In this document: one piece after another, positions 1 through 64,000 of the stretch
Position numbering within the stretch: the stretch's first letter is position 1
Layout: every line of letters begins with the position of its first letter
Origin: a virus
Lineage: Duplodnaviria; Caudoviricetes
IMG/VR virus record: IMGVR_UViG_2639763012_000002
Coordinates: 1-64,000 of that record
DNA: 64,000 bases
Reading direction: 5' to 3' (one strand)
The notes under the pieces: model-generated
Databases searched by the model: none
What the model saw: the letters and a program-made list of their open reading frames with translations, nothing else
Told to the model about the DNA's origin: nothing
Made by a program: the position numbers and the translations under genes

Positions 1-296
1 GTGTCCCGGGGGCATGGTGAGGGGTGGATGTAGAGGGAGTGGGTACGGCCGTCCGGATCCGTGGCAGTCCCTGCCGGGTGGGGGTAGACCCCCGGGGCGC
101 ACAGGGTCCGGCCGCAGCGCGCGCACTCGCGGCCCGCGAGCTGCAGAGGCGTCAGGTTCTCGCCCCGCACAATCCCGCGCAGGGGTTCGGGGAGGGTCCA
201 CACCGCGCACCGGTGCAGTCGCCCCTCCTCAGGGGTCGCGCCGCAGGTGGTACAGCGGATCAGGAGCCGAGCGGGCTGGCTGAAGCTATCGGGCAC
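1..296 (-). CDS. Small Cys-rich (Zn-finger-like) protein, runs off the window edge
   Basis: Manual translation from GTG at 296: MPDSFSQPARLLIRCTTCG...LQLAGRECARCGRTLC; resembles 1100..1327 (LHGEACWHCG). Confidence 0.55.
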   Translation of the reverse strand, partial: MPDSFSQPARLLIRCTTCGATPEEGRLHRCAVWTLPEPLRGIVRGENLTPLQLAGRECARCGRTLCAPGVYPHPAGTATDPDGRTHSLYIHPSPCPRD

Positions 297-702
297 GCCG
301 GCTCCTGCCATGTCGTGACGCCGTATCCAGCTCGTCCAGGGCGCGGCGCAGCGCGGCAGAGTCCGTGATCGGCGCTGTGGGTGGGGCGGTCCACCACACC
401 GGGGGCGGTCCGGCTGCGGGGTGCGGCGGCGCGGTGTCCGGCGCCGGCACGACGACCTGCCCGAGTGTCACCAGCTCGACCTCAGCCGGCAGCTGCCAGC
501 CCCTCGCCGCGCCGAGCGGCACGAGCCAGATGCTGGTGAACCACCCCTCATGCCGGATCGCGGTCGTACCGTCGGGCAGGCACCGGGCAATCGCAGGCGC
601 GTCCAGGATCGGGGCCCGGATCGCATCCCACCACTCCCCGGCCGGCACCAGCTGCGGCCGAGCGCCGTCCGGTGGCATCCACGGCGGCCAGGCGGCGGTC
701 AC
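286..702 (-). CDS. Hypothetical protein, paralog of 699..1103
   Basis: Shared motifs PAGxxWDAI, WLVPLGAAxGWQLP, PPVxWT; translationally coupled. Confidence 0.7.
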   Translation of the reverse strand: MTAAWPPWMPPDGARPQLVPAGEWWDAIRAPILDAPAIARCLPDGTTAIRHEGWFTSIWLVPLGAARGWQLPAEVELVTLGQVVVPAPDTAPPHPAAGPPPVWWTAPPTAPITDSAALRRALDELDTASRHGRSRRAR

Positions 703-1103
703 GGCTCATCCCACCCAACGGTGGGAAAGAGGCGCGCCATTCTGGCCAGCACGTCCCGTAGGCCGTCAACGTTATGGACGATTCCGTTGCCAGGAGCAGA
801 CGTCCAGTACACGACTGGCGGCGACTCAGGGGGGAGAGTCCAGGGTGCTGGCGGGACCCGCACCGGCTGCCCCGCCACCAAAAGGCGCGCGACGCTCGGA
901 AGTTGCCAACCTGTGGCCGCGCCGAGTGGGACGAGCCAGGTCACGGTCATGTGCTCGCGGTCGTGGATCACCGGGGCGCGGTAGCCGCACTGGACCACCG
1001 CCCCATCAAATGCGTGCACCTGGATTGCATCCCAGTGGCGGCCCGCAGGGATCACGTGCAGGTCCGGGGCGGTGGGCACCCAGGAGGCGGCATCAGGCGT
1101 CAT
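699..1103 (-). CDS. Hypothetical protein, paralog of 286..702
   Basis: MTPDAASWVP...PAGRHWDAIQV...WLVPLGAATGWQLP; ATGA overlaps on both sides. Confidence 0.7.
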   Translation of the reverse strand: MTPDAASWVPTAPDLHVIPAGRHWDAIQVHAFDGAVVQCGYRAPVIHDREHMTVTWLVPLGAATGWQLPSVARLLVAGQPVRVPPAPWTLPPESPPVVYWTSAPGNGIVHNVDGLRDVLARMARLFPTVGWDEP

Positions 1104-1327
1104 AGCGGCAGCCCCTCGTGACTGGACAACAGCTCCGAGCGCGTCCCGTCGGCAAGAGGGCGCCCTTCGTGCTTCACGCAGCTCACGGTCTGCCACTCGC
1201 GACCGCCGACAATCACAGGGCCGGTAGGGGTGAGGGAGCAGTAGACCGCGCCACAGTGCCAGCATGCCTCGCCATGGAGGCGAGCGATGCTGACCCCGTC
1301 GGTCTCATCTGGGGTGGTGATGTGCAC
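1100..1327 (-). CDS. Small Zn-finger-like protein
   Basis: ARLHGEACWHCG...SCVKH; coupled to downstream gene. Confidence 0.6.
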   Translation of the reverse strand: MHITTPDETDGVSIARLHGEACWHCGAVYCSLTPTGPVIVGGREWQTVSCVKHEGRPLADGTRSELLSSHEGLPL

Positions 1328-1385
1328 GCTGTGTCCTATCTGCCGAAGGCGTCGGCAGATGGTTGCGCGCGAACTGGGCCAGATC

Positions 1386-1420
1386 TGACCCAACGCGGGT
1401 CAGTGACCCAGGTTGGGTCA
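1386..1420. promoter_or_regulatory. Two tandem palindromic operators TGACCC-N5-GGGTCA
   Basis: tgaccc-aacgc-gggtca (1386-1402) and tgaccc-aggtt-gggtca (1404-1420) between the XRE gene and the downstream small genes. Confidence 0.6.
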
Positions 1421-1422
1421 GA

Positions 1423-2604
1423 TCATTCCGCGCCGCACCACTGAGCGAAGCTCGTCAGAGACTCCACGCTGGTCTTGCGGCGCCGGATGAGCGCTGAGAT
1501 GTCCTCGCGCACCCAGCGGTGCTCGCGCACGTGCTGCGGTGCGAGGCGTTGCGCGACCTTCAGCGCCTCGAAAGCGTGGCCCGGGTGCCCCGCATGAAGT
1601 TGGGCTCTGGCCATCTCGATGTAGAAGCCGCTGCGCCGCTCCGCGCACATACTCCGAGGCGGTGCCCATTCGCGGGCGATGGCGAGCGCCTGCCCGAGGC
1701 GCGTCCCGCCCAGGGACACCGACAGCGACACCTGGTGGATGCGCACCGAGTCCGGCCCGACGGCAGTCCCGGCGTAGACCCCCTCGCGGACCGTTTCCGC
1801 GAGTCGGGTGGCGTGGCTGGTGTGCTCGTCGGCTGCGTCACCGTCGCCCGCGCGCGCTGCGATCACGGCCGCGCGCATATGCAGCGCCGCGCGCGCCGCT
1901 ACCGCTCCGCTGGTCGTTGGCGCGGGTGCCACGTCGATCGCGCGTTCCAGAGCGCGCTGGCCGGCCGCGTGCGCGCGGCTCGCGAAATACTGCTCAGTGC
2001 GAACGTAGGCCACAGTGGCGTGGGTGATCGGATCGTCGGCGACATGGGCCAGCCAGCGCATCGTGTCAATGATCCTGCCCGAGAGGTCCACGGCGCCGTA
2101 CTTGTAGGCGGCGGCGTCCACGGTGCGGCAGGCCGAGATCGCGATCCGCGCCGCCTCTGCCCTCTCTGCTGGTTGGGCGGCCGCCAGGGCGCGCAGCGCT
2201 TCGGCAAGGAGGGCCGGCCCCTCGCGCATGATGCGCGCGTACTGCGCCGCCAGGCGGTACTGCTGCACCTCGTCAACGGCTTCGCGTAGCTCTGGCAGGA
2301 AGCGCGTCGGCCCGTCGTCTGGGTCGTCCCAACTGGCCAGGATGGCCCGCAGGTTGGGCATCATGGTGTGTGCTCGCTCTGCCGATGGCAGGTGGTGCTC
2401 GCGCAGGCTGGCTGGGTCGATACCGAGCGCGTCTGCGATCGATTGGAGCACGTGGTCGCTGGGCAGGCGGGCGCCGCGCTCGATCTTAGGCAGGGTGCCG
2501 CTACCGAGGCCCGCCCGGTCGGCGAGGCGGTCCTGAGTCAGGTTGGCGAGATGCCGGTGGTAGGCGATACGGCGCCCTACCTCGGCGGGGCTGTCTGCGG
2601 GCAT
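1423..2604 (-). CDS. XRE-family HTH regulator with TPR-like C-terminal domain
   Basis: GRRIAYHRHLANLTQDRLADRAGLGSGTLPKIERGAR HTH; typical actinomycete C-terminus (ERRSGFYIE..AQRLAPQHVREH). Confidence 0.9.
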   Translation of the reverse strand: MPADSPAEVGRRIAYHRHLANLTQDRLADRAGLGSGTLPKIERGARLPSDHVLQSIADALGIDPASLREHHLPSAERAHTMMPNLRAILASWDDPDDGPTRFLPELREAVDEVQQYRLAAQYARIMREGPALLAEALRALAAAQPAERAEAARIAISACRTVDAAAYKYGAVDLSGRIIDTMRWLAHVADDPITHATVAYVRTEQYFASRAHAAGQRALERAIDVAPAPTTSGAVAARAALHMRAAVIAARAGDGDAADEHTSHATRLAETVREGVYAGTAVGPDSVRIHQVSLSVSLGGTRLGQALAIAREWAPPRSMCAERRSGFYIEMARAQLHAGHPGHAFEALKVAQRLAPQHVREHRWVREDISALIRRRKTSVESLTSFAQWCGAE

Positions 2605-2669
2605 ACTGGCTCCCGTTCGGTACTCAACACCCGAACGGTACCCGGGCGGTGACGCCCGGGTACTTGCTT

Positions 2670-3314
2670 TCACTCTTCCGTGACGATGGCGGCCAGCTCG
2701 TTGAGACTGGTGATAGACCAGTCCGCCGCCTCCCGCACACCAGCATCATCCGCCCACAGGTGCCCCCATGGGCCGCGCCGCAGATGTGCTGTCAACAGGC
2801 CCAGGTCGCGCGCCGGGTAGATGTCGTTCTGTGGATGGTCACCGACGTAGAGAACCTCCTCGGCCCGAGCTTCGGCGAGGCTGATCACCCGAACGAAGAA
2901 CTCTTCTGATGGCTTGGCCGCGCCCCAGTCCCCGGACACGGCAACCGCTTCCGCCGGCAAGTCCAGCGCCCGCAGCAACTCCCCTGCCCGCGACGTCTGG
3001 TTGCCGGCCACGATCACCCGCACACCGAGCCCACGCAGCGCGGCCAGGGCCGGACGCACGTCCGGGTACAGGTCGGACTCGTCCAGGCACTCTCCCCGCC
3101 CGGCCGCCTCGCGGGCGGCGTACTCGGCCGCCAGGTCCAGGCCCGGGCGCACCAGGCGCAGCGCATCGGCGTTGTCCTGACCGCGTGCCACTACCGAGCC
3201 GACGAGCGCTGACAGCGTGTGGCGTGGGACGTCCAGCCAGTCCGCCCAGGCCGCCCAATACCGGTCATCGCGGGTGAGGGTCTCTCCGATGTCGAGGGCG
3301 ACGCATCTGATCAC
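2670..3314 (-). CDS. HAD-family hydrolase
   Basis: DIGETL motif I, AKPS motif III, YVGDHPQND motif IV. Confidence 0.9.
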   Translation of the reverse strand: MIRCVALDIGETLTRDDRYWAAWADWLDVPRHTLSALVGSVVARGQDNADALRLVRPGLDLAAEYAAREAAGRGECLDESDLYPDVRPALAALRGLGVRVIVAGNQTSRAGELLRALDLPAEAVAVSGDWGAAKPSEEFFVRVISLAEARAEEVLYVGDHPQNDIYPARDLGLLTAHLRRGPWGHLWADDAGVREAADWSITSLNELAAIVTEE

Positions 3315-3323
3315 GGCGCCAGC

Positions 3324-4025
3324 CTAGGGCCGCAGCAGCACCACGGCGGTCGCGTCGTCTCGGTATCCCTCGCTGTCCTGCTCGGCTGCTGCCACGAGCG
3401 CGTCCGCGAGGGCCTGAGGATCATCCGCATACTCGGCTACCAGGCGGGCCATGTCCGGAACCTGGTCCGAGACGCCGTCCGACACCAGCAGCACCAGCCC
3501 CACCTCGGCGGGGATCTCCGCCTCTCGGCAGGTCGCCGCAGACGCCTGCGCCAGGCCGAGCCGCGCCCACTCATCATGATGCTCAACCAGATCCACCGCG
3601 ACGCCGCCGTGCCGCCGCAGGTACTGGCCCATGGTCTGGTCCGTGGACCACTGCGTCTGCTCGCCGGTCCATCCGTAGATGCGGCAGTCCCCGATCCAAT
3701 GCACCCCAGTCGGTTCCCCTGGCACGGCGCGGGCGTAGACCGCAGAGGCGTGCACATAGTGGTCGTACGCCTCAGCCATCTGACCGGCCGTCATCAGACC
3801 GGCCAGCCCGCCCAGCGTCATGCCGATCTGGGTGATCACCGGAGCGGCGCACTGCACGTACTGGACGGTGTCGGGGTGATGCCCGGCCCCGTCGACCACC
3901 GCCGCGGTGACCTCTCCACCACGGCGCTGCACGTGCGTGCCGTCCGCGCACGGCGGCTCGGTCCCCGGCCGCTGCGCCGTCCGCACCGCGATCGCTCCCA
4001 CCGGCTGCTGCTCGGCCTCAGGCAC
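3324..4025 (-). CDS. PP2C/SpoIIE-like phosphatase
   Basis: CADG, VVDGAGH, WIGDCRIY, LLVSDGVSD, RDDATAVV motifs. Confidence 0.8.
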   Translation of the reverse strand: MPEAEQQPVGAIAVRTAQRPGTEPPCADGTHVQRRGGEVTAAVVDGAGHHPDTVQYVQCAAPVITQIGMTLGGLAGLMTAGQMAEAYDHYVHASAVYARAVPGEPTGVHWIGDCRIYGWTGEQTQWSTDQTMGQYLRRHGGVAVDLVEHHDEWARLGLAQASAATCREAEIPAEVGLVLLVSDGVSDQVPDMARLVAEYADDPQALADALVAAAEQDSEGYRDDATAVVLLRP

Positions 4026-4159
4026 GTCTACTCTCCCCTGCTCGCACGCTGGCCCCCTACCGTCGCCAGAGATACTCGGCGCCCCGCAGGCACTCCGGTG
4101 CTCCCCCGATCAGCCCTGCCCGCCTGGCCCCACCCGGCGCGGGGACGCACGCTCGACGT

Positions 4160-4366
4160 GTGCCCTCACCGAGGATCGTCGTGTACCCGCCCACACCCGG
4201 CGGCGGGCGGCGCGTGCGCGCCGATGGGCAGGCCATCGGCCTCGCACGTTCCGCCCGCGAGCTGCTCGAATTCCTCCGGCGCGCCGGCCTCGACCCGGAC
4301 CTGATCGACCTGCGCGATCCGACCCTGATCGAGTGGCGCGGCGGCGGCCCCGACACCTGGGAGTGA
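4160..4366 (+). CDS. Small conserved actinomycete hypothetical protein
   Basis: VVYPPTPGGGRRVRADG..LEFLRRAGL..IEWRGGGPDTW pattern; good GC3 bias. Confidence 0.7.
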   Translation: MPSPRIVVYPPTPGGGRRVRADGQAIGLARSARELLEFLRRAGLDPDLIDLRDPTLIEWRGGGPDTWE

Positions 4367-4707
4367 GCCCCGGGCCGCAACGGCGCCCCACCGCCCCAGT
4401 CAGGCTGGGAGGGCCGAGACGCGTTCCCGGAGCGCCCGCACGTCCGGTAGGTCAGCGCTCCCAGCCATCTGCCCGGCCAGATCCCGCAGCGGCCCGGCCG
4501 GCGGGCCCTCGTCGAACACGACGGCCCGCGGGATCTGTGGGACGAGCGGCTGCCCCTCACCGCGGGCTGGCTCGCCGCCGGCCGCCCCCACCCGGCGGAC
4601 TACACTCTCACCGTCGTTGCGGGCATCCACACCCTCCGGCGAGAAGGGGCACGGCCGGCGGCGTGGTCTGTCTAAGCCTCGTGGCGCCTGGCTGCTTGAA
4701 TGCCGGG

Positions 4708-5031
4708 GTGAGCCACGGAAACGGCGACCGCGCACCGCAGACCAGCCCTCCTGATGCCGTGCGCGCCCGACCGTGGGGCCCCGACGACGGGTCAGAGCCC
4801 CGTGTGCACGTCTATCCGGCCAGATCACAGCCCGTGATGTGGGTACGCGCCGGCGGACAGTGGCTACGCGGTCGGGTCATGGCCCGTCAGGACTGGGCCG
4901 GGGCTGGCCCGGTGTACCAGATCGCGGTCCCCACCCCCAGCCTGAGCTATCGCATCGTCTCCTACCGGTGGCCCCAGCCCGGACTGGTCGCCGAGACACC
5001 GCCCGCGCGCGATACCGAGGATCAGCGCTGA
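4708..5031 (+). CDS. Hypothetical protein (SH3-like beta domain)
   Basis: MWVRAGGQWLRGRVMARQDW..VYQIAV..YRWPQPGL; GTG start at 4708. Confidence 0.55.
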   Translation: MSHGNGDRAPQTSPPDAVRARPWGPDDGSEPRVHVYPARSQPVMWVRAGGQWLRGRVMARQDWAGAGPVYQIAVPTPSLSYRIVSYRWPQPGLVAETPPARDTEDQR

Positions 5032-6191
5032 GACGCCGCAGGCAAGAGCCGATCGGGGGTGTCCAGCCAGACCCGCGCCGCGCCCCCCGGCCGGCGGTCG
5101 ACCCCGAACCGGTCCACCCCCGGAGCACCCACACCGATCCACCAGCGCCACGCCGCGCCGACCTCGTCCCACAGGCGGCGCGCACCGGCCTGTCGAACCG
5201 TCATCGTCCCGCCGGTGGCCACCTCCACCACCGCCGTGCTGCCGCCGTCCTCCGCATACAGCCACAGCTGGGCGTGCACGCCGGGGGTGTCGTCTGCGGT
5301 GTCCCAGGCGTGCCACACCCCAGCGGTCAGCAGCCCGATCGCGAACTGAGCCTCGTAGTCCTCGCCAGCCACGACCCATGGAGACAGAGAGGTCACCTCG
5401 GCGGGCACCGCCGACAGGTCAGAAGCGTCCGCCATCACCCCGGGCCCGTGGCCCACACGACGCATCGGCATATAGGACCCGCCCGCAACCCAGCGACCCC
5501 GCAGCGCCCCGCCCGCCTCCATGTCGGCAACCAGCGTGCCGTAGGTGCACCACGCGGTATCCCACGGCGCGACGATCCGCCCGCCCTCCGCCAACTGCGA
5601 CGCCCACTCCGCAGGGATCCCCCGCACCGAGCACGTGGCGATGATCCGGTCATACGGCGAGCCCGCCGCCCAGCCCTCCACACCATCCCCCCGCACCACC
5701 AGCGGGCGCAGCCCAACAGCCTCCAGCGTCGCGCGGGCACGCTCCACCAGGTCGCGGTCCAACTCGACGCTGACGACCTGGGAGTCACCCAGGTACGCGG
5801 ACAGCAGCCCCGCGTGCCACCCCGTCCCCGTGCCGATCTCCAACACCCTCCCGCCAGGCGGCACATCCGCCAGATCGAGCATGGCGATCACTGTGCCAGG
5901 CGCAGACGCCGACGACATCGGCCGCACGCCTCCGCCCAGCTCAGCCTTCACCTGCACCACCACCGGAACATCCCCCCAGGCCGCCTCCTGCCACCGGGCA
6001 GGCTCCAACTCCCGGTCACACACCCGATAGCCGCCCAGCCCATCCCGCAGCCACACCCGCGCCGGCAGGAACCGATCGCGAGGCACAGCACGCATCGCGG
6101 CCAGCCACTCCGGCGACACAGGCCGACCCAAGCGGGCGGCGATCTGCCCGGTGAGCTGATCCAGCAGCGGCGTGCTGGCGACCGCAGTCAC
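5022..6191 (-). CDS. Protein-L-isoaspartate O-methyltransferase (PCMT) family
   Basis: AMRAVPRDRFLP, SSASAP, VLEIGTGTGWHAGLL SAM motif, PYDRIIATCSV; C-terminal GARRLWDEV typical of RiPP-linked PIMTs. Confidence 0.92.
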   Translation of the reverse strand: MTAVASTPLLDQLTGQIAARLGRPVSPEWLAAMRAVPRDRFLPARVWLRDGLGGYRVCDRELEPARWQEAAWGDVPVVVQVKAELGGGVRPMSSASAPGTVIAMLDLADVPPGGRVLEIGTGTGWHAGLLSAYLGDSQVVSVELDRDLVERARATLEAVGLRPLVVRGDGVEGWAAGSPYDRIIATCSVRGIPAEWASQLAEGGRIVAPWDTAWCTYGTLVADMEAGGALRGRWVAGGSYMPMRRVGHGPGVMADASDLSAVPAEVTSLSPWVVAGEDYEAQFAIGLLTAGVWHAWDTADDTPGVHAQLWLYAEDGGSTAVVEVATGGTMTVRQAGARRLWDEVGAAWRWWIGVGAPGVDRFGVDRRPGGAARVWLDTPDRLLPAASQR

Positions 6192-6331
6192 GACCCGCCC
6201 TCGGGCTGATCAGCCGTGTCATCCCGCTGCGGCGGGGGCGGGTCCTCGGGGAGCGGCGGCGGGATCGGCCGCCCCGGCTGGTGCCCGTCATCACTGATCG
6301 GCGACCGATGTTTCCGCTCCGGCACCTGCAT
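6188..6331 (-). CDS. 47-aa Pro/Asp-rich peptide, candidate PCMT substrate
   Basis: GGAGG RBS, then MQVPERKHRSPISDDGHQPGRPIPPPLPEDPPPPQRDDTADQPEGGS*; stop overlaps the PCMT start (GTGA); below the ORF-track cutoff. Confidence 0.65.
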   Translation of the reverse strand: MQVPERKHRSPISDDGHQPGRPIPPPLPEDPPPPQRDDTADQPEGGS

Positions 6332-6530
6332 CGTCTAACCTCCCCACACCTCGGTGATTGTCACCTGACGCACCGTAAGGGCGCGCGAGGGGCGCGCGAA
6401 AGGGCGCACGCCGGCAGACCTCAGAACTCCCCGTGCCGACGCGTTTTGCCAGACTGTCGAACCGGTCCACGCACAGCCGCCGTGCGCGCTACGCTCCCGT
6501 TCGTCACCCAACTGGTCGGAGGAGGATCCC

Positions 6531-6920
6531 TTGAGCCGGTACGCATACCGCTGCGGCGCCTGCCAGGCCCGAGACCCATGGCGCCGCTCCCGCTGGGACG
6601 CCTGGGCCGACCAGGACACCCACCGCGCCAACCACCACGGCGGCATGACACCTGATGGGGACACCATCCTCGTCTACCAGGAGGGCCCCACCACCGGTCA
6701 ACTCCTCACCGGCATCGTCACCGGCATCGGCCGCGTGCTGGGCGCGATAGCCGACGCGTGGCGCCGCTCCCCACTCATCCGCGCGATCCGCGTCGAGCTG
6801 GGCCGCACCAGGTGGTGGAAGCCCACCATCATCGGCCTACGCCTCGCGTTCTTCGCCTGGGTGATCCTGCTGCTCCTCAAACCGGAGTGGGGGGCGATTC
6901 CGCTCGGGTTGGTGCTATAG
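6531..6920 (+). CDS. Zn-finger (CxxC...HxxxHH) membrane protein
   Basis: YRCGAC...HRANHHGGMTPDG, C-terminal TM; GGAGG RBS before TTG. Confidence 0.7.
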   Translation: MSRYAYRCGACQARDPWRRSRWDAWADQDTHRANHHGGMTPDGDTILVYQEGPTTGQLLTGIVTGIGRVLGAIADAWRRSPLIRAIRVELGRTRWWKPTIIGLRLAFFAWVILLLLKPEWGAIPLGLVL

Positions 6921-6943
6921 CCAACCACGTCCCCTGGCAGCTC

Positions 6944-7585
6944 TTACCATGAATTTCGCTGTTCGCGCTCCGCGCGTTCCAGCTCTCGCTGATCCCACAG
7001 GAATGTCTCCCAGGCATCACATGCATTGACGAACCCTTCATTCCGATCCGGAAGTGAATCTTCCCTCCTAAGCGCTCCAAGGCACTCCACTGCATGAGCG
7101 GCAACGTCAGAAAGAACCGACGAGGGGTCGATCTGTACTTGGCCGTAGTTCGAGTACGCAGTCCCAAGGTGACGCCAGTTACGGAGCAGTTCAATGGCCT
7201 TCGCCAGGGTGGCGCGCGCTGATTCATCTCGAACAGTTAGTACCGACACTTCCAAGGGCGCCAGAATCTCCATGAGTTCACGCTCCCAGGAATCCTCTGC
7301 TGCTCTGAGGCGTTCCTGCTCCTCGAGTGACCGATTGCGGCGAGAGATCCTGGAGCCCGGCACGTCGCGCACGTGGCGCAGGACTCGTCCGATGCCATCG
7401 GCCAGGGCCGCCAGAATGGCATCTTGCTGCTCACGGACACGTTCGTCTTTGGCCGCCAGGAGTGCTCTCCCATGTACCCGGTACGCAAAGTACGCCGTAA
7501 TAGCCGAACCCGATAGAGCAGAGCCCGCAGCGATCAGGCCGCTGGTGATGGTGGAATCTAAGGCCATGCCACTAGTCTGGTGCAA
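6944..7585 (-). CDS. Lower-GC moron protein with N-terminal TM helix
   Basis: 213-aa ORF, visibly more AT-rich codons than neighbours; TM ITSGLIAAGSALSGSAITAYFAY. Confidence 0.7.
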   Translation of the reverse strand: MHQTSGMALDSTITSGLIAAGSALSGSAITAYFAYRVHGRALLAAKDERVREQQDAILAALADGIGRVLRHVRDVPGSRISRRNRSLEEQERLRAAEDSWERELMEILAPLEVSVLTVRDESARATLAKAIELLRNWRHLGTAYSNYGQVQIDPSSVLSDVAAHAVECLGALRREDSLPDRNEGFVNACDAWETFLWDQRELERAEREQRNSW

Positions 7586-7594
7586 CAGCCGCCG

Positions 7595-7879
7595 TCAGGC
7601 CATGAACAGCGCGACGACCGCGACCACAGCTCCGGCCACACCCGTCACTCCGCCGATGACCGGCAACGGCCACCGCCGCGCCTCCAACCCCGCTACCCTC
7701 GCCCCCAACGAGTCCAACTCCTCCCGCAGCGCGGCCACGTCCTGGTCCGCACGTTTAGAGCGCTCCACCAGTACAGCAACGTCCGTGTGCACCTCACCCA
7801 TGCGAGTCAGCAGCGAGGCGAGCTGCGCACGCACCTGGTCCAGGCTGTCCGACAGCATCCGCACCTCCGCGTCCGTCAC
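7595..7879 (-). CDS. Lysis-cassette coiled-coil membrane protein
   Basis: Coiled coil plus C-terminal TM (RRWPLPVIGGVTGVAGAVVAVVALFMA); GTGA-coupled to holin. Confidence 0.7.
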   Translation of the reverse strand: MTDAEVRMLSDSLDQVRAQLASLLTRMGEVHTDVAVLVERSKRADQDVAALREELDSLGARVAGLEARRWPLPVIGGVTGVAGAVVAVVALFMA

Positions 7880-8181
7880 CGGTCCGCCCCTGCGCGGGAG
7901 TTGGCCAGCGCCACATCCAGCGAGCGGCCGGCCGGGGCCGGGTACTGGGGCGGCCGGGCCCAGCCCAGCAGCACGCCGGCCACGCGCCGCAGCTGCGGGT
8001 GCTGCGCGCGGCCAGCCCACTCCTCCACCCCGCGCAGCCCGGTGTAGTAGGCGGCGGACAGGGCGGTGCCCACCGCAGCAGTCACCTCGGCCTCGTCCAG
8101 ATCCAGACCGACCCGGGCGGCCAGCGTGAGGACCAGGCCGGCCACCATCGGCACCACCGTGCGGGCGATCGACACCAGCAT
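7876..8181 (-). CDS. Holin
   Basis: Two TM helices; RTVVP..AAYY..RGVE..LLGWARPPQY actinophage holin pattern; downstream of endolysin. Confidence 0.75.
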   Translation of the reverse strand: MLVSIARTVVPMVAGLVLTLAARVGLDLDEAEVTAAVGTALSAAYYTGLRGVEEWAGRAQHPQLRRVAGVLLGWARPPQYPAPAGRSLDVALANSRAGADR

Positions 8182-8190
8182 CTCTACCTC

Positions 8191-8736
8191 CTAAGCAGAC
8201 CGGCCGCGTTCGGCGAGCCAGCGCCGCACGATCTGGTTGTGACGGGCGTCCGCGAGCGCATGATGCTCGCTCTCCTGCTGCGCTGGCAGAGCGCCGACCG
8301 GCAACCCGAGTCGGGACCGCTCCTGCTGGATGTCGTGAGTGAACATCGGCACCCCTTCGGGCAGCGCGACCATGGGGCCCCAGAGCTGGGCGAGGCAGAC
8401 ATGGTCGTAGGCGCCGTAGTTCGCCCACAGCTCGACCTCCGGCCCTGCGGCCAGGATGAAGTCGGCGACGGCGCGGGCGATCTGCGCACGAGGCCGAACT
8501 GCCGGGTCGTCGAGGTCGAGACGATCTACTCCGCGCACGCCGGGCGGGTTCTGTACGACGGGGAGATGCGGCCACACGTTCCCCCGCAACCACGGGTGCC
8601 CCCGCACGGCCGCCTGGTCGAACTCGGCGTTCACGGCGTAGAGTTCGCGGCCGTCGTCAGCCACCATGCCGATCGAGATCAGCTCGATGGTGCGCCCGTC
8701 CTCCAGGAACTCCAGGTCGTAGTCGATGGCGGTCAC
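8191..8736 (-). CDS. DEDDh 3'-5' exoribonuclease (Rv2179c/RNase AS, DUF5051-like)
   Basis: YDLEFLEDGRTIELISIG, WANYGAYDHV, HHALADARH motifs. Confidence 0.88.
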   Translation of the reverse strand: MTAIDYDLEFLEDGRTIELISIGMVADDGRELYAVNAEFDQAAVRGHPWLRGNVWPHLPVVQNPPGVRGVDRLDLDDPAVRPRAQIARAVADFILAAGPEVELWANYGAYDHVCLAQLWGPMVALPEGVPMFTHDIQQERSRLGLPVGALPAQQESEHHALADARHNQIVRRWLAERGRSA

Positions 8737-9812
8737 AGCGGCCACGCCAGCAGGCTGGCGGTCAGCTCGTCGATCGGCACCGGGGAGTCCCCGTTGACCA
8801 GCACCTCCGCGACCAACCGGTTGTCGTCGGAGCCGGGCAGGTGGCCCTGCCAGTGGTGCGCCGCGTGGAGCCGGCCGCCGTCGTGCACCGGGGAGGAGAT
8901 CGGCCAAGACTTGGCGCGGGCCCAGACGCCATCCTTCTTCGCGTTGCGCGCGACGCGGAGCTGGATCTCCTGGCCGCGGCCCAATCCCCCGGCGCGCACC
9001 GCGAAGTCGAGGCTGAACAGGCGCTCGCCCTTCAGGAGGGTCTGCTCCCGGTCACGGTCGGACCAGCCCTTCCCTGGCGTCCAGACGCGATCCCAGGTGA
9101 TCGTGTACCACTCACCGGGGCGCAGGGTGACGCCGGACGTCCGCTCGAAGTAGGTGTGCATGGGGGTCTCCTCTGGGGGCGAGCCTCCTGGGCTCCAGTC
9201 GGCGGGATGCTTCAGGCGCTCGGCCACGCGTCGGCGGATGTCGCCCATGGAGACGCCGGGACCGCGCGGGTCGATCTTCCCCGGCTGCCATTCCAGATGG
9301 CCGATCACGGAGGTGTCTCCGTCCTTGCCCCAGTCGTGTGCGCGCAGCAGCGCGGCCGAGGCCCGGACAATCGCCTCCACCTGTTCGGCCGGCCAAGGGT
9401 CCTTGTTGTCACCGAGGTTGACGCACTCGAATCCGTAGAAGTGCTTGTTCCCGTCGGTGTCGGCCTTCTGGTCGGGAGGCAGTTTGCCTTCGGCGATCAC
9501 CGCGTCCAGCACGGCGCGGTCGCCGCTGCCGGCGTGGTTCGCCCGGCCGTGCCCGACCAGATAGACCGTGCCGTCCTTGGCGATGACGCCGTGACAGAGC
9601 GGCCCCGGCAGGGAGGAGTGCCCGTTGTAGCAGAGGTCGACCGAGCTGGCGGTGCCCGAGGTGACCGTGTGGTGGACCATGACGCCGTGCACCGGCCCCC
9701 AGGATCCGGCGTGGTTCCGGTTGTGGGTGCGCCAACTCTTGTGCTCTGCGACCCTGACGCCCTCGGCGCGTAGCGCGGCCACCAGTCGGTCAGCGGACAG
9801 CGGTGTGGCCAT
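8733..9812 (-). CDS. Endolysin, N-acetylmuramoyl-L-alanine amidase (Amidase_2)
   Basis: VMVHHT, PGPLCH, RANHAG, YGFECVN, IGHLEWQPGKIDP. Confidence 0.93.
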   Translation of the reverse strand: MATPLSADRLVAALRAEGVRVAEHKSWRTHNRNHAGSWGPVHGVMVHHTVTSGTASSVDLCYNGHSSLPGPLCHGVIAKDGTVYLVGHGRANHAGSGDRAVLDAVIAEGKLPPDQKADTDGNKHFYGFECVNLGDNKDPWPAEQVEAIVRASAALLRAHDWGKDGDTSVIGHLEWQPGKIDPRGPGVSMGDIRRRVAERLKHPADWSPGGSPPEETPMHTYFERTSGVTLRPGEWYTITWDRVWTPGKGWSDRDREQTLLKGERLFSLDFAVRAGGLGRGQEIQLRVARNAKKDGVWARAKSWPISSPVHDGGRLHAAHHWQGHLPGSDDNRLVAEVLVNGDSPVPIDELTASLLAWPL

Positions 9813-10213
9813 CAGGCACTCTCGCTGGGTGCTGGCCACGTGGCGCCGGCCGGCGTCACCGTTCCGCTGTAACGCCGCGACGCTGTCATGGGAGCCGTGG
9901 GGTGTGCTTCCAGCACGGCGGCGAGCATGGCGTCGGCCATGGCCTGTAGGACTGCGTGGTTGAGGGCACGCGAGCCGTAGCGCACGCGCACGACCCCGTC
10001 ACGGTCATGGAGCGGCCCGTCGAAGGGTGCGTCGATTTCGATCTCGACCAAGGGGTCGTCCATTGGTGCACCGTCCACGCGGAGGTAGTAGATCGCGCGC
10101 TGGGCATCCTCCGGCACGGCATCGGTATCGGTCGTACGGAGTTGCGGTGCAGCGCAGACACCTCCGCAGCAGACCTGCGGCGTGGCGAGGTTCAGAGTCC
10201 GGTCGTCCGTCAT
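9812..10213 (-). CDS. Hypothetical protein
   Basis: 133-aa ORF, RBS GGAG, TGATG-coupled to endolysin. Confidence 0.65.
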   Translation of the reverse strand: MTDDRTLNLATPQVCCGGVCAAPQLRTTDTDAVPEDAQRAIYYLRVDGAPMDDPLVEIEIDAPFDGPLHDRDGVVRVRYGSRALNHAVLQAMADAMLAAVLEAHPTAPMTASRRYSGTVTPAGATWPAPSESA

Positions 10214-10314
10214 GTGCTGCTCCGGTCGGTCGAGGGGGTGGCTGGTGAGGGAAGCGTTTCCACGTCAACGGGCCATAATGGAAAAGAATTTCCGCTACCT
10301 GGAAGTAGGTTACT

Positions 10315-10902
10315 GTGGCCGATCACCACCCAGGCGAACAGCAACCCCGCGACGAGGCCCACGAGTTCGAGCCGTGGCAGCAGCGCCCCGACGAGGAGGC
10401 CGCCGAGCACGAGCTGTTCATGAGGTTCTGCGGGTTGCTCGATGACCGCCTGGACCGAGTCGCCGACGCCCTGGGTGAGCCCCTCAACCGCATCGCGCCC
10501 CTGTACGATCGGCATGCCTGGGCGCCCCGCCGTGACGCCTACTGGGACCACCGCACCCAGCGCGCTGCCGACTCCCGGGTACGGCAACTCACCGCCCTGT
10601 CGGAGCAGATGGTGGCGCTGGCCGCCGTCGCCATCGCCAAGGCAACCAGGGCGACCCACACGCTGGATGCGGACATGCTCACGCCGCTGGACATCTCCCG
10701 CCTGTCCGCGTCCGCGTCCCGCCTAGCCGAGTCCGCCGCCACCCTCACCGGCATCCGCTCGGTCGTCTCCACCCTCAACCCGGCCGAGGAGGGCGTCACC
10801 AACGACGAGATCGCGGCCCGCATCGATCAGCTCCTGGAGCGCGCCGACGGGGACCGTATCGCCGACCTGGAGCGCCTGGTCACCGGCGGCCGGCCGTCGT
10901 GA
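10315..10902 (+). CDS. Putative terminase small subunit
   Basis: Helical 195-aa ORF GTGA-coupled to TerL; WAPRRDAYWD motif. Confidence 0.6.
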   Translation: MADHHPGEQQPRDEAHEFEPWQQRPDEEAAEHELFMRFCGLLDDRLDRVADALGEPLNRIAPLYDRHAWAPRRDAYWDHRTQRAADSRVRQLTALSEQMVALAAVAIAKATRATHTLDADMLTPLDISRLSASASRLAESAATLTGIRSVVSTLNPAEEGVTNDEIAARIDQLLERADGDRIADLERLVTGGRPS

Positions 10903-12395
10903 GCACGCCGGCCGTCTCGGACCGCATCCGGGACATGCTCGCCCTCAACGCCCCGCACCTGACGGCCGCGCGCCTCGAACCGTCCTGGGAGCTGCGGGAC
11001 CACACGCGACTCATCGGCGAGGCCCTGGCCACAGCCGCCAGCACTCCTGGGGCGCGGGTCGCGATCTCCTGCCCCCCACAGGTCGGCAAGAGCCAACTCT
11101 CCGCAATTTGGGCGCCGTTCTGGATGCTCGCCCGCTCCCCAGGGCGGCGCATCATCACCACCAGCTACGGCACCGACCTCGCCACCCGCAACGGCCGCGC
11201 CGTCCGCGCCCTGGTCCGCGACTACGGCGCCCGGTACGGGCTGGAGTTGGAGCACGGCACCGCATCCGCAGCCGAGTGGTACACCCCCCAAGGCGGCGGC
11301 GTGAAGAGCGCGGGCGTCGGCGCTGGCATCACCGGCTTCCCGGCCGACGTACTGCTCGTCGACGACGTATACAAGAACCGGGCAGAAGCCGAATCCCCCG
11401 CGACGCGCGAAGCGGTCTGGGAGTGGCTGTCCGGCTCGGCACTCACCCGGCTCGCCCCCCACGCCCCGGTCGTCATGATCGGCACCCTGTGGACCCCCGA
11501 CGACCCGATGCTGCGCCTCATCGACCGCGAGGGCCGCATCGAGGACGGCGGACGATGGCGCGTCATCACCCTCCCGGCCTTGGCCGACCGCGAACTCACC
11601 CCACACGGCGACCCGCTGGGGCGGGCGGACGGTGAACCGCTGCCCCACCCGATGATCCCCGAGGGGGACGTTGAGGCGCTGCGCGCCCACTGGGCCGACA
11701 AGCAGACATCGGTGCTGCCCAGGGACTGGGAGTCGCTGTACCAGTGCAACCCGAGCCCGCGTGAGGGCGCGTTGGTCTCGTGGGACGTGATTGAGGCGGC
11801 GACCGTCGCGCCGTCCGCCGTCCCCCATGCCGTGCGCACCATCGTGACCGTCGACCCGGCCGGCGGCGGAGAGGACGAGGTCGGCATCACCGTAGCGATC
11901 CTCGGGGCAGACGACTGCTGCTACATCGTCGCGGACGCCTCCGGCGCCATGCCGGTGACGGAGTGGCCCGACCGCGTCTGCGACCAGGCAGAGGAGTACC
12001 AGGCCGACAGGATCGTGCTGGAGACCAACTACGGCGGCCAGTTGACCGTGCAGCCGATCCGCGTGGCATGGCAGGCGCGGGAGCGCACGTGCATGATGCC
12101 GGCCATCCACACCGTCACCGCCAAGCGCGGCAAAATCCTGCGGGCCGAACCGATCGCCCAGCAGATGGCCATGGGGCGATTCCGGATCGTGCGCGGTCTG
12201 ACGAAGTTGGCGCGGCAGTGGGCCTCGTACCGGCCTGGGCAGCCCAGCCCCGGTCGGCTCGATGCCAGCGTGTATGCCGCGATCGACCTGCTGCGCCCGC
12301 CAGCCGGGCACCTGGTGAGGCAGTCCGGGCCGCGCCGTATCGAGCAGATCGTGCGGCCCCCGTCCCCGGACCAGCGCCGCATCCCCGGTCGCTAA
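10899..12395 (+). CDS. terL: Terminase large subunit
   Basis: Walker A SCPPQVGKS, Walker B VLLVDD, GTLW coupling motif, SLYQCNP, nuclease VTVDPA, ETNYGG, RAEP, RLDA. Confidence 0.95.
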   Translation: MSTPAVSDRIRDMLALNAPHLTAARLEPSWELRDHTRLIGEALATAASTPGARVAISCPPQVGKSQLSAIWAPFWMLARSPGRRIITTSYGTDLATRNGRAVRALVRDYGARYGLELEHGTASAAEWYTPQGGGVKSAGVGAGITGFPADVLLVDDVYKNRAEAESPATREAVWEWLSGSALTRLAPHAPVVMIGTLWTPDDPMLRLIDREGRIEDGGRWRVITLPALADRELTPHGDPLGRADGEPLPHPMIPEGDVEALRAHWADKQTSVLPRDWESLYQCNPSPREGALVSWDVIEAATVAPSAVPHAVRTIVTVDPAGGGEDEVGITVAILGADDCCYIVADASGAMPVTEWPDRVCDQAEEYQADRIVLETNYGGQLTVQPIRVAWQARERTCMMPAIHTVTAKRGKILRAEPIAQQMAMGRFRIVRGLTKLARQWASYRPGQPSPGRLDASVYAAIDLLRPPAGHLVRQSGPRRIEQIVRPPSPDQRRIPGR

Positions 12396-12757
12396 GAGGA
12401 GCGGCGGCGCACCGGGTAGGGCTGGGCCCGCTCCAGCGCCTCGACCAGCCACGGCTGGCCGGCCGCGCCCCGCACCCGGCGCACGAACCTGGGGTACGGC
12501 GGCGGCAACGGCCCCAACGCCTTCCCCGGCTTCGCGCGGATAGGGCCGCGGCCTTCGTGCACGTAGATCGCGTACGGTGCCGAGTTCCACACCCGCCCGA
12601 CGATAACGGGCCCTGAGTCGTCAACGTCCATGTGGTGGGAGCGCTGCAACTCCCCCCGGCCACTGCCCGGGGTGGTGCGCTCCGCTTCGGCGAGCACGTC
12701 GGCGGTGAGCTGGCGGACGTGGTCGGCGACGATGCGCCGCAGCTCGGCGTCATTCAT
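12392..12757 (-). CDS. HK97 gp10-like neck/tail-completion protein
   Basis: TPGSGRGELQRS, NSAPYAIYVHEG, GQPWLVEAL. Confidence 0.75.
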   Translation of the reverse strand: MNDAELRRIVADHVRQLTADVLAEAERTTPGSGRGELQRSHHMDVDDSGPVIVGRVWNSAPYAIYVHEGRGPIRAKPGKALGPLPPPYPRFVRRVRGAAGQPWLVEALERAQPYPVRRRSS

Positions 12758-12807
12758 GCGGGTCAGTCTCGCCACAACAGGCCGCCAATCGGTCTCGTGT
12801 AGGGGGA

Positions 12808-12853
12808 GGGTTGGGTGCCCACGGCACGGGGGGAGGTGGTGGGCACCCAACCC
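12808..12853. terminator. 15-bp inverted repeat, terminator or RNA-processing stem
   Basis: gggttgggtgcccac ... gtgggcacccaaccc, intergenic. Confidence 0.6.
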
Positions 12854-12856
12854 GGT

Positions 12857-13078
12857 CTACTCGGGCTGCACGTCCTCGGCGCGCAGCGCCTCACCGCCAT
12901 ACAGGGTGGCGGCCTGCTGCGCTTCGGACTCGGTCGCGTAGTACGACATCGCGCCGCCGCTGGCTGCGCGGTGGATCCACGGCAACCGGCCCTTACGGGA
13001 CGCCATTCGCGCCGGCCGTCCGCCGGCCACCGTGGTGGTGGTGCGGGTCTTGCGCGCCCCGCCGCAGCAACCTGCCAT
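12857..13078 (-). CDS. Small virion-associated protein
   Basis: MAGCCGG N-terminus seen in actinophage head clusters; RBS AAGGGG. Confidence 0.6.
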   Translation of the reverse strand: MAGCCGGARKTRTTTTVAGGRPARMASRKGRLPWIHRAASGGAMSYYATESEAQQAATLYGGEALRAEDVQPE

Positions 13079-13079
13079 G

Positions 13080-15335
13080 TCAGTTCCCCTTCTTCCGGGC
13101 CTTGTACTCGGACAGCAGGCGGCACGCCATCATGCGCACCCCCACGTGCTCGACCGCGTCCGACCGGCAGATCGACTCCGCTGCCCGCACAGCCGCGCTG
13201 CGCGCCTGCGGCGACGACGTACCGGCCTCCGTAAGCCAGTCCGCCAGCACCTGTAGCGGGCGCGGCAGGTCCACACCGGGCAGCACATGAGCGGCGGTCA
13301 CGCTCCCATCGGCCAGGGCCTCCCGTGCGGCCGCCGCCAGCTCGGCCGGCACACCGTCAGGAAGGGGCGGCCCGTCCTGCTCGGCCGGTTCGGTGCGCGC
13401 CGGCTCCCCGCCGCCGTTGTCGCTCTCAGGTGCCGGTGGTGCGTCGGCGCTGGATACGGCGGTGGCGATGATGCGGCGCAGCGTCTCGGCAGCCGCGCCC
13501 ATCTGCTCCGCCAGCTCCCGCAGGACGTCGACACTGCCGGCGCCGCCAGCTGCGGCGGCCAGCGACGCGGCCAACTCCCATGAGCCCGACTTCGACCGCT
13601 GCGGGAAACCGGGGCGCGGGACGGCCGTGACCGCGACCAGCTCCATCGGAGCGCCCAACTGCGTTTCCGACCAGTGTCCGGAGACCGGCATCAGCCGCAG
13701 CCGCGTCATCCGGTCCGCGTCACGCAGCACCTCGGGCAGGACCGCTCCGGCCATCCAGATCCCGGTGTCGTCCTCGCCGACGATGACCGCGGCAGCAGTC
13801 GCCAGTGGGTTGTCGTAGTGCGCGACCTGGTCGGCGAGATCGCCGTCAGCGGTGCCGTGCCCGATGTCGGTGGTCAGCGCCCCAGGGTGCAGCTGGCTGC
13901 CGTCGTCGAGCGTGAGGATCACGTTGCCAGCGTGGAAGTAGCCGTAGGAGCCGCCCTTGGGCACGTGGATCGCCTCGCCGTTGGGGGCGTACCCGGCGTG
14001 CACCATGGGGCGGCCGTCCACATCCAGCCAGGGGGCGACGTAGCCCGACACCCGGCCCTCCGGCGACACCAGCGGGCCGTCCTCACCGGCCGGGGGCTGG
14101 AACCACTCGGCCGGCGGACGCCACTCGGGCGCTGCTTCGATCGCCTGACCCAGCGCGGACGCGGCGAGGGAGCGGCGTCGCGCGGACTCCGCGATGCGCA
14201 GTGCGTCATCCCGCGCGGCAGCCAGGGCCTTCATCAGGTGCTCGCTCGTCTCCGGCGCGGCGATGATGGCGGCCCGCAGCGCAGCAGCGACGGCCTCCTC
14301 GCGCTGCCACGGGGAGATGATCTCCTCGTCCCCCCACTCGGCAGCAGCGCGCACGTACAGGGAGTCCAGCACCTCGCGTAGCTGCGCGGCCTCCTCGTCG
14401 GCCAGGCCGAGTTCGCCGCCCTGCACCAGGTCGGCAGCTGCGGCGACCGCGTCCCACACCAGCACCAGCTGGCCGTCGACGATGTCCGCGACGGGCAGCA
14501 GCCAGTCGGCAGGCGGTCCGTCGGTACGCCACAGGTAGGCGCGCGCCAGCTGGTCCTCTTCCAGCTCCCCATCGTCGGTGGCCCATTCCTGGAGCCGGGA
14601 CAGTGCCTCGTCCGGCTCCCATGGGGTGTCTCGTGGCGCCCATGGCGCCTCCAGGTCGGCGGTCACCGCCGCCGTGACCTTCGGTTGGGTAGCAGCGGTC
14701 ACGCTGTCCTCCTGAGTGATGAGATACATGTCGCAGCGGCAGCGGAGCACCTCGTCGGCCGGACCCGACGGGTCGCCCGGGTACTGGAGACTGGCGCTGC
14801 CGATACGGAACGGGGTGTCGATGGGGACGGTCTGTCCGGACGCGGCCCGGTGGGAGCGGCGGGTGCGGTCATCGCCGCGGGACCGCCACCGTTTGCGGGT
14901 CCCGCCGGGTGCGGTGTCGGCCGCGGCCTGCATGGCAGTGACCTGGGCCTCGTGGCTGCCGATCAGCGCTGCGCGGGACCGCCATGGCAGGGCGTCCCCG
15001 TCTGAGCCGGCCCAGTCGGGGGAGAGCACGGCGTCACCATGCTGGGCGTGGGCGGCCCGCACATCGGCCGGCACCGTGGATGCCGCCAGCCGGTCCACCA
15101 TGCCGCCGACGAACCGGGCGACCGTGTCATCGTCCGGGGCTGTTGCGGCAGCTGCGAGGTAGAAGCGGCGGGAGACCGGGGCAACGATCCGCTCCACCAG
15201 GCCGCGCCACGCCCCTGTTGCGGGCCACGCGACGGCAGCCGTCACGCGGGCCTGACCGAGCCATTCCGTGATGGCCTCCTCGACCGCGCCAGTCAGCTCG
15301 TCCTCGCCGACCGGCTGCACCCGCTGTTCAGGCAT
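13080..15335 (-). CDS. MuF-like head morphogenesis domain fused to capsid maturation protease-like domain
   Basis: KRWRSRGDDRTRRSH..YPGDPSGPADEVLRCRC (MuF); GEDDTGIWMAG..PVSGHW..VPRPGFP protease-like region. Confidence 0.8.
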   Translation of the reverse strand: MPEQRVQPVGEDELTGAVEEAITEWLGQARVTAAVAWPATGAWRGLVERIVAPVSRRFYLAAAATAPDDDTVARFVGGMVDRLAASTVPADVRAAHAQHGDAVLSPDWAGSDGDALPWRSRAALIGSHEAQVTAMQAAADTAPGGTRKRWRSRGDDRTRRSHRAASGQTVPIDTPFRIGSASLQYPGDPSGPADEVLRCRCDMYLITQEDSVTAATQPKVTAAVTADLEAPWAPRDTPWEPDEALSRLQEWATDDGELEEDQLARAYLWRTDGPPADWLLPVADIVDGQLVLVWDAVAAAADLVQGGELGLADEEAAQLREVLDSLYVRAAAEWGDEEIISPWQREEAVAAALRAAIIAAPETSEHLMKALAAARDDALRIAESARRRSLAASALGQAIEAAPEWRPPAEWFQPPAGEDGPLVSPEGRVSGYVAPWLDVDGRPMVHAGYAPNGEAIHVPKGGSYGYFHAGNVILTLDDGSQLHPGALTTDIGHGTADGDLADQVAHYDNPLATAAAVIVGEDDTGIWMAGAVLPEVLRDADRMTRLRLMPVSGHWSETQLGAPMELVAVTAVPRPGFPQRSKSGSWELAASLAAAAGGAGSVDVLRELAEQMGAAAETLRRIIATAVSSADAPPAPESDNGGGEPARTEPAEQDGPPLPDGVPAELAAAAREALADGSVTAAHVLPGVDLPRPLQVLADWLTEAGTSSPQARSAAVRAAESICRSDAVEHVGVRMMACRLLSEYKARKKGN

Positions 15336-17184
15336 CAGTCGGCTCCAGCAGCGCCTCGTTGTCGCGCATCGCGGACTCCTCGGCGACGCGCGACAGGGTG
15401 TCGGCCAGCAGGTCACGCGAGTGGGGTATCTGGTTGTCGATGAGGTAGTCCACATAGGACGACACCAGCGGTACGACTCCGGGGAGTGTGTCCTCCCACA
15501 CCGTGTACGCGCCCTTCAGCATCCGGTCCTTCATGGCTGCGGTCACCGGCAGGTGCGCGTGCATCTGGATGATGGGTACCTCACGCAGCTCCGGTCGTAC
15601 CGAGCGGGAGTGCGCGCGCCACAGGCGGTTGTTAGCACGCTCCAGTACCCGGATGACAGCGGCCTCGACGCCGGTGAGCAATGCCTCGGCGGGGTCGGGG
15701 GGCATGATCGGCGGGTCCATAGACAGCAGGTTGGCGGTTGCGCTAGGAGCTGCGGGGCGCTGTGGGCGGCCTGGAGTAGTGGGCGGCTCGGCAGCTTCCT
15801 GAGTGTCCGTGCTCTGGTCTGTGGAGTTGCCCTCGCCGCTGCCGGGCTGGTCCTGCGCGGCGTCGGTGGGGCGCGTATCGGTGTAGCCAGAGACGTCGTA
15901 GCCGAGGACAGGCAGCAGGTAGGGGGCCTGACTGGGGGCGTTGCGCACGACGTCTTCGATCAGATTCTGTAGGCGCTCGTCCGCAGACGGTAGGTCCTGC
16001 TCACTGAATCCCTCGTAGCGGGCCCACGCCTCGTTGGACAGCAGGCCGTTCTGTCGGGCGCTGCGCGCGGCTTGGGAGCGGTCAGGGGGCACGATGAGGT
16101 CGGTCAGGTCAGGCCGTACAGCTACGCGGGGGAGCGTGATGCCGCGGCGTTTCAGCTCGGGCCGCAGGATTCCGATGGTGGCGGCGTGAGTGATCAGGTC
16201 TGCCTCGGGCTCGACCATCGTCGTGACGGCCTGGTCCACGATTTCGAACGCGTTCCAGTGGTTGCTGCCTCCCAGGCCGAGAACGATCTCCGGTGGCAGA
16301 GACATCGACATGGCCATGCGGCGCAGCCCCTGCTCCAGGTGCTCAGTGAGTTTGCCGTCCAGCTCGGAGGCCATGGTGATCCAGCGGATGCCGGCGATGT
16401 CCTCGCGTGCGCCAACCAGGGTGAACGGGACGACGGATGAGGCCAGCCCGCGGTCGGTCATGGGCTGGACCATCGCCTCCTCCAGTGCGGTGATCACGTC
16501 TGGTGGGCGAACGGGGTTGGGCTGCCCCTCGGAGGTGGGTACGGGGGTCGATAGCCCGTCGGGTAGGCCGAGGATTCCATTGCCGGCGAGGCGGGACTCG
16601 TTGACGGCGATGGAGCGGGCTGTCAGCGCGATGATCTGCCGCAGTAGCGGCTCCATCGCCAGCACCTGGGAGTGGGCGCGCCAGCCGTGCTCGGGGTCGG
16701 GGTGCCACAGGCGGACCATGCGGTCGGCGTGGATCGGAGCCCATGAGGCGGCGTCGGTCTGGTACTCCAGGCCGGCGACGCCCGTGCGCAGTTCAGAGGG
16801 GCAGGCCACCGCCCACGCAGTGTCCCGGCTGTCGTTGTAGGGGAACAGGAAAGTTTCGCCCGCGACCTTGAGGTGGGTGACGATGCGGCGGAGGATCTCG
16901 CCTTGGGCGGCGCCGTCGCCGAACACCTCGTCCACGATCGCGGTGACGTTGGGGTCGGTGACGCGTTCGTAGTCTCCGTCGGTCTGTCGTAGCGCGACGT
17001 AGAGCCGGGCGCGGGATACCGCGTTGGCCAGCCACTCGATTCCCGATTGAAGTTCGGGGACTAGGCGGTACAGATCCCACGGGGCGCCGGCCACGGTGCG
17101 GGTGGGGAGGTAGCCGGCGACGCCACGTGGGTCGACGGTGGCTGCGGCGACGATGCGACGTCGGGGCGTCCTGACTACTCCCAC
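15328..17184 (-). CDS. Portal protein
   Basis: WLANAVSRARLY, HLKVAGE, RLWHPDP, SRLAGNGIL, PPEIVLGLGGSNHWNA actinophage portal motifs. Confidence 0.85.
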   Translation of the reverse strand: MGVVRTPRRRIVAAATVDPRGVAGYLPTRTVAGAPWDLYRLVPELQSGIEWLANAVSRARLYVALRQTDGDYERVTDPNVTAIVDEVFGDGAAQGEILRRIVTHLKVAGETFLFPYNDSRDTAWAVACPSELRTGVAGLEYQTDAASWAPIHADRMVRLWHPDPEHGWRAHSQVLAMEPLLRQIIALTARSIAVNESRLAGNGILGLPDGLSTPVPTSEGQPNPVRPPDVITALEEAMVQPMTDRGLASSVVPFTLVGAREDIAGIRWITMASELDGKLTEHLEQGLRRMAMSMSLPPEIVLGLGGSNHWNAFEIVDQAVTTMVEPEADLITHAATIGILRPELKRRGITLPRVAVRPDLTDLIVPPDRSQAARSARQNGLLSNEAWARYEGFSEQDLPSADERLQNLIEDVVRNAPSQAPYLLPVLGYDVSGYTDTRPTDAAQDQPGSGEGNSTDQSTDTQEAAEPPTTPGRPQRPAAPSATANLLSMDPPIMPPDPAEALLTGVEAAVIRVLERANNRLWRAHSRSVRPELREVPIIQMHAHLPVTAAMKDRMLKGAYTVWEDTLPGVVPLVSSYVDYLIDNQIPHSRDLLADTLSRVAEESAMRDNEALLEPTDA

Positions 17185-17532
17185 TCAGCGCTCCAGGATG
17201 CCGTTGGTTTGGTCGGTGTAGTCGCTGGCTAGCTGGGCGATCGCGAGGGTTGTCACGGGGTAGAGCCACCAACTCCAGCTCATGTGGTGGTGGACATAGG
17301 CGGTGACGGCGGCAGAGAACCAGATGCCGGTGCACCAGTGGCACATGAGGAGAGCGGTGGCCCAGCGTGCCGCCGCTGCGTGGGGGGCGCGCGCTTTGAG
17401 GGCGTGGCGCAGCGGGGCCGTGATGATGTCTCTCACGGCCAGCCGATTGAGGCGCGCGAGGGCGAGGACGGCGAGCGCCCCTACTGCGAAGTCAAATACC
17501 ACTCGGTCATGGTACCTAGGCACCTTAGACAT
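17185..17532 (-). CDS. DUF1360-like membrane protein
   Basis: ARLNRLAVRDIITAPLR..LLMCHWCTGIW. Confidence 0.75.
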   Translation of the reverse strand: MSKVPRYHDRVVFDFAVGALAVLALARLNRLAVRDIITAPLRHALKARAPHAAAARWATALLMCHWCTGIWFSAAVTAYVHHHMSWSWWLYPVTTLAIAQLASDYTDQTNGILER

Positions 17533-17629
17533 TTGGATAAACGCATGGGTAGCCTGTTGATGTCTGCTGACTGGTGACTCTGGGCCGGGCGACGAGGAAT
17601 CGCCCTTCTATGTCCAGAGGTAGACCGAA

Positions 17630-19666
17630 ATGAACCTCGAAGAAATCCTCGCGCAACTCCGCGAGATCGACTCCAACCTCACCGCCGAGGAGCAGACCCA
17701 GGCCCGCCGACACCTCCTCGACGAGGTCTTCGCCTCCACCAGCATCGACCTCGCCGCCATGAGCGCAGCCGTGCGCGAGAAGGGCGGAGCGGTCGACCCG
17801 ACCAACGCCGACATCAGCGAAGAAGCCCTCGCCGAGTTCGGCCTGCTGTCCGAGGTGTCCGACGCGGTCAACACCCGCATCGCCGCCATCGAGGAGCAGC
17901 GCGCGAAGGAGCAGCGCGCCGCCCACGCCGCAAAGCTCGCGGAGAAGATCGCCGCTACGAAGGCGCTCGACGCCGCCCCCGCTGGCGGGGGTGGCGGGGG
18001 CGGCGGCGCCCCGGTCACCGCCTCCGGCGGCAGCCGCGGCCCGTCCGCCGGCGGCCCCGCCCGCCGCGAGCACGTCATCATGGTCGCCGCCTCGGACCTC
18101 CCGAATCACTTCTCCGGGCAGACCATCGCTGACGGCCGCGCCCTGACCGCCGCCGCGATCGCCCGCGCCCGGTCCCTGGCCCGCTCCGGCTCCGGCCAGC
18201 GCGTCCCCCTGGTCTCCCTCCAGCGGCAGGCTCCCGACACGCACCTCGTCACTGACGAGATCCGCGACTGGGAGCGCCTGAACACCGCCGCCGACGAGTC
18301 CCGCCTCCCCGGCGGCTCCCTGGCTGCCTCCATGCTCAAGCGGCAGTCCCTGACCGCCTCGACGCCGATCCCCGGCGGCCCGTTCGGCGGCTACGCCTGG
18401 TGCGCGCCGATGGAGCTGCGCGAGGAGTACTGCCCGGTTGACGGGTCGTTGGACGCGATGCTCGACATCCCGACGCTGGTCACCACCCGCGGCGGCGTCA
18501 TGTTTCCCCGCACCCCCGACTTCAGCGCCCTGTACGAGCCGTTTTGTTTCTCGGACGACGACGTGCAGCTGGGCTACGACCTCCAGAAGCCGTGTGTCAG
18601 CCTGCCGTGCCCGGATGGCTGGGACGAGTTCAAGTTGGAGGGCTGCTCCTTCTGCCTGGAGACCGGGATCCTGCAGGCGCGGATCGAGCCGCTGACGGTG
18701 CAACGCGCCATCACCGAGCTGACGATCGCGCACCAGCGGCACGCCAACCGGATGCGCATCCAGTCGATCGTCGACCAGATCGGCGGCATGTCCGGCGGCC
18801 ACACCGACCTGACCGAGTGGGGCAACCACGGTCCGGGCCTCATCGAGAGCCTGCTGTCGTTCGTGGAGTTGCAGGCTGAGCACATCCGCACCCGCCGCCG
18901 CCTGGCGCTCAACACGACGTTGGAGGCCATCTTCCCGCGCTTCGCGCTGGGCGTGCTGCGCGCTGACCTGTCCAAGAAGAACGCGATCGCGGGCCGCTGG
19001 GCCGCCAGCGAGCAGGACGTCATCAACTACCTGCTCACCAGGGGTATTCGCCCGCAGTTCGTGTGGGACTGGCAGGACGAAGAGCTGTCCTCCGACGCCA
19101 CGCCCACCCAGTGGCCGGACCAGATGTCGTTCGTCATCTACCAGGCCGGCGCATTCGTGGCGATCACCGGCCCGAGCGTCCAGATCGAGATGGTTCACGA
19201 CAAGGCCCTGTTGCAGGCCAACCGCGAGATCAGGCTGTTTTCTGAGGACACCACCACCATCGCCTACCGGTGCGGCGCCGCCAAGAGTTACACCGTGCCG
19301 CTGTGCCCCACCGGCGTCTCCGGCGGCCAGGAGGTCATCACCTGCTCCCCGGGTGGCGGGGACGGCGGCGGCGAGGGCCAGGCTCAGGCGCAGACGACTG
19401 TCATCAACGAGCTGGTCGCCGCGCTCCAGCAGATGCTAGCCACTGCCCAGTCGCCGCAGCTCGCTGCCGTTGGCGCTCCCGTGGCGGCGGCCGGGGCCGG
19501 CCAGGGCGCCGCTGCCCCGCAGCAGGCCGCCGTCGCCGAGCCTCTGCTGGAGGCCGCCGTGGCTACGCCGGTCGCGTCGGCCGGAGCCAGCGTCACCGCG
19601 CCCAGCACCGCGGCGCAGAACGGGGCCGGCTCTAGGGGCTCGCGGTCAAGCAAGGGCTCCAAGTAG
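17630..19666 (+). CDS. Major capsid protein with N-terminal scaffold region and Ala/Ser-rich C-terminal extension
   Basis: WCAPME, DIPTLVTTRGG, KPCVSLPCP; strongest codon bias; first gene of rightward virion operon. Confidence 0.85.
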   Translation: MNLEEILAQLREIDSNLTAEEQTQARRHLLDEVFASTSIDLAAMSAAVREKGGAVDPTNADISEEALAEFGLLSEVSDAVNTRIAAIEEQRAKEQRAAHAAKLAEKIAATKALDAAPAGGGGGGGGAPVTASGGSRGPSAGGPARREHVIMVAASDLPNHFSGQTIADGRALTAAAIARARSLARSGSGQRVPLVSLQRQAPDTHLVTDEIRDWERLNTAADESRLPGGSLAASMLKRQSLTASTPIPGGPFGGYAWCAPMELREEYCPVDGSLDAMLDIPTLVTTRGGVMFPRTPDFSALYEPFCFSDDDVQLGYDLQKPCVSLPCPDGWDEFKLEGCSFCLETGILQARIEPLTVQRAITELTIAHQRHANRMRIQSIVDQIGGMSGGHTDLTEWGNHGPGLIESLLSFVELQAEHIRTRRRLALNTTLEAIFPRFALGVLRADLSKKNAIAGRWAASEQDVINYLLTRGIRPQFVWDWQDEELSSDATPTQWPDQMSFVIYQAGAFVAITGPSVQIEMVHDKALLQANREIRLFSEDTTTIAYRCGAAKSYTVPLCPTGVSGGQEVITCSPGGGDGGGEGQAQAQTTVINELVAALQQMLATAQSPQLAAVGAPVAAAGAGQGAAAPQQAAVAEPLLEAAVATPVASAGASVTAPSTAAQNGAGSRGSRSSKGSK

Positions 19667-19691
19667 CCCTCCTCAACCCTGAGGAGGGGAC

Positions 19692-20522
19692 ATGACGACT
19701 CCCGTGGACTACATGGTCCGCCACCAGGTCGCCGCCCCGCCTGCAGCTCCTCGCCTCTACGGCCTCCTCTCGGTGGCCGTAGAGGCCGAGGAGTCCGGCA
19801 CGGTGGCCGAAGAGGGCGAGGGGTCAGGCGCGGATGCCCCCGCGCCGTGGGAGCGGGGCGTTGAGTATTACAGCCCGCTCTGCAACATGGAGACCGGATC
19901 GCTGGAGGGCTGGTGCCCCACCGGCGACAGGGTTCTGTCGCCGTTTCGTCCGGTGCGGGTCGAGGGTGCGCCGGTCACGGTCACGTCCGGATCGGTGTGC
20001 GTCGCGCCGACATTCGACGCTGAACAGGCTGCGCGGGAACAGCTGGAGCGCGGCGAGGAATACCGGATCGAGCAGGAGTGGTGGGATCGTGCCATCGCTC
20101 AGGCGCCGATGGTCGCGCCCGGCCCGATGCCGCTGGACTGTGCCATCGGCCGCCTGGAGGGCATGGCAACGCGGGTGTACGGCGGGCAGCCCGTGTTGCA
20201 CGTCCCGCGCCAGCTGCTGCCACAGCTGTTCCGACACAACCTGGCGCAGCGCACCACAGACGGCGCGCAGTTGGAGACGCCCTGGGGCACGCCCATCGCC
20301 GCTGGCGCCGGCTACGCCCTCGACACCGTCGATGCCGAGGACACCCTGGTCCTGCTGACCGGCCAGGTCACGGTCTGGCGCACCTCCCCCATCGCCACCG
20401 GGCATTTCGAGGCCCGCAGCAACGAGCGCATCGGTGAGGCCGATCGCATCTACGTCGTCACGGCTGACTGCCTCGCGCTGAGCGCGGCCGTCCCGAACTG
20501 CCCTGGAGGGGGTGTCCTGTGA
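19692..20522 (+). CDS. Minor capsid/head-associated protein
   Basis: YGLLSVA, WERGVEY, LETPWGTPIAAGAGY, LTGQV; follows capsid gene. Confidence 0.65.
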   Translation: MTTPVDYMVRHQVAAPPAAPRLYGLLSVAVEAEESGTVAEEGEGSGADAPAPWERGVEYYSPLCNMETGSLEGWCPTGDRVLSPFRPVRVEGAPVTVTSGSVCVAPTFDAEQAAREQLERGEEYRIEQEWWDRAIAQAPMVAPGPMPLDCAIGRLEGMATRVYGGQPVLHVPRQLLPQLFRHNLAQRTTDGAQLETPWGTPIAAGAGYALDTVDAEDTLVLLTGQVTVWRTSPIATGHFEARSNERIGEADRIYVVTADCLALSAAVPNCPGGGVL

Positions 20523-21772
20523 GTACCTGCATCACTCCTGCCCGGTGGGAGGTCGTGCGCATCACCCGGGTCGATGTGTGTGGCCGGCCCGTGTATGGGC
20601 CGTGCAACGCCGTCATCAGTAGGTGTATCGCGACGATCACCGACAGCCCGCAGGTGACGGAGGCCGAGCCGCGTACACAGACCGGGTTCGACGGTCAGGC
20701 GTGCTGGACCGAGCCCGGCTGCGACCGGGTGGACTACCACTCCCTGGGCATCAACTGGTCCCAGATCAGCCTCGATGGGTTCAACTTCATGAACCCATCG
20801 GCACGCATCAGCCGGAACTCCTCGGGCGAGGCGATAGGCCGGTTCGAGTCGAATGTCATCGACTGCTCGGCCGGGTACGCGGTCGAGGTGTGGGCGTCGG
20901 CTGGCGGCACGAACGACATGTGCGCTGCTGGCGACGGCGGCGAGGGGCAGTGGTACTACCGGGTTTACCCGTGGGTGACTGGTGGCACGCCGGGCGAGAT
21001 CACCATGGGCGGCGCCGACGAAGTCGCTTTCCCGTTCACCGGCCGCACCAAGCGGGGCACGCAATGGGGCCGTGGCCCGTACCAGATCACGTTGCAGGAC
21101 GGCGTGCCGGCTGGCCTGCCCGACCCGTTCGACCCCGACCTGGACGAGCCGTACTGGGAGGGCATCGTCACCCTCCCCCCGCCGGAGGCGGACTGCGACT
21201 GCGCCGATGTCGACCGGCCCATCCCCGAGCCGGCCACCCTGGTCATCTCCGGCCGGCCCGAGGAGTCCCCGCGCCTGACCGTCGACTTGTGGGCGGACAA
21301 CGCTGGCCTTGGCCCGGTGTTGGTGGACTGGGGTGATGGCTCCCCCGTGGTCGAGGTCGCCGAGCTGACCACGGTCTCGCACCGCTACTCGGACGACTCC
21401 TACGGCTCCCCCGGCGGGGCCGCCGTCATCCGCGTCTGTGATGCGCAGGACCCGGTGGTGTGCGCTCAGCGGGAGATTCCGCTGCCGCTCCCGCCGGATG
21501 AGCCGGAGATCGCGCTGGGGGATGCCGGCACGCCGGAGGAGCCCAACAGGGTCACCGCCACGGTGGTGTTGCCGCCGCAGGCTGAGGGTGAGGTCGTCAT
21601 CAACTGGGGTGACCGGCAGACCACGGAGATCGTGGCGGACCCGGCGACGCTGGTGGTGGAGGCGCAGCACGTCTACCGCTACCCGGGCCGCTACCGGGTG
21701 TGCGCGACCAGGGCGGAGCGCACCTCGTTCCGTGGCTGCCAGGTCGCGCAGGTCCCCATCACCGGCAGCTGA
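20519..21772 (+). CDS. Major tail (tube) protein with two C-terminal PKD/Ig-like domains
   Basis: VRITRVDVCGRP, YAVEVWA, WGRGPY; PKD motifs VDWGDGS..HRY and INWGD..HVYRYPGRY. Confidence 0.75.
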   Translation: MSTCITPARWEVVRITRVDVCGRPVYGPCNAVISRCIATITDSPQVTEAEPRTQTGFDGQACWTEPGCDRVDYHSLGINWSQISLDGFNFMNPSARISRNSSGEAIGRFESNVIDCSAGYAVEVWASAGGTNDMCAAGDGGEGQWYYRVYPWVTGGTPGEITMGGADEVAFPFTGRTKRGTQWGRGPYQITLQDGVPAGLPDPFDPDLDEPYWEGIVTLPPPEADCDCADVDRPIPEPATLVISGRPEESPRLTVDLWADNAGLGPVLVDWGDGSPVVEVAELTTVSHRYSDDSYGSPGGAAVIRVCDAQDPVVCAQREIPLPLPPDEPEIALGDAGTPEEPNRVTATVVLPPQAEGEVVINWGDRQTTEIVADPATLVVEAQHVYRYPGRYRVCATRAERTSFRGCQVAQVPITGS

Positions 21773-21805
21773 CCAGCGGATCGAACCGAGAGGAGGTGGG
21801 GCCGG

Positions 21806-22687
21806 ATGCCAGCCGTGGGTGACATGTGTGACTGCCTGCCGTGGCCGATCGACCCGACGTGCTGCCCGACGTGGCCGGAGACGTGGGAGGAGATCTCCGG
21901 CCCCACCCCTCCCGACCGCGGCCTCACCTCGGAGGAGGTCGCGGCGTTGCGGGCCCGCGCGATCGCCTCGGAGCGGCTGCGGACGCTGACCGCCTGGCGG
22001 TGGGGGCTGTGCGAGGACCTGGTGAGGCCGTGTGGCCCGCCGCAGTGCCAGACGCGTGGCTACCCGGCGAACGTGTACGGGGCCGGGTACGGGGTGCTCA
22101 ACCCGGCGCTGTCCGCAGGGCGCATGTACAACTCGGGGTGCTGCGCCTGCTCGTCGTGTGAGCCGTGCTGCACCGTCTACCTGCCGGGCCCGGTGCACGA
22201 CGTGCTGCACGTGCGGATCGACGGGCGTGAGTTGGAGCGCGGCGTTGAGTGGGACGTGAACGGCGAGGGCGGCATCTACTTGATGGACGGCTGCTGGCCG
22301 CACGGGCAGGATCTGCGGCGCCCCTGCGGCGCCCCGGGCACGTGGTGCGTTCGCTACCTGCGTGGCATCGACCCGGCATCCAGTTGGGACGCGATCCGCG
22401 CCGTCTCGGCGCTGGCGTGCCATCTGTTTCAGGACGCGTGCGGTGTCGACTGCGGGCCGCCCCGGGATGCGACGAGCGTGCGGCGCGGTGATGTTGAGTG
22501 GGAGCGGGCTCCGTCGACGCGGGACACCGGCGTGGCTGCGGCTGACGAGTGGCTGGACATCGTGAACCCGCTGCGCACCCTCCAGGTGCCGCGCGTGTAC
22601 GACCCCGGTGCGCCGCGGTGGCGGTTCCGCGGCCATTCCGAATGCCGCCGGGCCGTGACTGTGGGGGGTGTGGCTGGTGGCGGGTGA
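21806..22687 (+). CDS. Head-to-tail adaptor
   Basis: LRTLTAWRWGLC..VRPC, LPGPVHDVLHVRIDG, SVRRGDV, TGVAAADEWL..VNP. Confidence 0.7.
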   Translation: MPAVGDMCDCLPWPIDPTCCPTWPETWEEISGPTPPDRGLTSEEVAALRARAIASERLRTLTAWRWGLCEDLVRPCGPPQCQTRGYPANVYGAGYGVLNPALSAGRMYNSGCCACSSCEPCCTVYLPGPVHDVLHVRIDGRELERGVEWDVNGEGGIYLMDGCWPHGQDLRRPCGAPGTWCVRYLRGIDPASSWDAIRAVSALACHLFQDACGVDCGPPRDATSVRRGDVEWERAPSTRDTGVAAADEWLDIVNPLRTLQVPRVYDPGAPRWRFRGHSECRRAVTVGGVAGGG

Positions 22688-23210
22688 CGAGCGGGCTGAG
22701 GAGATGGTGCACGACCTGATCGCCTGCCTGTGCGCCCAACTGGCCGAGGCCGGGCGGGCGGTCTGCTGCTGCCAGTGGATCACCCACGAGCGGCGCCTCC
22801 TGCCCGATGGGTGCGACTGTGAGTGCCCGGGTGGGCAGGGCGTGGGGTGGGTGCGGATCATCGAGCGCCGCTACCGCCCGTCGGAGGCGCCCCGGTCGCG
22901 TGGGTTCGACGGCGGGGTGTGCGGGCCGGCGTCGTGGGGTGAGGAGTGGCTGATGGAGGCCGGTGTCGCGCGCTGCTGGCCCACCCGCAAGGAGGGGCTG
23001 GGGTGCGATGAGGCGTCGGAGCTGTCGGCTGACCTGGCGTGGGATCAGGATCTGCTGATGCAGGCGCTGGTGTGCTGCGAGCCGCTGGCCCGCTACGGGA
23101 TTACGCCGGTCGTCGCCCGGACGCTGGGTCCGCAGGGCGGCTGCGTGGCCGGCGTGCTGGAGTTCACCGCTCGGCCCGCTCCCCGTTACCCCTACTCGTC
23201 TGTAAAGTAG
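22668..23210 (+). CDS. Putative tail terminator
   Basis: GWVR, EAGVARC, LGPQGGCVAG motif; position in operon. Confidence 0.6.
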   Translation: MWLVAGDERAEEMVHDLIACLCAQLAEAGRAVCCCQWITHERRLLPDGCDCECPGGQGVGWVRIIERRYRPSEAPRSRGFDGGVCGPASWGEEWLMEAGVARCWPTRKEGLGCDEASELSADLAWDQDLLMQALVCCEPLARYGITPVVARTLGPQGGCVAGVLEFTARPAPRYPYSSVK

Positions 23211-23297
23211 GGGTGCGCTCTGCCGTGCCCAGGGTCCCCGGCGGATGTACCAAGCGGCCCACCCATTCCGGTAGTTGAGGAAAGGGGGGCGCCGGTC

Positions 23298-23750
23298 ATG
23301 AGCGCTCCAGATGCACCCGTCATCGAGATCGACACAGCCACCCTCGCCAAGCCCGTCGGGCGTCCTGCGCACGTGCGGATCGGCGGCGAGGTGTTCATCG
23401 CCCGCTGCCCTAAGGACGCCGTGCTGGCACGGATGGCCGACACGGCCACCAACCGGCGCATGGACCTGGTCGCCGGCTACACCGCCGCCATCTTCGGCAG
23501 CGAGGCGGGTGAGCGCATCGGCGAGATGCTGGTCGACCCGGATGTCGAGGACGTGACGCTGGCGACCCTCATGGAGCTGGTGCGCTACCTGCTGTCCGAC
23601 GAGAACGGCCCCCAGTGGTCGAAGGCGCTCGAAGAGTCGTTCAAGGCGTTGGGGTCCGGGCCGAAGCCGCGCACTGTCCGCACCGCGCCGACGAAGAAGG
23701 CGCCGGCGAAGAGGGCCGCCACCAAGAGGGCACCGGCCAGGCGGCGTTGA
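23298..23750 (+). CDS. Tail assembly chaperone
   Basis: ARCPKD motif; lies between tail genes and tape measure. Confidence 0.65.
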   Translation: MSAPDAPVIEIDTATLAKPVGRPAHVRIGGEVFIARCPKDAVLARMADTATNRRMDLVAGYTAAIFGSEAGERIGEMLVDPDVEDVTLATLMELVRYLLSDENGPQWSKALEESFKALGSGPKPRTVRTAPTKKAPAKRAATKRAPARRR

Positions 23751-24229
23751 TGCTGTTCGGACTGCAACTGCCGATCGTGGTGGACGCGGACCTGGACGGC
23801 GATCCCATCCGCATCATCATGGACCAGCCCGACGGCCCCACCGCCTGCCTGTGGGCCCTCGTCGACGACTGGTCTCCTCTCATGCCCGGGGCGCTGCCCG
23901 ACGGCCAGCGCCGCTACTGGGAGGATCGGCTCGCTGACCCTGACGACCAGCTCGACCGGCCCGCGCTGCGCCCTCTCGCGTTCGCGTTGGCGCGCCGGGT
24001 GTATGGGGTGGCGTGGTGGACGGCGCACCGCATCCTCCAGGAGGCGGCCGAGGCGCGGCTGGCGTACGAGATGTGGTGCGTGAACCACGGATTCGATGCC
24101 GCCAGCCAGCCGGCGCACCGGATCGTCGCCTCGGCCGCAGCGTGGGCGGCATCGACATGGTCGGAGGAGGCGCAGGCCGCGTCGTGGTCTCAGCGGGTCT
24201 CCATGCCGCCGCCTGGGGTGGTGGCGTAG
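23750..24229 (+). CDS. Second tail assembly chaperone-like protein
   Basis: TGATG overlap with upstream gene; directly precedes tape measure. Confidence 0.6.
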   Translation: MLFGLQLPIVVDADLDGDPIRIIMDQPDGPTACLWALVDDWSPLMPGALPDGQRRYWEDRLADPDDQLDRPALRPLAFALARRVYGVAWWTAHRILQEAAEARLAYEMWCVNHGFDAASQPAHRIVASAAAWAASTWSEEAQAASWSQRVSMPPPGVVA

Positions 24230-27148
24230 ATGACGCTGGGCACAGCCGAGGTCGAGGTAGAGGCCGACACCCGCAACTTCTGGACCAGGTTCCAGGAGGA
24301 GGCTCGGCGGCAGCCTGCCGTCAAGGTCAAGGTCACACTGGACAAGAAGTCCCTCAGCGATTCCCTGAAGAGCGTTGACGCCGAGGTCGAGGTGCGGGCC
24401 GCGACCGCCCGCATGGTGCGGGAGATCGAGGATGCTCTCGGGCGCGTTCGAGTACCCGACATCACCGTCCCGGTCACCGCTGACATAGACCAGGCGCAGG
24501 CCCAGTTGAGGTCTCTGACCGTGCCGGACCTGACAGCGCAGGTTGGGGCCGACGCCGAGATCGAGGTACGTGCCGCGACCGACCGCATGGTGCGGGAGGT
24601 CGAGGAGGCGCTGCGCCGCGTCTCAGTGCCCGACATCGTCATCCCGGTCACGGCCGATGTCGACCGCGCTCAGGCGCAGTTGCGCTCGCTCACCCCGCCG
24701 GACCTGACGGTGCCGGTCACGATCGACGCCGACGATGCGCTCCAGCAGCTGCGGGACGAAATCGACGCCATCACCGGCACCATCACGATCGGCCCCGGTG
24801 GCGGGGGCGGGGGGGATGGCGACCCGGGCGGCGCTGGCCGGCGCGCCGGGGGCGGCATGCTCGCCGGGATGACGGCGGCGCTCCGCTCCGCCGGGCCCGC
24901 CGCGCTGGCCGCTGTCGGCGCCCTGTACGCCGCTGCTCTGATCGCCGCGTTCAACGCCGGGTTCCAGGGGCTGCTGGAAGAGCAGCAGATCGCGGGGATG
25001 CTGCAGGCGCAGCTCGGAGTCACCGCTGACGAGGCACATCAGGCAGGCACCGTGGCGGGCGACCTGTACGCCCGCGGCGTCGCGGACAGCGTGGAGGAGG
25101 GCAGCCAGGCCGTCCAGGCCGCGGTCCGCGCAGGGTTCGCCGGGGCTGGCGACATCCCTGAGCTGACGGAGATCTCCACGCAACTGTCAGACGTCGCGCG
25201 GCTGATGGAGGAGGACGTCGGCCAGACGGCGCGCGCCGTCGGCCAGATGGTGCGCACGGGCCTGGTGGATAACGCCACCGAGGGCCTGGACCTGTTGACG
25301 CGCGGCGTGCAGGGCGGCGCGAACGCAGCCGAGGATCTCCTCGACACATTCACTGAGTACTCCACGCAGTTCCGGCAGTTGGGGCTGACGGGCGAGGAGG
25401 CGCTGGGGCTGATCCAGCAGGGCCTGGCCGGCGGCGCCCGCGACGCGGACACCGTCGCCGATGCCCTCAAAGAATTTTCGATCGAAGCCGCGCAGGGCGG
25501 CGAGCGTGTCGTGGACGCGTTCGAGGACCTGGGGCTGAACGCCGACCAGCTGTCGGACGCATTCGCCGCCGGGGGATCGGACGCGCGGGCCGCGCTGGAC
25601 GAGGTGTTCGACACGCTCCAGGCGATCGAGGATCCGCTGGAACGCAACCAGCTCGCGATCGGGTTGTTCGGCACCAAAGCAGAGGATTTGGGCCAGGCGT
25701 GGGAAAGCCTCGATCTGAACAGCGCGGCCGGCGAGTTGGACAACGTCGCCGGGGCCGCAGACCGCGCCGGGGATGCACTGCGGGACAACATGGGCACCCG
25801 GTTGCAGCGCGTCGGCCGCGAGTTCCAGCAGGCCATGACCGGCCTGTTCACCGGTGATTTCAGCCAGTTCGGGGACCTGCGAGACGCGGTCGAGGACGTG
25901 CTACCGGACTTGCGCGATGTCGGCGTGCGCCTGATCGGCAACATCGAGTCCGGCATCTCCGCAGCCCTACCGCGCATCCCGGGCATCGTCTACCGGATCG
26001 GTCAGCGGATCGGCGACTCGATCGGCGACTGGGGGCCGCTCGTCCTCAAAGGGCTGGGGTTCCTGGTCGCGCTGCCGGCGCTGCTGGCGGGGCTGGTGCT
26101 GACCGGGCTGGCGGGCGCGTTCGTCAGTATCGGGCGGCAGTTGCTGCCATACCTACAGTCGGCGTGGCAGGCCGTCTCCGACTTCTTCACCAGCACGGTG
26201 CCCGCTTTCTTCTCGGATCTCGGCGGGCTGATCTCCGACGCGTTCGGCGCCGCGTGGCAGGCGACGGCGGAATTTCTGACGGAGACCGTGCCGGAGATGT
26301 TCCTCGGCCTCCTCCAATGGTTCTTGGACCTGCCAGCGCTGATCGCGATGGGCCTCGGCGCGCTGGCCGGACTGCTGGTGCTGGCGTTCGTCACCGCGAT
26401 CGAGGCTGTTGTCGATTTCCTGACCGACGATGCAGGACCCGCGATCGGCGAGTTCTTCGTCAACCTCCCTGGTCAGGCGGCTGATGGGCTGGCGTCGCTG
26501 GGCTCCACACTGTGGGACGCGATGGGCGCCGCGTTCGAGTACGTGGCATCGCGCATTCCGGGAGCGCTTGAGGCGAGTCTCCAGTTTCTCCGCGATTTCC
26601 CGGGCAACGCGGTCTCCGCGTTGGGGGATCTCGGGCGCCTCCTGGGCGACGTGATGTCGTCCGCGCTCGACACTGCCGGGGACTGGGTGGAGGAGGGACT
26701 GGCGAGCATAGTCGGTTTCTTCGAGGGGTTGCGGGGTCAGATCGAGTCCGCGCTCTCGTCGTTCGGGTCGTCGGTGTGGGACGGGCTGAAATCGCTCCTC
26801 AACGAGGGCATCCGGCTCGTGAACTCGGCCATCGACGGGTTCAACAAGTTCTCCCCCGTCAACGTGAGCAAAATTCCCGAGCTGGCCAACGGAGCGATCG
26901 TGTATGGCGACACGATCGCCCGCATCGGAGAGGCCGGCCCTGAGGTCGTCATCCCCCTCACCAGGCCGGCGCGCGCCGCTCAACTCGCGCAGCAGTCCGG
27001 GCTGATCGACCTGCTGATCCAGCGTGGTGCGCTCCAGGCGCCGCAGCAGACGACGCAGTACCACACGTGGAACGTGACCTCCCCGGCCGCAGACAGCCGG
27101 GTGGTCGCCACGCAGGTGCATCGCATGTTCGTGACGGCAGGGGTGTGA
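24230..27148 (+). CDS. Tape measure protein
   Basis: 972 aa helical; EDLLDTFTEYSTQF, GARDADTVADALKEFSI, LFGTKAEDLG, ANGAIV..GEAGPEVVIPL. Confidence 0.93.
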   Translation: MTLGTAEVEVEADTRNFWTRFQEEARRQPAVKVKVTLDKKSLSDSLKSVDAEVEVRAATARMVREIEDALGRVRVPDITVPVTADIDQAQAQLRSLTVPDLTAQVGADAEIEVRAATDRMVREVEEALRRVSVPDIVIPVTADVDRAQAQLRSLTPPDLTVPVTIDADDALQQLRDEIDAITGTITIGPGGGGGGDGDPGGAGRRAGGGMLAGMTAALRSAGPAALAAVGALYAAALIAAFNAGFQGLLEEQQIAGMLQAQLGVTADEAHQAGTVAGDLYARGVADSVEEGSQAVQAAVRAGFAGAGDIPELTEISTQLSDVARLMEEDVGQTARAVGQMVRTGLVDNATEGLDLLTRGVQGGANAAEDLLDTFTEYSTQFRQLGLTGEEALGLIQQGLAGGARDADTVADALKEFSIEAAQGGERVVDAFEDLGLNADQLSDAFAAGGSDARAALDEVFDTLQAIEDPLERNQLAIGLFGTKAEDLGQAWESLDLNSAAGELDNVAGAADRAGDALRDNMGTRLQRVGREFQQAMTGLFTGDFSQFGDLRDAVEDVLPDLRDVGVRLIGNIESGISAALPRIPGIVYRIGQRIGDSIGDWGPLVLKGLGFLVALPALLAGLVLTGLAGAFVSIGRQLLPYLQSAWQAVSDFFTSTVPAFFSDLGGLISDAFGAAWQATAEFLTETVPEMFLGLLQWFLDLPALIAMGLGALAGLLVLAFVTAIEAVVDFLTDDAGPAIGEFFVNLPGQAADGLASLGSTLWDAMGAAFEYVASRIPGALEASLQFLRDFPGNAVSALGDLGRLLGDVMSSALDTAGDWVEEGLASIVGFFEGLRGQIESALSSFGSSVWDGLKSLLNEGIRLVNSAIDGFNKFSPVNVSKIPELANGAIVYGDTIARIGEAGPEVVIPLTRPARAAQLAQQSGLIDLLIQRGALQAPQQTTQYHTWNVTSPAADSRVVATQVHRMFVTAGV
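24377..24716 (+). repeat. Tandem 174-bp (58-aa) duplication in the tape measure N-terminus
   Basis: DAEVEVRAATARMVREIEDAL.. at 24377 vs DAEIEVRAATDRMVREVEEAL.. at 24551. Confidence 0.85.
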
Positions 27149-27149
27149 C

Positions 27150-28397
27150 GTGTATCCGGGCTATCTGAACGTGGGCTGCAACGAGATCATCAACAACGAG
27201 CGCGCCGCGACCTACGCGGCAGAGTATGGGATCCAGCTGAACTGCGACCGGTGCGAGGCTCTGCCGGAGGTGCTGGGGCATGCCCCGTACAGCAACCCGG
27301 CGGCGGATGACGCGCCCTGGTATGACCCGATCGTGCCGGAGTCGGTGGAATTCCTCGGCGTGTGGTCGAACTCGGGGATCGACGGGTTGGGGATGTCGAC
27401 CCTCACCCAGGGCTCGCAGGAACGCTCGCAGGGTGGCGGCGTGCCGGGCGCGCCGCGGCGCGCGGCGCGGGACATGACCGTGGTGATGACGCTGGTTGCC
27501 GCCTCGGAGTGTGCCCTGGTGTACGGGTTGGGCTGGTTGTCGCGGGCGCTGGGCGGGGACTCGTGCTCGGCCGGGTGCCGGGGCATGGAGATGGCGGTGT
27601 TCGCCTGCTGCCCGACCGCGCCGGATGACGGGTCGCTGCGGTACCTGTACGACGTCGGGGTGGCGCGGGGGGTGCAGTCCGGGGCGCGGCAGTACGCGGG
27701 TGACGGCCTGGTGTTGTTGCAGGTGACGGTCAACCTGTTCGCGGGCAACCCCTGGATCTACAGCGATCCGCTCGCTGGGGAGGAGTGGGTGCCGCTGGGT
27801 GGCGGGGAGTTGGTGCGGCAGGACCCGGACCAGGTGTACCAGCGGTGTCTGGAGCCGGAGCCGTGCGCGACTGATCCGCTGTGTCCGCCGCCGATCCTGC
27901 CGCCGGCTCCACCGGCGCCGGTCTCGCCGTGCTACGGCATGGGCGTTGCGGAGTTCCGGGTGACCCGGCTGTCGGTCGCGGCGGATGAGTATCCGGCGTG
28001 GACGACGCTGGTCCCGGTGATCGAGGTGGAGCCGGGCGGGGCCGACATGCGCAGGTTGCTGGTCAGGTTCTGGGCCAACCCGGCTGGCGGCGAGTGTGGC
28101 GTGGATGAGTTGGACCCGTGCGACTCGTGCGGCGATGCCAACGTTTCCTATGTGCCGGCGGAGTCGGTGTTGACGATCGACGGCCGCACGGAGCGTTCCC
28201 AGATCGCGTGCGAGACGGAGTTCGTCGGCACGGCATTGGCGCGGCCGGACCTGTATGGGCAGCAGGGTGGCCTCTACAGGTATCCGTATTTCCCTTGCCC
28301 GTCCGGGCTGTGTGTGGAGGTGTGGTCCCTCGCCACGGACACGTCGGAGGACGCGCGGGCGCGGGTGCTGCTGGTGCCCAGGACGGACGTGATCTGA
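27150..28397 (+). CDS. Minor tail protein (Dit-like)
   Basis: Follows tape measure; GYLNVGCNEIINNER, DAPWYDP, VSYVPAESVLTIDG. Confidence 0.75.
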   Translation: MYPGYLNVGCNEIINNERAATYAAEYGIQLNCDRCEALPEVLGHAPYSNPAADDAPWYDPIVPESVEFLGVWSNSGIDGLGMSTLTQGSQERSQGGGVPGAPRRAARDMTVVMTLVAASECALVYGLGWLSRALGGDSCSAGCRGMEMAVFACCPTAPDDGSLRYLYDVGVARGVQSGARQYAGDGLVLLQVTVNLFAGNPWIYSDPLAGEEWVPLGGGELVRQDPDQVYQRCLEPEPCATDPLCPPPILPPAPPAPVSPCYGMGVAEFRVTRLSVAADEYPAWTTLVPVIEVEPGGADMRRLLVRFWANPAGGECGVDELDPCDSCGDANVSYVPAESVLTIDGRTERSQIACETEFVGTALARPDLYGQQGGLYRYPYFPCPSGLCVEVWSLATDTSEDARARVLLVPRTDVI

Positions 28398-28398
28398 C

Positions 28399-30798
28399 AT
28401 GGCTGTCCTCCTCGACCCCACCGGGCCGGTGTCGCCGCTGCTGCCGGTCGGCACCCGCCTTTCGCAGGGGCGGGTGCATCAGCAGGCCGCGGTCGATCCG
28501 GTCACCGGCGAGGTGTATGTCACGCAGGTGGTGGACGGTGGGCGGCAACTGGCCGGCGAGGACGCCCCGGTATCCGGCGCGGCGCGGGCAGCGCGCGGCG
28601 ACCTGGCGATCAGCCGCGTCTCCCCCGACGGCGACCTGCTGGGCAGCATGTACGTGCGGCGCTTCGACCACGGCTCGGGCCTGGGCGTCGAGTGGGTGGG
28701 CGAGCAGCTGCACCTGTGGACTGGCTACGACGCGGCTGAGGTCGCGGAGGGCCGCAACGCCCACGGGCGCTTGGTTGCCCGGTTCCCGTTCCAGGACGGT
28801 GCGGTGCTGGATGTCGGGGCGCCGGAGGTCGAGGTGTTCGATCCGGTGCCGGGGGCGCGGTCGATCACCCCGGGCTTGGACCTGGCGCACGGCCAGGTCG
28901 GCGCCCGCTACTCGGCCGGCGGCGAGTTGCGGTACCGCGTGTGGAGCCATGAGGCGTTCGTGGCCCACGAGTTCGACGATCCGCTATGGGACGCCCCCTT
29001 CCCTGACGGCGCAGCATCGGACTACCAGGCGTGGACGCTGTTCGGGGAGTACATCTACCAGCACCACGGCACCGGCTACAGCGACAGCAACCCGGGCGGC
29101 AACGCCCGGTTCGTCATCGTCTCCCTGCGCACCGGCACGGTAGTGCGCAACGTGCCCAACGAGCACCACGAGGAGTTGGAGTACCGCGAGGCGGAGGCCA
29201 TCGGCGTCCTGGCGAGCGGGCCGCTGGCGGCCGACGGGCCCCGCCTGTTCTTCGGGTTCGCGGTCGGCGCCGCCGGTGAGCGCGGGGTGGCGCTGTACGC
29301 GACCGAACCCGAGCCGGGCCCCGGCACCTTCATATCCGCCGTGCCAGCCCCGTCCGGCGCCGGTATCGAGCTGACGGTCGCGATCCAGGACCCGGCCAGC
29401 GTGGTGACGTGGCGCGTCACCCGCCCCGGCGGACATCTGTTGTTCGCCGGGACGGGCGCGGAGGCCGAGGCGATCGACTGGCCATCAACGATGCTGGACA
29501 CGGCGCCGCCACGGTGTACGCCGACACACTACGTCCTCACCATCGAACGCGTCGGCCAAGCGCCGCAGACCCTCACCACCGAGGAGATCACCTACACGCC
29601 GCCGGGCGGCTGCGGCACAGTCGCGCCGGTCGCCGGCGGCGCCAACGTGCTGGGCTGCGCAGGCGAGTATGCGGCGCGGGTCCACTGGCGCGGCGGCGCA
29701 CTGGAGTTGCCGCTGCAACTCCTCGACGACGCCGATGCGATGGAGTGGTCCCGCACCGAGCGGGACGTGGCAGACGCGTCGGTCACCATCCCCAAGGGCG
29801 CGCACCCGGACTGCTGCACGGAGGTGCAGCAGATCCACCCCTGGGTGCACGAGCTGTCGATCTACCGGGCGGATGACCGCACACCGATCTGGCAGGGCCC
29901 GATCACCCGGGTGCGCTCCCGCCGCGGGGAAATCGTCATCGAGGCGCAGGACGTCACTGCCTGGCTGGAGCAGCTGGTCAACACCTACCGCGTCGGCTAC
30001 ACCACGGCGACACCGGACGCCCAGGGGCGCCGTCGCGGCACGATCGCCTACATCGCGGCCAACCATCTCAGGCTGAACATGATCGAGTCGGCGCTGTCTG
30101 ACCCTGCGGATTACGCGGGGATCATGCAGCACCTGGTGGTGCGTGAGGACGGCCTGCCCACCATCAAGGTCGAGCGCGACGGATCAACGAACGACGCGAT
30201 CTGGACGGTGCCGATGGCGGACGCCTGGCGGGAGTGGACCAAACGCGGCCTGACCTGGACCACCGTGGGCAGGTCGATCGTGCTGCGTGGCTCACCGACC
30301 GAGCAGACGATCCCGCAGGCCCGCCTGACCATGGATGATTTCGCCGGCGACGTGGAGATCATCCGCGACGGCCTGGAGGCTGCCACCTACGCATTCGCCA
30401 CGACCCAACGACCGGGCAGCCAGGACATCTCCGAGGGTGTGACGGTCGGCACCGGCCGCACGGGGACGCCGTACGGGCGGCTGGATCGGATCGTCGTGGT
30501 CGATGAGGACGACCCGGACCCGGCCGACCTGGAGCGCGCCGCGCGGGAGGAACTGTCAGGCCGCTACCCGGCGCCAATGGTGATCTCCATGCCGGCCGAC
30601 GCGCAACTCGCCCCCGACGCACCGATCACGGTGCGGCAGCTGGTGCCCGGGGAGCGCATCGACGTGACCGGCGACGAGTGCTGGCGCATCCAGCGAGGGT
30701 TCCGACTCACCGACGTGCGCGGGGTGTGGCAGTCCGGGGTGGAGCGGATCTCGATCGGCCTGGTGCCGCTCGGCGATACGGAGGTGCCGACGGGTTGA
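28399..30798 (+). CDS. Tail-tip protein: TagC/P68-RBP-like beta-propeller fused to a Gp37-like baseplate hub domain
   Basis: N-term QQAAVD..GDLAISR..LGSMYVRRFDHG, YQAW, YREAEAI; C-term PWVHELSIYR..WQGPI..AQDVTAWL, LVPGERI. Confidence 0.7.
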   Translation: MAVLLDPTGPVSPLLPVGTRLSQGRVHQQAAVDPVTGEVYVTQVVDGGRQLAGEDAPVSGAARAARGDLAISRVSPDGDLLGSMYVRRFDHGSGLGVEWVGEQLHLWTGYDAAEVAEGRNAHGRLVARFPFQDGAVLDVGAPEVEVFDPVPGARSITPGLDLAHGQVGARYSAGGELRYRVWSHEAFVAHEFDDPLWDAPFPDGAASDYQAWTLFGEYIYQHHGTGYSDSNPGGNARFVIVSLRTGTVVRNVPNEHHEELEYREAEAIGVLASGPLAADGPRLFFGFAVGAAGERGVALYATEPEPGPGTFISAVPAPSGAGIELTVAIQDPASVVTWRVTRPGGHLLFAGTGAEAEAIDWPSTMLDTAPPRCTPTHYVLTIERVGQAPQTLTTEEITYTPPGGCGTVAPVAGGANVLGCAGEYAARVHWRGGALELPLQLLDDADAMEWSRTERDVADASVTIPKGAHPDCCTEVQQIHPWVHELSIYRADDRTPIWQGPITRVRSRRGEIVIEAQDVTAWLEQLVNTYRVGYTTATPDAQGRRRGTIAYIAANHLRLNMIESALSDPADYAGIMQHLVVREDGLPTIKVERDGSTNDAIWTVPMADAWREWTKRGLTWTTVGRSIVLRGSPTEQTIPQARLTMDDFAGDVEIIRDGLEAATYAFATTQRPGSQDISEGVTVGTGRTGTPYGRLDRIVVVDEDDPDPADLERAAREELSGRYPAPMVISMPADAQLAPDAPITVRQLVPGERIDVTGDECWRIQRGFRLTDVRGVWQSGVERISIGLVPLGDTEVPTG

Positions 30799-30950
30799 CT
30801 TCCTCCCCCGCCTAAAGGCGGGGGATTCCAGCGGTCGCCCGCTGGGTTTCCTGCTTCACCAACGACCGCCCCGTCCGGGAGGACTCCCGTTGAGGTCTTA
30901 CACCGTCTCCACAGGCAGACGCCGCCAGCCCGGCGGCCAGGATGTTGCGT
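30775..30950 (-). ncRNA. Predicted TnpB omega/reRNA (scaffold overlapping tnpB 3' end plus flank-derived guide)
   Basis: Inferred from established TnpB architecture; 5' boundary approximate; guide would be CCCGUCGGCACCUCCGUAUC. Confidence 0.6.
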
Positions 30951-32181
30951 GCCGCGTTCACGTCACGGTCATGCGCCGTGCCGCACTCGCACGTCCACTC
31001 GCGGACGTTGAGCGGCATCTTCGCCGTGACCGTGCCGCAGGCCCCGCACAGCTTGCTGGAGGGGAACCAGCGGTCGATCACGACGAGTTCACGCCCGTAC
31101 CAGGCGCACTTGTACTCCAGCATGGAGCGCAGTTCCGTCCACGATGCGTCCGAGATAGCGCGCGCCAGGGAATGACTCTTCAGCAGGTTGCGGACCGACA
31201 GGTCCTCGATCACGACCACTTGGTTCTCATGGACGAGTCGAGTCGACAGCTTGTGCAGGAAGTCACGACGCCGGTCGACGATCCGCGCATGGACCTTGGC
31301 CACCTTGCGCCGGGCCTTCTCCCGGTTCGCCGATCCCTTCGCCTTGCGGCACAGCTCACGCTGTGCCTTCGCCAGGCGCGCCCGGTCCCGCCGTTCATGC
31401 CGGGGATTGGCGATCTTCTCCCCGGTGGACAGGGTCACCAGCGAGGTGATGCCCGCGTCGATGCCGACCGCCGCCGTGGTGGGCCGTGCCGGGGTAATGG
31501 TGTCCTCGCACAGCAGGGACACGAACCAACGTCCGGCACTGTCGCGAGAGACGGTCACCGTCGTCGGTACCGAACCTTCGGGAAGCGGACGCGACCAACG
31601 GATATCCAACGGCTCGGCCATCTTCGCCAGCGTCAGCTTCCCGTCGCGCCACTTGAAGGCGCTGCGGGTGTACTCGGCCGACGCGCGGGACTTCTTCCGG
31701 CTCTTGTACCGGGGGTACTTCGCCCGCTTGGCGAAGAAGTTGGCGAACGCCGTCTGAAGATGTCTGAGCGCCTGCTGGAGCGGGACGGAGGACACCTCCC
31801 TCAGGAAGGCGAGTTCCTCGGTCTTCTTCCACTCCGTGAGCGCGGTCGAGGACTGCACGTAGGAGACACGGCGGTGTTCGCCGTACCACGCGCGAGTGCG
31901 CTCCTCCAGCGCCTTGTTGTACACGAGACGGACGCAGCCGAACGTGCGCGACAGCTCAGCTGCCTGCTCGTCCGTGGGGTAAAAGCGGTACCGAAAAGCC
32001 CGCTTGACCTGCTGCGTCATGCCTCACATTCTATCAACTTCCCTGTCAGCGCCGGGCGTTGGCTGTTGGCCGGTGGACGCCGGTCCGCCCTGGCGGCGAA
32101 CCGGCTTTCCCTGCCCTGCTCCGCAGGAGCTTCGTTTCCTCCCCGACCTGAAGGCCGGGGTATCCACGAAGGAAGGCGCCG
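30795..32181 (-). mobile_element. IS200/IS605-family tnpB-only (IS1341-like) element
   Basis: Right end hairpin CCCCCGCCTTTAGGCGGGGG..TCAA; left end hairpin CCCCGGCCTTCAGGTCGGGG; inferred target TCAT at 32182-32185; no tnpA, no TSD. Confidence 0.88.
30812..32020 (-). CDS. tnpB: RNA-guided endonuclease TnpB
   Basis: RAFRYRFYPT HTH, RuvC GIDAG / IEDL / DRDVNAARN all intact, Zn finger CGAC..CEC. Confidence 0.97.
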   Translation of the reverse strand: MTQQVKRAFRYRFYPTDEQAAELSRTFGCVRLVYNKALEERTRAWYGEHRRVSYVQSSTALTEWKKTEELAFLREVSSVPLQQALRHLQTAFANFFAKRAKYPRYKSRKKSRASAEYTRSAFKWRDGKLTLAKMAEPLDIRWSRPLPEGSVPTTVTVSRDSAGRWFVSLLCEDTITPARPTTAAVGIDAGITSLVTLSTGEKIANPRHERRDRARLAKAQRELCRKAKGSANREKARRKVAKVHARIVDRRRDFLHKLSTRLVHENQVVVIEDLSVRNLLKSHSLARAISDASWTELRSMLEYKCAWYGRELVVIDRWFPSSKLCGACGTVTAKMPLNVREWTCECGTAHDRDVNAARNILAAGLAASACGDGVRPQRESSRTGRSLVKQETQRATAGIPRL

Positions 32182-32388
32182 ATGAGCGGGAGTTTGGTGC
32201 CGGGGCAGCGATCGGCGCAGGACCCGCAGCGCGCGGCTGGGTACGCGGTGCGGGCGATGGGACGCGGCTCCCGGCCACAGGCCGGTCTGTCGAGCGTGAT
32301 GTGGCTGACGATCAAGGGCCGCCGTATGCGGCTCACCGTGGGCGAGGACGGCCGGGAGCGGCTGGAGAGCATGGAGGGAGACGGCTGA
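32182..32388 (+). CDS. Small tail-operon protein
   Basis: 68 aa; TGATG-coupled to next gene. Confidence 0.6.
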   Translation: MSGSLVPGQRSAQDPQRAAGYAVRAMGRGSRPQAGLSSVMWLTIKGRRMRLTVGEDGRERLESMEGDG

Positions 32389-34256
32389 TGGGTGTGCCGT
32401 GTGGGTGCGGCGGCGGGCAGGTCACGGTGTCGGGTATCGCCCCGATCTACGTGAACCGATCCGGGGTACGGCCGGTGGACTACCAGGTGGGGATCGGGCC
32501 GCCCGGGGCCGATCCGTGTCAGGCGATCACGGACTGTGTGCACCTGGGACCCGGGCTCGTGCGGGACGAGGGCACCGGCGCCATCCAGGCGTTCCTGTCC
32601 CGCGATGCGGGCAACACGCTGCACTTCGGGACCGACGGCGGGCTGAAGAACCTGGAGGGCGGCGAACCTTCCCCTGATGAGTGCCGGGTGACGGTCGACT
32701 CACTGCCCGAGGCCGACCTGATCGGTGCCAAAGCGTTGGCCGGCCTCCACAACCCCTACAGCTCGCCGTACGGGCTGGAGTACTGCCTGGCCAACCGGAT
32801 CGACCTGATCCACTACATCGTCGGCACCACCGCTGACGGGGTCGGCGTGGTGTCGGACTACTGGGCGATGGAGATGGTGACCCGCCGCTCCAGCATCTAC
32901 GTCGACACCCCGATCGCCCTCCTCAACTCCGCCACAGTCAAGACCGCCTACAACTACGCCGGCAACGTAGACGATCCGGTCTCCCATACTCCGACGAGCC
33001 GATCTGACCGGGGCGGAGGCTGGTACGGGTGGCTCGCCCAGCGCTACCACCAGCCGTTGGCCGAGGATTTCCTGCGCACCATCAACGGCCGGGCGATCGC
33101 GGTGATGGCGTGCGTGCCGTCCGGGGCCACCGTTGGTTCGGAGGCGCACCACGTGCAGGGCGCGATCCGCGCCGCGATGCAGACCTGCACGCAGGACTCC
33201 GTGATGATCGCCGTGGCCGAGATCCCCAACGCCACCACGGTCCTCAACGCCGGCATCACGCCGATCATGATGCCGGACGGGCAGAACCCGCCCGCGACGT
33301 GGGGCGTGGACACCCTGCCGTACCCGCCCGCCGATCTCACCGCGGCCGGCATCGGCTGGATCATCCTGTCCGACCACTACACGGACGCGGTGATCTCGGC
33401 CTACGTGGACGCAGGGCTGAGCGTCATCCTCATGGGCAACTCCCGCCACGAGCAGCGCCCCCGCGAACAGGCGCTGGGAGTGCGCGGCGTGATGGGCCTG
33501 GACCCGGTGTACTACCGAGCCGGGCGCGGCGCCCCCAGCTACGTGGGCGAGTACGACCCGATAGGGCTGCGCCGCCCCGGGGTCGGGCAGCTGACGCACC
33601 GCACCGACCAGCACGGCGTGATCGACAACGCCGGCCTGGTCCGTGGCCGACCCAAGGCCGAGGGGCAGGGCCTGATCCTGCCGCCAGGGTTCGGCGGCGG
33701 CCTCGGGCGGCCGAGCGTGCTGTGCGGCTGGGAGTCCGACGGCACCCCGGCGCCGGCGTCGTACCGCATCACCTACGACTGCCGGTGGAACACGCTCGCC
33801 CCGGACTCAGCCGGCCGCGCCAAGATGTCGCTGCTGTTTGGGGCGTTGACCGACGAGAGCACGCTGGCCTACCCGCAGGACAACCCGGACCTGAACCCGG
33901 CCGGCTACCCGGACGGGCAGGTCACCATGTACCGCGCGTTCCAACGCCAGTCCGGGGAGATCGGGATCGCGAAATGGGGCGCGCCTGGCGAGACCATCAC
34001 CTACCTCGCGACGCTCGACACCCCGCCGATCGCCGCCGGGTTCTGGAGCACGTACACGATCGAGGTCAGCGGCGACCAGATCGTGTTCTCCCGCGAGCTG
34101 ACGGACGGCACCACCTACTCGGTGACGGCGGCCGATGACCAGTACCGCGGGCCGTACATGTACATCGAGAAGGAAGAGACGTTCGTCGGCGCGAGTGGCG
34201 ACGAGCCGAACGAGTTCGAGGGAGAGTTCCGCAACGTGGACAGGGTGGCACTGTGA
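32388..34256 (+). CDS. Tail fibre / receptor-binding protein with degenerate GDPD-like barrel and beta-sandwich C-terminus
   Basis: MGVPCGC start; LSRDAGNTLHFGTDGGL fibre motif; IGAKALAGLHNPYSS..IDLIHYIVGTTADGVGVV and LGVRGVMGLDPVY echo the GDPD termini; DDQYRGPY. Confidence 0.65.
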   Translation: MGVPCGCGGGQVTVSGIAPIYVNRSGVRPVDYQVGIGPPGADPCQAITDCVHLGPGLVRDEGTGAIQAFLSRDAGNTLHFGTDGGLKNLEGGEPSPDECRVTVDSLPEADLIGAKALAGLHNPYSSPYGLEYCLANRIDLIHYIVGTTADGVGVVSDYWAMEMVTRRSSIYVDTPIALLNSATVKTAYNYAGNVDDPVSHTPTSRSDRGGGWYGWLAQRYHQPLAEDFLRTINGRAIAVMACVPSGATVGSEAHHVQGAIRAAMQTCTQDSVMIAVAEIPNATTVLNAGITPIMMPDGQNPPATWGVDTLPYPPADLTAAGIGWIILSDHYTDAVISAYVDAGLSVILMGNSRHEQRPREQALGVRGVMGLDPVYYRAGRGAPSYVGEYDPIGLRRPGVGQLTHRTDQHGVIDNAGLVRGRPKAEGQGLILPPGFGGGLGRPSVLCGWESDGTPAPASYRITYDCRWNTLAPDSAGRAKMSLLFGALTDESTLAYPQDNPDLNPAGYPDGQVTMYRAFQRQSGEIGIAKWGAPGETITYLATLDTPPIAAGFWSTYTIEVSGDQIVFSRELTDGTTYSVTAADDQYRGPYMYIEKEETFVGASGDEPNEFEGEFRNVDRVAL

Positions 34257-35275
34257 GGGTTGTTGCGTCGGTGCACTTCGCGGCACCACACCGGATGGCC
34301 GGCAGCGAGACGATGCTGCACACCATGATGCGGTCCGTGGCCGAGGCCGGGCACGAGGCGCACGTTGTCGTCTCCGACCTACCCGACGCCCCACCAACGT
34401 GGGAGTACCAGGGCGTGACGGGGCACTCCCGCCGTGGGGTGGCTGAGGCGACGCGGTTCCTGCGGCAGCTGCGGCCGGACGTGATCGTGACGCACCACCA
34501 GAACGCCATCCAGGGCATCATGGAGGCGCGCCGGCTGGGCGTGCAGTCCGTGTTCATCCAGCACAACTCGTTCGGCCTCAACCGGCAGATCCTCGCACTG
34601 CGCCCGGACCTGACGGTGTTCAACACGGAGTGGATCAAGGCGATGTGGGGCCAGCAGGCCGGCCGCAGCATCGTGATCCACCCACCGGTGCGGGCCGACG
34701 ACCACGCGACCACCCCGGGCAACCACGTCACCCTCATCAACCTCAACCGGCACAAAGGCGTCGACCTGTTCTACAGGCTCGCTCGCCATTTCCCCCACCA
34801 GCCGTTCCTGGGTGTGCATGGGGGACACGGGCAGCAGATCGTGCACGGCGCCCCACCGAACGTTCGGATCATCCCGCAGACCAACAACATGCGCGACGAC
34901 GTGTGGGCCCGCACCCGCGTGCTCCTCGTCCCCTCGGTGTACGAGTCGTACGGCATGGTCGCAGCCGAGGCCCTGTGCTCCGGCATCCCCGTGATGGCCA
35001 ACGCCACCCCTGGCCTCCAGGAGTGCCTGGGCGCGGCCGGGATCTGGCCGGGCGGGGTGCGGGCCGTGACCCAGCCGGTGCCCTCCAACATCGTCCACAC
35101 CAGCGCGGGGGCCCTCGCGCAGTGGGTGGCGATCCTGCGCCGCCTGCTGACTGACCACGAGGAGTGGGAGCGGGTCTCGGCCGTGTGCCGGCAGCGGTCG
35201 GCCGAGCTGGCCCCTGGGCCGGAGATGGCCCGCTGGGTCGCCGAGCTGGAGGCGATGGCGCCCGCCAAGGCGTGA
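34253..35275 (+). CDS. Glycosyltransferase family 4 (GT-B)
   Basis: AGSETMLH, RPDVIVTH, LLVPSVYESYGMVAAEALCSGIPV (E-x7-E). Confidence 0.92.
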   Translation: MRVVASVHFAAPHRMAGSETMLHTMMRSVAEAGHEAHVVVSDLPDAPPTWEYQGVTGHSRRGVAEATRFLRQLRPDVIVTHHQNAIQGIMEARRLGVQSVFIQHNSFGLNRQILALRPDLTVFNTEWIKAMWGQQAGRSIVIHPPVRADDHATTPGNHVTLINLNRHKGVDLFYRLARHFPHQPFLGVHGGHGQQIVHGAPPNVRIIPQTNNMRDDVWARTRVLLVPSVYESYGMVAAEALCSGIPVMANATPGLQECLGAAGIWPGGVRAVTQPVPSNIVHTSAGALAQWVAILRRLLTDHEEWERVSAVCRQRSAELAPGPEMARWVAELEAMAPAKA

Positions 35276-35293
35276 GCGTGTCCGGGTGCGCGC

Positions 35294-36091
35294 CTACCAG
35301 CGGGGCGCGCGCCCGACCCGCTTCCTCCACTCGGCGTGCAACTGGGCTCGCTCGTCCAGGAGTTCCGCGTGCCGTGCAGCCAACTGCGCCGCTGCTTCGC
35401 TGTGTAGCTGGCGGGCCTCGGCGGCTGCTGCGTCCGCGTCCCGCTGGACCTGGGCCAAGCGCTGCTGGAGCGACTTGATGGTGAGCTTGTCCTCTTGGAG
35501 CCGGCCAGGCAGCCTTTTGGCCGTGGTGTACAGGTCGTTGAAGAAGTCGGTGCGCGCCTCGGCTGAACCGAAAGGGAGCGGGAGCGAGTAGTACTCGTGC
35601 TCGCCATTCGGCCAGCGGAACACCAGCTCTTCCTCACCTCGAACTCGGGTGATGTCGTGGGTGATGCCCTGGAGAGGGATCTCGACGGGCTTCGGTGGTA
35701 GCGCCGGCTCTACGGCAGGAGGCGCGTCGGCTGGCGCAGTACTGGTCTCCACCCGTGGTTCCTCCTGGACGCGGAAAAGGACCCGTTCGTGGAGGACGAG
35801 AGGCAGGAGCCGATTCACCTCTTGGCCGCTCCCTGGGAACTGCGCCGCTTCGATCTCTGGCTCTAGCTCTGCGGCTTGCCGCTCGAAGGGCTGGCGTGCG
35901 GCCTGCTCATCGACCTCAACTGAGTTCTGTCCGCGTGCGTTGACGGCGGCCTTCCGGAGCGCCATGCGGTTGTGGTGTAGTCGCTGACGGAGGTCTGCCA
36001 GGTCTGCGCGGAACGGTGCGCCCGGGTAGGCCGTCCAGCGCCAGAACACCCATGCCGCGCCAGCGGCCAGCAGTGTCAGCAGTAACGCCAC
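35294..36091 (-). CDS. Membrane-anchored coiled-coil moron protein
   Basis: N-terminal TM, coiled coils flanking a PH-like beta region; GGAGG RBS; lower GC. Confidence 0.7.
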   Translation of the reverse strand: MALLLTLLAAGAAWVFWRWTAYPGAPFRADLADLRQRLHHNRMALRKAAVNARGQNSVEVDEQAARQPFERQAAELEPEIEAAQFPGSGQEVNRLLPLVLHERVLFRVQEEPRVETSTAPADAPPAVEPALPPKPVEIPLQGITHDITRVRGEEELVFRWPNGEHEYYSLPLPFGSAEARTDFFNDLYTTAKRLPGRLQEDKLTIKSLQQRLAQVQRDADAAAAEARQLHSEAAAQLAARHAELLDERAQLHAEWRKRVGRAPRW

Positions 36092-36197
36092 GGTAAGCCC
36101 CTCCCATGTCCCGTCGTCGGCGGGAGGGATTCTGCCAGCGCGAGCGGGCACGGGGGGCCACATTCACCAGATCGTGTGACCGGTCGAGCACTTCATG

Positions 36198-36329
36198 TCA
36201 ACGCGAGGCGCGTGCTTGGATCTTCGCTGTTTCTACCCGGGCGCGGGTGACGATGTACGTGATGAGGGTGACGCCAGCGACAGCGCAGACGCCCAGGAGT
36301 GCGGTGACGATCGCGGTGGTTCCGGCCAT
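36198..36329 (-). CDS. 43-aa single-TM peptide with basic tail
   Basis: GGAGG RBS; MAGTTAIVTALLGVCAVAGVTLITYIVTRARVETAKIQARASR. Confidence 0.6.
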   Translation of the reverse strand: MAGTTAIVTALLGVCAVAGVTLITYIVTRARVETAKIQARASR

Positions 36330-36483
36330 GAGCAATACACCTCCGGGGGCACGTCGATGATGTGGTGCCCCCTGGTCGCCCTCGCTGTGCACACCGGGCA
36401 GCGAGGGCGACCCACACGCATCGCACTGCAACAGCCGCCAACCAGGAACATGTTGACGCAGGTCAGTGTACGTGGGATCGCCC

Positions 36484-37083
36484 TCAGGCGGGCGGGTTGA
36501 TAGTGCCGCGCCAGACGGGCGGCTCGTGCTCGGCGAGCTGCCATCGGTTGATGGTGATGGCGATGTCGCGCCCGTACCGGTCTAGGTCCATGGCGTAGAT
36601 CTCGCGGTGCTCCATCTGATGGCCGGGGGCCAGTTCGCCCTGGAGGGAGGCGCTGACGTCGGGTACCCATGCGGGGGTTGCGCTGCCGCCGGTGGTGGTT
36701 CCCTCGACGCGGGTCCCGATGTCGCTGAGGTCGAGGGGTGCGTCGCTGTCGTTAACGAGGGTCATGTTGATCCAGAACGCGGTGAGGCCGTCGTCGACGG
36801 TGTAGCCCTCGGGGAGGTCGGTGGGTCCGATCTCGTGGGCGCTGGTGATGGTGGTGGTGATGCCGTCGCCCCAGTCATGAGCGTCTCCAGGGACGAGGTC
36901 ACCGAGTGCCGTGGTGTCGCGGGCCTCCTCGCTGTCCGTGGGCTGCCCCTCCTGGGCCTGCTCGGACTGGCCGGCGGGCGGCGCGTCGCCAGCGTCGTCG
37001 CTGGAGCAGCCAGTGAGGGCGAGCAGGGTCGCTGCGGCGAGCGCGGTGGCCGTGGCTCTGCGTGTACTCACGGTGCTGGGCAT
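36484..37083 (-). CDS. Lipoprotein (DUF4352-like Ig fold)
   Basis: Lipobox LLALTGC; INMTLVND, LQGELAPG. Confidence 0.8.
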   Translation of the reverse strand: MPSTVSTRRATATALAAATLLALTGCSSDDAGDAPPAGQSEQAQEGQPTDSEEARDTTALGDLVPGDAHDWGDGITTTITSAHEIGPTDLPEGYTVDDGLTAFWINMTLVNDSDAPLDLSDIGTRVEGTTTGGSATPAWVPDVSASLQGELAPGHQMEHREIYAMDLDRYGRDIAITINRWQLAEHEPPVWRGTINPPA

Positions 37084-37268
37084 GTCAGGTTCCCCCCGGG
37101 GGTGAGTGGGCGTGTCGAGAGGATAATGCCTCACCGATCGCTGGACGCGAGCGCCGTTTGACGCAGTGTGACACCCCTGTGATGCGGTCGCGCCATCGCA
37201 GTTGGTCCAGCAGACGAGTGCGGACATGCTGGAGGCCGCACAGTGGGCGGTTGAGCCAGGGAGGCAGC

Positions 37269-37727
37269 ATGTCGAGTCTGAGTCCGCGCGGGACGTATCT
37301 CCAGGTCGCCGATGCGATTCGTGGGCGGATCGAGGAGGACGAGGAGCTGGTGTGGCTGCCGCCGGTGAGCGCGCTGCGCGCCGAGTGCGGCGGCGTGTCC
37401 CGAGGGCTCGTGACGCGAGCACTCAAGGCGTTGGAGTCCGAGGGGGTGGTGGTGTCGATGCAGGGGCGAGGGTGGCGTGTGGCTAGGGGGGTGGATCGGC
37501 GTCCGCTGGTGGAGCGGATGCGGGCGCTGTTCTCCGAGGACGGGCTGACGCTGGGGGGCGAGTACCCGAGCGAGGCCGAGCTGGGTGAGCGATTCGGCTA
37601 CTCGCGGGTGGCGGTGCGGTCCGCCCTGGCGGAGCTGGAAGGGGCTGGGCTGTTGGAGTCGCGGCAGGGGCATCGGCGGGTGGTGCTGCGGCTGCCGACA
37701 GCGGACGGTGACGGCGGAGTCCGATAG
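37269..37727 (+). CDS. Tandem-GntR wHTH regulator
   Basis: YLQVADAIR..GVSRGLVTRALKAL..QGRGW and YPSEAELGERFGYSRVAVRSAL. Confidence 0.88.
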   Translation: MSSLSPRGTYLQVADAIRGRIEEDEELVWLPPVSALRAECGGVSRGLVTRALKALESEGVVVSMQGRGWRVARGVDRRPLVERMRALFSEDGLTLGGEYPSEAELGERFGYSRVAVRSALAELEGAGLLESRQGHRRVVLRLPTADGDGGVR

Positions 37728-37858
37728 GGGCGGCGGTCTGACCGCTCCTCGCGGGGATGTTGGCCGGTTGTCGCTACCGCCCTGGTGGCGAGACGCGCCA
37801 GGGTGAGGGCCTGCCAGCGCCCGGGCGGGCGCTGGCAGGCCCCGACCAGAGGAGCAGC

Positions 37859-38425
37859 ATGGTGCACACCCGCGAGACAGCCCCCGCAGTGAGCGAGACG
37901 CCGGCGGTGCCGGCCGGGCGGCGAGCCGCAGCGGCCGTTGTGGTGACCGATCCTGCGGGCCGGGTGCTGCTCGTGCAGACCGTGGACGAGGACCCGCCGC
38001 GGTGGGGTCTGCCCGCCGGAGGCGTGGAGCCCGGCGAGCTGGCGCACGTGGGGGCGGCGCGGGAGCTGTGGGAGGAGACCGGGCTGCGCGCCGAGGTCGC
38101 CGAGGTCCTGGTGGTGGATCAGATGCCGGCCCGCCCTGCGGTGGCCGTGCCGCAGGGCGAGCCGGTGCCGCCGGGGGCGCGGTGGCTGTCGGAGGGGCTG
38201 ACGCTGGTGTTCCGGGGCCCGCAGCTGTCCGCCGAGGAGGCTGCGGCCGTCACGGTGCCGGCGCACGCCGCCGGGGAGATCGGCGCGGTGGCGTGGGTGG
38301 CGGAGGGCGAGCTGGACGGGTGGGTGTCCGAGACGCAGGCAGGGCGGATCAGGCAGGCCCTGGTGCGGTTGCGTGCTGGTGCCGGCTGGCCGCTGCTCGT
38401 GCTCGGTGAGCCTGTCGGCAGCTAG
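37859..38425 (+). CDS. NUDIX hydrolase
   Basis: Nudix box GGVEPGELAHVGAARELWEETGL. Confidence 0.92.
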   Translation: MVHTRETAPAVSETPAVPAGRRAAAAVVVTDPAGRVLLVQTVDEDPPRWGLPAGGVEPGELAHVGAARELWEETGLRAEVAEVLVVDQMPARPAVAVPQGEPVPPGARWLSEGLTLVFRGPQLSAEEAAAVTVPAHAAGEIGAVAWVAEGELDGWVSETQAGRIRQALVRLRAGAGWPLLVLGEPVGS

Positions 38426-38435
38426 ACGGAAAGTA

Positions 38436-38486
38436 GTGGCGTCACGCCACGAAAATGTGGACAGATGCCAATGCGGCGTGTAGTGT
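38436..38486 (+). promoter_or_regulatory. Sigma70-type promoter with palindromic operator
   Basis: GTGGCG-tca-CGCCAC (38436-38450); TGGACA-17-TAGTGT (38458-38486). Confidence 0.6.
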
Positions 38487-38531
38487 TGTTCTCACGGCAA
38501 GCGCAGAGCTTCACGCAACGGAGGACACCCC

Positions 38532-38738
38532 ATGCACCCCATGATCGACACCATCAGGGAACTCACCACCGCCGCCGCCACCGCCGGCCAGGTCATCACG
38601 ATCCAGGCGTACGGCCCGGACGGTGAGCGCCTGCGCGGCACCTACCTCGGAACCAACGGCAAGGTCGTCAGCATCGACACCGGCGACGACGTGGTGTACG
38701 TGACCGGCGACCGCATCGCCGGCGTGGACGCCGCCTGA
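38532..38738 (+). CDS. 68-aa small beta protein (Sm/SH3-like)
   Basis: GGAGG RBS, strong codon bias. Confidence 0.75.
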   Translation: MHPMIDTIRELTTAAATAGQVITIQAYGPDGERLRGTYLGTNGKVVSIDTGDDVVYVTGDRIAGVDAA

Positions 38739-39127
38739 TGACCAACACGCCCGCCAACGCTGCTGCGGCAGCCCAACTCGCTACCGCCGTACGGAAGGCC
38801 GTCACCGCCTACGAGACAGCCACCGGCACCACGCCGAGCACACTCACCACCAGCCTCGCCCGCCGCTACCGCGCCGCACACACCGCAGACGAGCGCCGGC
38901 AGTTGGCCGACGACGTAGCGGGACTTCAGTTGGATGAGATCGCGGACATCGTCGTCGCCGCTCGCGCCGTTGAGCTGGCGCTGCCGCGCATCATCTCGGC
39001 CGCCGTCGACACTGGCACACCGGTCTCGGAGATCACCCGGGCACTGGGGTATCGGGACCCCAAGGGGGTCTACCGGCTCCTCCAGCGCGATGATGCGCCC
39101 CGCCGCACGCAAGACGTCCCGAGATAG
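38738..39127 (+). CDS. Small protein with C-terminal HTH
   Basis: AVDTGTPVSEITRALGYRDPKGVYRLL; TGATG-coupled. Confidence 0.75.
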   Translation: MTNTPANAAAAAQLATAVRKAVTAYETATGTTPSTLTTSLARRYRAAHTADERRQLADDVAGLQLDEIADIVVAARAVELALPRIISAAVDTGTPVSEITRALGYRDPKGVYRLLQRDDAPRRTQDVPR

Positions 39128-39188
39128 CCCCTGGGGCGGGGCCTTGCTGGTCCCTGCGCCCGTCCACTGCCGGTGTGCGGCGTCCCCG

Positions 39189-39680
39189 TCAGCCAGTGAC
39201 GACGACTCGCCACGGCGAGCCCGAGACGCTGGCGGTGTCGATGGGTTCGTATCCGTTGGCCTCTGGGGCTGGGCCCCAGTTGGGGTTGTCGGCGAGCCAT
39301 CCCGTGATGATGCGGCCTCCTGGGCCGGGTTGGGTGCTCGGCGTGAGGTTGGGCAGGCAGGCGCGGACAGTGCGCTGATCCGTGTGGTGCCAGGTCTCAA
39401 CTGCGACCCTCTCGTGCCCGCTGGGCACGATGGGGAGCGGTGGTCCACCCGACCGGATGGAGATGGTGGCGTGGCAGCGGAGCGGGGCGCGGACTGCAAC
39501 CAGGTCCCCGGTGTGCCCCTCGACATGGTGGATGGTGAGGCTGCCTGGAGCCCATGCCGGGGTGGCGCAGGCGTGCTGGTGGAGCGGAGCGCCGTCGAGC
39601 TGGAGCGGGGTGATGCGTATCCAGTCCACGAAGTAGTAGGCCACCAGGTTGTCGTCGTGCTCGGGCTGGATGTCGATCAC
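39189..39680 (-). CDS. Hypothetical protein
   Basis: 163-aa ORF with GGAG RBS, GTGA overlap. Confidence 0.6.
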   Translation of the reverse strand: MIDIQPEHDDNLVAYYFVDWIRITPLQLDGAPLHQHACATPAWAPGSLTIHHVEGHTGDLVAVRAPLRCHATISIRSGGPPLPIVPSGHERVAVETWHHTDQRTVRACLPNLTPSTQPGPGGRIITGWLADNPNWGPAPEANGYEPIDTASVSGSPWRVVVTG

Positions 39681-40475
39681 GTGTGCTCCTGCTGTCGCTG
39701 GGCGTATGCCTCGATGTCCGCTGTGGTGATCGGGCGCTGCTGCCTGCGGTAGATCAGGTCTCTGATGTCGTCGATGTAACCGGGGTGTTCGCCGCCGAGG
39801 ACGTACCCGTATGCGGTGAGCGCGGCCGTTCGGTTGGCGTAGATGCCGGGGAGCCAGCCGCTTGCTGCGGCGAGTTGGAAGCTGCCGTCCTCAAGCCGTA
39901 GCTCGGGGGGGCACGGGAAGGAGGCGGTTGTACTCGTCTGTCGAGTACAGCTTGGCGCATCCGACGTGTTCGACCAACGGCGTGGGCTGCTCTTGCCGTC
40001 TGCGTTCCTCACGTTCCTGTACTTGTTCGGGGTCGCTGAACAGCTCGGGGGCGATGGCTCGTTCGAGGTGTTCGACAGTGCGCGCGTTGTCGAGTTGGGC
40101 GAGGTGTGGGGAGCCGGGTGGGCTGCCGAGGTGGATGCCGTGGGCGACTGCTGCCGTGTCGGCCGGGGTGCTGGTGGGGTCGTTCTTACCGCTGTGGCTG
40201 TCGGCGAGCCAGGCCCGGTCGAAGTCAGGCCGGGCCTGGTAGCGGCGCGCGAACACCCTGAGCACGTAGGTGTGGGCGATGGCGTCCAGCGTGGTGGGGT
40301 CGTATGCGAGGTGCGCCTCGGCGACGGCGGCGCACACGCGCTTGCCCTCGATGGCGTCGCGCTCGAAGTCGGTCGGGCCTGCCTGGGCCTCCTCATCCCA
40401 TCGGGCCCGGAGGTAGGCGATCAGTCCAGGGTTGAGGTGGGCGGCCTGCGTGTCTGGCGCCGGATGCTGGCTCAC
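39677..40475 (-). pseudogene. DUF6221-like protein apparently frameshifted at a 7-nt homopolymer
   Basis: LIAYLRARWDEE start; ORF stops at 39891, but removing one base of the G7 run (39905-39911) joins PVP to PELRLEDGSF..YANRTAAL through 39677. Confidence 0.55.
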
Positions 40476-40930
40476 GGGGCCCACTCCTGCTGGTAGTCGG
40501 GGTGGCCGGACCAGACGGAGGCGAGGAGTCGGATCGTTTGGCACCAGCCCTCTGGGTTGCCGTTGTAGCCAGCGTGGGGACCGCATTCGAGGCATCCTCG
40601 CTTGCGGGCATCGGGCTCGTTGTTGAGCCAATCTTCCCAGTCGTGGCTTCCGATGCGTCCGTGGACGTTGGCGATAGCTCGCAGGGCTGTGGTCTGCTGT
40701 AGAGCGCGGGCCGGGTCGTGGCGGGCGAGGTGGTTGAGGACTCCGGGCTTGAAGGGGCGACCGTCCGGCAGGTGAGCCAGGACGTGGCCGTTGGCCGTGC
40801 GTAGGGCCGTGTTGCTGTCTGCTTCCCACTGGCCATCGAACGGGGCGCTCCGATCCTGTACAGCACGGGCAGTCGCCTCGTCCTCGTCCAGGCGAGCGCG
40901 CAGGAACTCGACGAGCATCACGGTGTCCAT
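40472..40930 (-). CDS. DUF6221-family protein
   Basis: LVEFLRARLDEDE..HLARHDPARAL..IRLLASVWSGHPDYQQEWAP. Confidence 0.85.
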   Translation of the reverse strand: MDTVMLVEFLRARLDEDEATARAVQDRSAPFDGQWEADSNTALRTANGHVLAHLPDGRPFKPGVLNHLARHDPARALQQTTALRAIANVHGRIGSHDWEDWLNNEPDARKRGCLECGPHAGYNGNPEGWCQTIRLLASVWSGHPDYQQEWAP

Positions 40931-40933
40931 GGG

Positions 40934-41260
40934 CTATCGCCTCGAGGGCTCTGGGGGCGTTTGCCCGTCCTGCACGATCGCGAAATACATCCTGGCGCAG
41001 GCTCCGGCTGGGCCGTCCCATAGGACGTCGGCGGACTCGATCATGTAGGGCTCCTCGGGGTTGACGGCCCCCTCAAGGAGACGTTGCACGAGCAGCACGG
41101 CGTTGCCTTCGTCCCATCGCATGGCGCGCATGATCATGTGGGCGATGGCCTCAGTTCGCGTGAGGCTGACGTCATCGAGCCCCCACCGGGCGCCCGGTGG
41201 GGCGTCTGCGGCGCGGGACACGACGTCATAGGTGGGAGCGGGCGTATCGGCAGAGGGCAT
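40934..41260 (-). CDS. Hypothetical protein
   Basis: MPSADTPAPTYDVV..; globular composition in the leftward arm. Confidence 0.55.
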   Translation of the reverse strand: MPSADTPAPTYDVVSRAADAPPGARWGLDDVSLTRTEAIAHMIMRAMRWDEGNAVLLVQRLLEGAVNPEEPYMIESADVLWDGPAGACARMYFAIVQDGQTPPEPSRR

Positions 41261-41697
41261 GGCGGCATTGTCTCGTGTTGCTCTGCAACGCGGACGATTG
41301 CGCCCCGCGCCGGTTGGTGCCGGGCGGGGCGCTGGGTGGTGGCCGGTCAGTCGGCGTTGGGGGCGTTGCGCTTCTCGCGCTTCCTCGCGGCCTGGGACTG
41401 CTCGTTGCGGCGGCGCACCTCGTCCACGGTGATCGTCTTCTCCAGTGGCATGATGCGGGTTCCTCTCCTGCTCGGTTTGCGGGTGGGTGGGGGCCCGGGG
41501 CGGCCGGTGAGGTGTGGCAGCCGTGGTCGGCCGCCCCGGGGCGTTATCGCTTCGCGCTGCGCGCGAGGAACTGTCCTTCGGGACACATGTCGTGGGTCGT
41601 GCGCGCGCTCTTGCACTGGGCGCAGTCACGGTTGTGGGCTGCGGCCTCGGAGGGTCGGGGGTGTGTCGGTTTGGGGATCGGGGTGGGCTTGCGGCGC

Positions 41698-42228
41698 TTA
41701 CCGAACATGTCGGCCTCGTCGGGGTGTGGCGGCGGTGACCGCGGCGGCGGCGAGCACGATGCGGTGCAGGGCCTGGTCGACGGTGGCGCCGGCGGACGGG
41801 TCGCGTTGGAGCCAGGCCCCCTTGCCAGCCTTGTGGAACAGGCGGACGAGGCCGCGGGCCGTCTCGGGCGGGTCCTGCCATTGTCCGGCGTGACGGTCGA
41901 TCCAGTAGTGCGTGGCGCCGCTGATGGTGAGTGCGAGAGCGGCGCGGCGTGGGGTGAGGCCGAGGCGCAGGGCGCGGTTGGTGGCGTAGAGCGCAGCTCC
42001 CTGGGTGGCGACGTAGCTGAGGACGTGGGCGGTGCACGCGGCGCGGCCCTCGCGGGCGCCGCAGACGATGGTGCGTCCGGTAGCTGGGTCCGCGTAGGTG
42101 ACGGGCCGTCGCTTTCGGCCGCCCTTGGGGTCTGCCCAGCGGTCAAGCTGGACGATGTAGTCGCCGGCGTCGTGGCTGGCGCTGAGCGCGAGCCAGACGG
42201 CGCCAGCTCGGGCTGCTGGGGATGTCAC
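41698..42228 (-). CDS. DUF3307-like membrane protein
   Basis: SHDAGDYIVQ, HVLSY, THYWIDR, VDQALH. Confidence 0.75.
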   Translation of the reverse strand: MTSPAARAGAVWLALSASHDAGDYIVQLDRWADPKGGRKRRPVTYADPATGRTIVCGAREGRAACTAHVLSYVATQGAALYATNRALRLGLTPRRAALALTISGATHYWIDRHAGQWQDPPETARGLVRLFHKAGKGAWLQRDPSAGATVDQALHRIVLAAAAVTAATPRRGRHVR

Positions 42229-42274
42229 AGGGGCCTCCAGGTAGGTGGGTGTTATGCGTTTCAGGGTCAGGGAG

Positions 42275-42862
42275 TTAGTGGGTCTGGTCTGCACAGTCAG
42301 TGGCGGCCAGGGGGTGATGTGCGGCACTCGGCTGGTACTGGTTGATGGCCTTGATGGCGGTGGTGATCGTGTCGGGCAGGGTGTGCCGGACCGGTACGCC
42401 GTGGAGGCCAGCGAGGTGGATCAGGTACCTGTTGCGTTCGGGGTTGGGGCAGTCCGGGGGGCAGCCGAGGACGACGCGGCGGCCGGAAGCGATGTCGTAG
42501 CCGTACTCGACGTTGGTAGTCATGCCGGGCAGGGTGCGCAGGTCGCGGGGTATCCAGAACACGATCACGTCGGCGTCGGCGCGGGCGGCGTGTTCCCACT
42601 CAACCTGATCGTCGTAGTGGGCTGCCCTGATACCGCCGCGTGACTCGGGGGTCAGCACGGTCAACTCGGGGCCGTCGTCCGGCCACTGGGCGGAGAGCTC
42701 GCGGATGGCTTCGGGACGCCAGGAGTCGACGGGGTCGCCGGCGCGGGGGGTGGGGCCGGCGATGAACACGGTTGGGCTGGCCCCGGGGGCGGGGAGGGGT
42801 TCGCGGGCCCAGATGATGCGCAGGTTCGGTGTGACGGGCCAGGGGTCGGGCAGAGGGCTCAC
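42275..42862 (-). CDS. Nucleoside 2-deoxyribosyltransferase-like (TIR-like fold) protein
   Basis: VFIAGPTP, SWR, QVEWE, ADVIVFWIPR, TTNVEYG. Confidence 0.85.
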   Translation of the reverse strand: MSPLPDPWPVTPNLRIIWAREPLPAPGASPTVFIAGPTPRAGDPVDSWRPEAIRELSAQWPDDGPELTVLTPESRGGIRAAHYDDQVEWEHAARADADVIVFWIPRDLRTLPGMTTNVEYGYDIASGRRVVLGCPPDCPNPERNRYLIHLAGLHGVPVRHTLPDTITTAIKAINQYQPSAAHHPLAATDCADQTH

Positions 42863-43239
42863 AGGGTCTCCTGGGTGTGTCGGATGCCTCGGCGGTTGGG
42901 CCACGGCAGAGTGATGTCGTCATGGGCGGCGCGCGGGATCAGGTGCCAGTGAAGATGCATCACCGTCTGCGTGGCGTCCTCGCCGGCGCTGGTGATCAAG
43001 TTGCTTTGCACACCGAGCGCCCTGCCGAGTTGCGCGGCGCGACGGGCGCTCGCGCCGGTGACATCGGGGTCGTCGGCGTAGTCGACGACGTGGCGGCGTG
43101 GGATGACGAGGACGTGTCCGGGGTGGACGCCGCCTCTGGGGAGGATGGCTATGGTGTCGGGCCATTCGCGGACGACTGCGGCGGGTGCGCGGCCGGCGAT
43201 GATCTCGCAGAACGGGCAGGGTGCGGCGTTGTCAGGCAT
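42859..43239 (-). CDS. HIT-family nucleotide hydrolase
   Basis: CPFCEII, GHVLVIPRRHV, QTVMHLHWHLIPR. Confidence 0.92.
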   Translation of the reverse strand: MPDNAAPCPFCEIIAGRAPAAVVREWPDTIAILPRGGVHPGHVLVIPRRHVVDYADDPDVTGASARRAAQLGRALGVQSNLITSAGEDATQTVMHLHWHLIPRAAHDDITLPWPNRRGIRHTQETL

Positions 43240-43408
43240 GGCGTCCTCGGCTGGCGCGGACGGTGACGCCGTCATCGGCTTCGGCGGCCAACTCAACGGC
43301 GTCCATGGCTTGGTCGACGCTGTCGGAGCCGATGACCTCGGCACGGCGGGTCTGGGTCCCGGCGGGGGTGTCGAGATCGACCTCGACGATATGCCGGTTG
43401 TTGGGCAT
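43232..43408 (-). CDS. 58-aa acidic small protein
   Basis: Manual translation MPNNRHIVEVDLDTPAG..; GAGGAG RBS. Confidence 0.55.
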   Translation of the reverse strand: MPNNRHIVEVDLDTPAGTQTRRAEVIGSDSVDQAMDAVELAAEADDGVTVRASRGRHA

Positions 43409-43459
43409 GGTGGCTCCTCGCGGTGTTGGTGTGGGGGTGCCGGCTCTCGGGTTGGTCCG

Positions 43460-43496
43460 GCTCTCCTCACCGCCCTGGTGGGGCGGTGAGGAGAGC
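43460..43496. terminator. 16-bp stem-loop
   Basis: gctctcctcaccgccc-tggtg-gggcggtgaggagagc. Confidence 0.65.
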
Positions 43497-43528
43497 TGTC
43501 CGGGCCTGGGTTGCTCGGCGCGTGGGGC

Positions 43529-43617
43529 GGTAGATGGGGTGGGAGATGGCCGGTAGATAGGGGGTAGATGGGCCGGTAGATGGGGGCGGTAGATGGGGTC
43601 TGAGCTGGTGATCTACC
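43529..43617. repeat. Phased GGTAGAT direct-repeat array (clt/iteron-like)
   Basis: Copies at 43529, 43541 (GGGAGAT), 43552, 43563, 43575, 43588; inverted ATCTACC at 43611. Confidence 0.8.
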
Positions 43618-43632
43618 TCTGCCTGGGGCGGG

Positions 43633-44670
43633 TCACGCGGCGGTCTCGGGTGAGTGGTTGGGGACGGCGGTGAGGTGGCGCTGGGGTGGGGTGGGTTCGG
43701 TGGTTGTGGCGGGGGTCGGGTGTGGGGTGTTGGTGGGGTCCTCGGGGTGGGGTTGGTCGGGGGTTGGCTGGGGGGTGTGGGTGGGGGGTTGGTCGAGGAG
43801 GGTGAGGGCGTCTCGGAGGGGGGCTCCGAGGGCGTGGGTGAGGGCGTCGACGCGCACGCCCCATGTGGGGCCGGCGCCGCGGATTTTGACGTTGCGGTCG
43901 GTGGGGAATCCGCATGCCTCTAGGACCTCGCGGAGTGAGGTCACGTCGGGGAAGTTATGGATGCCTTCGCCCTCGTCGCTGAGCGTCTTGACGAGCTGGT
44001 TGATGTGGACGCCCTTGAGTCCGGCGCCTTCGGCGTCGGCGACGGCGGCGATGACGTGACGGGATATGCGGTGGGTGAGGTTTGTGGGGTTGGGCTGCTC
44101 CCCTGTGTCCGCCTCATTTTCATGATCATCGTGGGTGGCGTGGCCGGTGGCTGCCGGGCTCTCCTCGCCCGGGGCCGGGTGGTCGTCCCGTGCTGGCGCG
44201 ACGAATTGGGCGGTGATGAACCACGCCAGGGCCAGGCCGATGAGGATCAGCGGCATGTGAGGCGCGATGTGGGGCCAGGCGATGGAGATGGCTGTGGCCG
44301 CGGTGCCTCCCGCGACGGCGAGTGCGATAGCGGCTGTCAGGCATCCGAGGCCGATGGTCTCCAGGCGGTCACCGGCCGAGGGCGCCGACCTCTTCTTCGT
44401 GCTCTTCTTACCCTTGGGGGTCTTGCCTTTGGTGAGGTTGGGCGTGCTCTCGGATGCCTGGCTGTCGCCCTCGGAGGCATCCCCTGTGGCGTCGCTGTCG
44501 GTCGTGTAGCTGGTGCCGGTGGCTGCTCTCCAGCCGTACCTGATGGCGTAGATGGCGCCCCTGGTGAGGGCAGTGAGGATGATGCGGGAGCCAGCGGCGA
44601 GGTCCCGGCCGGCCTCGCCGATGCCCTGGAACGGGATGGCGAGGGCGTTGCGGATGCTGCGGAGGGCCAC
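43633..44670 (-). CDS. Membrane protein with C-terminal wHTH-like domain
   Basis: 2-3 TM helices, then GVHINQLVKTL..DVTSLREVLEACGFPTDRNVKIRGAGPTWGVRVDAL. Confidence 0.7.
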   Translation of the reverse strand: MALRSIRNALAIPFQGIGEAGRDLAAGSRIILTALTRGAIYAIRYGWRAATGTSYTTDSDATGDASEGDSQASESTPNLTKGKTPKGKKSTKKRSAPSAGDRLETIGLGCLTAAIALAVAGGTAATAISIAWPHIAPHMPLILIGLALAWFITAQFVAPARDDHPAPGEESPAATGHATHDDHENEADTGEQPNPTNLTHRISRHVIAAVADAEGAGLKGVHINQLVKTLSDEGEGIHNFPDVTSLREVLEACGFPTDRNVKIRGAGPTWGVRVDALTHALGAPLRDALTLLDQPPTHTPQPTPDQPHPEDPTNTPHPTPATTTEPTPPQRHLTAVPNHSPETAA

Positions 44671-44671
44671 G

Positions 44672-45154
44672 TCACTCGGCTCCGGCGAGGCGGAGGATGG
44701 TGGAGCGAATGAGGTCGGTGAGGATCGTTCCGTAGCCTCCGGAGCGGGTGGCGGCGACAGCTGTGGCGATCCCAAGGAACGCGGGGATGATCATCCGCTT
44801 CCACTTGGGGCCGAATGTCAGGAGTGCGAGGACGATCGATACGGCGGCCGGGCCCGGGTCGCCGAATCGGCCGCTCGCGTCCCCTTCGAGGGCTCCGGAA
44901 GGGATGGAGTGGATGCCGTTGGCGATGTCGGCCCAGGCGCCGCCGGCGGCGAGGGCGACGATGCCGAAAATGATCGAGGTGACACCGACGGACTGCTTGG
45001 TGTTGATCCGGATGGTGTCAGATCCGCGGAGCCCGAGGAGCAGCAGCGTGCCGATGATGAGGGCGACGCCGGAGGCTGTGATGGTGCCGAGGACCTGGGC
45101 GCCCGGGGCGGCCTCGGCGGCGAACTCCGCTGCGTGGGTGAGGTGACTGTTCAT
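44672..45154 (-). CDS. Multi-TM membrane protein
   Basis: About four hydrophobic helices; operon with spread-like genes. Confidence 0.7.
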   Translation of the reverse strand: MNSHLTHAAEFAAEAAPGAQVLGTITASGVALIIGTLLLLGLRGSDTIRINTKQSVGVTSIIFGIVALAAGGAWADIANGIHSIPSGALEGDASGRFGDPGPAAVSIVLALLTFGPKWKRMIIPAFLGIATAVAATRSGGYGTILTDLIRSTILRLAGAE

Positions 45155-45166
45155 GGTCTTTCCAGG

Positions 45167-46162
45167 TCAGGCGATGCCGGGCCCGTAGAGGGCGCAGGCG
45201 AGGACGGATGAGACGAAGGGGATACGGGCCAGCCAGCGGGTGAGGGGGCCTTGGTGGCGGAGGCGCCACACGAGCCCTCCGGTGGGGCCGCAGATACCGG
45301 CGGCGACAACGAGGAGCGCGGTCTGCTGGTAGGTGAGGCCGGCGTACTGGGCGGCGTAGGGGGCGATGGCGGTGACGGCCAGCTCGCCGGATTGGCGGCC
45401 GACCTCGGCGGCGATGAGGATGGCGGCGATCTGCCCGAGGATGTGCAGGTACCGGGAGATGATGGGCGTGGTCACCAGCCACCACGTGCCGTAGCCGCAG
45501 GCGATGGCGCCTGCGGCGCCGAAAACTCCGCCGGCGGCCCATTCCGCTGCCGGGGGCAGGAGGCTGAGGTAGCTGGTGAGGCCGATATACGAGCCAGCCG
45601 CAGCGGCTGACCCGTTGTAGGCCAGCCACCTCCAGAACGGCTGCTGGAGGCGCTTGGGTACCAGCGCGGCGAGTGCGCCGCGTTCCCCGTCTTGAGCCGG
45701 GGCGGAGCGGGGTGCGGGTGGGTTGTCGGGCTCGTCTTCCGGGGGGGTCTCGCGTGGGCTGCGTGGGGGCCGGAGGCGTGCCGGCTCGTCGTCGCCTCCC
45801 TCGTCCTCAGGGTCGTCTTCCAGGCCGTCGTCCTTGGCGCCGTCGCCGCCCGACTTCGGCTGGGTGGGGCGATGCTCCTTGCCGAGGTCGATGGTTTGGC
45901 CGGGGGGCGGGAGGCTGCCGGCCGTGGTGACGCGCATGGGGCGGACACGGGGCTCGGGCGAGATCTCAGGGACCTCAGGGGGCGGGAGGGTGTTGTCCGG
46001 GACCAGTGCGCGGCTCTGCCCAGAGCTGCGCTTGATGCCGTCCTCGGCCCGGTCGGCGTAGTCCTTGGTGTCGTTGTCCTCGGATCCCGGGGCGGCGGCG
46101 GATGTCCCATCGAGGACGGCGTCGATGTTGGCGAGCACATCGTCGACGGAGTTGGTGCTCAC
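45167..46162 (-). CDS. Membrane protein with acidic/Pro-rich N-terminus
   Basis: RWLAYNGSAAAAG.., several TM helices, WLARIPFVSSVLA. Confidence 0.7.
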   Translation of the reverse strand: MSTNSVDDVLANIDAVLDGTSAAAPGSEDNDTKDYADRAEDGIKRSSGQSRALVPDNTLPPPEVPEISPEPRVRPMRVTTAGSLPPPGQTIDLGKEHRPTQPKSGGDGAKDDGLEDDPEDEGGDDEPARLRPPRSPRETPPEDEPDNPPAPRSAPAQDGERGALAALVPKRLQQPFWRWLAYNGSAAAAGSYIGLTSYLSLLPPAAEWAAGGVFGAAGAIACGYGTWWLVTTPIISRYLHILGQIAAILIAAEVGRQSGELAVTAIAPYAAQYAGLTYQQTALLVVAAGICGPTGGLVWRLRHQGPLTRWLARIPFVSSVLACALYGPGIA

Positions 46163-46606
46163 CGTGGGCCTCCAAAAGGGTGTGCGTCGGCTGCTATGAG
46201 TCGGTCGCGTATGGCGAGTTCGGGGTCGATCATCGGTTTCGTGCTCGGGGCGAGGGCTTGTTCGGGTGCCTGCTGTTTGAACTCTGCGGGGATGGGCGGG
46301 AGTTCGGTTTCGGGCGTGAGGTGTACAGGGCTGGGCTGTTGGGGCCCGGGGAGGAGGAGCCGCACGGTGGGGCTCCCCTCCCCCGGGGTGGTGGCCGGCC
46401 GGTAGCGGGCACGCCACCAGGTAGACGCCCAGGTCAGGGGGCTCATGGTCACCATCTCCCTCGGCGCCTCTGCCGGCCGCGGAGGGGTTCGCCGAACCGT
46501 TCGGCGGCGCGCTGTTGGTCCTCGTCGGCGGCGGCTCGCCGCTTGGAGAGCCGGGTGGTTCGGTCGGGACGGCCCATAGAGGAGCGTGGGGTTCGGCGGG
46601 GCCACA

Positions 46607-47284
46607 TCAGCTGGCCTTGGGGAGGAGACGGCGCAGGATGCGCCTGGTGGAGTCCTCGTTGGTGTCCGGGCCGTGGACGGTGCGGGCGTAGGCCACGACG
46701 TCATCCGGGTGCGTCTTGCCCATGCTGATCGCTGTCCGGACGGTGTCGGACAGGCGGCCGGACACGGTCTCGATCGGCCGGACTACGCGCTCCTTTTTGG
46801 CGGGGCGTTGCGTGGCGATGTACCGAGTGATGTTCGGGGCGAGGTCGAACCATTCGGTGTTGCCGTTGCGGTGTTGCGCGAAATGGCGGTGCAACGCCCG
46901 TTCCAGTTCGGGGCCGCCGTGCAACGCCAATAGGACGGCGTCGGAACGCAGAGCGAGGGAGCCGAGGCGGTTCTTGAGGTTGGTGGTGTAGCCGATCTTG
47001 ACTCGTCCGCCGTTGGCGATGAAGTACACGACGCTGTCGTGGACGCCGTGCAACAGGTCCTCGACCGTTGCGGTGCGGGTTGTTGCAACGAGGTCGTTGC
47101 GCACGGGGGGCGTCGCGGTGTTGCGCAACGCTGTTGCGAGTTGGTCGCGCAACACCTCGGGGATGAGAGTGAGGGCGATCTCGATGCGATGGGCGTTGCA
47201 CAGCGGGACGGGGCGGAGTGCGACGGCGTTGCGGTGGCAGGGCCGGCCGTCGTCCTCGGCGTTGCAGGTGGGTTCGGTGTTCAT
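46607..47284 (-). CDS. GIY-YIG-like (T5orf172/Mug113) domain protein
   Basis: VVYFIANGGRVKIGYTTNLKNRL..ELERALHRHFAQHRNGNTEWF. Confidence 0.85.
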   Translation of the reverse strand: MNTEPTCNAEDDGRPCHRNAVALRPVPLCNAHRIEIALTLIPEVLRDQLATALRNTATPPVRNDLVATTRTATVEDLLHGVHDSVVYFIANGGRVKIGYTTNLKNRLGSLALRSDAVLLALHGGPELERALHRHFAQHRNGNTEWFDLAPNITRYIATQRPAKKERVVRPIETVSGRLSDTVRTAISMGKTHPDDVVAYARTVHGPDTNEDSTRRILRRLLPKAS

Positions 47285-47745
47285 GGCGGGGGCCTTAGTC
47301 GAGTTCGGCTACGTCGGCGGGGTGGAAGAGGTTGTGGCCGTTGTCGTCGCGGCTGCGGGGGGTGAGGCGGCCTCGGTTGACCCAGGAGCGGACGGTGCCG
47401 GGAGAGACGCCTTTGAGCTTGGCGACCTGGGCGCCGGTGAGGAGGGGCTGGTCGTTGTCTGCTGCGACGTTGCGGGCGGCTTCCTCGACGACCTGTTCCA
47501 GATGCGACGTGTCGGCCGTTGCGGTGTTGCGGCTGCTGGGTGTTGCGGGCTCAGGCGCTGCAACGTCTTGGGGGGTGGTGTTGGGTGTTGCGACCGTTGC
47601 TGCCACGGGAGTTGCGGTGTTGCGGGGTGCACCGGGTGTTGCGATGCCTGGTGTTGCGGGCGGCGTTGCGGTGTTGCGGGTGCCGTTGCGGCGTTGCAGT
47701 GTCGCGGTGTTGCGGGCTGGCGTTGCGGGTCGGCGTTGCGATGCT
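46805..47745. repeat. Dense intragenic GTTGC(G) motif array
   Basis: About 17 copies in 47469-47740 and a dozen or more (both orientations) in 46805-47270. Confidence 0.75.
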
Positions 47746-48959
47746 TCGAGCACACGACGGTTCGCTTCCTCCCGCTCGGTGTTGATGCGCTCGATCTCGG
47801 CCTGGGCGCGGGCGTCTTCGATCTGCTCCTGCCGGCGGGCGGCGCGTTCCTCACGCTCCCGCTCGGCGGCGAGGCGGGCGGCCTCGGCGCGGGCGCGTTC
47901 CTCGGCGATGCGGCGTGCCTCCTCGGCTGCGGCCTGAGCGCGGGCCTGGGCAGCCTCGGTGTCGGCGTCCGCGGCGGCCTGGCGGGCGCGCAGTTCGGCG
48001 AGCCGGGTGGCCTCCTCTTCGTCGGCGAGGCGCCGCTGCCGTTCCGCCTCCTCGCGGCGGGCTTCCTCTTCCTCGGCGGCGCGCTTCCGCTCCTTCTCGG
48101 CGGCCTCGTCGGCGCGCCGCAGCTCCTCGTCGACGTCGCGCTTCTGGTTGGTGTGCTGGCTGGTGCGGCGCATGGCGCGCAGGCTCTGCTGGTGCGCTGC
48201 TTCGGCGCGTTCCTCGCGCTCCTGGTCAGGCAGGGCGAGGGCCTCGGCGAGGGGGAGACCGTAGCGGGCCATGCGCAGTGGCAGGACGCGTTCCGCGCTG
48301 CGCCACCACAGCCGGCCGTGCTCCTCCCGCATCCGGGCGCGGTAGACCTTCATGTCGCGGCGGCGGTCGACCACTTCGCGGTAGGTGGTGAGGCCGTGGC
48401 GGGTCTGGGCGCGCCAGATGCGGGCGGTGGCGATGGGGGCGACGAGCCACATGCGGCCGGGTGGGTATTCGGTGGCGGTTCCGGCGTTGATGTCGGCGGC
48501 GCGGGCGATGGCGTGCCGGGCGGCCTCGGCGACGAGGATGAACAGGCATGGGGTGGTGGCGTGCATGGCCATGGCCAGCATGTCGGGGTAGGCCGACCAG
48601 GCGTTGAACACTACGGTGGCGGCGGTCAGCGTCCATGCGGCGGGGCGCAGCAGGGGGAAGGGGATACGCAGCCACGTGAGGAGGAGGTCCAGGGCGACGC
48701 AGATCCCGATGCCGAAGTCGAGGCCGATGGGGAACCAGGCCGCGAACGACCCGAAGCCCTTGCGCTCGGCCAGCTCGGCGACGGCGTGGTAGGAGCCGAC
48801 GAACCCGATGCCGGCGATGACGAGGGCGCCGGCGATGACGATGCCGACGAGGGCCCACTGGCCGCGGCTCAGCTCAACGCGCGGCCGGAGGGCTTCGCGG
48901 GGCTGGGTGGCGGGGTGAGGCTGCTCCCGGGGTGGGGTGGGGGCGGCCTGGGCTTGCAT
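47295..48959 (-). CDS. DUF2637 (spread-like) membrane protein with coiled coil and C-terminal MerR/xis-type HTH
   Basis: GFVGSYHAVAELA..FPIGLD..ATVVFNA..; LLTGAQVAKLKGVSPGTVRSWVNRGRL. Confidence 0.85.
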   Translation of the reverse strand: MQAQAAPTPPREQPHPATQPREALRPRVELSRGQWALVGIVIAGALVIAGIGFVGSYHAVAELAERKGFGSFAAWFPIGLDFGIGICVALDLLLTWLRIPFPLLRPAAWTLTAATVVFNAWSAYPDMLAMAMHATTPCLFILVAEAARHAIARAADINAGTATEYPPGRMWLVAPIATARIWRAQTRHGLTTYREVVDRRRDMKVYRARMREEHGRLWWRSAERVLPLRMARYGLPLAEALALPDQEREERAEAAHQQSLRAMRRTSQHTNQKRDVDEELRRADEAAEKERKRAAEEEEARREEAERQRRLADEEEATRLAELRARQAAADADTEAAQARAQAAAEEARRIAEERARAEAARLAAEREREERAARRQEQIEDARAQAEIERINTEREEANRRVLEASQRRPATPARNTATLQRRNGTRNTATPPATPGIATPGAPRNTATPVAATVATPNTTPQDVAAPEPATPSSRNTATADTSHLEQVVEEAARNVAADNDQPLLTGAQVAKLKGVSPGTVRSWVNRGRLTPRSRDDNGHNLFHPADVAELD

Positions 48960-48998
48960 GGCAGTGGGTCCTCTCTCGGGTGGGAGTCGGGGGTCGGG

Positions 48999-49292
48999 TC
49001 AGGGGAGGAAGGCGGCGAGGGTGGTGATGCCGATCAGTTCGAGCGAGAGGTAGGCCCCGATGGCGCTGGCGGCGATGATGAGGGCCGCGATGACGGCGAC
49101 CGTGGGGTGCCCGACGATGACGTTTTCGATCAGGTTGGGGTGCCGGATGCCGTCCCGGTCGATGGGGATGAGGCCGTCGTGGGCCGCGTTGCGGTGGGCG
49201 AACATGTCGTCGTGGGCGTCGGCGTGCTCAATGTCGCCGGTGCGCAGGGGCCCGATGTAGGGGCACTGGTTGCACTGGTAGACGAGAGGCAT
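48999..49292 (-). CDS. Zn-finger membrane protein (paralog of 6531 and 60928 genes)
   Basis: YQCNQC...HRNAAHDGLIP plus C-terminal TM. Confidence 0.7.
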   Translation of the reverse strand: MPLVYQCNQCPYIGPLRTGDIEHADAHDDMFAHRNAAHDGLIPIDRDGIRHPNLIENVIVGHPTVAVIAALIIAASAIGAYLSLELIGITTLAAFLP

Positions 49293-49393
49293 GGGGCTGC
49301 TCCTGGCGGCGGGTTAGGTGAGTGCGGTGGTGGCCCAGATGGCGAGTGCCAGGGCGTGTGCGATGAGCGCGATGAGGGCGACGGTGCGGAGGC

Positions 49394-49780
49394 TCACGAG
49401 GTGGTGAGGACGAGAGCGAGGGCCACGATGGCGCCCGCGATCAGGCAGGCGAACAAGAGGAGGTCGTGCCCGGTGGGCTCGGTGCCGGTGGCGGGGCGCG
49501 TGGTGTTGAGGAGCGCGGTGCATTGAGCCGCGTGGGCCTGGGCTTGTCCGTGAGCGTTCTCGTGCCAGATGTGGTGGCGGCTGGCCGGGCAGGCGGCGCA
49601 GGACCATTCGGAGTCGGACGCCTGGTCGTCGGTGACGTTCACGACGTGGTCGCGGTCACCGAGCGCGGTGCCGGCGGCGGTGAGGTAGCGGTGGGTGGTG
49701 CTGGCCGGCGAGGGATGCGGGTCGGCGGGGCGGGGTGTGCGTCCGATGTGGAGATGGGCGCGGAGGCGGCGGCTGTTCAT
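49394..49780 (-). CDS. Zn-finger membrane protein
   Basis: RYLTAAG, WSCAAC..AQAHAAQCTA, C-terminal TM. Confidence 0.65.
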   Translation of the reverse strand: MNSRRLRAHLHIGRTPRPADPHPSPASTTHRYLTAAGTALGDRDHVVNVTDDQASDSEWSCAACPASRHHIWHENAHGQAQAHAAQCTALLNTTRPATGTEPTGHDLLLFACLIAGAIVALALVLTTS

Positions 49781-49826
49781 GGCTGCGGGGTCTCCTGACT
49801 GTGGCGATGGGGCGGAGTGGTGCGGG

Positions 49827-50609
49827 TCAGCCAGCGGTGGCGTTGGCGGCGTGGGCGCGGAGGTGGCGGATCTCCGCGCAGGGCCCGTTGGTGGCGCACC
49901 CGGATTCCCAACTGGTCTCGGGCACGGTCCGGCCGAACATGTCGCTGGCGACCTGAGCGACGATCCGGCTCATCTGCGGGTCGGAGGGCCGGCACAGGCT
50001 GGCCTGGGTTCCGACGCCGTGGCGTTGGGCGCTGAGGACGTGTTGGCGGGCCTGCTTCCCGGCCCACCTGCGGGCGTTGGGGCCGGTGTTGGCCTGCACG
50101 TGCCCGATGTCGTGGAGGGTGTTGGCGTGGCAGCGAGTGCAGTGGTAGGTGACGAGCGGCTGATCGGGCCGGTTGGGGCTCCGGGAGCCGTGGTACTCGT
50201 AGACGATGACCTGGCTGTTCCCGTCGGGGTGGGGGTGGGTGGTGAGGATGCCGCGGCCGTCCGGGTGCCAGGTGAGGTTGGGGATGTAGTCGGCCCACCC
50301 GGAGCCTTCGGGCCAGAACTCGTAGATGTGGCCCTGACGCTGGTCGAAGGTCGCGGTGCCGTCGGCGTTCTCAGCCTGGTACTGCTGCACCTGCTCAATG
50401 GGGCCGAAGTAGAGGGCGGAGTGTTCCTCCGACTCCAGGAAGATGAGGCCGTAGCCGTCGGGCCGCTTGTGCTCGTCAGCGAGGAAGGCGGTCATCTCGT
50501 CGAACCGGGGGTGGGCGGGGGTGAGGTAGCCGACGATCGGGAGCCGGTAGCGGTCGGCGCCGGTGACTCGGGCGGGGTGGGTGTCGCTGACGTAGTGGTA
50601 CGTGGTCAT
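49827..50609 (-). CDS. Hypothetical protein with C-terminal Zn-binding motifs
   Basis: 260-aa ORF; YHCTRCH..ARQH, CATNGPC. Confidence 0.7.
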   Translation of the reverse strand: MTTYHYVSDTHPARVTGADRYRLPIVGYLTPAHPRFDEMTAFLADEHKRPDGYGLIFLESEEHSALYFGPIEQVQQYQAENADGTATFDQRQGHIYEFWPEGSGWADYIPNLTWHPDGRGILTTHPHPDGNSQVIVYEYHGSRSPNRPDQPLVTYHCTRCHANTLHDIGHVQANTGPNARRWAGKQARQHVLSAQRHGVGTQASLCRPSDPQMSRIVAQVASDMFGRTVPETSWESGCATNGPCAEIRHLRAHAANATAG

Positions 50610-50655
50610 GGCTGGGCCTCTCGTGGTCCTAGGGCGGATGGCGGATGGGGGCTGC

Positions 50656-51450
50656 TTATCGCTGCGGGATGCGGACGCGGCCGGACTTGGTGCGGGTGCG
50701 CACAGACAGGCGGGCGGCGATGGCCGGTGCGGTGGCGGTGATGGTGATGTCGCCGGACCTCGTGTCGGCGGTGATGCCGCACTCTGCGGTGGCGTGGGCG
50801 GCGATGTCGCCGGACTCGGTGGTGGCCCAGATGTGGCCGCTCGCGTTGAGGATGTTGATGTCGCCGGATCGGGTGTTGGCGTCGGCGATTTGGGTGTGGC
50901 CGAGGGTGATGTTGCCGAGGTGGGTTTTCGCGCTGGTGTTGGCGGCCCGCTCGATGTGGATGTGGCCGGACTGGGTGGCGGCGGTGGCGTCTGTGATCGT
51001 CCCGGCGATGGTGATGTCCGCCGAGTTGGTGCGGGCGGTGACCGAGCTGTTCTCGGGCACGGTGACGTCGATGGTGATCGGCGCCGGTTGTTGGGGCGCG
51101 GTGGCGGTGAGTGTGGCCTGGCTGCCGCCGAGGTGGATAGCGCCGTTGATGGTGTCGGCCTGGATGGTGGGCGCCCCGCTGCTGGCGGGGTTGATGATGT
51201 TCCGTGCGTGGTGGCGGGTGGCGTGGCTGTTGTTGATGGCCCTGACGATGAGCCTCGCGCCGTCCTGTCGGAGGGTGGCCGTGCGGACGATGTCGGCGGC
51301 CGGGCCCGACCGGCTGCTGGTGCGGATGGTGAGGGTGGCGCGCGTGCACTGGGGGGTGGCGCGGACGGTGATGGTGCCGGGGTGGTTGAGGAGGTGGGCG
51401 TCGATGGTGATGGGTCCGGTGGTGTTGGCGGTGAGGGTGCGGATGGTCAC
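50656..51450 (-). CDS. DUF4097-like beta-strand repeat protein
   Basis: Repeated TxSGDI motifs (TNSADI, TQSGHI, TRSGDI, TESGDI, TKSGRV). Confidence 0.85.
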   Translation of the reverse strand: MTIRTLTANTTGPITIDAHLLNHPGTITVRATPQCTRATLTIRTSSRSGPAADIVRTATLRQDGARLIVRAINNSHATRHHARNIINPASSGAPTIQADTINGAIHLGGSQATLTATAPQQPAPITIDVTVPENSSVTARTNSADITIAGTITDATAATQSGHIHIERAANTSAKTHLGNITLGHTQIADANTRSGDINILNASGHIWATTESGDIAAHATAECGITADTRSGDITITATAPAIAARLSVRTRTKSGRVRIPQR

Positions 51451-51490
51451 GGTGTCGTCTCCTGGTAGGGGCGCGGTGATGGTTGGGGGT

Positions 51491-51554
51491 TGGTGCCCTG
51501 GGCGGGTCTCGAATCCGCTGTGCTGCTCCCCTGGTTGGGGCCAGCTGCCAGGGC
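51491..51554 (-). ncRNA. 64-nt tRNA-like element (acceptor stem, T-arm, encoded CCA; no normal D/anticodon arms)
   Basis: GCCCTGG...GCGGA-TTCGAGA-CCCGC-CCAGGGC-ACCA on the minus strand. Confidence 0.65.
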
Positions 51555-52478
51555 TGGGGGCCTACTGGCCTCGGGTGGCGGCCTCGCGGGCCTGTCGGAC
51601 GTGGTCGGGCGAGTCGGGGGGTGGGGGCGGCGGGTCGCTGCCTTCGGCGGGCGCGGAGGGGTTGCTCATCTTGGTTGTTGTGTCCTGTTCTGGGTGGGGG
51701 CTGGCCGGCCGTGTGCAGGTGGGCCGGCCAGCCCCAGGGTTATCGGTTGGGGCGTCTCATCGGGGCGGAGGTGGGGGGTTGGGGCAGGCGTGCACGTCCC
51801 CGACGGGGATGGGCCGCTGGCACCCGGGGCAGGTCACGAACGGCCGCGCGGGCGGGTAGTTCGTCATCGCCGCCCCTGTGCGGTGCTGGGGTGCGGGGCG
51901 GGGATGGTCCTCGACTTGAGTACTTGGGCTCCGCAGGAGCAGGCCCACCATCCGTTGCCCACGCTGTTCGTGAAGCCGCACTTGTGGGCCACGTCAGAAC
52001 CCCTCGCTGCTCCGGTCGCAGGCGCCGCACGTGCAGGTGCGGGTCCGGCGATCAGCGCTGTAGGTCCACTTGTGCTTGTGCGCCATCAGCGGCCCCCGTT
52101 CGTGGGCCCGCTGTCCGGCTGGGGGGGCTCGCTGCGCTGGGTGGGGTCGGGGTACCAGGGGTGCGGGTCGCATTGCGGGCAGCCGCTGCTGGCGGAGCAG
52201 TTGGGGCCGTGGGTTCCGCTGGTCACCGGGTGCCTCCGATGAGGGTGGCGGCGTGGTGGCCGGCCCGGGCGCGCCCGGTGGGGGTGTAGGGCGGGATGGT
52301 GGGCGGGGTGGTGCCGGTGGGCCGCACGGGGGTGCGGCGTGTACAGGTAGCGCGTTCGCGGATACGCTGCACGGCGATCCTCCTTCTTGATCTTGCGGTT
52401 GGGTTGGGGGTCAGCGGTCCCCGCTGCCATATGGCGCTGCAATCGCCGGCAGTCGGGGGCCGTTTCTCGCGTCCGGGC

Positions 52479-52652
52479 TCAGGTGGCCGGGGACAGCTCC
52501 TCGGCGTGGACGGTGGACTCGCGGCCGTCGTCCTCGCGGATGCGGACCAGGTTGCCGTTGGCGGTGGTGACCTTGCCGGTCTCGCCGCCCTTGTGTCGGG
52601 TGGGCTGGATCGGGCTGGTGACGGTGACGCGGTCACCCGGGCTGTACGTCAT
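52479..52652 (-). CDS. Small KOW/SH3-like protein
   Basis: YSPGDRVTVT..HKGGETGKVT..VRIREDDG; AGGA RBS. Confidence 0.7.
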   Translation of the reverse strand: MTYSPGDRVTVTSPIQPTRHKGGETGKVTTANGNLVRIREDDGRESTVHAEELSPAT

Positions 52653-52731
52653 ATGACATTCCTGTTTGCTCATCAGGGTTGGGTTGGGACCAGCGGCCCG
52701 GGGCGTTCCAGCGCCCGGCGGGCCTCAGGGG

Positions 52732-52920
52732 TCAGGCCGCGAGGTGGCCTTTCACCTCGGACTCGGGGATACGGATCGCGCCTCCCGGGCCACTGTCCGG
52801 GGCGCCCGGGGTCACGAGGCGGCCGTAGCGGTACGCCTGAAGGCGTCCGATCTTGACCCATCGGTAGACGGTGGACGGGTGCACCTTGAGTCGGGCCGCC
52901 ACCTCCTTCACGCGCAGCAT
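52732..52920 (-). CDS. Excisionase-like HTH (HTH_17) protein, Cro-like position
   Basis: MLRVKEVAARLKVHPSTVYRWVKIGRLQAYR..IRIPESEV. Confidence 0.88.
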   Translation of the reverse strand: MLRVKEVAARLKVHPSTVYRWVKIGRLQAYRYGRLVTPGAPDSGPGGAIRIPESEVKGHLAA

Positions 52921-53084
52921 TTGTCGCTCCTGATCTGGTAGTTGCAGGCTTCGCGCCTGTCGCAGAGCTTAATAGCTCGCCGACCTTTTTAGCAAGCTCT
53001 TGGGGGTAGAAGTGGATCTACGCAGGTGGGAGGCTTACTCATTAAGGATCTAAGGTGGCGCCTGCCGTCACATGGAGGGGCAGC
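52921..53084. promoter_or_regulatory. AT-rich divergent control region (xis-like gene vs GntR repressor)
   Basis: Low GC; AGAGCTT...AAGCTCT inverted repeat. Confidence 0.6.
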
Positions 53085-53840
53085 ATGACTAAGAAGCAGT
53101 GGGACAGGCGTCCGGCCGCCGAACGGATCGCGGCCAGCATCCGAACAATGATCATGAGAGGAGAGGAAGGGTGGGAGCCGGCGGCACAGCTCCCGACCAC
53201 AGCAGACTTGATGGCCGAGCACGGGGTCTCCAACGTGACGATCCAGAGGGCTGTCGGCGTTCTCAAGTCGGAGGGCCTGCTGGTTGGGCGCTCCGGGAGT
53301 GGCGTCTACGTGAGGGATGAGGCGCCACACGTCATCACACCGGCGTCGTACATCTCGCCGGAACCCGACAGCGCTGCGGACCGCTGGAAAATCAGCGCCT
53401 CTCACCGCGGCCGAGAGACCAACCGCGTCCTGGCAGCCGGGGAGATCGTCGCCCCCAAGCGGGTCGCCGAGGCGTTGGGCGAGGAGACGGTGATCCGCCG
53501 CAAGCGCCTGGGGTTGCTCGATGGGGAGCCTGCGGAGGTGACCTACTCGTACTACCCCGCCTCATGGGCGCGGGGGACAGAGCTTGCGCAGCGGAGGAAG
53601 ATCCGCGGCGGATCGCCACGGGTCCTCGCCGAGCTGGGGCACCGCTTGGCACCTCCTCAGGTGGATGAGGTTTCCGCGAGGTGGGCGACGCCTGAGGAGT
53701 ACGAGCTGCTCCAACTCCCTGGCGATGTACCGGTTTTCGACGTGTTCCGCATGGTGCCCGACAGCGAGGGGGTGGCGGTTGAGGTCACCGAGCTGATTAA
53801 GCCTGGGCACATTTTCAAGCTGGGGTACCGCGTGTCCTGA
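53085..53840 (+). CDS. GntR/HutC (UTRA) repressor, KorSA-like
   Basis: LPTTADLMAEHGVSNVTIQRAVGVLKSEGLLVGRSGSGVYV plus UTRA domain. Confidence 0.92.
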   Translation: MTKKQWDRRPAAERIAASIRTMIMRGEEGWEPAAQLPTTADLMAEHGVSNVTIQRAVGVLKSEGLLVGRSGSGVYVRDEAPHVITPASYISPEPDSAADRWKISASHRGRETNRVLAAGEIVAPKRVAEALGEETVIRRKRLGLLDGEPAEVTYSYYPASWARGTELAQRRKIRGGSPRVLAELGHRLAPPQVDEVSARWATPEEYELLQLPGDVPVFDVFRMVPDSEGVAVEVTELIKPGHIFKLGYRVS

Positions 53841-53882
53841 CCTGCGAGGCCAGCCTCAACAGGCACACAACAAACGCAAAGC

Positions 53883-53911
53883 TTGCCGCAATTTCTATTA
53901 TGCTTTACGGT
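53883..53911 (+). promoter_or_regulatory. Sigma70-type promoter of the rightward early operon
   Basis: TTGCCG-17-TACGGT in an AT-rich intergenic region. Confidence 0.5.
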
Positions 53912-54036
53912 GTTACTCAGTGCCACGCAGTGAACGCGTAAAGACCCCCAGGGCGCCGCAGTGGCGACATCCTGAGGGCCGGCACCAGCGGACTGCCATC
54001 CGCTGATCAATGAGTCCCTGCTGGAAGGACTACGCA

Positions 54037-54789
54037 ATGAGCGTAGCAACGCCGATGCCGCCTGCCCGTGTGCAGGCTGAGCACGCCCGCCCCACCCCGG
54101 CCGCCGAGGCTGACGGCTGGTGGCCCGCCGGCCATCCGCACCCCGCGTGGTGTGCGCGTGACGAGCATGACGACACCGAGCCGGCCATGTACTCCTGTGT
54201 GGGTGACTCCGCCCGTACGGACCTGTCTCTCCCTCAGCATCAGGCCGTTGCTGGCATGGGCCTGTGGCTCCAGGTTGAGGTGCAGCAGCATGTGGCTGAT
54301 GAGGCGCCGACGGTCCACGTGATGGCGGGGGACCTGGCTGAGCAGGAGCGTGTGTTGACAGTGGATGAGGCTGAGGCGCATGCGCGGGATCTGCTGGAGG
54401 CGGTGCGCGCGGTGCGGGCCGAGTCCGGGGCGTGCTTCGGAGCGTCCGTGGCTGCTGTCTCGGTGCCGGCGTGGTCGCCGGGGCCAGGTGTGGCGGTGGA
54501 GTGGGGTGTGCGTTTGCCGGACATTGGTGGTGAGCCGGCTGAGGTGGATGTGCGGGATAACCTGGCGGACGCCTTGGCGGCGTTGGGGCGGTACTCGTCG
54601 GTGGTGACGGGCGTGGCGCTGGTGTGGCGTGCGGTGCAGCTCGGCGAGTGGGTGGTGGCTGCTGAGGCGGGGGGGAGCCTGGCGCCTGCTGTGGCTGACG
54701 GGAACTGCTCGGTGACGCACGGCCGTTCGCAGGGTGAGGGCTACAGCACCCACGGTGAGGCCGTGGCGCAGAATGGGGGCAGGGCGTGA
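54037..54789 (+). CDS. Hypothetical protein (DUF6907-like)
   Basis: HPAWCARDEH..LTVDEAEAHARDLL; AAGGA RBS. Confidence 0.6.
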   Translation: MSVATPMPPARVQAEHARPTPAAEADGWWPAGHPHPAWCARDEHDDTEPAMYSCVGDSARTDLSLPQHQAVAGMGLWLQVEVQQHVADEAPTVHVMAGDLAEQERVLTVDEAEAHARDLLEAVRAVRAESGACFGASVAAVSVPAWSPGPGVAVEWGVRLPDIGGEPAEVDVRDNLADALAALGRYSSVVTGVALVWRAVQLGEWVVAAEAGGSLAPAVADGNCSVTHGRSQGEGYSTHGEAVAQNGGRA

Positions 54790-55511
54790 CCGAGCGGAGT
54801 GTGGTTGAGCACGCACTGACGGTCTACTACGACAGCGCCGAGATGGCGCGGCGGGTCCTCGCACAGCACGACGAGGCTGAGGTCGCCCGCCTGCGGGGCG
54901 CGTTGTCGGACGCGGCGGACCAAGTTGCGGGGTTGGAGTCCGATCTGGGGGGCGAGTCCGCCGAGGTCACCCGGCTGCGGGCCCGCGTTGAGGAGCTGGT
55001 GCGGCAGCGGGATGACGCGCTGGTGGGGATCGTCACGGCCAAGGCCGATGACGAGTTGGGGCCGGTGACTCCGCTCCGCTGGGGCCTGGGCGATGTGGAG
55101 GCGGACGACGACGGCAACCTGATGATCCTCATGTCCGGGCCCGACCGCGAGCCGTACATGCTGGAGCTGGACGCCGAGCGCGCCGCCGCGCTGCGCGACG
55201 AGCTGCCGGTCGCCGGCCCGGCCAGCGGAGGCTACCCGCCGGCCCTGCCCTGGGCGGCCTGGCTGGACGCCGACGACCTGTCCGCGCTGCTGGACGCCGT
55301 ATCCGACGTGGTGGTGCCGCATGCGCCGGCCGGCGAGCGGCTGACCGCGCTGGAGGAGGTGCTGGCCATGTACCGGCTGATCGCCGAGGTCGACCACGCC
55401 CAGGCGGTCGTATCCGGGCCCGGTCCGGATAGTGACGGGGACGTGTTGGTGGCGGTGCTGGACGCCCACGGCGTCGCCGACATCCCGGTCAGGGGTGACG
55501 GCCGTGGCTAA
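54786..55511 (+). CDS. Coiled-coil hypothetical protein
   Basis: GTGA-coupled; EVARLR/EVTRLR coiled coil. Confidence 0.7.
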   Translation: MTERSVVEHALTVYYDSAEMARRVLAQHDEAEVARLRGALSDAADQVAGLESDLGGESAEVTRLRARVEELVRQRDDALVGIVTAKADDELGPVTPLRWGLGDVEADDDGNLMILMSGPDREPYMLELDAERAAALRDELPVAGPASGGYPPALPWAAWLDADDLSALLDAVSDVVVPHAPAGERLTALEEVLAMYRLIAEVDHAQAVVSGPGPDSDGDVLVAVLDAHGVADIPVRGDGRG

Positions 55512-55785
55512 CCGGACGCCGATGAGTGCCCGCGCGACGCTGGAGGTCATGGTCCGCACGGGCCGGGGCCAGATGACGGTCTGGTCTCCGACCGAGGTCA
55601 AGCAGGCGCTCGACCGCTACCGGGCTGAGGCGCGGGCCGACGTGCTGGTCGAGCAGGCCGACGAGATGGTGGACGCCTGCCCGGCGCACGGGGAGGCCGA
55701 GGAGGCGTGGACGGTGTGCCACTGCGAGGTCGCCGACGAGATGCGGCGCCTCGCCGACCTGATGCGTCCGGGAGGTGACCGGTGA
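55504..55785 (+). CDS. Hypothetical protein
   Basis: CPAHG..CHCEVA motif; coupled to DUF5131 gene. Confidence 0.6.
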   Translation: MANRTPMSARATLEVMVRTGRGQMTVWSPTEVKQALDRYRAEARADVLVEQADEMVDACPAHGEAEEAWTVCHCEVADEMRRLADLMRPGGDR

Positions 55786-56852
55786 GCGCGACGACCAAGA
55801 TCGAATGGACGGACGCTACATGGAACCCGGTGACGGGCTACACGAAAGTCTCCCCAGGGTGCGACAACTGCTACGCGGAGACGCTGGCGGAGCGCTTCCG
55901 GGGCACCGGCGGCCACTACTTCGAGCAGGGCTTCGACGTGACATTGCGGCCGGAAAAGCTGCTGGAGCCGCTGCGGTGGCGGAAGCCGCGCCGGGTGTTT
56001 GTCAATTCGATGAGCGATCTCTTCCATGCCTCGGTGCCGGACGAGTATGTGGCGCGGGTGTGGGCGGTGATGGCCCTGGCCCCGCAGCACACATTCCAGG
56101 TGCTGACGAAGCGGCACGGGCGGCTGCGGGCGCTGCTCAGCAGCCCCCAGTTCCGGGAGCTGTGCGAGGCAGAGTGGAACTGGTTGGTGGGCGACGAGTC
56201 CACTCCGATGCCGCAGTACCGGCGTGACGCGTTCATGCGGCAGTGGTGGAGCGAGTTCTCCAGGCCGTTGCGCAACGTCTGGTTGGGCGTCTCTGCGGAG
56301 GACCAGGAGCGCGCCGATCTGCGGGTGCCGGCCCTGTTGGAAACGCCGGCTGCTGTGCGGTTCCTGTCCTGTGAACCACTCCTCGGGCCGATCGACCTCG
56401 AAGGGCCGCTGGACGGGCCCGGGACCCGCCGGCAGTTGACGTACTGGCTGACGGGACGCCCCGGGGTCGGGGCGCCGAGCCCGACGCTCAGCGGTGTGGA
56501 CATGCGGCCCCTGACGGTGGGGCCGCGCCTTGACTGGGTGATTGCTGGGGGTGAGTCCGGGCGCGGTGCGCGTCCGATGCACCCCGACTGGGCCCGCCGG
56601 CTGCGGGACCAGTGCCAGCAGGCGGGCGTGCCGTTCCTGTTCAAGCAGTGGGGCGAGTACGTGCCGACTGGCTACCTGGTGATCGGTGGCACGGGCAGCG
56701 GCACGCTGGCCTTCAAGGACCCGGTGGACGAGTTGGGCCACCGGGTGGAGGTGCGGCGCGTGGGGAAGGGGCGCGCTGGCCGTGAGTTGGATGGACGGGT
56801 CTGGGACGAGTTCCCGACCCCGAGCCGGGCGCGCGGGGGTGAGGCGTCGTGA
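55782..56852 (+). CDS. DUF5131 (phage Gp37/Gp68) family protein
   Basis: TKIEWTDATWNPVTG..SPGCDNCYA, FVNSMSDLFH, QVLTKR, FLSCEPLLG, GGESG, FLFKQWG. Confidence 0.95.
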   Translation: MSATTKIEWTDATWNPVTGYTKVSPGCDNCYAETLAERFRGTGGHYFEQGFDVTLRPEKLLEPLRWRKPRRVFVNSMSDLFHASVPDEYVARVWAVMALAPQHTFQVLTKRHGRLRALLSSPQFRELCEAEWNWLVGDESTPMPQYRRDAFMRQWWSEFSRPLRNVWLGVSAEDQERADLRVPALLETPAAVRFLSCEPLLGPIDLEGPLDGPGTRRQLTYWLTGRPGVGAPSPTLSGVDMRPLTVGPRLDWVIAGGESGRGARPMHPDWARRLRDQCQQAGVPFLFKQWGEYVPTGYLVIGGTGSGTLAFKDPVDELGHRVEVRRVGKGRAGRELDGRVWDEFPTPSRARGGEAS

Positions 56853-57568
56853 GCGTGGAAACCCTCACTGCCGAGCTGCCGGCCGATGTGGAGGCCCTGC
56901 GGGAGCTGTGTCTGGCGCAGCGGGAGCAGCTGCGGCGGCTGGAGCGGGACGCGTTGACGGGGCTGCTGCGGCGTGAGCCCTGGCACGACCGCGCGGAGGC
57001 GTGGCTGGCCGATCCGGAGACCGGCCCGTGGGCGCTGGCATTCCTGGATCTGGACGGGTTCAAGCCGGTCAACGACCGGCTGGGGCACGCGGCCGGCGAC
57101 GAGCTGCTGCGCGCCATCGGTGGCCGCCTCTCCGCGTGGGCCGAGCGGGCGGGCGCTCTGGTTGGCCGGCTGGGCGGCGACGAGTTCGCCGCGCTGTGGC
57201 CGTCTGCCGGGCCGGAGGCGGCCCGAGTGGGGGCGGCCGAGGTGGCGCGGCGCATCGCCGTCCCGGTGCTGCTGACCGGGGACGGGCTGCCGCCTGCTGT
57301 GCGCGGCGCCCAGGTACGGGTGACGGCCTCGGTCGGCGTTGTTCGGCAGGCGGACCATCCGGACGCTGGGCTGGGCGAGTTGCTGGGGCTGGCCGACGCG
57401 GCGATGTACCGGGCCAAGGAGGCCGGCGAGGCCGGCGCTCCGGGGCCCCGGGTGTGGCTGGCCGACCCGGACGTCGCCGCATGGCGCGAGCGGGCTGCCT
57501 GCCAGCGGCCGGCTGGTGAGCGGCGGGCGGGACGGCCCTACCCAGCCCCCACCACCCCGCCCGAATAA
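56849..57568 (+). CDS. Diguanylate cyclase (stand-alone GGDEF)
   Basis: DALTGL, DLDGFKPVNDRLGHAAGDELL, GRLGGDEF, ADAAMYRAK. Confidence 0.93.
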   Translation: MSVETLTAELPADVEALRELCLAQREQLRRLERDALTGLLRREPWHDRAEAWLADPETGPWALAFLDLDGFKPVNDRLGHAAGDELLRAIGGRLSAWAERAGALVGRLGGDEFAALWPSAGPEAARVGAAEVARRIAVPVLLTGDGLPPAVRGAQVRVTASVGVVRQADHPDAGLGELLGLADAAMYRAKEAGEAGAPGPRVWLADPDVAAWRERAACQRPAGERRAGRPYPAPTTPPE

Positions 57569-57900
57569 CCACTGGGGACGGCCACCGCGCCGCCCCCACC
57601 TCTCCCACGCCAGGGCCCTGGCCGCGCACACCTGCGTCTGGCCGGGGCCCTGGCCCACCCATGCCTCACACACCCCCAACGCCCTGCCCGGGGCGGCTGG
57701 TTGAGCTGGCGCGGCGCGCTGGCGGGTCGGCGGTTTTCACGCGCTCCTGTGAACCGTCGCGCCGCCCTCGTGCGCCCGTGCCGCCGCTCCCACCCCCCGG
57801 GTCGGCCTGACCGGAGAACTACCGTGCCCCCGCACAAGAACCACCCCACCCACGACCGCCGCCAGGCACAGGCCGGAGCGTCCCGCCAGGCGGTGTCCCG

Positions 57901-59421
57901 GTGAGCATCGAGGCGCTGAACTACGCCGTGAGAGTCCGGGTAGGCGACCTGACGGCGAAATTTGTTCTCGGCCGTCTGGCCGACCGCGCTGACGAGCGCT
58001 ACTCCTGCTACCCCTCGGTCCCGCTGCTGGCCGCCGAGGCCGAGAAATCACCGCGCGTCATCCAGCGGGCGCTGGCCACGCTCCGCACGTTGGGTCTGGT
58101 CTCCGACCGTGTGACCATGCGCGCCGACGGCAGCCAAGGGGCGAACAGGTACTACCTGCACGGCCCTTGGGACGACTACGGCGGCACTGGGACGCCGTTC
58201 CCGGAGATCGTGACGCCCAAGGAGGCGCGGGCCGCGCGGTGGGCTCAGGCGCCAGCTGAGGGCGAGTTCCGGGCTGGTACGGCGGCGGCCGTCGCCGAGG
58301 ACGGGGACGAGGAGGCCGCCGCCGAAGTGCGGCGGCGCGTGGCCGAGGCGGCGCAGGCCGGACAGGAACGCCTCGAAGCGCGACGCGAGAAGGCAAGGAA
58401 AGCGGCCGCGGCAGCCCACGCGAAATCGCAGGTCAGCGACATTTCCGCAGGTGGGGATGGGGTGACGTCCACGTCGTCCCCCCCGGTGACGTGCACGTCG
58501 CCCCCCGGGGTGACGCCCACGTCACCCCTAGAACCATCAGTAGTAACCACCAACGAGGAACCCTCTCCCGTCCGTCCGTCTCGTAACGGTGAGGAGTGTG
58601 CGCGTGAGGCCGGAGACGAAACGGAGGGACGGACGGGCAGCGGCTCCCCCAGGGCAGGCGGTGGCACATCCGGCGCCCGGCCGGGGCCGGGTACCCCGGG
58701 TGTGCCGACGACCGAGGCCGAGGGCGAGGACCAGGGGCAGGACGTGCCGGCGGTGCGCGGCGCCGCAGCCCGGCCAGTGCCGTCCGGCGCACCTGCCGGC
58801 CGCCGGTCGCCCGGTGTCGAGTTGCTGCTCGCGATCGGCCAGGAGCGGCCGGAGTATCTGCTGACCGGCCGGACGCTGTCGGATCAGGGCCTGATGGTCA
58901 CGGGGATGCTGGACGCCGGGTGGTCGCCGGAGTTGGTGCGGCAGATCGTGGCGGGCCGGCCGCTGCCGCCGGCGGGTGAGATCCGGGCGAGCGTGGGGGC
59001 GATCGTCGCCGCCCGGCTGCGGGATGCGGTCAGCTCTGGCCCCCCGCCCCCACCCGGGCAACACCCGTTCGGGGCCGGCTCGTTGAACGGGAATGACCAC
59101 GGCCACAGCCTCGACCACGGCGCCGGCAGTTCGGGCAGGCCCGGCAGTCCCGGGCGGCCCTGGGACACGCCCACGCCGACCGCGCCCACCTACGGCCAGC
59201 ACCTCACCCGGGTCATGTCGGAATGCGAGGGCCAGGACGGGGCGTGCGGCCGACCCGTGCGCCCCGGCTACGACCTGTGCACCGGCTGCCTGGACCTGCC
59301 CTGGTGCGAGTGCGGCGCGGCCCGCATCGACCCCGGCCGAGGCGAGGAGCGCTGCCCGGACTGCGGGGCGGCGGCCGAGGCCCTGGGCGCCGCGCTCCAC
59401 GCTCCGCACACGGCCCGCTGA
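57901..59421 (+). CDS. Phage replication initiator-like protein (N-terminal HTH_36)
   Basis: MSIEALNYA..AKFVLGRLADRADERYSCYPSVPLLAAEAE..IQRALATL..DGSQGANRYYL; C-terminal Cys clusters. Confidence 0.8.
   Translation: MSIEALNYAVRVRVGDLTAKFVLGRLADRADERYSCYPSVPLLAAEAEKSPRVIQRALATLRTLGLVSDRVTMRADGSQGANRYYLHGPWDDYGGTGTPFPEIVTPKEARAARWAQAPAEGEFRAGTAAAVAEDGDEEAAAEVRRRVAEAAQAGQERLEARREKARKAAAAAHAKSQVSDISAGGDGVTSTSSPPVTCTSPPGVTPTSPLEPSVVTTNEEPSPVRPSRNGEECAREAGDETEGRTGSGSPRAGGGTSGARPGPGTPGVPTTEAEGEDQGQDVPAVRGAAARPVPSGAPAGRRSPGVELLLAIGQERPEYLLTGRTLSDQGLMVTGMLDAGWSPELVRQIVAGRPLPPAGEIRASVGAIVAARLRDAVSSGPPPPPGQHPFGAGSLNGNDHGHSLDHGAGSSGRPGSPGRPWDTPTPTAPTYGQHLTRVMSECEGQDGACGRPVRPGYDLCTGCLDLPWCECGAARIDPGRGEERCPDCGAAAEALGAALHAPHTAR
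58461..58529. repeat. Three 24-bp-period palindromic iterons inside the initiator gene (putative origin)
   Basis: GGTGACG-N4-CGTC(G/A) units at 58461, 58485, 58509. Confidence 0.75.
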
Positions 59422-59455
59422 ACCACTAACCGCCACCCGATACCGGAGGAGCCCG

Positions 59456-60100
59456 ATGATGGACGACTACGAAACGCCCGACGCTCTCGAAGCGCTGCTC
59501 GACGACCTCCGCCTACCGGCCGGCGTCCACGCTGCCGTGCTGTCCGATACCAGCGCATACGACAACAGCCTCGTCACGCGCTGCGTGGTGTGGAGCGACC
59601 GCCCCGACCGCACTTGCCCCATGTGCACGCAGCCCATCAATCAGGACCTGAGCGAGTACTGCCCGGTCGTCCTCGACGGCAGCGCGGCCCCCGCCCCCAC
59701 GGTGCTGGACCGAGACCAGGAGCACGGCTGCGGGCACTGGCTGGCCGTCTACACCGACGTCGTGCAGGGCACCGGAGATGAGGGCGAGGTCACCGAGGCC
59801 GACGTCCTCGAATCCGCGCAGGGGGTTGCTGAGGAGCTGCGTGACCACAAGCAGAGGCTCCACGAAGCGGCGATGCGGAGACTGCACGAGGAGCTGACGG
59901 ACGTGCTGGAGAGGCTGGCCGCGCCCCTCGCCCCTGGCGAGACCAGGCGGGAGAGGGAGGAGTCGCTGGTCACTGGCAGCGAGATGTATCCCGGCGCCTT
60001 CCGCAACGACGGTGGCCAGTGGGTCGCCTGGGACTACAACCCCAACCTGCCCGGCGAGATCATCGAGGTTACCGCTGACGCGGACCGCCGGGCGGGCTGA
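59456..60100 (+). CDS. Acidic hypothetical protein with Zn-ribbon motif
   Basis: GGAGGAG RBS; CPMC..HGCGHW. Confidence 0.7.
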   Translation: MMDDYETPDALEALLDDLRLPAGVHAAVLSDTSAYDNSLVTRCVVWSDRPDRTCPMCTQPINQDLSEYCPVVLDGSAAPAPTVLDRDQEHGCGHWLAVYTDVVQGTGDEGEVTEADVLESAQGVAEELRDHKQRLHEAAMRRLHEELTDVLERLAAPLAPGETRREREESLVTGSEMYPGAFRNDGGQWVAWDYNPNLPGEIIEVTADADRRAG

Positions 60101-60193
60101 CCGGCAGCGCCGCAGGGGCCCCGCCCCTCGCTGTCAAGGCAGGGCGCGACCCCATTCGGCAGCGTCCGTCGCAAGCTGGCTACCGTGGAGACC

Positions 60194-60508
60194 ATGAGCG
60201 ACACAACCGACCTACCGGCAACTTCCCTGCCTCACGCCCTCACCAAAGGCCAGTTGGTGCGGATGCTCAGCGAAGGCGACTTCAGGGACCTACCTGACGA
60301 CACCCCCCTCATCCTCAGCAAGGATGCTGAGGGCAACGGGTACTCGCCGGTATCTGGCGCGACCCTCGCGATGTACGTGGCGGAGACCACATGGTCCGGC
60401 GAGACCTACCCGCCCGACAGCGTCATCGACGCGTCCGACGTCTACGGGGACGAGGATCGCGCCCCCGAGGGAGCCGTGCTGGTGATCGAGTTCTCGCCTG
60501 TCAACTGA
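60194..60508 (+). CDS. Small acidic phage protein
   Basis: LPDDTPLILSKDAEGNGYSP...PVN motif. Confidence 0.75.
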   Translation: MSDTTDLPATSLPHALTKGQLVRMLSEGDFRDLPDDTPLILSKDAEGNGYSPVSGATLAMYVAETTWSGETYPPDSVIDASDVYGDEDRAPEGAVLVIEFSPVN

Positions 60509-60517
60509 CCGGGGCGA

Positions 60518-60859
60518 TCAGAACCCGCCTCCGCCCGCGTCGCCACCTGCCGAGCCGCCGCTGTCGCCACCGCCGCCCCACGATGATGAGTCGCTACCGC
60601 TCGACGACGACCAGCCCGAGGACGACGACGGGGGAACGGACCAGAACGAGGCCCCAGGGTCGGCCACAGGGGCAGCCGCCTGCGTCGACGTGTCCGCGGG
60701 CAACGGCGCGGGCGGGGGCGCTTCGCCCGGCAGGTCGGGTGCCTCGGTGGTGATGATGTCGATTGCGGCCCCGGCGGCCCCCTCGAACCCACTGTGGTTG
60801 TGCCGGCCGTGATCGCGGCGGTTCGTGCTGCGCCTGCTGCGGCGCTTGAAAATACCCAT
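60518..60859 (-). CDS. Low-complexity Ser/Gly-tailed protein
   Basis: Basic N-terminus, SSSSGSDSSSWGGGGDSGG tail. Confidence 0.55.
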   Translation of the reverse strand: MGIFKRRSRRSTNRRDHGRHNHSGFEGAAGAAIDIITTEAPDLPGEAPPPAPLPADTSTQAAAPVADPGASFWSVPPSSSSGWSSSSGSDSSSWGGGGDSGGSAGGDAGGGGF

Positions 60860-60927
60860 GCCTTGAGGGTGCCCGACGGTCAGTCAACTGATGGGCGATT
60901 TGAGGGAGTTCAGAGGGTTCACGCGGC

Positions 60928-61215
60928 TCATCCCTGGCGGGCGAACACCAGGAACAACACCACGACCACGACCACCAGCGCGCACGACACCCACCGATCC
61001 AGGCCGGACAGTTCGTCCGGTTCGGGCTCAGGGGCGTCCTGGTACGGCTCGGACGGTTCCGGCAGCTGAACGTCGATCCGCTCGCCGTCCGGGGCCAGCC
61101 CGTGGTGGGCCGCGGCGCGGTGCTCGGTCTGGTCGTCCTGGGCCTGGCGACGGGTACGGCGGGGCTCGGCGGTGACACCGCACAGGGCGCAGCGGTAGGT
61201 GTAGGGGCGGGACAC
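60928..61215 (-). CDS. Zn-finger membrane protein (paralog of 6531 and 48999 genes)
   Basis: YRCALC...HRAAAHHGLAPDG plus C-terminal TM; TACGCT -10-like box just upstream. Confidence 0.7.
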   Translation of the reverse strand: MSRPYTYRCALCGVTAEPRRTRRQAQDDQTEHRAAAHHGLAPDGERIDVQLPEPSEPYQDAPEPEPDELSGLDRWVSCALVVVVVVLFLVFARQG

Positions 61216-61309
61216 GACCGGTGAGCGTAGTGGTCAGTCGGCCGTGCCGCAGCGAGATCATGCGGATTCACCGGCCGCCCCACGCCGGCCGACCGTGCGG
61301 GCTATCCTC

Positions 61310-61342
61310 GTCCTGATCATCAGTCCCTGGAGGGATCATGCC
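61310..61342 (+). CRISPR. Solitary degenerate type I-B-like repeat upstream of cas8 (not an array)
   Basis: GTCCTGATCATCAGTCCCTGGAGGGATCATGCC following a TATCCT -10 box; similarity to actinobacterial I-B repeats judged from memory. Confidence 0.45.
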
Positions 61343-61385
61343 TCGGGCTCCAGCCGGTGCCCGTCGTCCCCCTGGGAGCCCTTTC

Positions 61386-62723
61386 GTGACTACTACCACT
61401 GTCCTGTCGCTCACTCACCACCCCCTCCAGCGTGCTGGCGCATGGGCTGTCACGCACATCGCGGGCCGGTTCCGGCCCGAGGAGGTGTCAGGGGATGACC
61501 TGGAGCTGGTCGTTGGGCTGATCGTCCGAGACGCGACTCGGGCTGCTGTCGCGCCGAAGGACGATGGCCCGGCTGGCTACGACTGGTGGAAGGTACTCTT
61601 CGCGCTCTTCCCGAACTCCAAGCCGACCCACGCCAAGCGCGGCCGGGACCAGGAGGTGATCCGTAGCAAGGTCGCGGCGCTGTTCGCCCCGGACGGCGTC
61701 ACCGGCCGGTCGTGGCCGTGTACGTTCTGCGCCCAGATGACGGGCACGGCGTGGGGGAAGTCGAATCTCCCCCTGTTCGACACGTCCAAGGCGTTGAACA
61801 ACGTGCCGCCGGGCGTGCCGGGTTGGCCGATCTGCCGTGGATGCCGGGTCGCGATCTGGACCCTGCCCTACGGGGCGTGGGTGACGGCTGGCTCGGCGAC
61901 GGTTTTCACCTGCGAGGACGAGGCAGCCGAGCGCCGGTTCGTCGAGCACAGCGTGGCCCGGTCCCGGCGGATCGTCGACGGCGGGTTCGAGGCGCTGGCG
62001 GCGGACGGGGTGGAGGACGGGCCGTTCGCCCTCGCCCTCCAGCAGCTGCGGGATGTCGGGGGCCGGCAGCACGCCGCCGGCGGGCTGGCCAGTTCCACGT
62101 TGTGGCGGTTCAAGAACGACAACGAGGAGCCCTGGCTGCGGGCGTCCTTCACCCGTCGGGCCGTGCCGCGCTTCCTGGCTCTGGTGCAGGGCAACGCGCC
62201 GCTGCGGGAGGCATGGGCGCTGCTGGAGGAGGCGTTGGTACAGCGGGACCGGCGCGGCAGGGTCGTGGCCAGCGGTGCGGGAGAGGCGGCGCGGCTGGTG
62301 TTCGAGGCCGAGGACGGAACGAGCCGGTCGTTGCTGTGGGCGTTGCACGAACTACGAGGCTCTGAGCGCCTGACCTCGGCGCAGCGGCACAACATCGCCC
62401 GGCTGGCCGGCGAGTACGGCCGGCATGTACTGGGGATCGATGATGGCAATCTGGCGCCGGCTGCCGAGGTGTTGGCCACGTGGATCTGGCGTGGCGGTCC
62501 CGAGGGGCAGCGGCAGCAGCGGCGGGCGGAGTACCTGGAGGCCGCGCCCAACCCCTACAAGTTGGGGTTGGTGATGATGCGGGCGAACTCCCGGCTGTTC
62601 CTGGCCGGTCTGCCGGTCAGGGCGACGGTGGAGGACTGGCGTCCGCTGCTCCAGTCTGACGCGCGTGCGTGGGCGCGTCGGCTGCTGTTGGGTGCGGCCG
62701 TGGATCGGCAACCCGTCGGCTGA
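61386..62723 (+). CDS. cas8: Orphan type I-B CRISPR large subunit Cas8b1/Cst1-like protein
   Basis: LTHHPLQRAGA N-terminus, LFPNS, CTFC..KSNLPL..LNN..ICRGC..WTLPYG (CxxC_CxxC) layout, helical C-terminal domain; GGGAG RBS before GTG 61386. Confidence 0.7.
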   Translation: MTTTTVLSLTHHPLQRAGAWAVTHIAGRFRPEEVSGDDLELVVGLIVRDATRAAVAPKDDGPAGYDWWKVLFALFPNSKPTHAKRGRDQEVIRSKVAALFAPDGVTGRSWPCTFCAQMTGTAWGKSNLPLFDTSKALNNVPPGVPGWPICRGCRVAIWTLPYGAWVTAGSATVFTCEDEAAERRFVEHSVARSRRIVDGGFEALAADGVEDGPFALALQQLRDVGGRQHAAGGLASSTLWRFKNDNEEPWLRASFTRRAVPRFLALVQGNAPLREAWALLEEALVQRDRRGRVVASGAGEAARLVFEAEDGTSRSLLWALHELRGSERLTSAQRHNIARLAGEYGRHVLGIDDGNLAPAAEVLATWIWRGGPEGQRQQRRAEYLEAAPNPYKLGLVMMRANSRLFLAGLPVRATVEDWRPLLQSDARAWARRLLLGAAVDRQPVG

Positions 62724-62760
62724 TCTCGTGGGGTGGTCTGCGTGGCTCCCCCAACCCGCT

Positions 62761-62805
62761 TGTAACGTGCCCCCGTTGACTTTCGTAACGGGGGCACGTT
62801 ACATT
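62761..62805 (+). promoter_or_regulatory. Promoter overlapped by a perfect 17-bp inverted repeat (double operator)
   Basis: tgtaacgtgcccccgtt-N9-aacgggggcacgttaca; TTGACT-18-TACATT. Confidence 0.8.
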
Positions 62806-62842
62806 CGTGGTGTTGGGCCACCCACTCACCATGGAGGACACC

Positions 62843-63469
62843 ATGACCGACGCCCCCCTCGCCACCGTCACCGTCGCCGACTGGGACGCCGCCGAGGTGT
62901 ACCTCGCCGAGCACACCAGCGACGCCACCTACACCCTCACCGAGCTGACCGCCGCCCACGACGCCGACCTCCACGAGATCCGCCTCGACCCCGAAACCCG
63001 CACCATCTGGTGGGCCTACGACAACGGCCCCGTCCGCGGCAAGGGCTGGACCGTCGACCACCTCACCCCGGCGGCCGCCGCCGAACAGGCCGAGCCCATC
63101 ATCGACACGACCCAGGACCGCATGGGCGACCCCGAGGGGTACGCCGGGCAGATCCACCGCCTCGACGACGACCAGGCGCTCCTCGACGAGTACACCGAGA
63201 TCCTGCGCCTGACCCTCCCTGCCGACCCGCAGGCCGCCCGCGCCGAGATCCGCACCCGCCGTGCTCTCGCCGACGCCTTGTGGCAGCGCGCCGACGCCGA
63301 GCTGGTCCGCAGCCTCGCCGGCAGCGACCGGGGCGGCAAGGCCGCCGCCGCACGGACCCTGGGCATCACCCGGATGCAGGTCACCCGTCTCATCAGCGAC
63401 GACGACAGGCGGCGGGACGCCCTCACCCAGGCCGTGCGGGAGGCGGAAGCCGACTACCCCGACCGCTGA
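62843..63469 (+). CDS. Acidic N-terminal domain fused to a C-terminal HTH
   Basis: GGAGG RBS; D/E-rich first ~125 aa; GGKAAAARTLGITRMQVTRLI HTH. Confidence 0.8.
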   Translation: MTDAPLATVTVADWDAAEVYLAEHTSDATYTLTELTAAHDADLHEIRLDPETRTIWWAYDNGPVRGKGWTVDHLTPAAAAEQAEPIIDTTQDRMGDPEGYAGQIHRLDDDQALLDEYTEILRLTLPADPQAARAEIRTRRALADALWQRADAELVRSLAGSDRGGKAAAARTLGITRMQVTRLISDDDRRRDALTQAVREAEADYPDR

Positions 63470-63500
63470 TCGACCCAGCCGCGCCGCGCTATAGTGCTAA

Positions 63501-63529
63501 CCTCATCGCCCCTACGAGGGGACCCCTGC
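63501..63529 (+). CRISPR. Solitary type I-B-like repeat (not an array)
   Basis: CCTCATCGCCCCTACGAGGGG with CCCCT-ACG-AGGGG hairpin, 6 nt after a TATAGT -10 box; 3' handle region diverged (ACCCCTGC). Confidence 0.55.
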
Positions 63530-63579
63530 CAGCCAGCCGTGGCCCATGGTGCGCCACGGCCGACCGACGGACGGCCCTC

Positions 63580-64000
63580 GTGCACTACGGCGACCGCGAC
63601 GGATACGGCCAGTACGGCATCCTGGACGACGACGGCGAGCGGGTGCTGTGCCACGAGTGCGGGCGGCGCTACCGCCAGCTCCCGTACCACATCAATCGGG
63701 CGCACGGGATGACGGCAGTCGAGTACCGGGCAGCCCACGGCCTGAGCGTGACGCAGCCGTTGGCGTCCGACAGCCTGACGGCGACGCAGCGCGCCAACTC
63801 CACCAGGGTCTACGCCCAACGCCCCGACATCCGGGCCATGCTCGCCGACGCGCTGAGCCGGGGCTGCTCCGCGGCGGCGTCCCGGGCTGCGCAGGCCGCC
63901 GCGCCGGACTCCCTCGCCCGTGCCGCCGAGCGGCATCGCCGCCGGGTCGCATCTGCTCGCCTGGCGGAGCGCGAGCGGGCCGCGAAGCGGCGCAGGCTCG
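63580..64000 (+). CDS. Ros/MucR-like Zn-finger protein, truncated by the window end
   Basis: Manual translation: DGERVLCHECGRRYRQLPYHINRAHGMTAVEYRAAHGL..PLAS. Confidence 0.75.
   Translation, partial: MHYGDRDGYGQYGILDDDGERVLCHECGRRYRQLPYHINRAHGMTAVEYRAAHGLSVTQPLASDSLTATQRANSTRVYAQRPDIRAMLADALSRGCSAAASRAAQAAAPDSLARAAERHRRRVASARLAERERAAKRRRL

What the first reader, a model, noticed from the sequence alone, without database searches (positions are those of the whole stretch)
61300..64000. Phage-borne orphan Cas8 module with repeat-like RNAs and autoregulated partners: candidate Cascade-hijack or anti-CRISPR system
Seen: a 445-aa protein with the CxxC_CxxC, PNS and HPLQ layout I recognise as type I-B Cas8b1/Cst1. 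No cas5, cas6, cas7, cas3 or array occurs anywhere in the window, and its direct neighbours are non-cas genes. Two solitary repeat-like hairpins (61310, 63501), an operator-controlled acidic/HTH gene and a MucR-like gene sit within 2.7 kb. Established: Cas8 reads the PAM and recruits Cas3, and phages use both Cas mimics and solitary repeats (Racr) against CRISPR. Inference: the phage swaps its own Cas8 into host Cascade, either as a Cas3-blind decoy, to change PAM specificity, or to build an RNA-guided regulator.
Basis: partly seen in the sequence, partly recalled or inferred. Interest (0 to 1): 0.9.

Follow-up and report, generated by a model that had tools for sequence, protein, structure and literature searches.

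The report
Prophage-borne orphan Cas8, likely anti-CRISPR
A prophage carries a lone, tail-less copy of its host's own CRISPR large-subunit gene (cas8), and the host's CRISPR array holds a perfect spacer against the same inserted block, so the copy is most likely a decoy that keeps the host's CRISPR defence from killing the lysogen.

Summary
The ORF at 61338-62723 is real. [quoted passage not shown] It is the only extra cas gene in the genome and lies in a prophage-bearing block of about 100 kb that a related genome lacks at this site.

Compared with 78 operon-encoded relatives:
- it lacks the conserved acidic C-terminal tail;
- it sits on a 4-10 times longer branch;
- it has changed 10 of 90 near-invariant positions.

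A second orphan, in another Streptomyces mobile element, shows the same three traits and the same downstream neighbour.

One host spacer matches the inserted block 39 of 39 with the inferred TCG PAM, although the host cas genes look intact.

Best reading: a Cas-homolog anti-CRISPR that poisons Cascade, the kind already shown for AcrIB3 and AcrIB4. This is untested here.

The "repeat-like RNAs" are weak. One hairpin shares a 12-nt core with the family repeat (E 0.27); the other does not match. The operator plus acidic HTH gene is real but also occurs without cas8. Verdict: new member of a known kind.

The parts
61338..62723 (+). Orphan cas8b paralog, 461 aa. It keeps the HPLQ, PNS and CxxC...CxxC motifs and lacks the acidic C-terminal tail of operon-encoded Cas8b.
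   Evidence: ORF. 59% identity, E 2.9e-150, to the gene between cas6 and cas7 of the host locus. Motifs and missing tail. AF2 model pLDDT 88.2, pTM 0.86.
61311..61343 (+). Small hairpin overlapping the ribosome-binding site and ATG of the orphan cas8. Its 12-nt core 61324-61335 (stem plus TGGA loop) equals the consensus hairpin of the family's CRISPR repeat in crRNA sense; the flanks are degenerate.
   Evidence: Covariance model R1: 11.7 bits, E 0.27, core only. Fold z +1.18. No counterpart at the second orphan locus. The GGAGG in it is also the expected Shine-Dalgarno sequence (read).
62752..62812 (.). Inverted-repeat operator that encloses a promoter-like site (TTGACT-18-TACATT, 62776-62805) for the downstream gene.
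   Evidence: z -9.4. Analogous inverted repeats lie upstream of the homologous gene in L056, L104 and L106.
62843..63469 (+). Acidic protein (208 aa, pI 4.57) with a C-terminal HTH-like segment; probable autoregulator. Its family is tiny: 14 proteins.
   Evidence: AF2 model pLDDT 93.6; no PDB fold match, best E 0.32.
63494..63525 (+). Second small hairpin (5-bp stem, 3-nt loop) between the HTH gene and the MucR-like gene; not repeat-like by the model.
   Evidence: Absent from the 75 hits with E <= 10. Fold z +0.36.
63535..64000 (+). 5' part of a MucR/Ros zinc-finger gene. Its start codon was not fixed. The frame runs off the window and continues for about 340 more codons.
   Evidence: Pfam ROS_MUCR E 2.6e-10, above cut-off. 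Continuation to G000:C17:256904.

Best explanation
The gene encodes a host-matched, defective Cas8b that acts as an anti-CRISPR.

Proposed steps:
1. Expressed from the prophage, it competes with the resident Cas8b for its place on the type I-B Cascade (Cas5-Cas7-Cas6-crRNA).
2. The complexes it forms cannot complete interference. The reason would be the loss of the conserved acidic C-terminal tail and changes at several otherwise near-invariant positions.
3. This lets the prophage persist in a host whose array already holds a spacer against it.

Shown here: homology, orphan and prophage location, loss of the tail, fast but constrained evolution, a second similar case, the self-targeting spacer with its PAM, and intact host cas genes.

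Inferred: that the protein is made, that it enters Cascade, and which step it blocks (DNA binding or Cas3 recruitment).
For: 1. True Cas8b paralog. It is 59% identical (E 2.9e-150) to the gene lying between cas6 and cas7 of the host's complete locus cas6-cas8-cas7-cas5-cas3-cas4-cas1-cas2 plus arrays. The family occupies that position in 78 of 80 loci.

2. Orphan on a mobile element.
- It is the only extra cas gene in the genome.
- The window carries terminase, major head, tape-measure and receptor-binding genes.
- The flanks C17:184147 and C17:287486 lie 103 kb apart here and 3.7 kb apart in relative G403.
- The only recombinase on this stretch is a large serine recombinase at the right end.

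3. Specific loss.
- The last 40 residues hold 4 acidic residues in the window copy and 3 in the second orphan, against 8-18 (median 13) in all 78 operon copies.
- An acidic tail is also present in 5 of 5 members of a distant I-B subfamily.

4. Constrained but altered.
- It keeps 80 of 90 columns that are at least 95% conserved; operon copies miss 0-6, median 1.
- Its end branch is 1.05 against 0.28 for the host copy.
- Synonymous sites are saturated, so the frame has stayed open for a long time.

5. Second case. L056 (Streptomyces sp. CB02056) has an orphan cas8 without tail and with a long branch (1.14). It lies upstream of a homologous operator plus HTH gene, in a genome with its own canonical locus, L041.
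- Each orphan groups with its own host's lineage: window+HOST 96/94, and L056 inside a 96/88 clade with L041.
- The two orphans join in 0 of 200 bootstrap trees.

6. Self-targeting.
- 1 of 21 spacers of the cas-adjacent arrays matches C17:281965-282003 at 39 of 39.
- The target lies inside a phage exonuclease gene of the same inserted block.
- TCG lies directly 5' of it. The same trinucleotide flanks 6 of 14 distinct family spacers that hit this genome (7 of 16 rows).
- Host Cas6, Cas7, Cas5, Cas3 and Cas1 deviate at only 1-3 of 44-228 conserved columns.

7. Precedent. AcrIB3 (a Cas5 homolog) and AcrIB4 (a homolog of the last 90 residues of Cas8b) join Cascade and disable it. 358 orphan viral cas genes were predicted in IMG/VR (preprint 10.1101/2023.06.24.545427; passages and section 8 read).
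Against: - No experiment, no expression data, and no binding prediction was available.
- No promoter-like site was found upstream of the gene.
- In the cited preprint, over-expressing genuine Cas8b did not inhibit immunity, so homology alone is not enough.
- Self-targeting can be tolerated for other reasons: another inhibitor among the many unknown small genes of the 100-kb block, a silent cas operon, or a block made of more than one element.
- Only two orphans were found. None was in IMG/VR or in GenBank phages, and no relative closer than the host's own copy turned up in 5.8 billion proteins or in about 800 genomes of the family and genus.
- In CB02056 the only candidate self-target is degenerate: 30 of 35 identical, E 0.0015.
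- The AU test does not reject a single origin of the two orphans (p 0.083).
- No detectable similarity to any solved Cas8, so the roles of the tail and of the changed residues are unknown.
Confidence: 0.5

Rival explanations
1. Retargeting rather than blocking. The prophage Cas8b is a working large subunit with altered specificity, for example a different PAM. It would spare the TCG-flanked prophage target while Cascade stays usable, or it would turn Cascade into a Cas3-less RNA-guided binder or regulator.
For: The fold and 80 of 90 conserved columns are kept. Some changes fall in conserved loops of the N-terminal part: LNTLPPG becomes LNNVPPG, and the PRGR motif is lost in both orphans. The self-target carries the standard PAM.
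Against: Which residues read the PAM is unknown, because no structural homolog exists. Loss of a tail that all 78 operon copies and a distant subfamily keep looks like loss of a function, not a change of specificity. No mini-array or guide is in the window. No precedent was found in the searches.
Confidence: 0.13
2. Relic or hitch-hiker. A cas8 copy picked up by the element has no present function, and the self-target is tolerated for unrelated reasons.
For: The branch is long, with 10 of 90 conserved positions changed and the C-terminus truncated. It is a singleton in all databases searched. Open frames persist easily at 70% G+C.
Against: At about one substitution per site it still keeps 89% of the conserved columns, all four zinc-finger cysteines and a full-length frame with coding-type G+C at third positions (0.86). 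An AF2 model built on the family alignment is confident. A second orphan shows the same set of traits.
Confidence: 0.17
3. The RNA is the active part. The repeat-like hairpin in the 5' leader (and perhaps the second hairpin) is a solitary-repeat decoy for Cas6 or Cascade, as in Racr, or a Cas6-read switch that couples production of the orphan Cas8 to host CRISPR activity.
For: The core 61324-61335 equals the consensus stem and TGGA loop of the family repeat, in crRNA sense and on the coding strand, and it ends 2 nt before the ATG. Racrs are described in PMC10651486 (seen only as a search listing with the start of its abstract).
Against: E 0.27 window-wide. Four window hits score better, and the one whose sequence I read (44763-44798, E 0.042) lies inside an ORF. 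The 3' handle is not kept. The GGAGG is simply what a ribosome-binding site looks like. Folding is no better than shuffles. Hairpin 2 fails the model. Nothing comparable lies near the second orphan. Rfam has no hit.
Confidence: 0.08

Closest known systems
AcrIB4 and AcrIB3 of Listeria seeligeri mobile elements (Cas-homolog anti-CRISPRs; preprint 10.1101/2023.06.24.545427, passages read)
   Same: Homologs of type I-B Cascade subunits, encoded on mobile elements away from cas operons, in hosts with the cognate system. The proposed action, entry into Cascade to give a defective complex, is the one shown for them.
   Different: AcrIB4 matches only the last 90 residues of a 562-aa Cas8b. This protein is almost the reverse: a near full-length Cas8b that lacks only the last 35-45 residues. 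The host phylum and the Cas8b subfamily differ. Activity is untested here. The Listeria inhibitors form their own old clades, whereas these two orphans each group with their host's lineage. Sequence similarity to AcrIB4 itself was not tested, because no sequence was at hand.
Operon-encoded Cas8b (named 'Cst1' by some sources) of actinobacterial type I-B systems
   Same: 57-59% identity to the host's copy. Same length class, the same invariant motifs including CxxC...CxxC, and a confident common fold model.
   Different: Not in a cas operon. No acidic C-terminal tail. 10 of 90 near-invariant positions changed. End branch about 4 times longer than the host copy's.
AcrIF3 (mimic of the Cas8f helical bundle that blocks Cas2-3 recruitment; as summarised in the same preprint)
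   Same: An inhibitor that imitates part of the large subunit.
   Different: AcrIF3 has no significant sequence similarity to Cas8f and binds the nuclease. Here the similarity is plain, and the expected target is the Cas8 slot of Cascade.
Racr / solitary repeat units (PMC10651486, seen as a listing with the start of its abstract)
   Same: A single repeat-like hairpin on a phage genome next to a candidate anti-CRISPR gene.
   Different: The match is limited to a 12-nt core (E 0.27), lies in an mRNA leader over the ribosome-binding site, is not conserved at the second locus, and the second hairpin does not match.
acr-aca operons (an HTH autoregulator downstream of an anti-CRISPR gene; recalled knowledge, with the AcrIIC9 autoregulation example in the preprint passages)
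   Same: A candidate inhibitor gene directly followed by an HTH gene with an inverted-repeat operator. The HTH unit recurs in other elements with different upstream genes.
   Different: The operator and promoter lie between the two genes, so they control the HTH gene and not visibly cas8. No similarity to a named Aca family was found (Pfam hits below cut-off). The N-terminal acidic domain has no known fold relative.

Membership tests
Cas8b, large subunit of (actinobacterial) type I-B Cascade | Sequence homology to the protein encoded between cas6 and cas7 | tested here: met
   59% identity, E 2.9e-150, to the host gene at that position. The family lies there in 78 of 80 loci.
Cas8b, large subunit of (actinobacterial) type I-B Cascade | Encoded within a cas operon beside cas7, cas5 and cas3 | tested here: not met
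   No other cas gene in the window, in the next 20 kb, or anywhere on this contig.
Cas8b, large subunit of (actinobacterial) type I-B Cascade | Family motifs (HPLQ, PNS, CxxC...CxxC) and a curated profile match | tested here: inconclusive
   All motifs are present. Pfam Cas_CXXC_CXXC gives only E 0.087, 13.4 bits against a cut-off of 21. The host's genuine copy is also below cut-off (15.9 bits). NCBIfam gives nothing.
Cas8b, large subunit of (actinobacterial) type I-B Cascade | Conserved acidic C-terminal tail | tested here: not met
   4 acidic residues in the last 40, against 8-18 in 78 of 78 operon copies. The protein ends about 45 residues early.
Cas8b, large subunit of (actinobacterial) type I-B Cascade | Fold like a solved Cas8 | tested here: inconclusive
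   The confident model (pLDDT 88) has no PDB match (best Foldseek E 0.43). The profile search of PDB sequences gave 0 hits. The whole subfamily has no solved relative.
Cas8b, large subunit of (actinobacterial) type I-B Cascade | Assembles with Cas5, Cas7 and crRNA | not testable with these tools
Cas-homolog anti-CRISPR (viral orphan cas gene, AcrIB3/AcrIB4 kind) | Cas homolog on a virus or prophage, with no array or cas operon nearby | tested here: met
Cas-homolog anti-CRISPR (viral orphan cas gene, AcrIB3/AcrIB4 kind) | Host carries the cognate CRISPR-Cas type | tested here: met
   Complete type I-B locus and three arrays on contig C23.
Cas-homolog anti-CRISPR (viral orphan cas gene, AcrIB3/AcrIB4 kind) | Inhibits interference by that system | not testable with these tools
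   Indirect only: a perfect self-targeting spacer with PAM, tolerated beside intact cas genes.
Cas-homolog anti-CRISPR (viral orphan cas gene, AcrIB3/AcrIB4 kind) | Diverged from the genuine Cas proteins | tested here: met
   End branches 1.05 and 1.14 against a median of 0.37. 10 and 12 of 90 conserved columns changed. Tail lost.
Racr / solitary repeat unit | Significant likeness to the host's CRISPR repeat | tested here: inconclusive
   Hairpin 1 core only, E 0.27. True repeats score 24.5-46.3 bits.
Racr / solitary repeat unit | Second unit at 63501 also repeat-like | tested here: not met
   Not among the 75 hits with E <= 10.
Aca-type autoregulator | HTH protein with an inverted-repeat operator over its promoter, next to an inhibitor gene | tested here: inconclusive
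   The operator and promoter-like site are clear, and the inverted repeat recurs upstream of the homologous gene in 4 of 5 loci. The HTH is only sub-threshold. cas8 is the upstream gene in 2 of 5 loci.
MucR/Ros zinc-finger regulators | Pfam ROS_MUCR above the curated cut-off | tested here: met
   40.9 bits against 25.4, E 2.6e-10.

The most novel reading that the evidence does not exclude
Host-matched decoys. Actinomycete mobile elements would repeatedly take the resident lineage's own cas8, or keep theirs matched to it, strip the acidic tail, and park the gene upstream of the same autoregulated HTH unit. The result would be a dominant-negative Cas8b tailored to each host's Cascade. In this prophage the decoy's leader would additionally carry a Cas6-readable repeat hairpin over its ribosome-binding site, so that decoy output responds to the host's CRISPR activity.
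Probability: 0.1. Interest if true: 0.8.

Novelty: new member of a known kind. Interest (0 to 1): 0.55.

Why it matters
If confirmed, this would be the first near full-length Cas8 decoy. It would also be the first Cas-homolog anti-CRISPR for the actinobacterial type I-B systems, and it would point to the conserved acidic tail of Cas8b as a functionally essential element.

Three further points follow:
- It would show that such decoys can be drawn from, or kept matched to, the host's own lineage.
- It would give a genetic off-switch for endogenous type I-B tools in Streptomyces-like bacteria.
- The recurring operator plus acidic HTH unit could serve as a marker for finding further anti-defence genes in these elements.

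The general idea, viral cas genes acting as anti-CRISPRs, is already in print. The surprise is therefore moderate.

Tried and rejected
SEARCHES THAT FOUND NOTHING
- Structure and profile routes to 'Cas8': Foldseek of the AF2 model against the PDB (best E 0.43) and against BFVD viral models (best E 0.14). The profile of alignment A1 against PDB sequences gave 0 hits at E <= 10. NCBIfam and PHROGs gave nothing.
- Viral relatives: the IMG/VR scan with A1 had 54 pattern matches, none confirmed. tblastn on 50,697 GenBank phage records gave no match.
- Partner protein fold: Foldseek against the PDB, best E 0.32.
- Rfam on 61000-64000: only sub-threshold miRNA-type matches to the inverted repeat.
- The operator half-site occurs only at its own locus among the 107 loci held at that time.

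CHECKS THAT CAME BACK NEGATIVE OR WEAK
- More orphans: 401 genomes of the family searched with the profile and 401 of the genus with the protein gave only the window copy and the CB02056 copy.
- A distant group (13 matches) proved to be an ordinary second I-B subfamily; 5 of 5 fetched lie in operons.
- Gene conversion with the host copy: no tract of high identity. Nucleotide identity is 64% overall and 49-83% in 30-codon windows.
- One origin of the two orphans: not rejected (AU p 0.083) though disfavoured.
- dN/dS was not computed because synonymous sites are saturated.
- Third array C23:450475-452131: none of its 22 spacers tested aligns over 25 nt or more elsewhere in the genome.
- CB02056: the cas2-side array gave no other match in its genome at E <= 0.01. 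The upstream array gave one 30-of-35 match with a TCG PAM and a perfect 17-nt seed, on the orphan's contig and 39.5 kb away, at E 0.0015 beside three similar-scoring matches elsewhere. This is too weak to count.

TOOLS NOT AVAILABLE
- RNA or DNA sequencing runs: none was listed.
- Supplementary tables of the preprint (Table S3, the list of 358 viral cas genes) could not be seen. They may already list orphan cas8 genes of this kind.

CORRECTION
- A recount gives 7 of 16 rows, from 6 of 14 distinct spacers.

Full report
WHAT IS THERE

The window is 70.5% G+C. It carries a prophage:
- large terminase, 10899-12395;
- major head protein, 17630-19666;
- tape measure, 24230-27148;
- receptor-binding protein, 28399-30798;
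- a replication initiator, 57901-59421.

The finding's region holds, in order:
- an ORF at 61338-62723 (+), 461 aa;
- a strong inverted repeat at 62752-62812 enclosing the only promoter-like site (TTGACT-18-TACATT);
- a 208-aa acidic gene at 62843-63469 with a C-terminal HTH-like segment;
- the start of a MucR/Ros zinc-finger gene that runs off the window.

IDENTITY OF THE 461-AA PROTEIN

Curated profiles barely see it. Pfam Cas_CXXC_CXXC gives E 0.087, below cut-off. NCBIfam and PHROGs give nothing.

A search of 5.8 billion proteins found 219 relatives of about 470 aa in Streptomyces, Kitasatospora, Nonomuraea and others. Most are called hypothetical; about 20 of the 120 listed are named 'Cst1' by a source.

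The decisive result is in the window's own genome. A paralog (59% identity, E 2.9e-150) lies on contig C23 between cas6 and cas7 of a complete locus, cas6-cas8-cas7-cas5-cas3-cas4-cas1-cas2, flanked by arrays. Its neighbours pass the curated type I-B models for Cas7 (Cst2/DevR) and Cas1b.

In 80 loci from other species the family has a Cas7 gene directly downstream in 78. The three incomplete loci are:
- L056, an orphan;
- L090, cas6 plus a truncated cas8;
- L061, which has the Cas7 gene but ends inside it.

The family is therefore the Cas8b of an actinobacterial type I-B variant, and the window gene is a member by descent. The AF2 model is confident (pLDDT 88.2). Neither Foldseek nor a profile search finds any solved relative, so the subfamily is structurally uncharted.

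ORPHAN STATUS AND THE ELEMENT

The genome holds one cas set plus this gene, one Cas1 and three arrays, all on C23.

Relative G403 has the left and right flanks 3.7 kb apart. In this genome they are 103 kb apart, at C17:184147 and C17:287486.

The whole window lies inside this inserted block. The block ends in the only recombinase of the stretch, a large serine recombinase at C17:285786-287285. Phage genes (polynucleotide kinase, a RuvC-like resolvase, an exonuclease) continue between the window and that recombinase. Whether the block is one prophage or a composite is not settled.

HOW THE ORPHAN DIFFERS FROM OPERON COPIES

- Tail. It ends about 45 residues early. All 78 operon copies end in an acidic tail with 8-18 Asp/Glu in the last 40 residues (median 13). 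The orphan has 4. A distant I-B subfamily at about 30% identity also has an acidic tail in 5 of 5 members.
- Conserved positions. It keeps 80 of 90 columns that are at least 95% conserved. Operon copies miss 0-6, median 1.
- Branch length. Its end branch is 1.05 against 0.28 for the host copy.
- Age. Nucleotide identity to the host copy is an even 64%, with saturated synonymous sites. This is an old, maintained gene, not a recent copy or a conversion product.

A SECOND CASE

L056 (Streptomyces sp. CB02056) has an orphan cas8 with these features:
- no tail (3 acidic residues in the last 40);
- 78 of 90 conserved columns kept;
- end branch 1.14;
- the same downstream arrangement of inverted-repeat operator plus a homolog of the 208-aa gene.

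That strain also has a canonical locus, L041.

Both orphans changed three of the same conserved columns, including the glycine of a PRGR motif.

In a careful tree of 31 rows:
- the window copy is sister to its own host's Cas8 (96/94);
- L056 sits in a 96/88 clade with its host's copy;
- the orphans join in 0 of 200 bootstrap trees.

The AU test does not reject a single origin (p 0.083, log-likelihood difference 20.4).

The HTH unit also occurs without cas8. In 401 genomes it matched in 12, strongly in 5. cas8 lies upstream only in the window's genome and in CB02056. The unit's family has 14 members in 5.8 billion proteins.

SELF-TARGETING

Repeat sense was fixed in three ways:
- the family consensus ends in ...GGGAT(C/T)G(C/A)AAC and has a covarying stem pair;
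- a shared leader motif lies upstream of all three host arrays in that sense;
- the PAM result below agrees with it.

I compared 1962 spacers from 81 loci with this genome. 16 rows of at least 26 nt lay outside the CRISPR locus. 7 of them, from 6 of 14 distinct spacers, have TCG directly 5' of the protospacer.

One of the 21 spacers of the host's cas-adjacent arrays matches C17:281965-282003 at 39 of 39, with TCG in place. The target lies in the phage exonuclease gene of the inserted block, 26 kb beyond the window's end.

The other 20 spacers, and the 22 of the third array, have no comparable match.

Host Cas6, Cas7, Cas5, Cas3 and Cas1 deviate at only 1-3 of 44-228 conserved columns.

A lethal self-target beside an apparently intact system is the classical sign that interference is switched off in this cell.

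THE HAIRPINS AND NEIGHBOURS

A covariance model of 56 distinct family repeats scores host repeats at 24.5-46.3 bits.

- Hairpin 1: only the 12-nt core 61324-61335 matches (11.7 bits, E 0.27). Four window hits score better.
- Hairpin 2 is not among the 75 hits with E <= 10.
- Nothing comparable lies near the second orphan.
- Neither hairpin is more stable than shuffles.

The core's identity to the repeat hairpin, in crRNA sense and 2 nt before the ATG, is intriguing. It also contains the expected GGAGG ribosome-binding site. I treat it as a lead only.

The inverted repeat is a genuine operator-like element. It recurs upstream of the HTH gene in L056, L104 and L106. The HTH protein folds confidently (pLDDT 93.6) and has no known fold relative.

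COMPARISON WITH WHAT IS KNOWN

The preprint 'Diverse viral cas genes antagonize CRISPR immunity' (10.1101/2023.06.24.545427; passages and section 8 read) reports the following:
- AcrIB3, a Cas5 homolog, co-purified with Cascade.
- Both AcrIB3 and AcrIB4, a homolog of the last 90 residues of Cas8b, blocked DNA recognition without stopping Cascade assembly. The authors conclude that both assemble into a defective complex.
- Extra genuine Cas8b does not inhibit.
- 358 orphan viral cas genes were predicted in IMG/VR.

The present gene fits that kind. It is a different construct: near full-length and tail-less. It comes from a different phylum and Cas8b subfamily, and its phylogeny matches its host.

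Searches of the held library found no paper on an orphan Cas8 in Streptomyces or on this I-B subfamily. The preprint's Table S3 could not be seen.

MECHANISM AND ODDS

| Reading | Odds |
|---|---|
| Decoy Cas8b takes the large-subunit place on host Cascade and the complex fails, at DNA binding or at Cas3 recruitment, which protects the self-targeted prophage | about 0.5 |
| Relic with no present function | 0.17 |
| Retargeting or PAM switch | 0.13 |
| RNA-based action of the hairpin | 0.08 |
| Something not thought of | remainder |

Expression, assembly into Cascade and the blocked step are all inferred. No binding prediction, RNA data or earlier notes were available.

Noticed in passing
L030:17276 region (Streptomyces sp. 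NPDC005955 locus): One spacer of this array matches the cas1 gene of about 45 other type I-B loci held here (89-100% over 30-38 nt), mostly with TCG or TCC directly upstream. The same locus's own cas1 is unusually divergent (66%). It could be a spacer aimed at other CRISPR-Cas loci, or a cas1 fragment caught in the array.
   Followed up: no
G000:C17:281965-282003 (26 kb beyond the window end; L108:8089-8127): Perfect 39-nt protospacer with a TCG PAM for host spacer L010:15938-15976, inside a phage exonuclease gene (phrog_298).
   Followed up: yes
G000:C17:266258-266293 (L005:12382-12417) and G000:C16:227415-227450: A spacer from another species' I-B array (L012, Streptomyces johnsoniae) matches both places 32 of 36 with a TCG PAM. 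The first lies in the same inserted block, so relatives of this element are targets of I-B systems elsewhere.
   Followed up: partly
G000:C23:450475-452131: A third CRISPR array of about 26 repeats lies 50 kb from the cas locus, with the same leader motif as the two cas-adjacent arrays. None of its 22 spacers tested has a self-match of 25 nt or more.
   Followed up: yes
window 44763-44798 (-): The third-best window match to the repeat model (E 0.042): both flanks and the stem are repeat-like but the loop is longer. It lies inside ORF 44672-45154 (-); probably chance.
   Followed up: partly
G270:C16:114043-114077 (L115:10044-10078): In CB02056, a spacer of the array upstream of cas6 (L041:8973-9007) matches 30 of 35 with a perfect 17-nt PAM-proximal seed and a TCG PAM. 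The site is in an XRE-type gene 39.5 kb from that strain's orphan cas8 on the same contig. E is 0.0015, beside three similar-scoring matches elsewhere.
   Followed up: partly
G214:C15:126377-126556 and G262:C561:4147-4356: Short matches (60-70 residues, E 4e-19 and 8e-28) to the N-terminus of this Cas8 family, in genomes with no full-length copy found by the same search. They may be remnants or small derived genes.
   Followed up: no
L090 (Nonomuraea fastidiosa), 9348-10607: cas6 followed by a truncated cas8 (about 200 residues) with no cas7, cas5 or cas3 behind it. Only 2 spaced repeat matches were found; a decayed locus.
   Followed up: no
window 55782-57568: A DUF5131 protein (Pfam E 1.2e-100) followed by a 239-aa protein matching several PHROGs of unknown function, just upstream of the replication initiator; a conserved phage gene pair of unknown role.
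   Followed up: no
window 47295-48959 (-): A 553-aa protein that combines DUF2637 with a C-terminal MerR/excisionase-type HTH, a combination more usual in actinomycete integrative elements than in phages.
   Followed up: no

Follow-up and report, generated by a model that had tools for sequence, protein, structure and literature searches.

Solitary CRISPR repeats of phages, as described in the accessible portion of PMC10651486, are often found directly after a promoter and cluster with acr genes. They act through their stem-loop together with the part of the repeat upstream of the Cas6 cut, and they can do without the 5' handle. For a solitary repeat close to a promoter in a phage, the known precedent is an RNA anti-CRISPR that serves as a decoy (PMC10651486, in the portion available). 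The term 'I-B' has 0 occurrences in the main text of that paper. In the second closely related study, the full natural Cas8b gave no inhibition, and the available part of the preprint does not mention a repeat-like leader (bioRxiv 10.1101/2023.06.24.545427). The inhibitors tested in the cited studies, as far as the available texts go, came from Pseudomonas, Pectobacterium, Listeria, Bifidobacterium, and Salmonella, groups other than the one considered here.

The window, which is the whole 64,000-nt stretch of viral DNA analyzed, contains a cas8-like gene preceded by a short repeat-like hairpin. The most likely explanation of the results below is that a prophage carries a cut-down repeat of the host type at the head of a defective cas8, as part of a kit that disarms the CRISPR immunity of its host.

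The orphan cas8 gene and its surroundings

All of the motifs named in the original prediction were found where it had placed them: TATCCT (61303-08), a 21-nt repeat-like stretch (61317-37), GGGCTCC (61345-51), GGAGCCC (61375-81), and GTG (61386-88). These and the neighboring features are listed in Table 1. The region 61216..61385 separates a divergent ORF from the cas8-like gene and must hold both the promoter and the leader of cas8.

Table 1. Features of the cas8 region and of the second module downstream
Feature	Position	Strand	Remarks
Small ORF, divergent	60928-61215	minus	Neighbor of cas8-like gene
Intergenic region	61216..61385	.	Between divergent small ORF and cas8-like gene; from ORF list and GC3 map
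-10-like box TATCCT	61303..61308	+	1 nt upstream of repeat-like unit
SRU1, putative solitary type I-B CRISPR repeat unit	61310..61337	+	crRNA sense
SRU1 hairpin	61324..61335	+	4-bp stem, 4-nt loop
Second stem	61345..61381	+	Heptamers 61345-51 / 61375-81, fully complementary
Orphan viral cas8 (Cst1/Cas8b type), by homology	61386..62723	+	445 aa from GTG 61386
Perfect 17-nt inverted repeat	62760..62805	+	Arms 62760-76 and 62786-802; candidate operator, before next gene
ORF with weak C-terminal helix-turn-helix	62807..63469	+	Probable start ATG 62843 behind GGAGGA
-10-like box TATAGT, second module	63490..63495	+	
SRU2, putative second solitary repeat unit	63499..63521	+	Matches other I-B subfamily
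8-bp stem of second leader	63537..63560	+	63537-44/63553-60; does not cover ribosome site of that gene
ROS/MucR zinc-finger protein	63580..64000	+	Several helix-turn-helix units; GTG 63580; runs off window; 482 aa in contig

The identification of the gene as a cas8 held. Its product (P0001) was 57% identical to the type I-B Cas8 of the host (250/436, E 1e-163), and by this homology the gene at 61386..62723 is a real orphan cas8 inside a prophage. Homologous loci were cas6-cas8-cas7 operons in 60 of 62 cases, whereas the viral gene was located outside any cas operon. A conserved acidic tail at the C terminus, present in all 11 aligned operonic homologs, was missing from the viral protein. Nineteen of the 24 operonic genes examined had an internal Cas11-type start, consisting of an ATG behind a GGAG-type site (four of the other five were missed by the motif, and one was matched elsewhere); at this position the viral gene has ATC, without a GGAG-type site.

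The viral Cas8 was a singleton that was closest to the host's own gene and did not form a diverged clade with other orphans. No second orphan cas8 was found in 218 proteins at E ≤ 1e-20, in 400 genomes of the same genus, or in viral contigs, and consequently there was no orthologous leader for covariation analysis. Searches of NCBIfam and PHROGs with the viral protein returned nothing, and Pfam returned only a sub-threshold CXXC match. The matches from a profile search of the PDB were irrelevant designed repeat proteins only, and were discarded.

An ATG at 61338 shares the reading frame of the GTG at 61386-88. GC3 in the codons from 61338 to 61385 was 8/16, compared with 0.88 in the gene body (P 2e-4). 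Nine of the 11 aligned operonic homologs start 4-13 residues before a conserved HPLQR block (the other two have 17 and 22), and the viral Cas8 has 11 residues before this block if it starts at GTG 61386 and 27 if it starts at ATG 61338. As had been predicted, GTG 61386 appears to be the likelier start of cas8, favored by both GC3 and the N-termini of the homologs.

A tRNA scan found none, and Rfam at gathering level gave 0 matches in the window; at E ≤ 10 over 6 kb, the only Rfam matches were microRNA-like ones on the palindrome at 62760, with no curated family. A 3.5-kb query against a phage collection matched only 79 nt of helix-turn-helix sequence in a Gordonia phage, and BLAST of both leaders against the genome found no additional copies. 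The region has a single sigma-70-like promoter (62776-62805), which the palindrome at 62760 overlaps, and the ORF downstream (62807..63469) is a candidate island regulator, Aca-like.

Solitary repeat units in the prophage leaders

Judged by the rank and position of its matches, the hairpin-bearing unit at 61310-61337 is genuinely derived from a CRISPR repeat, a solitary type I-B repeat (SRU1) without its 3' end. SRU1 keeps the repeat's 5' part, its hairpin, and the 2-3 nt that follow, and as far as that point it retains every column that is invariant in the family. It differs by 2-4 nt inserted before the stem and by replacement of the last 5-6 nt, which make up most of the 8-nt 5' handle of the crRNA. 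A fifth, G-U pair is possible in the stem, and the loop is the commonest one in the repeat family. Within the hairpin is a GGAGG resembling a ribosome-binding site, 4 nt before ATG 61338.

A covariance model (R1) was constructed from 38 distinct I-B repeats, and its best match in the whole window, both strands included, was 61323-61337 on the plus strand (13.6 bits, E 0.28). SRU1 was also the top match of model R2, both in the window and in 72 kb of flanks. A leader-repeat profile was built on 51 array junctions, from 50 arrays plus L050, which was added by hand; when the whole 7.7-Mb genome was searched, 61306-61337 of the window ranked first of all matches outside the host arrays (10.9 bits, E 2.3). 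One repeat type has a 13-nt hairpin whose single occurrence in the genome was at SRU1, 2 nt after the 9-nt 5' part of the same repeat. None of the E-values of these profile and model matches (0.2-2.3) is significant alone, and the case for SRU1 is built on rank and position rather than on single E-values. The original prediction that the hairpin is repeat-like and cognate to the host system was borne out by the R1 ranking, the unique 13-mer with its 9-mer, and the first place among non-array profile matches. In the repeat family, the base pair adjacent to the CCC/GGG core shows covariation (GC 11, AU 7, GU 6, CG 5, UA 5, and other 4 among the 38 distinct repeats), with a score that 0 of 500 shuffles reached.

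When the host repeat was aligned to the window by simple local alignment, SRU1 scored 20 against 22-24 elsewhere, which is near the top and not first. Folded in isolation, the hairpin was weak (-6.2 kcal/mol, z +0.73); its arms pair elsewhere in the minimum-energy fold of the full leader. GGGAGCCC was not enriched (2 found, 8.1 expected). CRISPR-like tandem structure was absent from the window, which had single units only, and the unit nearest to SRU1 was 2.2 kb away. Without two or more repeats around a spacer, a CRISPR array or mini-array at SRU1 was ruled out. As a solitary repeat unit, SRU1 is intergenic, lies among prophage genes, and has a host with a matching I-B locus; the supplementary lists of PMC10651486 comprise 2,103 viral units and might already include it.

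The position of TATCCT matches that of a conserved T-rich box just before the first repeat in the leaders of I-B arrays, and on this basis the box may be a promoter. A sigma-70 consensus scan called no promoter at 61303-08, and a profile of the leader motif only recovered three host leaders and neither of the prophage sites among its 423 matches. The conserved leader motif was on the same side in 50 arrays, and both SRU1 and the second unit, SRU2, are read in that sense.

SRU2 heads the next-but-one gene after cas8, in a second module that consists of TATAGT, a hairpin (63502-26), the 8-bp stem, and GTG 63580. This module had been proposed to have the same arrangement as the cas8 leader. The order of the parts agreed, with SRU2 making it a parallel module; the stem, which was also part of the proposal, does not cover the ribosome site there. 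A second I-B subfamily, with arrays at loci L085 and L078, has a repeat whose 5' part and hairpin are matched by SRU2. When the genome was compared with the first 23 nt of that repeat type and up to 4 mismatches were allowed, SRU2 was the sole site (3 mismatches). Its 3' tail was likewise replaced. A pattern common to both leaders, which was defined post hoc and is descriptive, had 2 occurrences in the window and 3 in the genome. Homologs of the MucR-like gene, 35-38% identical, were present in 3 of 400 genomes. No match of the repeat model was found before these homologs at E ≤ 5 over 5 loci; the only weak match in those loci was at L099 2951-2981, on the minus strand (E 1.9).

The host, the island, and the role of the leader

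The I-B locus of the host, on a separate contig, contained cas6b (E 3.7e-90), cas7b (2.4e-65), cas5, cas3b (9.8e-211), cas1b, and cas2b, with arrays of 15 and 26 repeats. One of the 41 host spacers matched the integrated element at 39/39 positions (G000:C17:281965-282003), in or beside a gene for a Gp3-like recombination directionality factor, 4 kb from a serine integrase. About 2 kb past the window there were an orphan cas6e (PF08798, E 6.9e-25) and I-E-like mini-arrays, one of them with a 41-nt period; the spacers of the mini-arrays had no target in the genome, and the host was without Cas7e and Cse1. This context, namely the self-targeting spacer, the features lost from Cas8, and the nearby cas6e and mini-arrays, points to an anti-CRISPR role of the island. 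Tolerance of the self-target could instead reflect a non-permissive PAM or an inactive system.

Taken from the sequence comparisons, the reading that we consider probable is that SRU1 is a promoter-proximal solitary repeat of the RNA anti-CRISPR type that doubles as the leader of cas8 and is bound or cut by the host Cas6. The cas8 transcript would start near 61314-61316, and the RNA would therefore open with the repeat part that in a crRNA becomes the 3' handle bound by Cas6. At the 3' base of the SRU1 hairpin (about 61335-61337), host Cas6b would bind and probably cut, and it would be tied up by SRU1 in the fashion of an RNA anti-CRISPR. The RNA downstream of SRU1 would be translated from GTG 61386, yielding a Cas8 that competes with the large subunit of the host.

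One objection is that the hairpin is a mere GGAGG ribosome-binding site for ATG 61338 and that its likeness to a repeat is accidental. The in-frame ATG does have GGAGG 4 nt ahead, and the simple alignment with the host repeat was not the best in the window, but the drop in GC3 between the two possible starts and the N-termini of the homologs favor the GTG, the GGAGG belongs to the repeat family's own loop and stem, and the genome-wide rank tests disagree, all of which makes such an accident very improbable. A relic of recombination between phage and array has a better, though still small, chance of being correct. In that case SRU1 and SRU2 would be junctions acquired with or without cas8, functioning at most as promoter and 5' untranslated region and not interacting with Cas proteins. 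The 3' end of the repeat is missing from both units, SRU1 has an insertion, and the -10-like boxes are located where array leaders carry the T-rich box; in addition, a unique element gives no handle on purifying selection, which for this reason cannot be shown. What weighs against a relic is that the SRU1 hairpin and its near flanks keep all family-invariant positions while the flanks diverge, and that two units from two subfamilies, both in the sense orientation and both heading genes of one island, would be an unlikely accident. Furthermore, arrays in host loci are directed away from the cas genes, and simple co-capture with cas8 would therefore yield the opposite orientation.

The original prediction had also assigned a regulatory function to the second stem: without cognate Cas6/Cas7 it would hide the ribosome site of GTG 61386, and loading or cutting by Cas proteins at the hairpin would open it. 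The two heptamers can pair along their whole length, and the GGGAG (61374-78) that lies 7 nt ahead of the GTG falls partly within the 3' arm. The stem does form in a 53-nt sub-fold. When the full leader is folded, the same GGGA is paired with the 5' arm of the repeat hairpin, and the ribosome site could therefore become free if the hairpin were removed or held. In the I-F case, cutting by Cas6 leaves a more stable 5'-OH RNA (PMC10651486, in the portion available). However, 61340-61392 folded at -17.7 kcal/mol compared with -17.1 +/- 2.5 for shuffles (z -0.23), the whole leader had z -0.60 with a minimum-energy fold that lacks the 7-bp stem, and 72 and 49 of 200 shuffles, respectively, were as stable or better. 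The paralogous leader at 63490 is without a stem over its ribosome site, there were no homologous leaders for covariation, and a messenger RNA leader controlled by Cas6 was not met in the available parts of the cited literature. The sequestering stem thus failed the fold comparison and had no counterpart in the second leader; the switch is quite improbable, and the 7-bp stem over the ribosome site appears incidental. It is also unlikely, if slightly less so, that phage anti-CRISPR genes are wired behind copied leader-first repeat junctions, so that they are transcribed and then processed by host Cas6b as an array's first unit would be, with the cut releasing a Cas6-bound decoy and leaving a more stable 5'-OH mRNA whose ribosome site is freed, and with output of the defective Cas8 and the neighboring regulator rising only in the presence of a cognate I-B system. 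If this were true, having one unit for each of two I-B subfamilies would let the phage sense a wider range of hosts.

If SRU1 is a decoy and leader in one, the locus would represent a compact anti-CRISPR island against type I-B (perhaps I-E) systems of Streptomyces-like actinomycetes. It would combine two RNA decoys, a crippled near full-length Cas8, a Cas6e, and mini-arrays, and the lysogen that carries it has an array targeting this integrated element. Native-CRISPR genome editing of antibiotic producers would benefit from such inhibitors as switches, and a repeat that leads into a viral cas gene would be a clean test case for Cas6 processing controlling messenger RNA.

Comparison with known systems

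The cas8 leader resembles the leader-first repeat junction of I-B arrays in having a -10-like, T-rich box that precedes a repeat in sense orientation by a few nt, and 17 of 21 positions agreed by eye between the end of the L050 array leader and the stretch before SRU1. Unlike such junctions, the prophage sites are without spacers or further repeats.

Cracr, the crRNA-like regulatory RNAs of viruses with their arrays (in hosts, CreR/CreA; bioRxiv 10.1101/2024.10.29.618823), are also phage CRISPR-like RNA units that turn host Cas proteins on host immunity, often together with Acr proteins, and the I-E-like mini-arrays 2 kb past the window resemble the Cracr kind. In contrast, SRU1 and SRU2 lack both a second repeat and a spacer-like part that carries a 5' handle, and therefore cannot guide Cascade.

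AcrIB3 (Cas5-like) and AcrIB4 (the C-terminal 90 residues of Cas8b) are, in the available part of bioRxiv 10.1101/2023.06.24.545427, likewise orphan homologs of I-B Cascade subunits on a prophage, outside a cas operon, and a faulty subunit is the expected mode of action there as well. The viral Cas8 differs from AcrIB4 in being near full-length; without the tail and the internal start, it represents the opposite part of the protein.

The Racr units (RacrIF1 and RacrIC1), as described in the accessible portion of PMC10651486, share with SRU1 a single repeat copy of the host subtype, in an intergenic region of a prophage, after a promoter-like box and beside candidate anti-CRISPR genes. In both the stem-loop is kept, and the part belonging to the 5' handle was dispensable in the case studied. 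SRU1 is without the 3' end of the repeat, and in RacrIF1 the inhibitory part that precedes the Cas6 cut is long enough for eight to nine Cas7 subunits of 6 nt each to be drawn on it, compared with approximately 20 nt from the predicted start to the hairpin in SRU1. Racr units are small RNAs of their own or follow an acr gene at a distance of 11 nt, whereas SRU1 is the 5' leader of a protein gene.

The orphan cas8 gene and its prophage

The protein encoded behind SRU1, the solitary type I-B repeat unit of the window, was matched by PADLOC Cas8b at E 2.6e-4 and by Pfam Cas_CXXC_CXXC below the cut-off (E 0.087), and no match was found in NCBIfam or PHROGs. On a separate contig, the host genome contains a complete type I-B locus (cas6b, an unrecognised ORF, cas7b, cas5, cas3, cas1, cas2 and three arrays), and the product of the unrecognised ORF was 57% identical to the window protein (250/436, E 1e-163). 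Among 5.8 billion proteins, the closest relatives after the protein itself were this host Cas8 and, with no more than 54% identity, proteins from operons, some of which carry the source name Cst1. Sixty of the 62 homologous loci in reference genomes were flanked by cas6 and cas7, and the remaining two were short fragments. The gene is thus cas8, as had been proposed. No second orphan cas8 was found among 400 genomes of the same genus or in viral contigs; because the gene is a singleton, there is no set of orphan leaders for covariation comparison.

The window (70.5% G+C) is a prophage, with genes for a terminase, a portal, Mu-F-like and HK97-gp10-like proteins, a tape-measure protein and a receptor-binding protein. 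A tRNA scan found none, and no Rfam family was matched at gathering level. The leader lies in a gap of 170 nt between a divergent small ORF and cas8. All elements of the original prediction were located: TATCCT (61303-08), the 21-nt hairpin stretch (61317-37), GGGCTCC (61345-51) and GGAGCCC (61375-81). The parallel module at 63490 was also present: TATAGT is followed by a hairpin (63502-26), a stem of 8 bp and GTG 63580. The two leaders could be aligned end to end with a mean column identity of 72%. The gene headed by the second unit, SRU2, had only three distant homologues in the 400 same-genus genomes.

Features of the prophage and its surroundings (L086, continuation beyond the window; G000, host genome; C17, contig with the prophage; C23, contig with the host I-B locus)
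Feature	Position	Strand	Remarks
TnpB (IS605 OrfB, Cas12f-like TNB domain)	30815-32023	-	inserted between prophage tail genes
DUF5131 (Gp37/Gp68-like) gene, then GGDEF diguanylate cyclase gene	55779-57565		carried by prophage
Replication initiator	57811-59418		
SRU1	61310-61337	+	ahead of cas8
Orphan cas8	61386-62723	+	
Perfect 17-nt inverted repeat	62760-62805		overlaps the region's only sigma-70-like promoter, ahead of a weak helix-turn-helix ORF; candidate operator of an Aca-like regulator
SRU2	63499-63521	+	ahead of ROS/MucR-like gene
ROS/MucR-like gene	63580-64000, on to L086 5028		482 aa; N-terminal ROS/MucR zinc finger, then several helix-turn-helix units
Six I-E-like repeat hairpins	L086 5650-5830 and 6433-6530 (window-equivalent 65650-66530)		periods 61, 41 and 62 nt; flank cas6e
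Orphan cas6e	L086 5836-6456		PF08798, E 6.9e-25; about 2 kb beyond window
Self-targeting spacer	G000:C23:399937-399975		tenth in the array adjoining cas2
Its protospacer	G000:C17:281965-282003		39/39 positions; at (in or next to) Gp3-like recombination directionality factor gene past the window, same contig as prophage
Large serine recombinase	G000:C17:285789-287291		past the window, same contig

The ORF at 61338-62723 begins with ATG 61338, and GTG 61386 shares its frame. Of the 16 codons in 61338-61385, 8 had G+C at the third position, against a gene-body value of 0.88 (P 2e-4). In nine of 11 aligned operonic homologues, 4-13 residues precede the conserved HPLQR block (17 and 22 in the other two); a start at the GTG gives 11 residues and a start at the ATG gives 27. 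The GTG of the second leader aligns to the matching place, and the source gene call (412 aa, GTG 61485) drops conserved residues. The GGAGG ahead of ATG 61338 provides no evidence for that start, since it belongs to the loop and stem of the repeat family. GTG 61386, the start originally predicted, is therefore favoured over ATG 61338 as the likelier of the two.

The repeat units and their orientation

Repeats were collected from arrays that adjoin the cas8 homologues, and six more genomes served as a further source. From 49 distinct consensus forms, 38 were aligned (one row turned round), and 11 that were partial or differed only in flanking bases were left out. Repeats of this family open with a 5' part, continue into a hairpin whose 5-bp stem has three invariant C-G pairs and whose loop measures 4 nt, and close with an 8-nt tail. 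The pair adjoining the core covaried (GC 11, AU 7, GU 6, CG 5, UA 5, other 4), and the covariation score of the family was matched by none of 500 shuffles. A profile also showed about ten further degenerate repeats, beyond those found by exact-word search, in a small array upstream of host cas6 (G000:C23:389977-390813).

With the 38-repeat covariance model, applied unfiltered to the two strands of the window, the top match was 61323-61337 on the plus strand (13.6 bits, E 0.28; 26 matches to E 10). For a second covariance model, 51 junctions of leader and first repeat were used, 50 from arrays picked for a leader motif and one, L050, added manually; the top match of this model in the window and 72 kb of flanking contig was again the SRU1 site. 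A profile HMM of the same 51 junctions, searched against the 7.7-Mb genome, ranked the host arrays first and 61306-61337 next (10.9 bits, E 2.3). Each of these E-values is non-significant singly, and the weight lies in rank plus position: the top match in 128 kb, and in 15.5 Mb outside arrays, falls on the sense strand in the 170-nt leader of the sole orphan cas8. The 13-nt hairpin of one repeat type (arrays L055 and L062) has a single genome copy, at 61324-61336, and the 9-nt 5' part of that repeat (163 genome copies) is found 2 nt upstream of it. Relative to the family, SRU1 has an insertion of 2-4 nt ahead of the stem and has lost the final 5-6 nt. In plain local alignment, the host's own repeat matched SRU1 at 17/21 positions with one gap, near the top in the window but not first. 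In sequence and hairpin, the repeat-like stretch belongs to the type I-B CRISPR repeat family.

SRU2 resembles a different repeat, that of arrays L085 and L078, which adjoin a distant cas8 subfamily (26-34% identical). At four or fewer mismatches, the first 23 nt of this repeat had a single genome site, which was SRU2 (three mismatches, falling to one over 21 positions when the first two bases are left off). Its tail has been replaced, as in SRU1. These matches indicate that the prophage carries two solitary units mimicking two I-B subfamilies, each in sense orientation and each heading a gene.

In 50 arrays, a conserved motif with a T-rich, -10-like end was found a few bases ahead of the repeat on one side only, which was taken to be the leader side. 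Read from there, the repeat has its hairpin ahead of the 8-nt tail, as does the Haloferax I-B repeat. Both solitary units lie in the array-leader sense, with their -10-like boxes in the same place as those of array leaders, and the stretch ahead of SRU1 agreed by eye with the leader end of L050 at 17/21 positions with two gaps. When only the leader motif was used as a profile, the 423 matches included the three host leaders but neither of the prophage sites, and a sigma-70 scan called no promoter at either leader. It follows that descent of the units from a junction of leader and repeat counts as a lead rather than a finding, and a promoter at these leaders is presumed. The motif of the 50 arrays is 21 nt long, lies about 25 nt before the first I-B repeat and is conserved in loci from Streptomyces to Nonomuraea (L004-L093); it could anchor the leader, serve as the array promoter, or do both.

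The second stem of the cas8 leader

What the original prediction had observed was confirmed (gene identity, likeness to a repeat, the parallel at 63490 and the GTG start) except for a second stem, GGGCTCC/GGAGCCC, proposed to sequester the ribosome binding site of cas8 so that its translation would sense host Cas6/Cas7. The complementarity exists, but a dedicated sequestering structure has no support. The 53-nt piece folded at -17.7 kcal/mol versus -17.1 +/- 2.5 for shuffles (72/200 equally good), and the whole leader at -30.4 versus -28.3 +/- 3.5 (49/200); in the best whole-leader fold the hairpin arms of the repeat paired with 61366-77 instead. The octamer over the ribosome site showed no enrichment (2 versus 8.1 expected). 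In the second leader the best fold was within chance (z -1.48), and its 8-bp stem leaves the ribosome site of that gene uncovered.

Possible anti-CRISPR context and comparison with known systems

Four features hint at anti-CRISPR use: a self-targeting host spacer, two losses from the viral Cas8, and the orphan cas6e with its I-E-like hairpins beyond the window. Of the 41 spacers from the host arrays, one matched its target at all 39 positions. This target lies 20 kb past the cas8 copy and 26 kb past the window end, on an element that is either the prophage of cas8 or an adjoining one; the three bases ahead of the protospacer are TCG (crRNA sense). The other nine spacer matches of at least 24 nt outside arrays were all partial, with 1-3 mismatches. 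All 11 aligned operonic Cas8 proteins have a C-terminal tail of about 45 residues which the viral protein lacks. In 19 of 24 operonic genes, an in-frame ATG follows a GGAG-type site by 9-12 nt and would yield a C-terminal piece of 124-136 residues (the motif was missed in four genes and matched elsewhere in one). This ATG is likely the start of Cas11b; internally translated Cas11b is described for other I-B systems (PMC11899642). The viral gene has ATC at this codon (62436-62438) and no GGAG-type site in 62415-62450. Neither Cas7e nor Cse1 was found in the host genome, and the spacers of the I-E-like mini-arrays matched nothing elsewhere in it.

Most likely, SRU1 is a solitary type I-B repeat close to a promoter, comparable to RNA anti-CRISPRs, and at the same time serves a defective viral cas8 as its leader; both would belong to a larger anti-CRISPR island. 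Host Cas6b would bind and cut it, and the unit might then act as a decoy; any coupling to cas8 translation would be a further putative step.

According to PMC10651486, viral solitary repeat units often directly follow a promoter, match the subtype of the host in 83% of cases and cluster with acr genes, one being co-transcribed with an acr gene; the activity of RacrIF1, the I-F case, resides in the stem-loop together with the part upstream of the Cas6 cut, and its 5' handle can be changed. SRU1 fits this description, loss of the handle included, but differs from those units in heading a protein gene as its leader and in the short predicted distance from transcript start to hairpin. For viral Cas proteins, bioRxiv 10.1101/2023.06.24.545427 lists 358 orphan viral cas genes and describes inhibition of Listeria type I-B by a viral Cas5 homologue and a homologue of the C-terminal 90 residues of Cas8b, acting as faulty Cascade parts, with natural Cas8b giving no inhibition. 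The viral Cas8 described here is near full length without the C-terminal end, whereas the Listeria inhibitor is that end alone. Viral crRNA-like arrays, as outlined in bioRxiv 10.1101/2024.10.29.618823, may be the relevant comparison for the I-E mini-arrays beyond the window.

Follow-up and report, generated by a model that had tools for sequence, protein, structure and literature searches.

Does a lone fragment of a CRISPR repeat, lying between two genes of a prophage, act on the CRISPR system that it resembles, does it serve the gene behind it, or is it a relic? This question is raised by a short intergenic element near the end of the 64-kb stretch of phage DNA analyzed here (64,000 nt; hereafter "the window", whose coordinates are used throughout). 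RNA decoys against CRISPR immunity are a known kind of phage counter-defence, and the original prediction for this locus was a solitary, promoter-proximal unit whose transcript binds Cas6 yet yields a defective handle, either as a decoy comparable to Racr RNAs or as a Cas6-responsive leader.

The repeat unit and its prophage setting

The unit is a 21-mer, CCTCATCGCCCCTACGAGGGG, located on the plus strand at 63501–63521, in an intergenic gap of 110 nt that extends from a stop codon at 63469 to a GTG start codon at 63580, and the sequence upstream of it reads GCGCTATAGTGCTAA. It is identical to positions 3–23 of a 30-nt type I-B repeat, GTCCTCATCGCCCCTACGAGGGGTCGCAAC, which had initially been named as an actinobacterial repeat and proved to be a real one, found in arrays and read in all four of the commonest 31-mers among the matches listed (97, 97, 73, and 60 copies). 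The identity of 21 out of 21 positions covers the 5′ tag and the hairpin, i.e., 70% of the repeat, and ends at both borders: positions 1–2 are AA instead of GT (0/2 matches), and at the 3′-handle site (63522–63528, plus strand), the future crRNA 5′ handle of a repeat, an unrelated ACCCCTG stands in place of TCGCAAC (2/7 matches), so that the handle is indeed replaced. Given this combination of an intact core and flanks that match at random level only, uniform decay is a poor fit to the unit. In type I systems, the 5′ tag and hairpin are the part of the repeat that stays on Cas6 after cleavage.

The hairpin of the unit consists of a 5-bp stem (63509–63513 paired with 63517–63521, plus strand) closed by a 3-nt loop (63514–63516), and the unit is predicted to fold like an array repeat both as a 30-nt sequence and as a 64-nt RNA, the 30-nt fold being ordinary for its composition (z = −0.85). 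With up to 3 mismatches allowed, the 21-mer is matched once in the window against 0.01 matches expected, and when 60 motifs shuffled to the same composition were searched in the 7.74-Mb genome, none was matched exactly or with 1 mismatch. The unit is also solitary: local alignment of both the 30-nt repeat and the host repeat revealed no second repeat within 150 nt on either side and either strand (p_shuffle 0.37–1.0), no direct-repeat family covers the site, and the 64-kb window contains neither a CRISPR array nor any Rfam match at gathering thresholds.

A −10-like box, TATAGT, is found on the plus strand at 63490–63495, 5 nt 5′ of the 21-mer, which places the unit close behind a putative promoter. 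This hexamer occurs only once in the window when both strands are counted (1.02 copies expected anywhere), and it would put the transcript start at about 63501–63503. No −35 hexamer with at least 4/6 matches was found 5′ of the box in a consensus promoter scan, which is why that scan is silent at the 63490 site. Downstream of the unit, a second hairpin (63536–63560, plus strand) is formed by a perfect, G+C-rich 8-bp inverted repeat with arms GCCGTGGC (63536–63543) and GCCACGGC (63553–63560) separated by a 9-nt loop, again a structure with a single match in the window against 0.01 expected. Box, 21-mer, and second stem all lie exactly where they had been placed in the original prediction. Since the second hairpin is not followed by a T-run, it is no classical terminator; it could stabilize a short RNA or form its 3′ end, or it could act as an attenuator or operator. 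A use of its 8-bp half-site as a repeated operator was also considered and rejected, the half-site showing no enrichment in the window (15 occurrences vs 13.3 expected).

The two genes bordering the gap are encoded on the same plus strand. Upstream, a gene at 62807–63469, whose stop codon lies 31 nt 5′ of the unit, encodes a 220-aa protein of no recognized family with a weak C-terminal HTH_8 match (E = 0.0097), and the promoter scan places a promoter-like site ahead of it (62776–62805). Downstream, the GTG at 63580 opens a 482-aa frame that continues to 65028, past the window end at 64000, and whose product combines an N-terminal MucR/Ros zinc finger (Pfam ROS_MUCR, 6.2e-10) with several subsequent helix-turn-helix motifs, in agreement with the MucR-like start assigned from the letters alone.

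Gene content indicates that the unit resides in the early region of a prophage, itself within a Streptomyces-like genome. A structural and lysis module at 8733–30798 (PHROGs matches, E from 1e-39 to 1e-109) comprises an endolysin (8733–9839), large terminase (10899–12395), portal (15328–17184), major head (17630–19666), major tail (20519–21772), tape measure (24230–27148), and minor tail protein (28399–30798), of which the major head protein is only 32–34% identical to known actinophage counterparts. An early and replication region (46607–59421) adjoins the unit and includes matches to phrog_29003 (DUF2637), phrog_10724, and phrog_2045 (DUF5131, Gp37/Gp68), together with a GGDEF protein and a replication initiator. 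The unit is flanked by prophage genes in both directions; no integrase or tRNA was found close to it, and a large serine-recombinase frame is located at about 94.5 kb in window coordinates, about 31 kb beyond the unit.

No relatives of the locus were found. The MucR-like protein has 2 weak matches among 400 genomes of the same genus and no confirmed relative in IMG/VR or metagenome contigs, and its N-terminal domain alone matched plasmids and phages at loci that do not carry the unit. Neither IMG/VR nor the GenBank phages yielded a match to the 220-aa protein, and the unit searched together with its own 3′ flank as a single pattern had 0 matches in metagenome contigs.

The mimicked repeat lineage and the host CRISPR system

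A scan for the 21-mer with the loop base left free, restricted to one genome per species, returned at least 119 stretches, most of which are arrays with a period of 63–71 nt in Streptomyces, Nonomuraea, Nocardiopsis, Streptosporangium, Actinomadura, and other hosts. The array that we checked, in S. triticirhizae, adjoins genes for Cas6, Cas7 Cst2/DevR, Cas5b, Cas3, Cas4, and Cas1b, the last of these matching the HMARI model at 312.6 bits, above cut-off. The type I-B label given to this repeat in the original prediction therefore holds for that array. When arrays are read in the GTCCTCATC orientation, their first repeat comes after a conserved leader end, CTTTAC...GGGG, and the unit accordingly stands in the transcribed sense on the plus strand.

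Within the genus sample the core is rare: of the 400 other genomes, 10 have it. At least 2 copies are present in nine of these, while the only copy in the remaining one, an exact match at a contig end, is part of a degenerate-repeat array, so that the source genome alone among the 401 has a lone copy belonging to no array. Searches with the 30-nt repeat returned only 16-nt chance-level matches to Salinibacter phages (E = 8) among GenBank phages, and matches to three plasmids, of which one has an array and the other two a single copy each.

The resident host has a type I-B system of its own. Its genome encodes one Cas1 and one Cas6, the latter at C23:391128–391832, both belonging to an operon on contig C23 that is of type I-B by NCBIfam. 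It also has three arrays, of which two comprise 15 and 25 repeats and the third, a degenerate one, at least 5. No cas genes lie near the unit, the prophage and the cas locus being on different contigs, about 8 contigs apart. The host repeat, GTCCTCATCAACCCCGGAGGGTTCGCAAC, is 29 nt long with an AACCC/GGGTT stem and a 4-nt loop, and it has the 5′ tag and 3′ handle in common with the 30-nt repeat, whereas stem and loop differ. Comparison with the host repeat, a check suggested with the original prediction, showed about 15 of the 21 core positions to be identical (counted by eye).

Cas6 sequences follow the same division. The Cas6 proteins of two genomes with 30-nt-repeat arrays directly beside cas6 (G401, and contig C4 of G403) are 36–37% identical to the host Cas6, those of two genomes with such arrays somewhere in the genome are 38% (G404) and 28% (G405) identical to it, and no match to the host Cas6 was found in G402. 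A second Cas6 of G403, on contig C27, is 67% identical to the host protein and is associated with a 29-nt repeat showing a compensatory stem change. This divergence of Cas6, together with the differing repeat, indicates that the unit mimics the subtype of the host system (I-B) but another lineage within it. A solitary unit of the host-lineage repeat was not found in the genome at up to 4 mismatches, where the search gave 3 weak, chance-like matches only. Host spacers likewise had no near-full match elsewhere in their own genome, prophage included (0 of 42 intervals, 38 of them of normal length), their best matches being 22–27 nt long with 1–3 mismatches.

Spacers of the mimicked lineage gave a different picture. 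We compared 795 spacers from 30-nt-lineage arrays in the fetched loci of other genomes with the source genome over their full length. Among the best 20 matches (at least 80% identity), 3 fall in two prophages that make up 1.8% of the genome, and these rank first, third, and fourth. An S. triticirhizae spacer matches a second prophage, on contig C16, at 33/37 positions, a Nonomuraea angiospora spacer matches the window at 42520–42556 (31/37), and an Acrocarpospora catenulata spacer matches it near 56548, inside the DUF5131 gene (30/36). In the two alignments inspected (33/37 and 31/37), mismatches fall mostly on every third base, as is expected when homologous phage genes differ. These matches lend modest but real support to the view that phages with these genes meet the CRISPR lineage with the 30-nt repeat.

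A putative Cas6 decoy and competing readings

Racr RNAs, encoded by viral solitary repeat units (SRUs), were reported from mobile elements by Camara-Wilpert et al. (2023, PMC10651486), and such units often lie directly downstream of a promoter. According to the portion of that report considered here, RacrIF1 loses its activity when the stem-loop is mutated but tolerates changes to its 8-nt 5′ handle, and inhibition is due to the product 5′ of the Cas6 cut, the 5′-handle part being dispensable. Because the inhibitory product, the essential stem-loop, and the alterable handle correspond to what the unit has kept and lost, the simplest reading is that it specifies a Racr-like decoy, carried by a prophage and mimicking the Cas6-bound part of a type I-B repeat. 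The matches of 30-nt-lineage spacers to the two prophages and a handle-poor unit in a provirus of Actinomadura litoris, described below, also count in its favor. We hold this reading tentatively, at a probability of roughly 45%.

From this arrangement we infer transcription, Cas6 binding, and inhibition along the following lines. An RNA would start at the TATAGT box, or reach the unit by read-through from the upstream gene, and would carry the mimic at its 5′ end with the stable second hairpin next to it. The mimic may be carried by a separate RNA of about 60 nt, ending with the second hairpin, or may form the 5′ end of the mRNA for the regulator. The Cas6 that belongs to the 30-nt-repeat lineage of type I-B would then bind the mimic and perhaps cut it like a repeat; as the unit has no 3′ handle, no usable crRNA 5′ handle would arise, and Cas6 would be titrated away from crRNA production. 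Such a decoy would aid the phage in strains that carry this I-B lineage, and its effect on the divergent I-B system of the resident host is uncertain.

The likeness to Racrs described in the considered portion of the report (PMC10651486) lies in a single intergenic repeat copy in a prophage, close behind a promoter-like box, with a repeat hairpin, in a host of the same CRISPR subtype, and with the inhibitory part, 5′ of the Cas6 cut, as the part retained. Judged by the features of SRUs, the unit has the sequence and structure of a known repeat, is solitary within about 100 bp, and lies in an intergenic region of a virus away from cas genes, with a host of matching subtype; in place of a documented promoter within 250 bp it has the TATAGT 5 nt upstream, which lacks a −35 box and at which the consensus scan is silent. 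The pipeline of that study, SRUFinder, is described as requiring at least 90% identity over at least 90% of the repeat for a full match (PMC10651486), and with 21 of 30 positions exact (70%) the unit falls below this threshold and would count as a partial match.

The differences are also substantial. Compared with the Racrs described in that source, the unit is 70% of a repeat without the 3′ handle, and the predicted RNA begins at the mimic, hence lacking the 5′ stretch for Cas7 on which RacrIF1 assembles it. The repeat and Cas6 lineage that it mimics is not that of the host, and the single host Cas6 is only 36–38% identical to the Cas6 beside the mimicked repeat. The missing −35 box, the lack of any host spacer targeting the prophage, the rarity of the mimicked lineage in the genus sample, the lack of relatives of the locus, and the occurrence elsewhere of handle-less units of the same core beside chromosomal genes count against a decoy as well. 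Of the Racr-like interpretation first proposed for the locus, the genuine, solitary 5′ part and hairpin, the −10 box, and the prophage setting thus stand, the lineage of the host Cas6 tells against it, and we regard the overall interpretation as partly supported.

Should the unit be active, it would represent a type I-B RNA anti-CRISPR encoded by an actinophage, i.e., of a subtype and host group outside the validated Racrs named in the considered portion of the report, which are of types I-F, I-C, I-E, and V-A and do not include I-B (PMC10651486). It would moreover be a minimal form, consisting of only the Cas6-held part at the 5′ end of a transcript, and would thereby test whether titration of Cas6 suffices against a type I system. 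The mismatch between the mimicked and the resident lineage bears on the breadth of Cas6 recognition and on phage host range, and in practice the element could serve as a compact genetic switch for the I-B systems native to Streptomyces. We found no paper on type I-B or Streptomyces solitary repeat units, although the SRU lists of the Racr report may already include I-B units from Streptomyces prophages.

A serious, though less likely, alternative is that the unit is an inert relic with no function today, i.e., a 21-nt piece of repeat acquired by illegitimate recombination with an array, or a collapsed phage mini-array, in which case the promoter and second hairpin would serve the MucR-like gene only. 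This idea gains weight from handle-less solitary copies of the core in other genomes. Among the loci with a single exact core, two consist of a leader and one intact repeat (L020, L059), and five keep the handle (L008, L012, L026, L036, L117). Six have no handle (L034, L035, L062, L116, L072, L076), as do two more near locus edges (L093, L103). One of the handle-less copies (L035) is the same DNA as an IMG/VR provirus contig (L131) of Actinomadura litoris. This handle-poor unit, which speaks for the decoy, lies behind the stop codon of a gene encoding a protein with an HTH-like stretch at its end, in a host with arrays of nearly the same repeat as the mimicked one; another handle-less copy (L034) adjoins a DDE transposase. 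For the remaining ones, the immediate neighbors inspected are an aldo/keto reductase, DeoR, an FAD oxidase, and an aspartyl protease. Since these are ordinary, non-mobile genes of other actinobacterial genomes, no obvious mobile element is needed for such fragments to occur, and a search at up to 1 mismatch found no copy besides the solitary one in 4 of the 5 genomes checked. It is this recurrence of handle-less copies, not always on an obvious mobile element, that keeps an inert origin alive, along with a host Cas6 and repeat lineage that do not fit the unit and a conservation that is not demonstrable. Several features argue against it, however: the core is intact at 21/21 positions between two unrelated flanks, the piece kept is precisely the one held by Cas6, the single TATAGT in the window stands right next to it, the 150 nt on either side contain no trace of a further repeat, and it is carried by a phage whose relatives are targeted by the very CRISPR lineage that it resembles.

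Known array-derived elements are no closer to the unit. An empty or minimal array, i.e., a leader with a single repeat, also presents one repeat copy without neighbors, but it has the CTTTAC...GGGG leader end and a 3′ handle ending in CAAC, such as the TCGCAAC of L020 and L059. An array remnant at a cas locus was rejected, as the unit has no leader end, has a replaced handle, and lies in a prophage. Mini-arrays of phages and plasmids similarly place repeat sequence on a mobile element, but consist of at least 2 repeats and a spacer, of which the window has none.

It is improbable, in our estimate, that the mimic acts in cis as an element of the 5′ untranslated region of the MucR-like gene, with Cas6 altering mRNA stability or freeing the start codon, so that the phage would have its mRNA processed by Cas6 or would sense Cas6. 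The arrangement itself is suggestive: the unit lies 59 nt 5′ of the GTG on the same strand, with no space for a promoter after the second hairpin. In the minimum-free-energy fold predicted for 63497–63582, the 3′ half of the mimic is paired with CCCUCGUG, which includes the GTG. RacrIC1 is reported to be co-transcribed with a protein gene in the considered portion of its description (PMC10651486), which we count as a point in favor by analogy. Against this Cas6-responsive leader, raised in the original prediction, the fold is no better than that of shuffled sequences (z = −0.40, non-significant, with 62 of 200 shuffles folding at least as well), a shorter 64-nt RNA would form the mimic hairpin instead, and the host Cas6 lineage does not fit the unit. 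A specific form of this idea, to which we give still less credence, has the Cas6 site at the 5′ end of the mRNA of the MucR/HTH regulator working as a sensor, whereby binding or cleavage would free the start codon and the phage would read the presence of an active host I-B system and switch its regulatory program.

Guide-type regulatory RNAs comparable to CreA/CreR or viral Cracrs, which reprogram Cascade to repress cas or toxin promoters, are a very poor match to the locus. In these RNAs, as described in the part of the source considered here, repeat-like elements flank a guide matching a cas or toxin promoter, and examples include RNAs of type I-B and others carried by phages (bioRxiv 10.1101/2024.10.29.618823). 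The likeness to the unit is that of repeat-derived RNA outside arrays engaging Cas proteins, but the window has one unit, no handle, and no guide match. This reading fails since the unit has no partner (a search of the 150 nt on each side for another degenerate repeat gave p_shuffle 0.37–1.0), the required 5′ handle is missing, and there is no promoter match, the 59 nt 3′ of the unit matching the 1.5 kb around the host cas6 promoter over at most 8 nt (p = 0.98–0.99). Chance likeness of an ordinary 5′-UTR or terminator hairpin to a CRISPR repeat, which would draw on the commonness of G+C-rich intergenic hairpins and the ordinary 30-nt fold of the unit, is equally far-fetched in view of the exact 21-mer match, reached by 0 of 60 shuffled motifs in the genome. 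Even when these two explanations are pooled with readings that we did not consider, they account for a small share of the probability.

A possible second unit in another prophage

The C16 prophage, which encodes a tyrosine integrase, an endolysin, and a tape measure protein, may contain a second unit, TCTCATCGACCCTCCGAGGGG, at C16:239772–239792. By sequence alone this candidate is non-significant, as shuffled motifs average 1.17 matches at 3 mismatches and 50% of them give at least one; a loose pattern likewise returned 3 non-array matches, the same number as its reversed control. A syntenic relative of the C16 locus lacks the whole intergenic spacer. The layout nonetheless resembles that of the window, with a stop codon, TACGGT, 5 nt, the unit, a perfect 9-bp hairpin, GGAGG, and a GTG in succession. 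A 52-nt RNA from this site is predicted to fold well (z = −3.24), the corresponding leader fold being non-significant (z = −1.93). Should the mimic indeed work as a Cas6 sensor ahead of a regulator gene, the order of unit, hairpin, and gene at C16:239772 would be a second instance of that arrangement.

Possible exchange between the two prophages, and their foreign spacer matches

A block of ~1 kb (window ~73200-74470, in the numbering continued past the window end) recurs in the second prophage of the same genome, on contig C16 (G000:C16:227350-228835), and the two prophages are dissimilar elsewhere. Because the proteins encoded by this block are 93-100% identical, sequence comparison suggests a recent exchange between the two prophages.

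Genes of both prophages are also matched by CRISPR spacers of other actinobacteria. A spacer from Nonomuraea angiospora matches window 42520-42556 (31/37) and one from Acrocarpospora catenulata matches at window ~56548 (30/36), each within a prophage gene, while a gene of the second prophage is matched by a spacer from S. triticirhizae (33/37; G000:C16:232010-232046). Inspection of the 31/37 and 33/37 alignments showed that their mismatches lie mainly at every third position.

Three further features mark the window prophage itself. Immediately after the DUF5131 (Gp37/Gp68) gene, positions 56849-57568 code for a protein with a GGDEF (diguanylate cyclase) domain; the tape measure gene contains a tandem 174-nt direct repeat with copies 77% identical (24377-24724); and the tail-gene region is broken up by a 402-aa ORF on the - strand (30812-32020), whose N-terminus presumably resembles an IS200/IS605-type TnpB.

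Repeat-like units beyond the window

Two Streptomyces species share the same handle-less solitary unit, its flanks conserved between them, and in both it adjoins a DUF5707 gene (locus L062, 1013-1033; locus L116, 6527-6547). The L062 unit has an aldo/keto reductase gene as its neighbor on the other side, and no further copy of the 21-mer core was found in that genome at ≤1 mismatch.

A second repeat-like unit, weaker than that of the window, lies inside the C16 prophage (G000:C16:239760-239850; locus L002, 1487-1577), where 18 of 20 specified bases match, a resemblance that taken by itself is not significant. The spacer holding it is absent from a syntenic relative. The C16 unit is laid out like the window unit, its own elements being a stop codon, TACGGT, 5 nt, the unit, a perfect 9-bp hairpin, GGAGG, and GTG.

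Type I-B repeats and arrays in host genomes

Two I-B lineages occur side by side in one genome at locus L146 (G403:C27, ~8866-10750), one with the 30-nt repeat that the window unit matches in part and the other with a repeat of 29 nt, GTCGTCATCAGCCCTGGTGGGCTCGCAAC. Between this shorter repeat and the G000 host repeat, the stems differ by a compensatory pair.

In G000, a third array, degenerate and with five or more variant repeats (G000:C23:390358-390792), lies just 5' of cas6 (391128), directly before the I-B operon. This array, which could be either in decay or a mini-array with a regulatory role, has a leader-like end of its own, and an IS630-family transposase gene is located close to it (L123:5902-6648).
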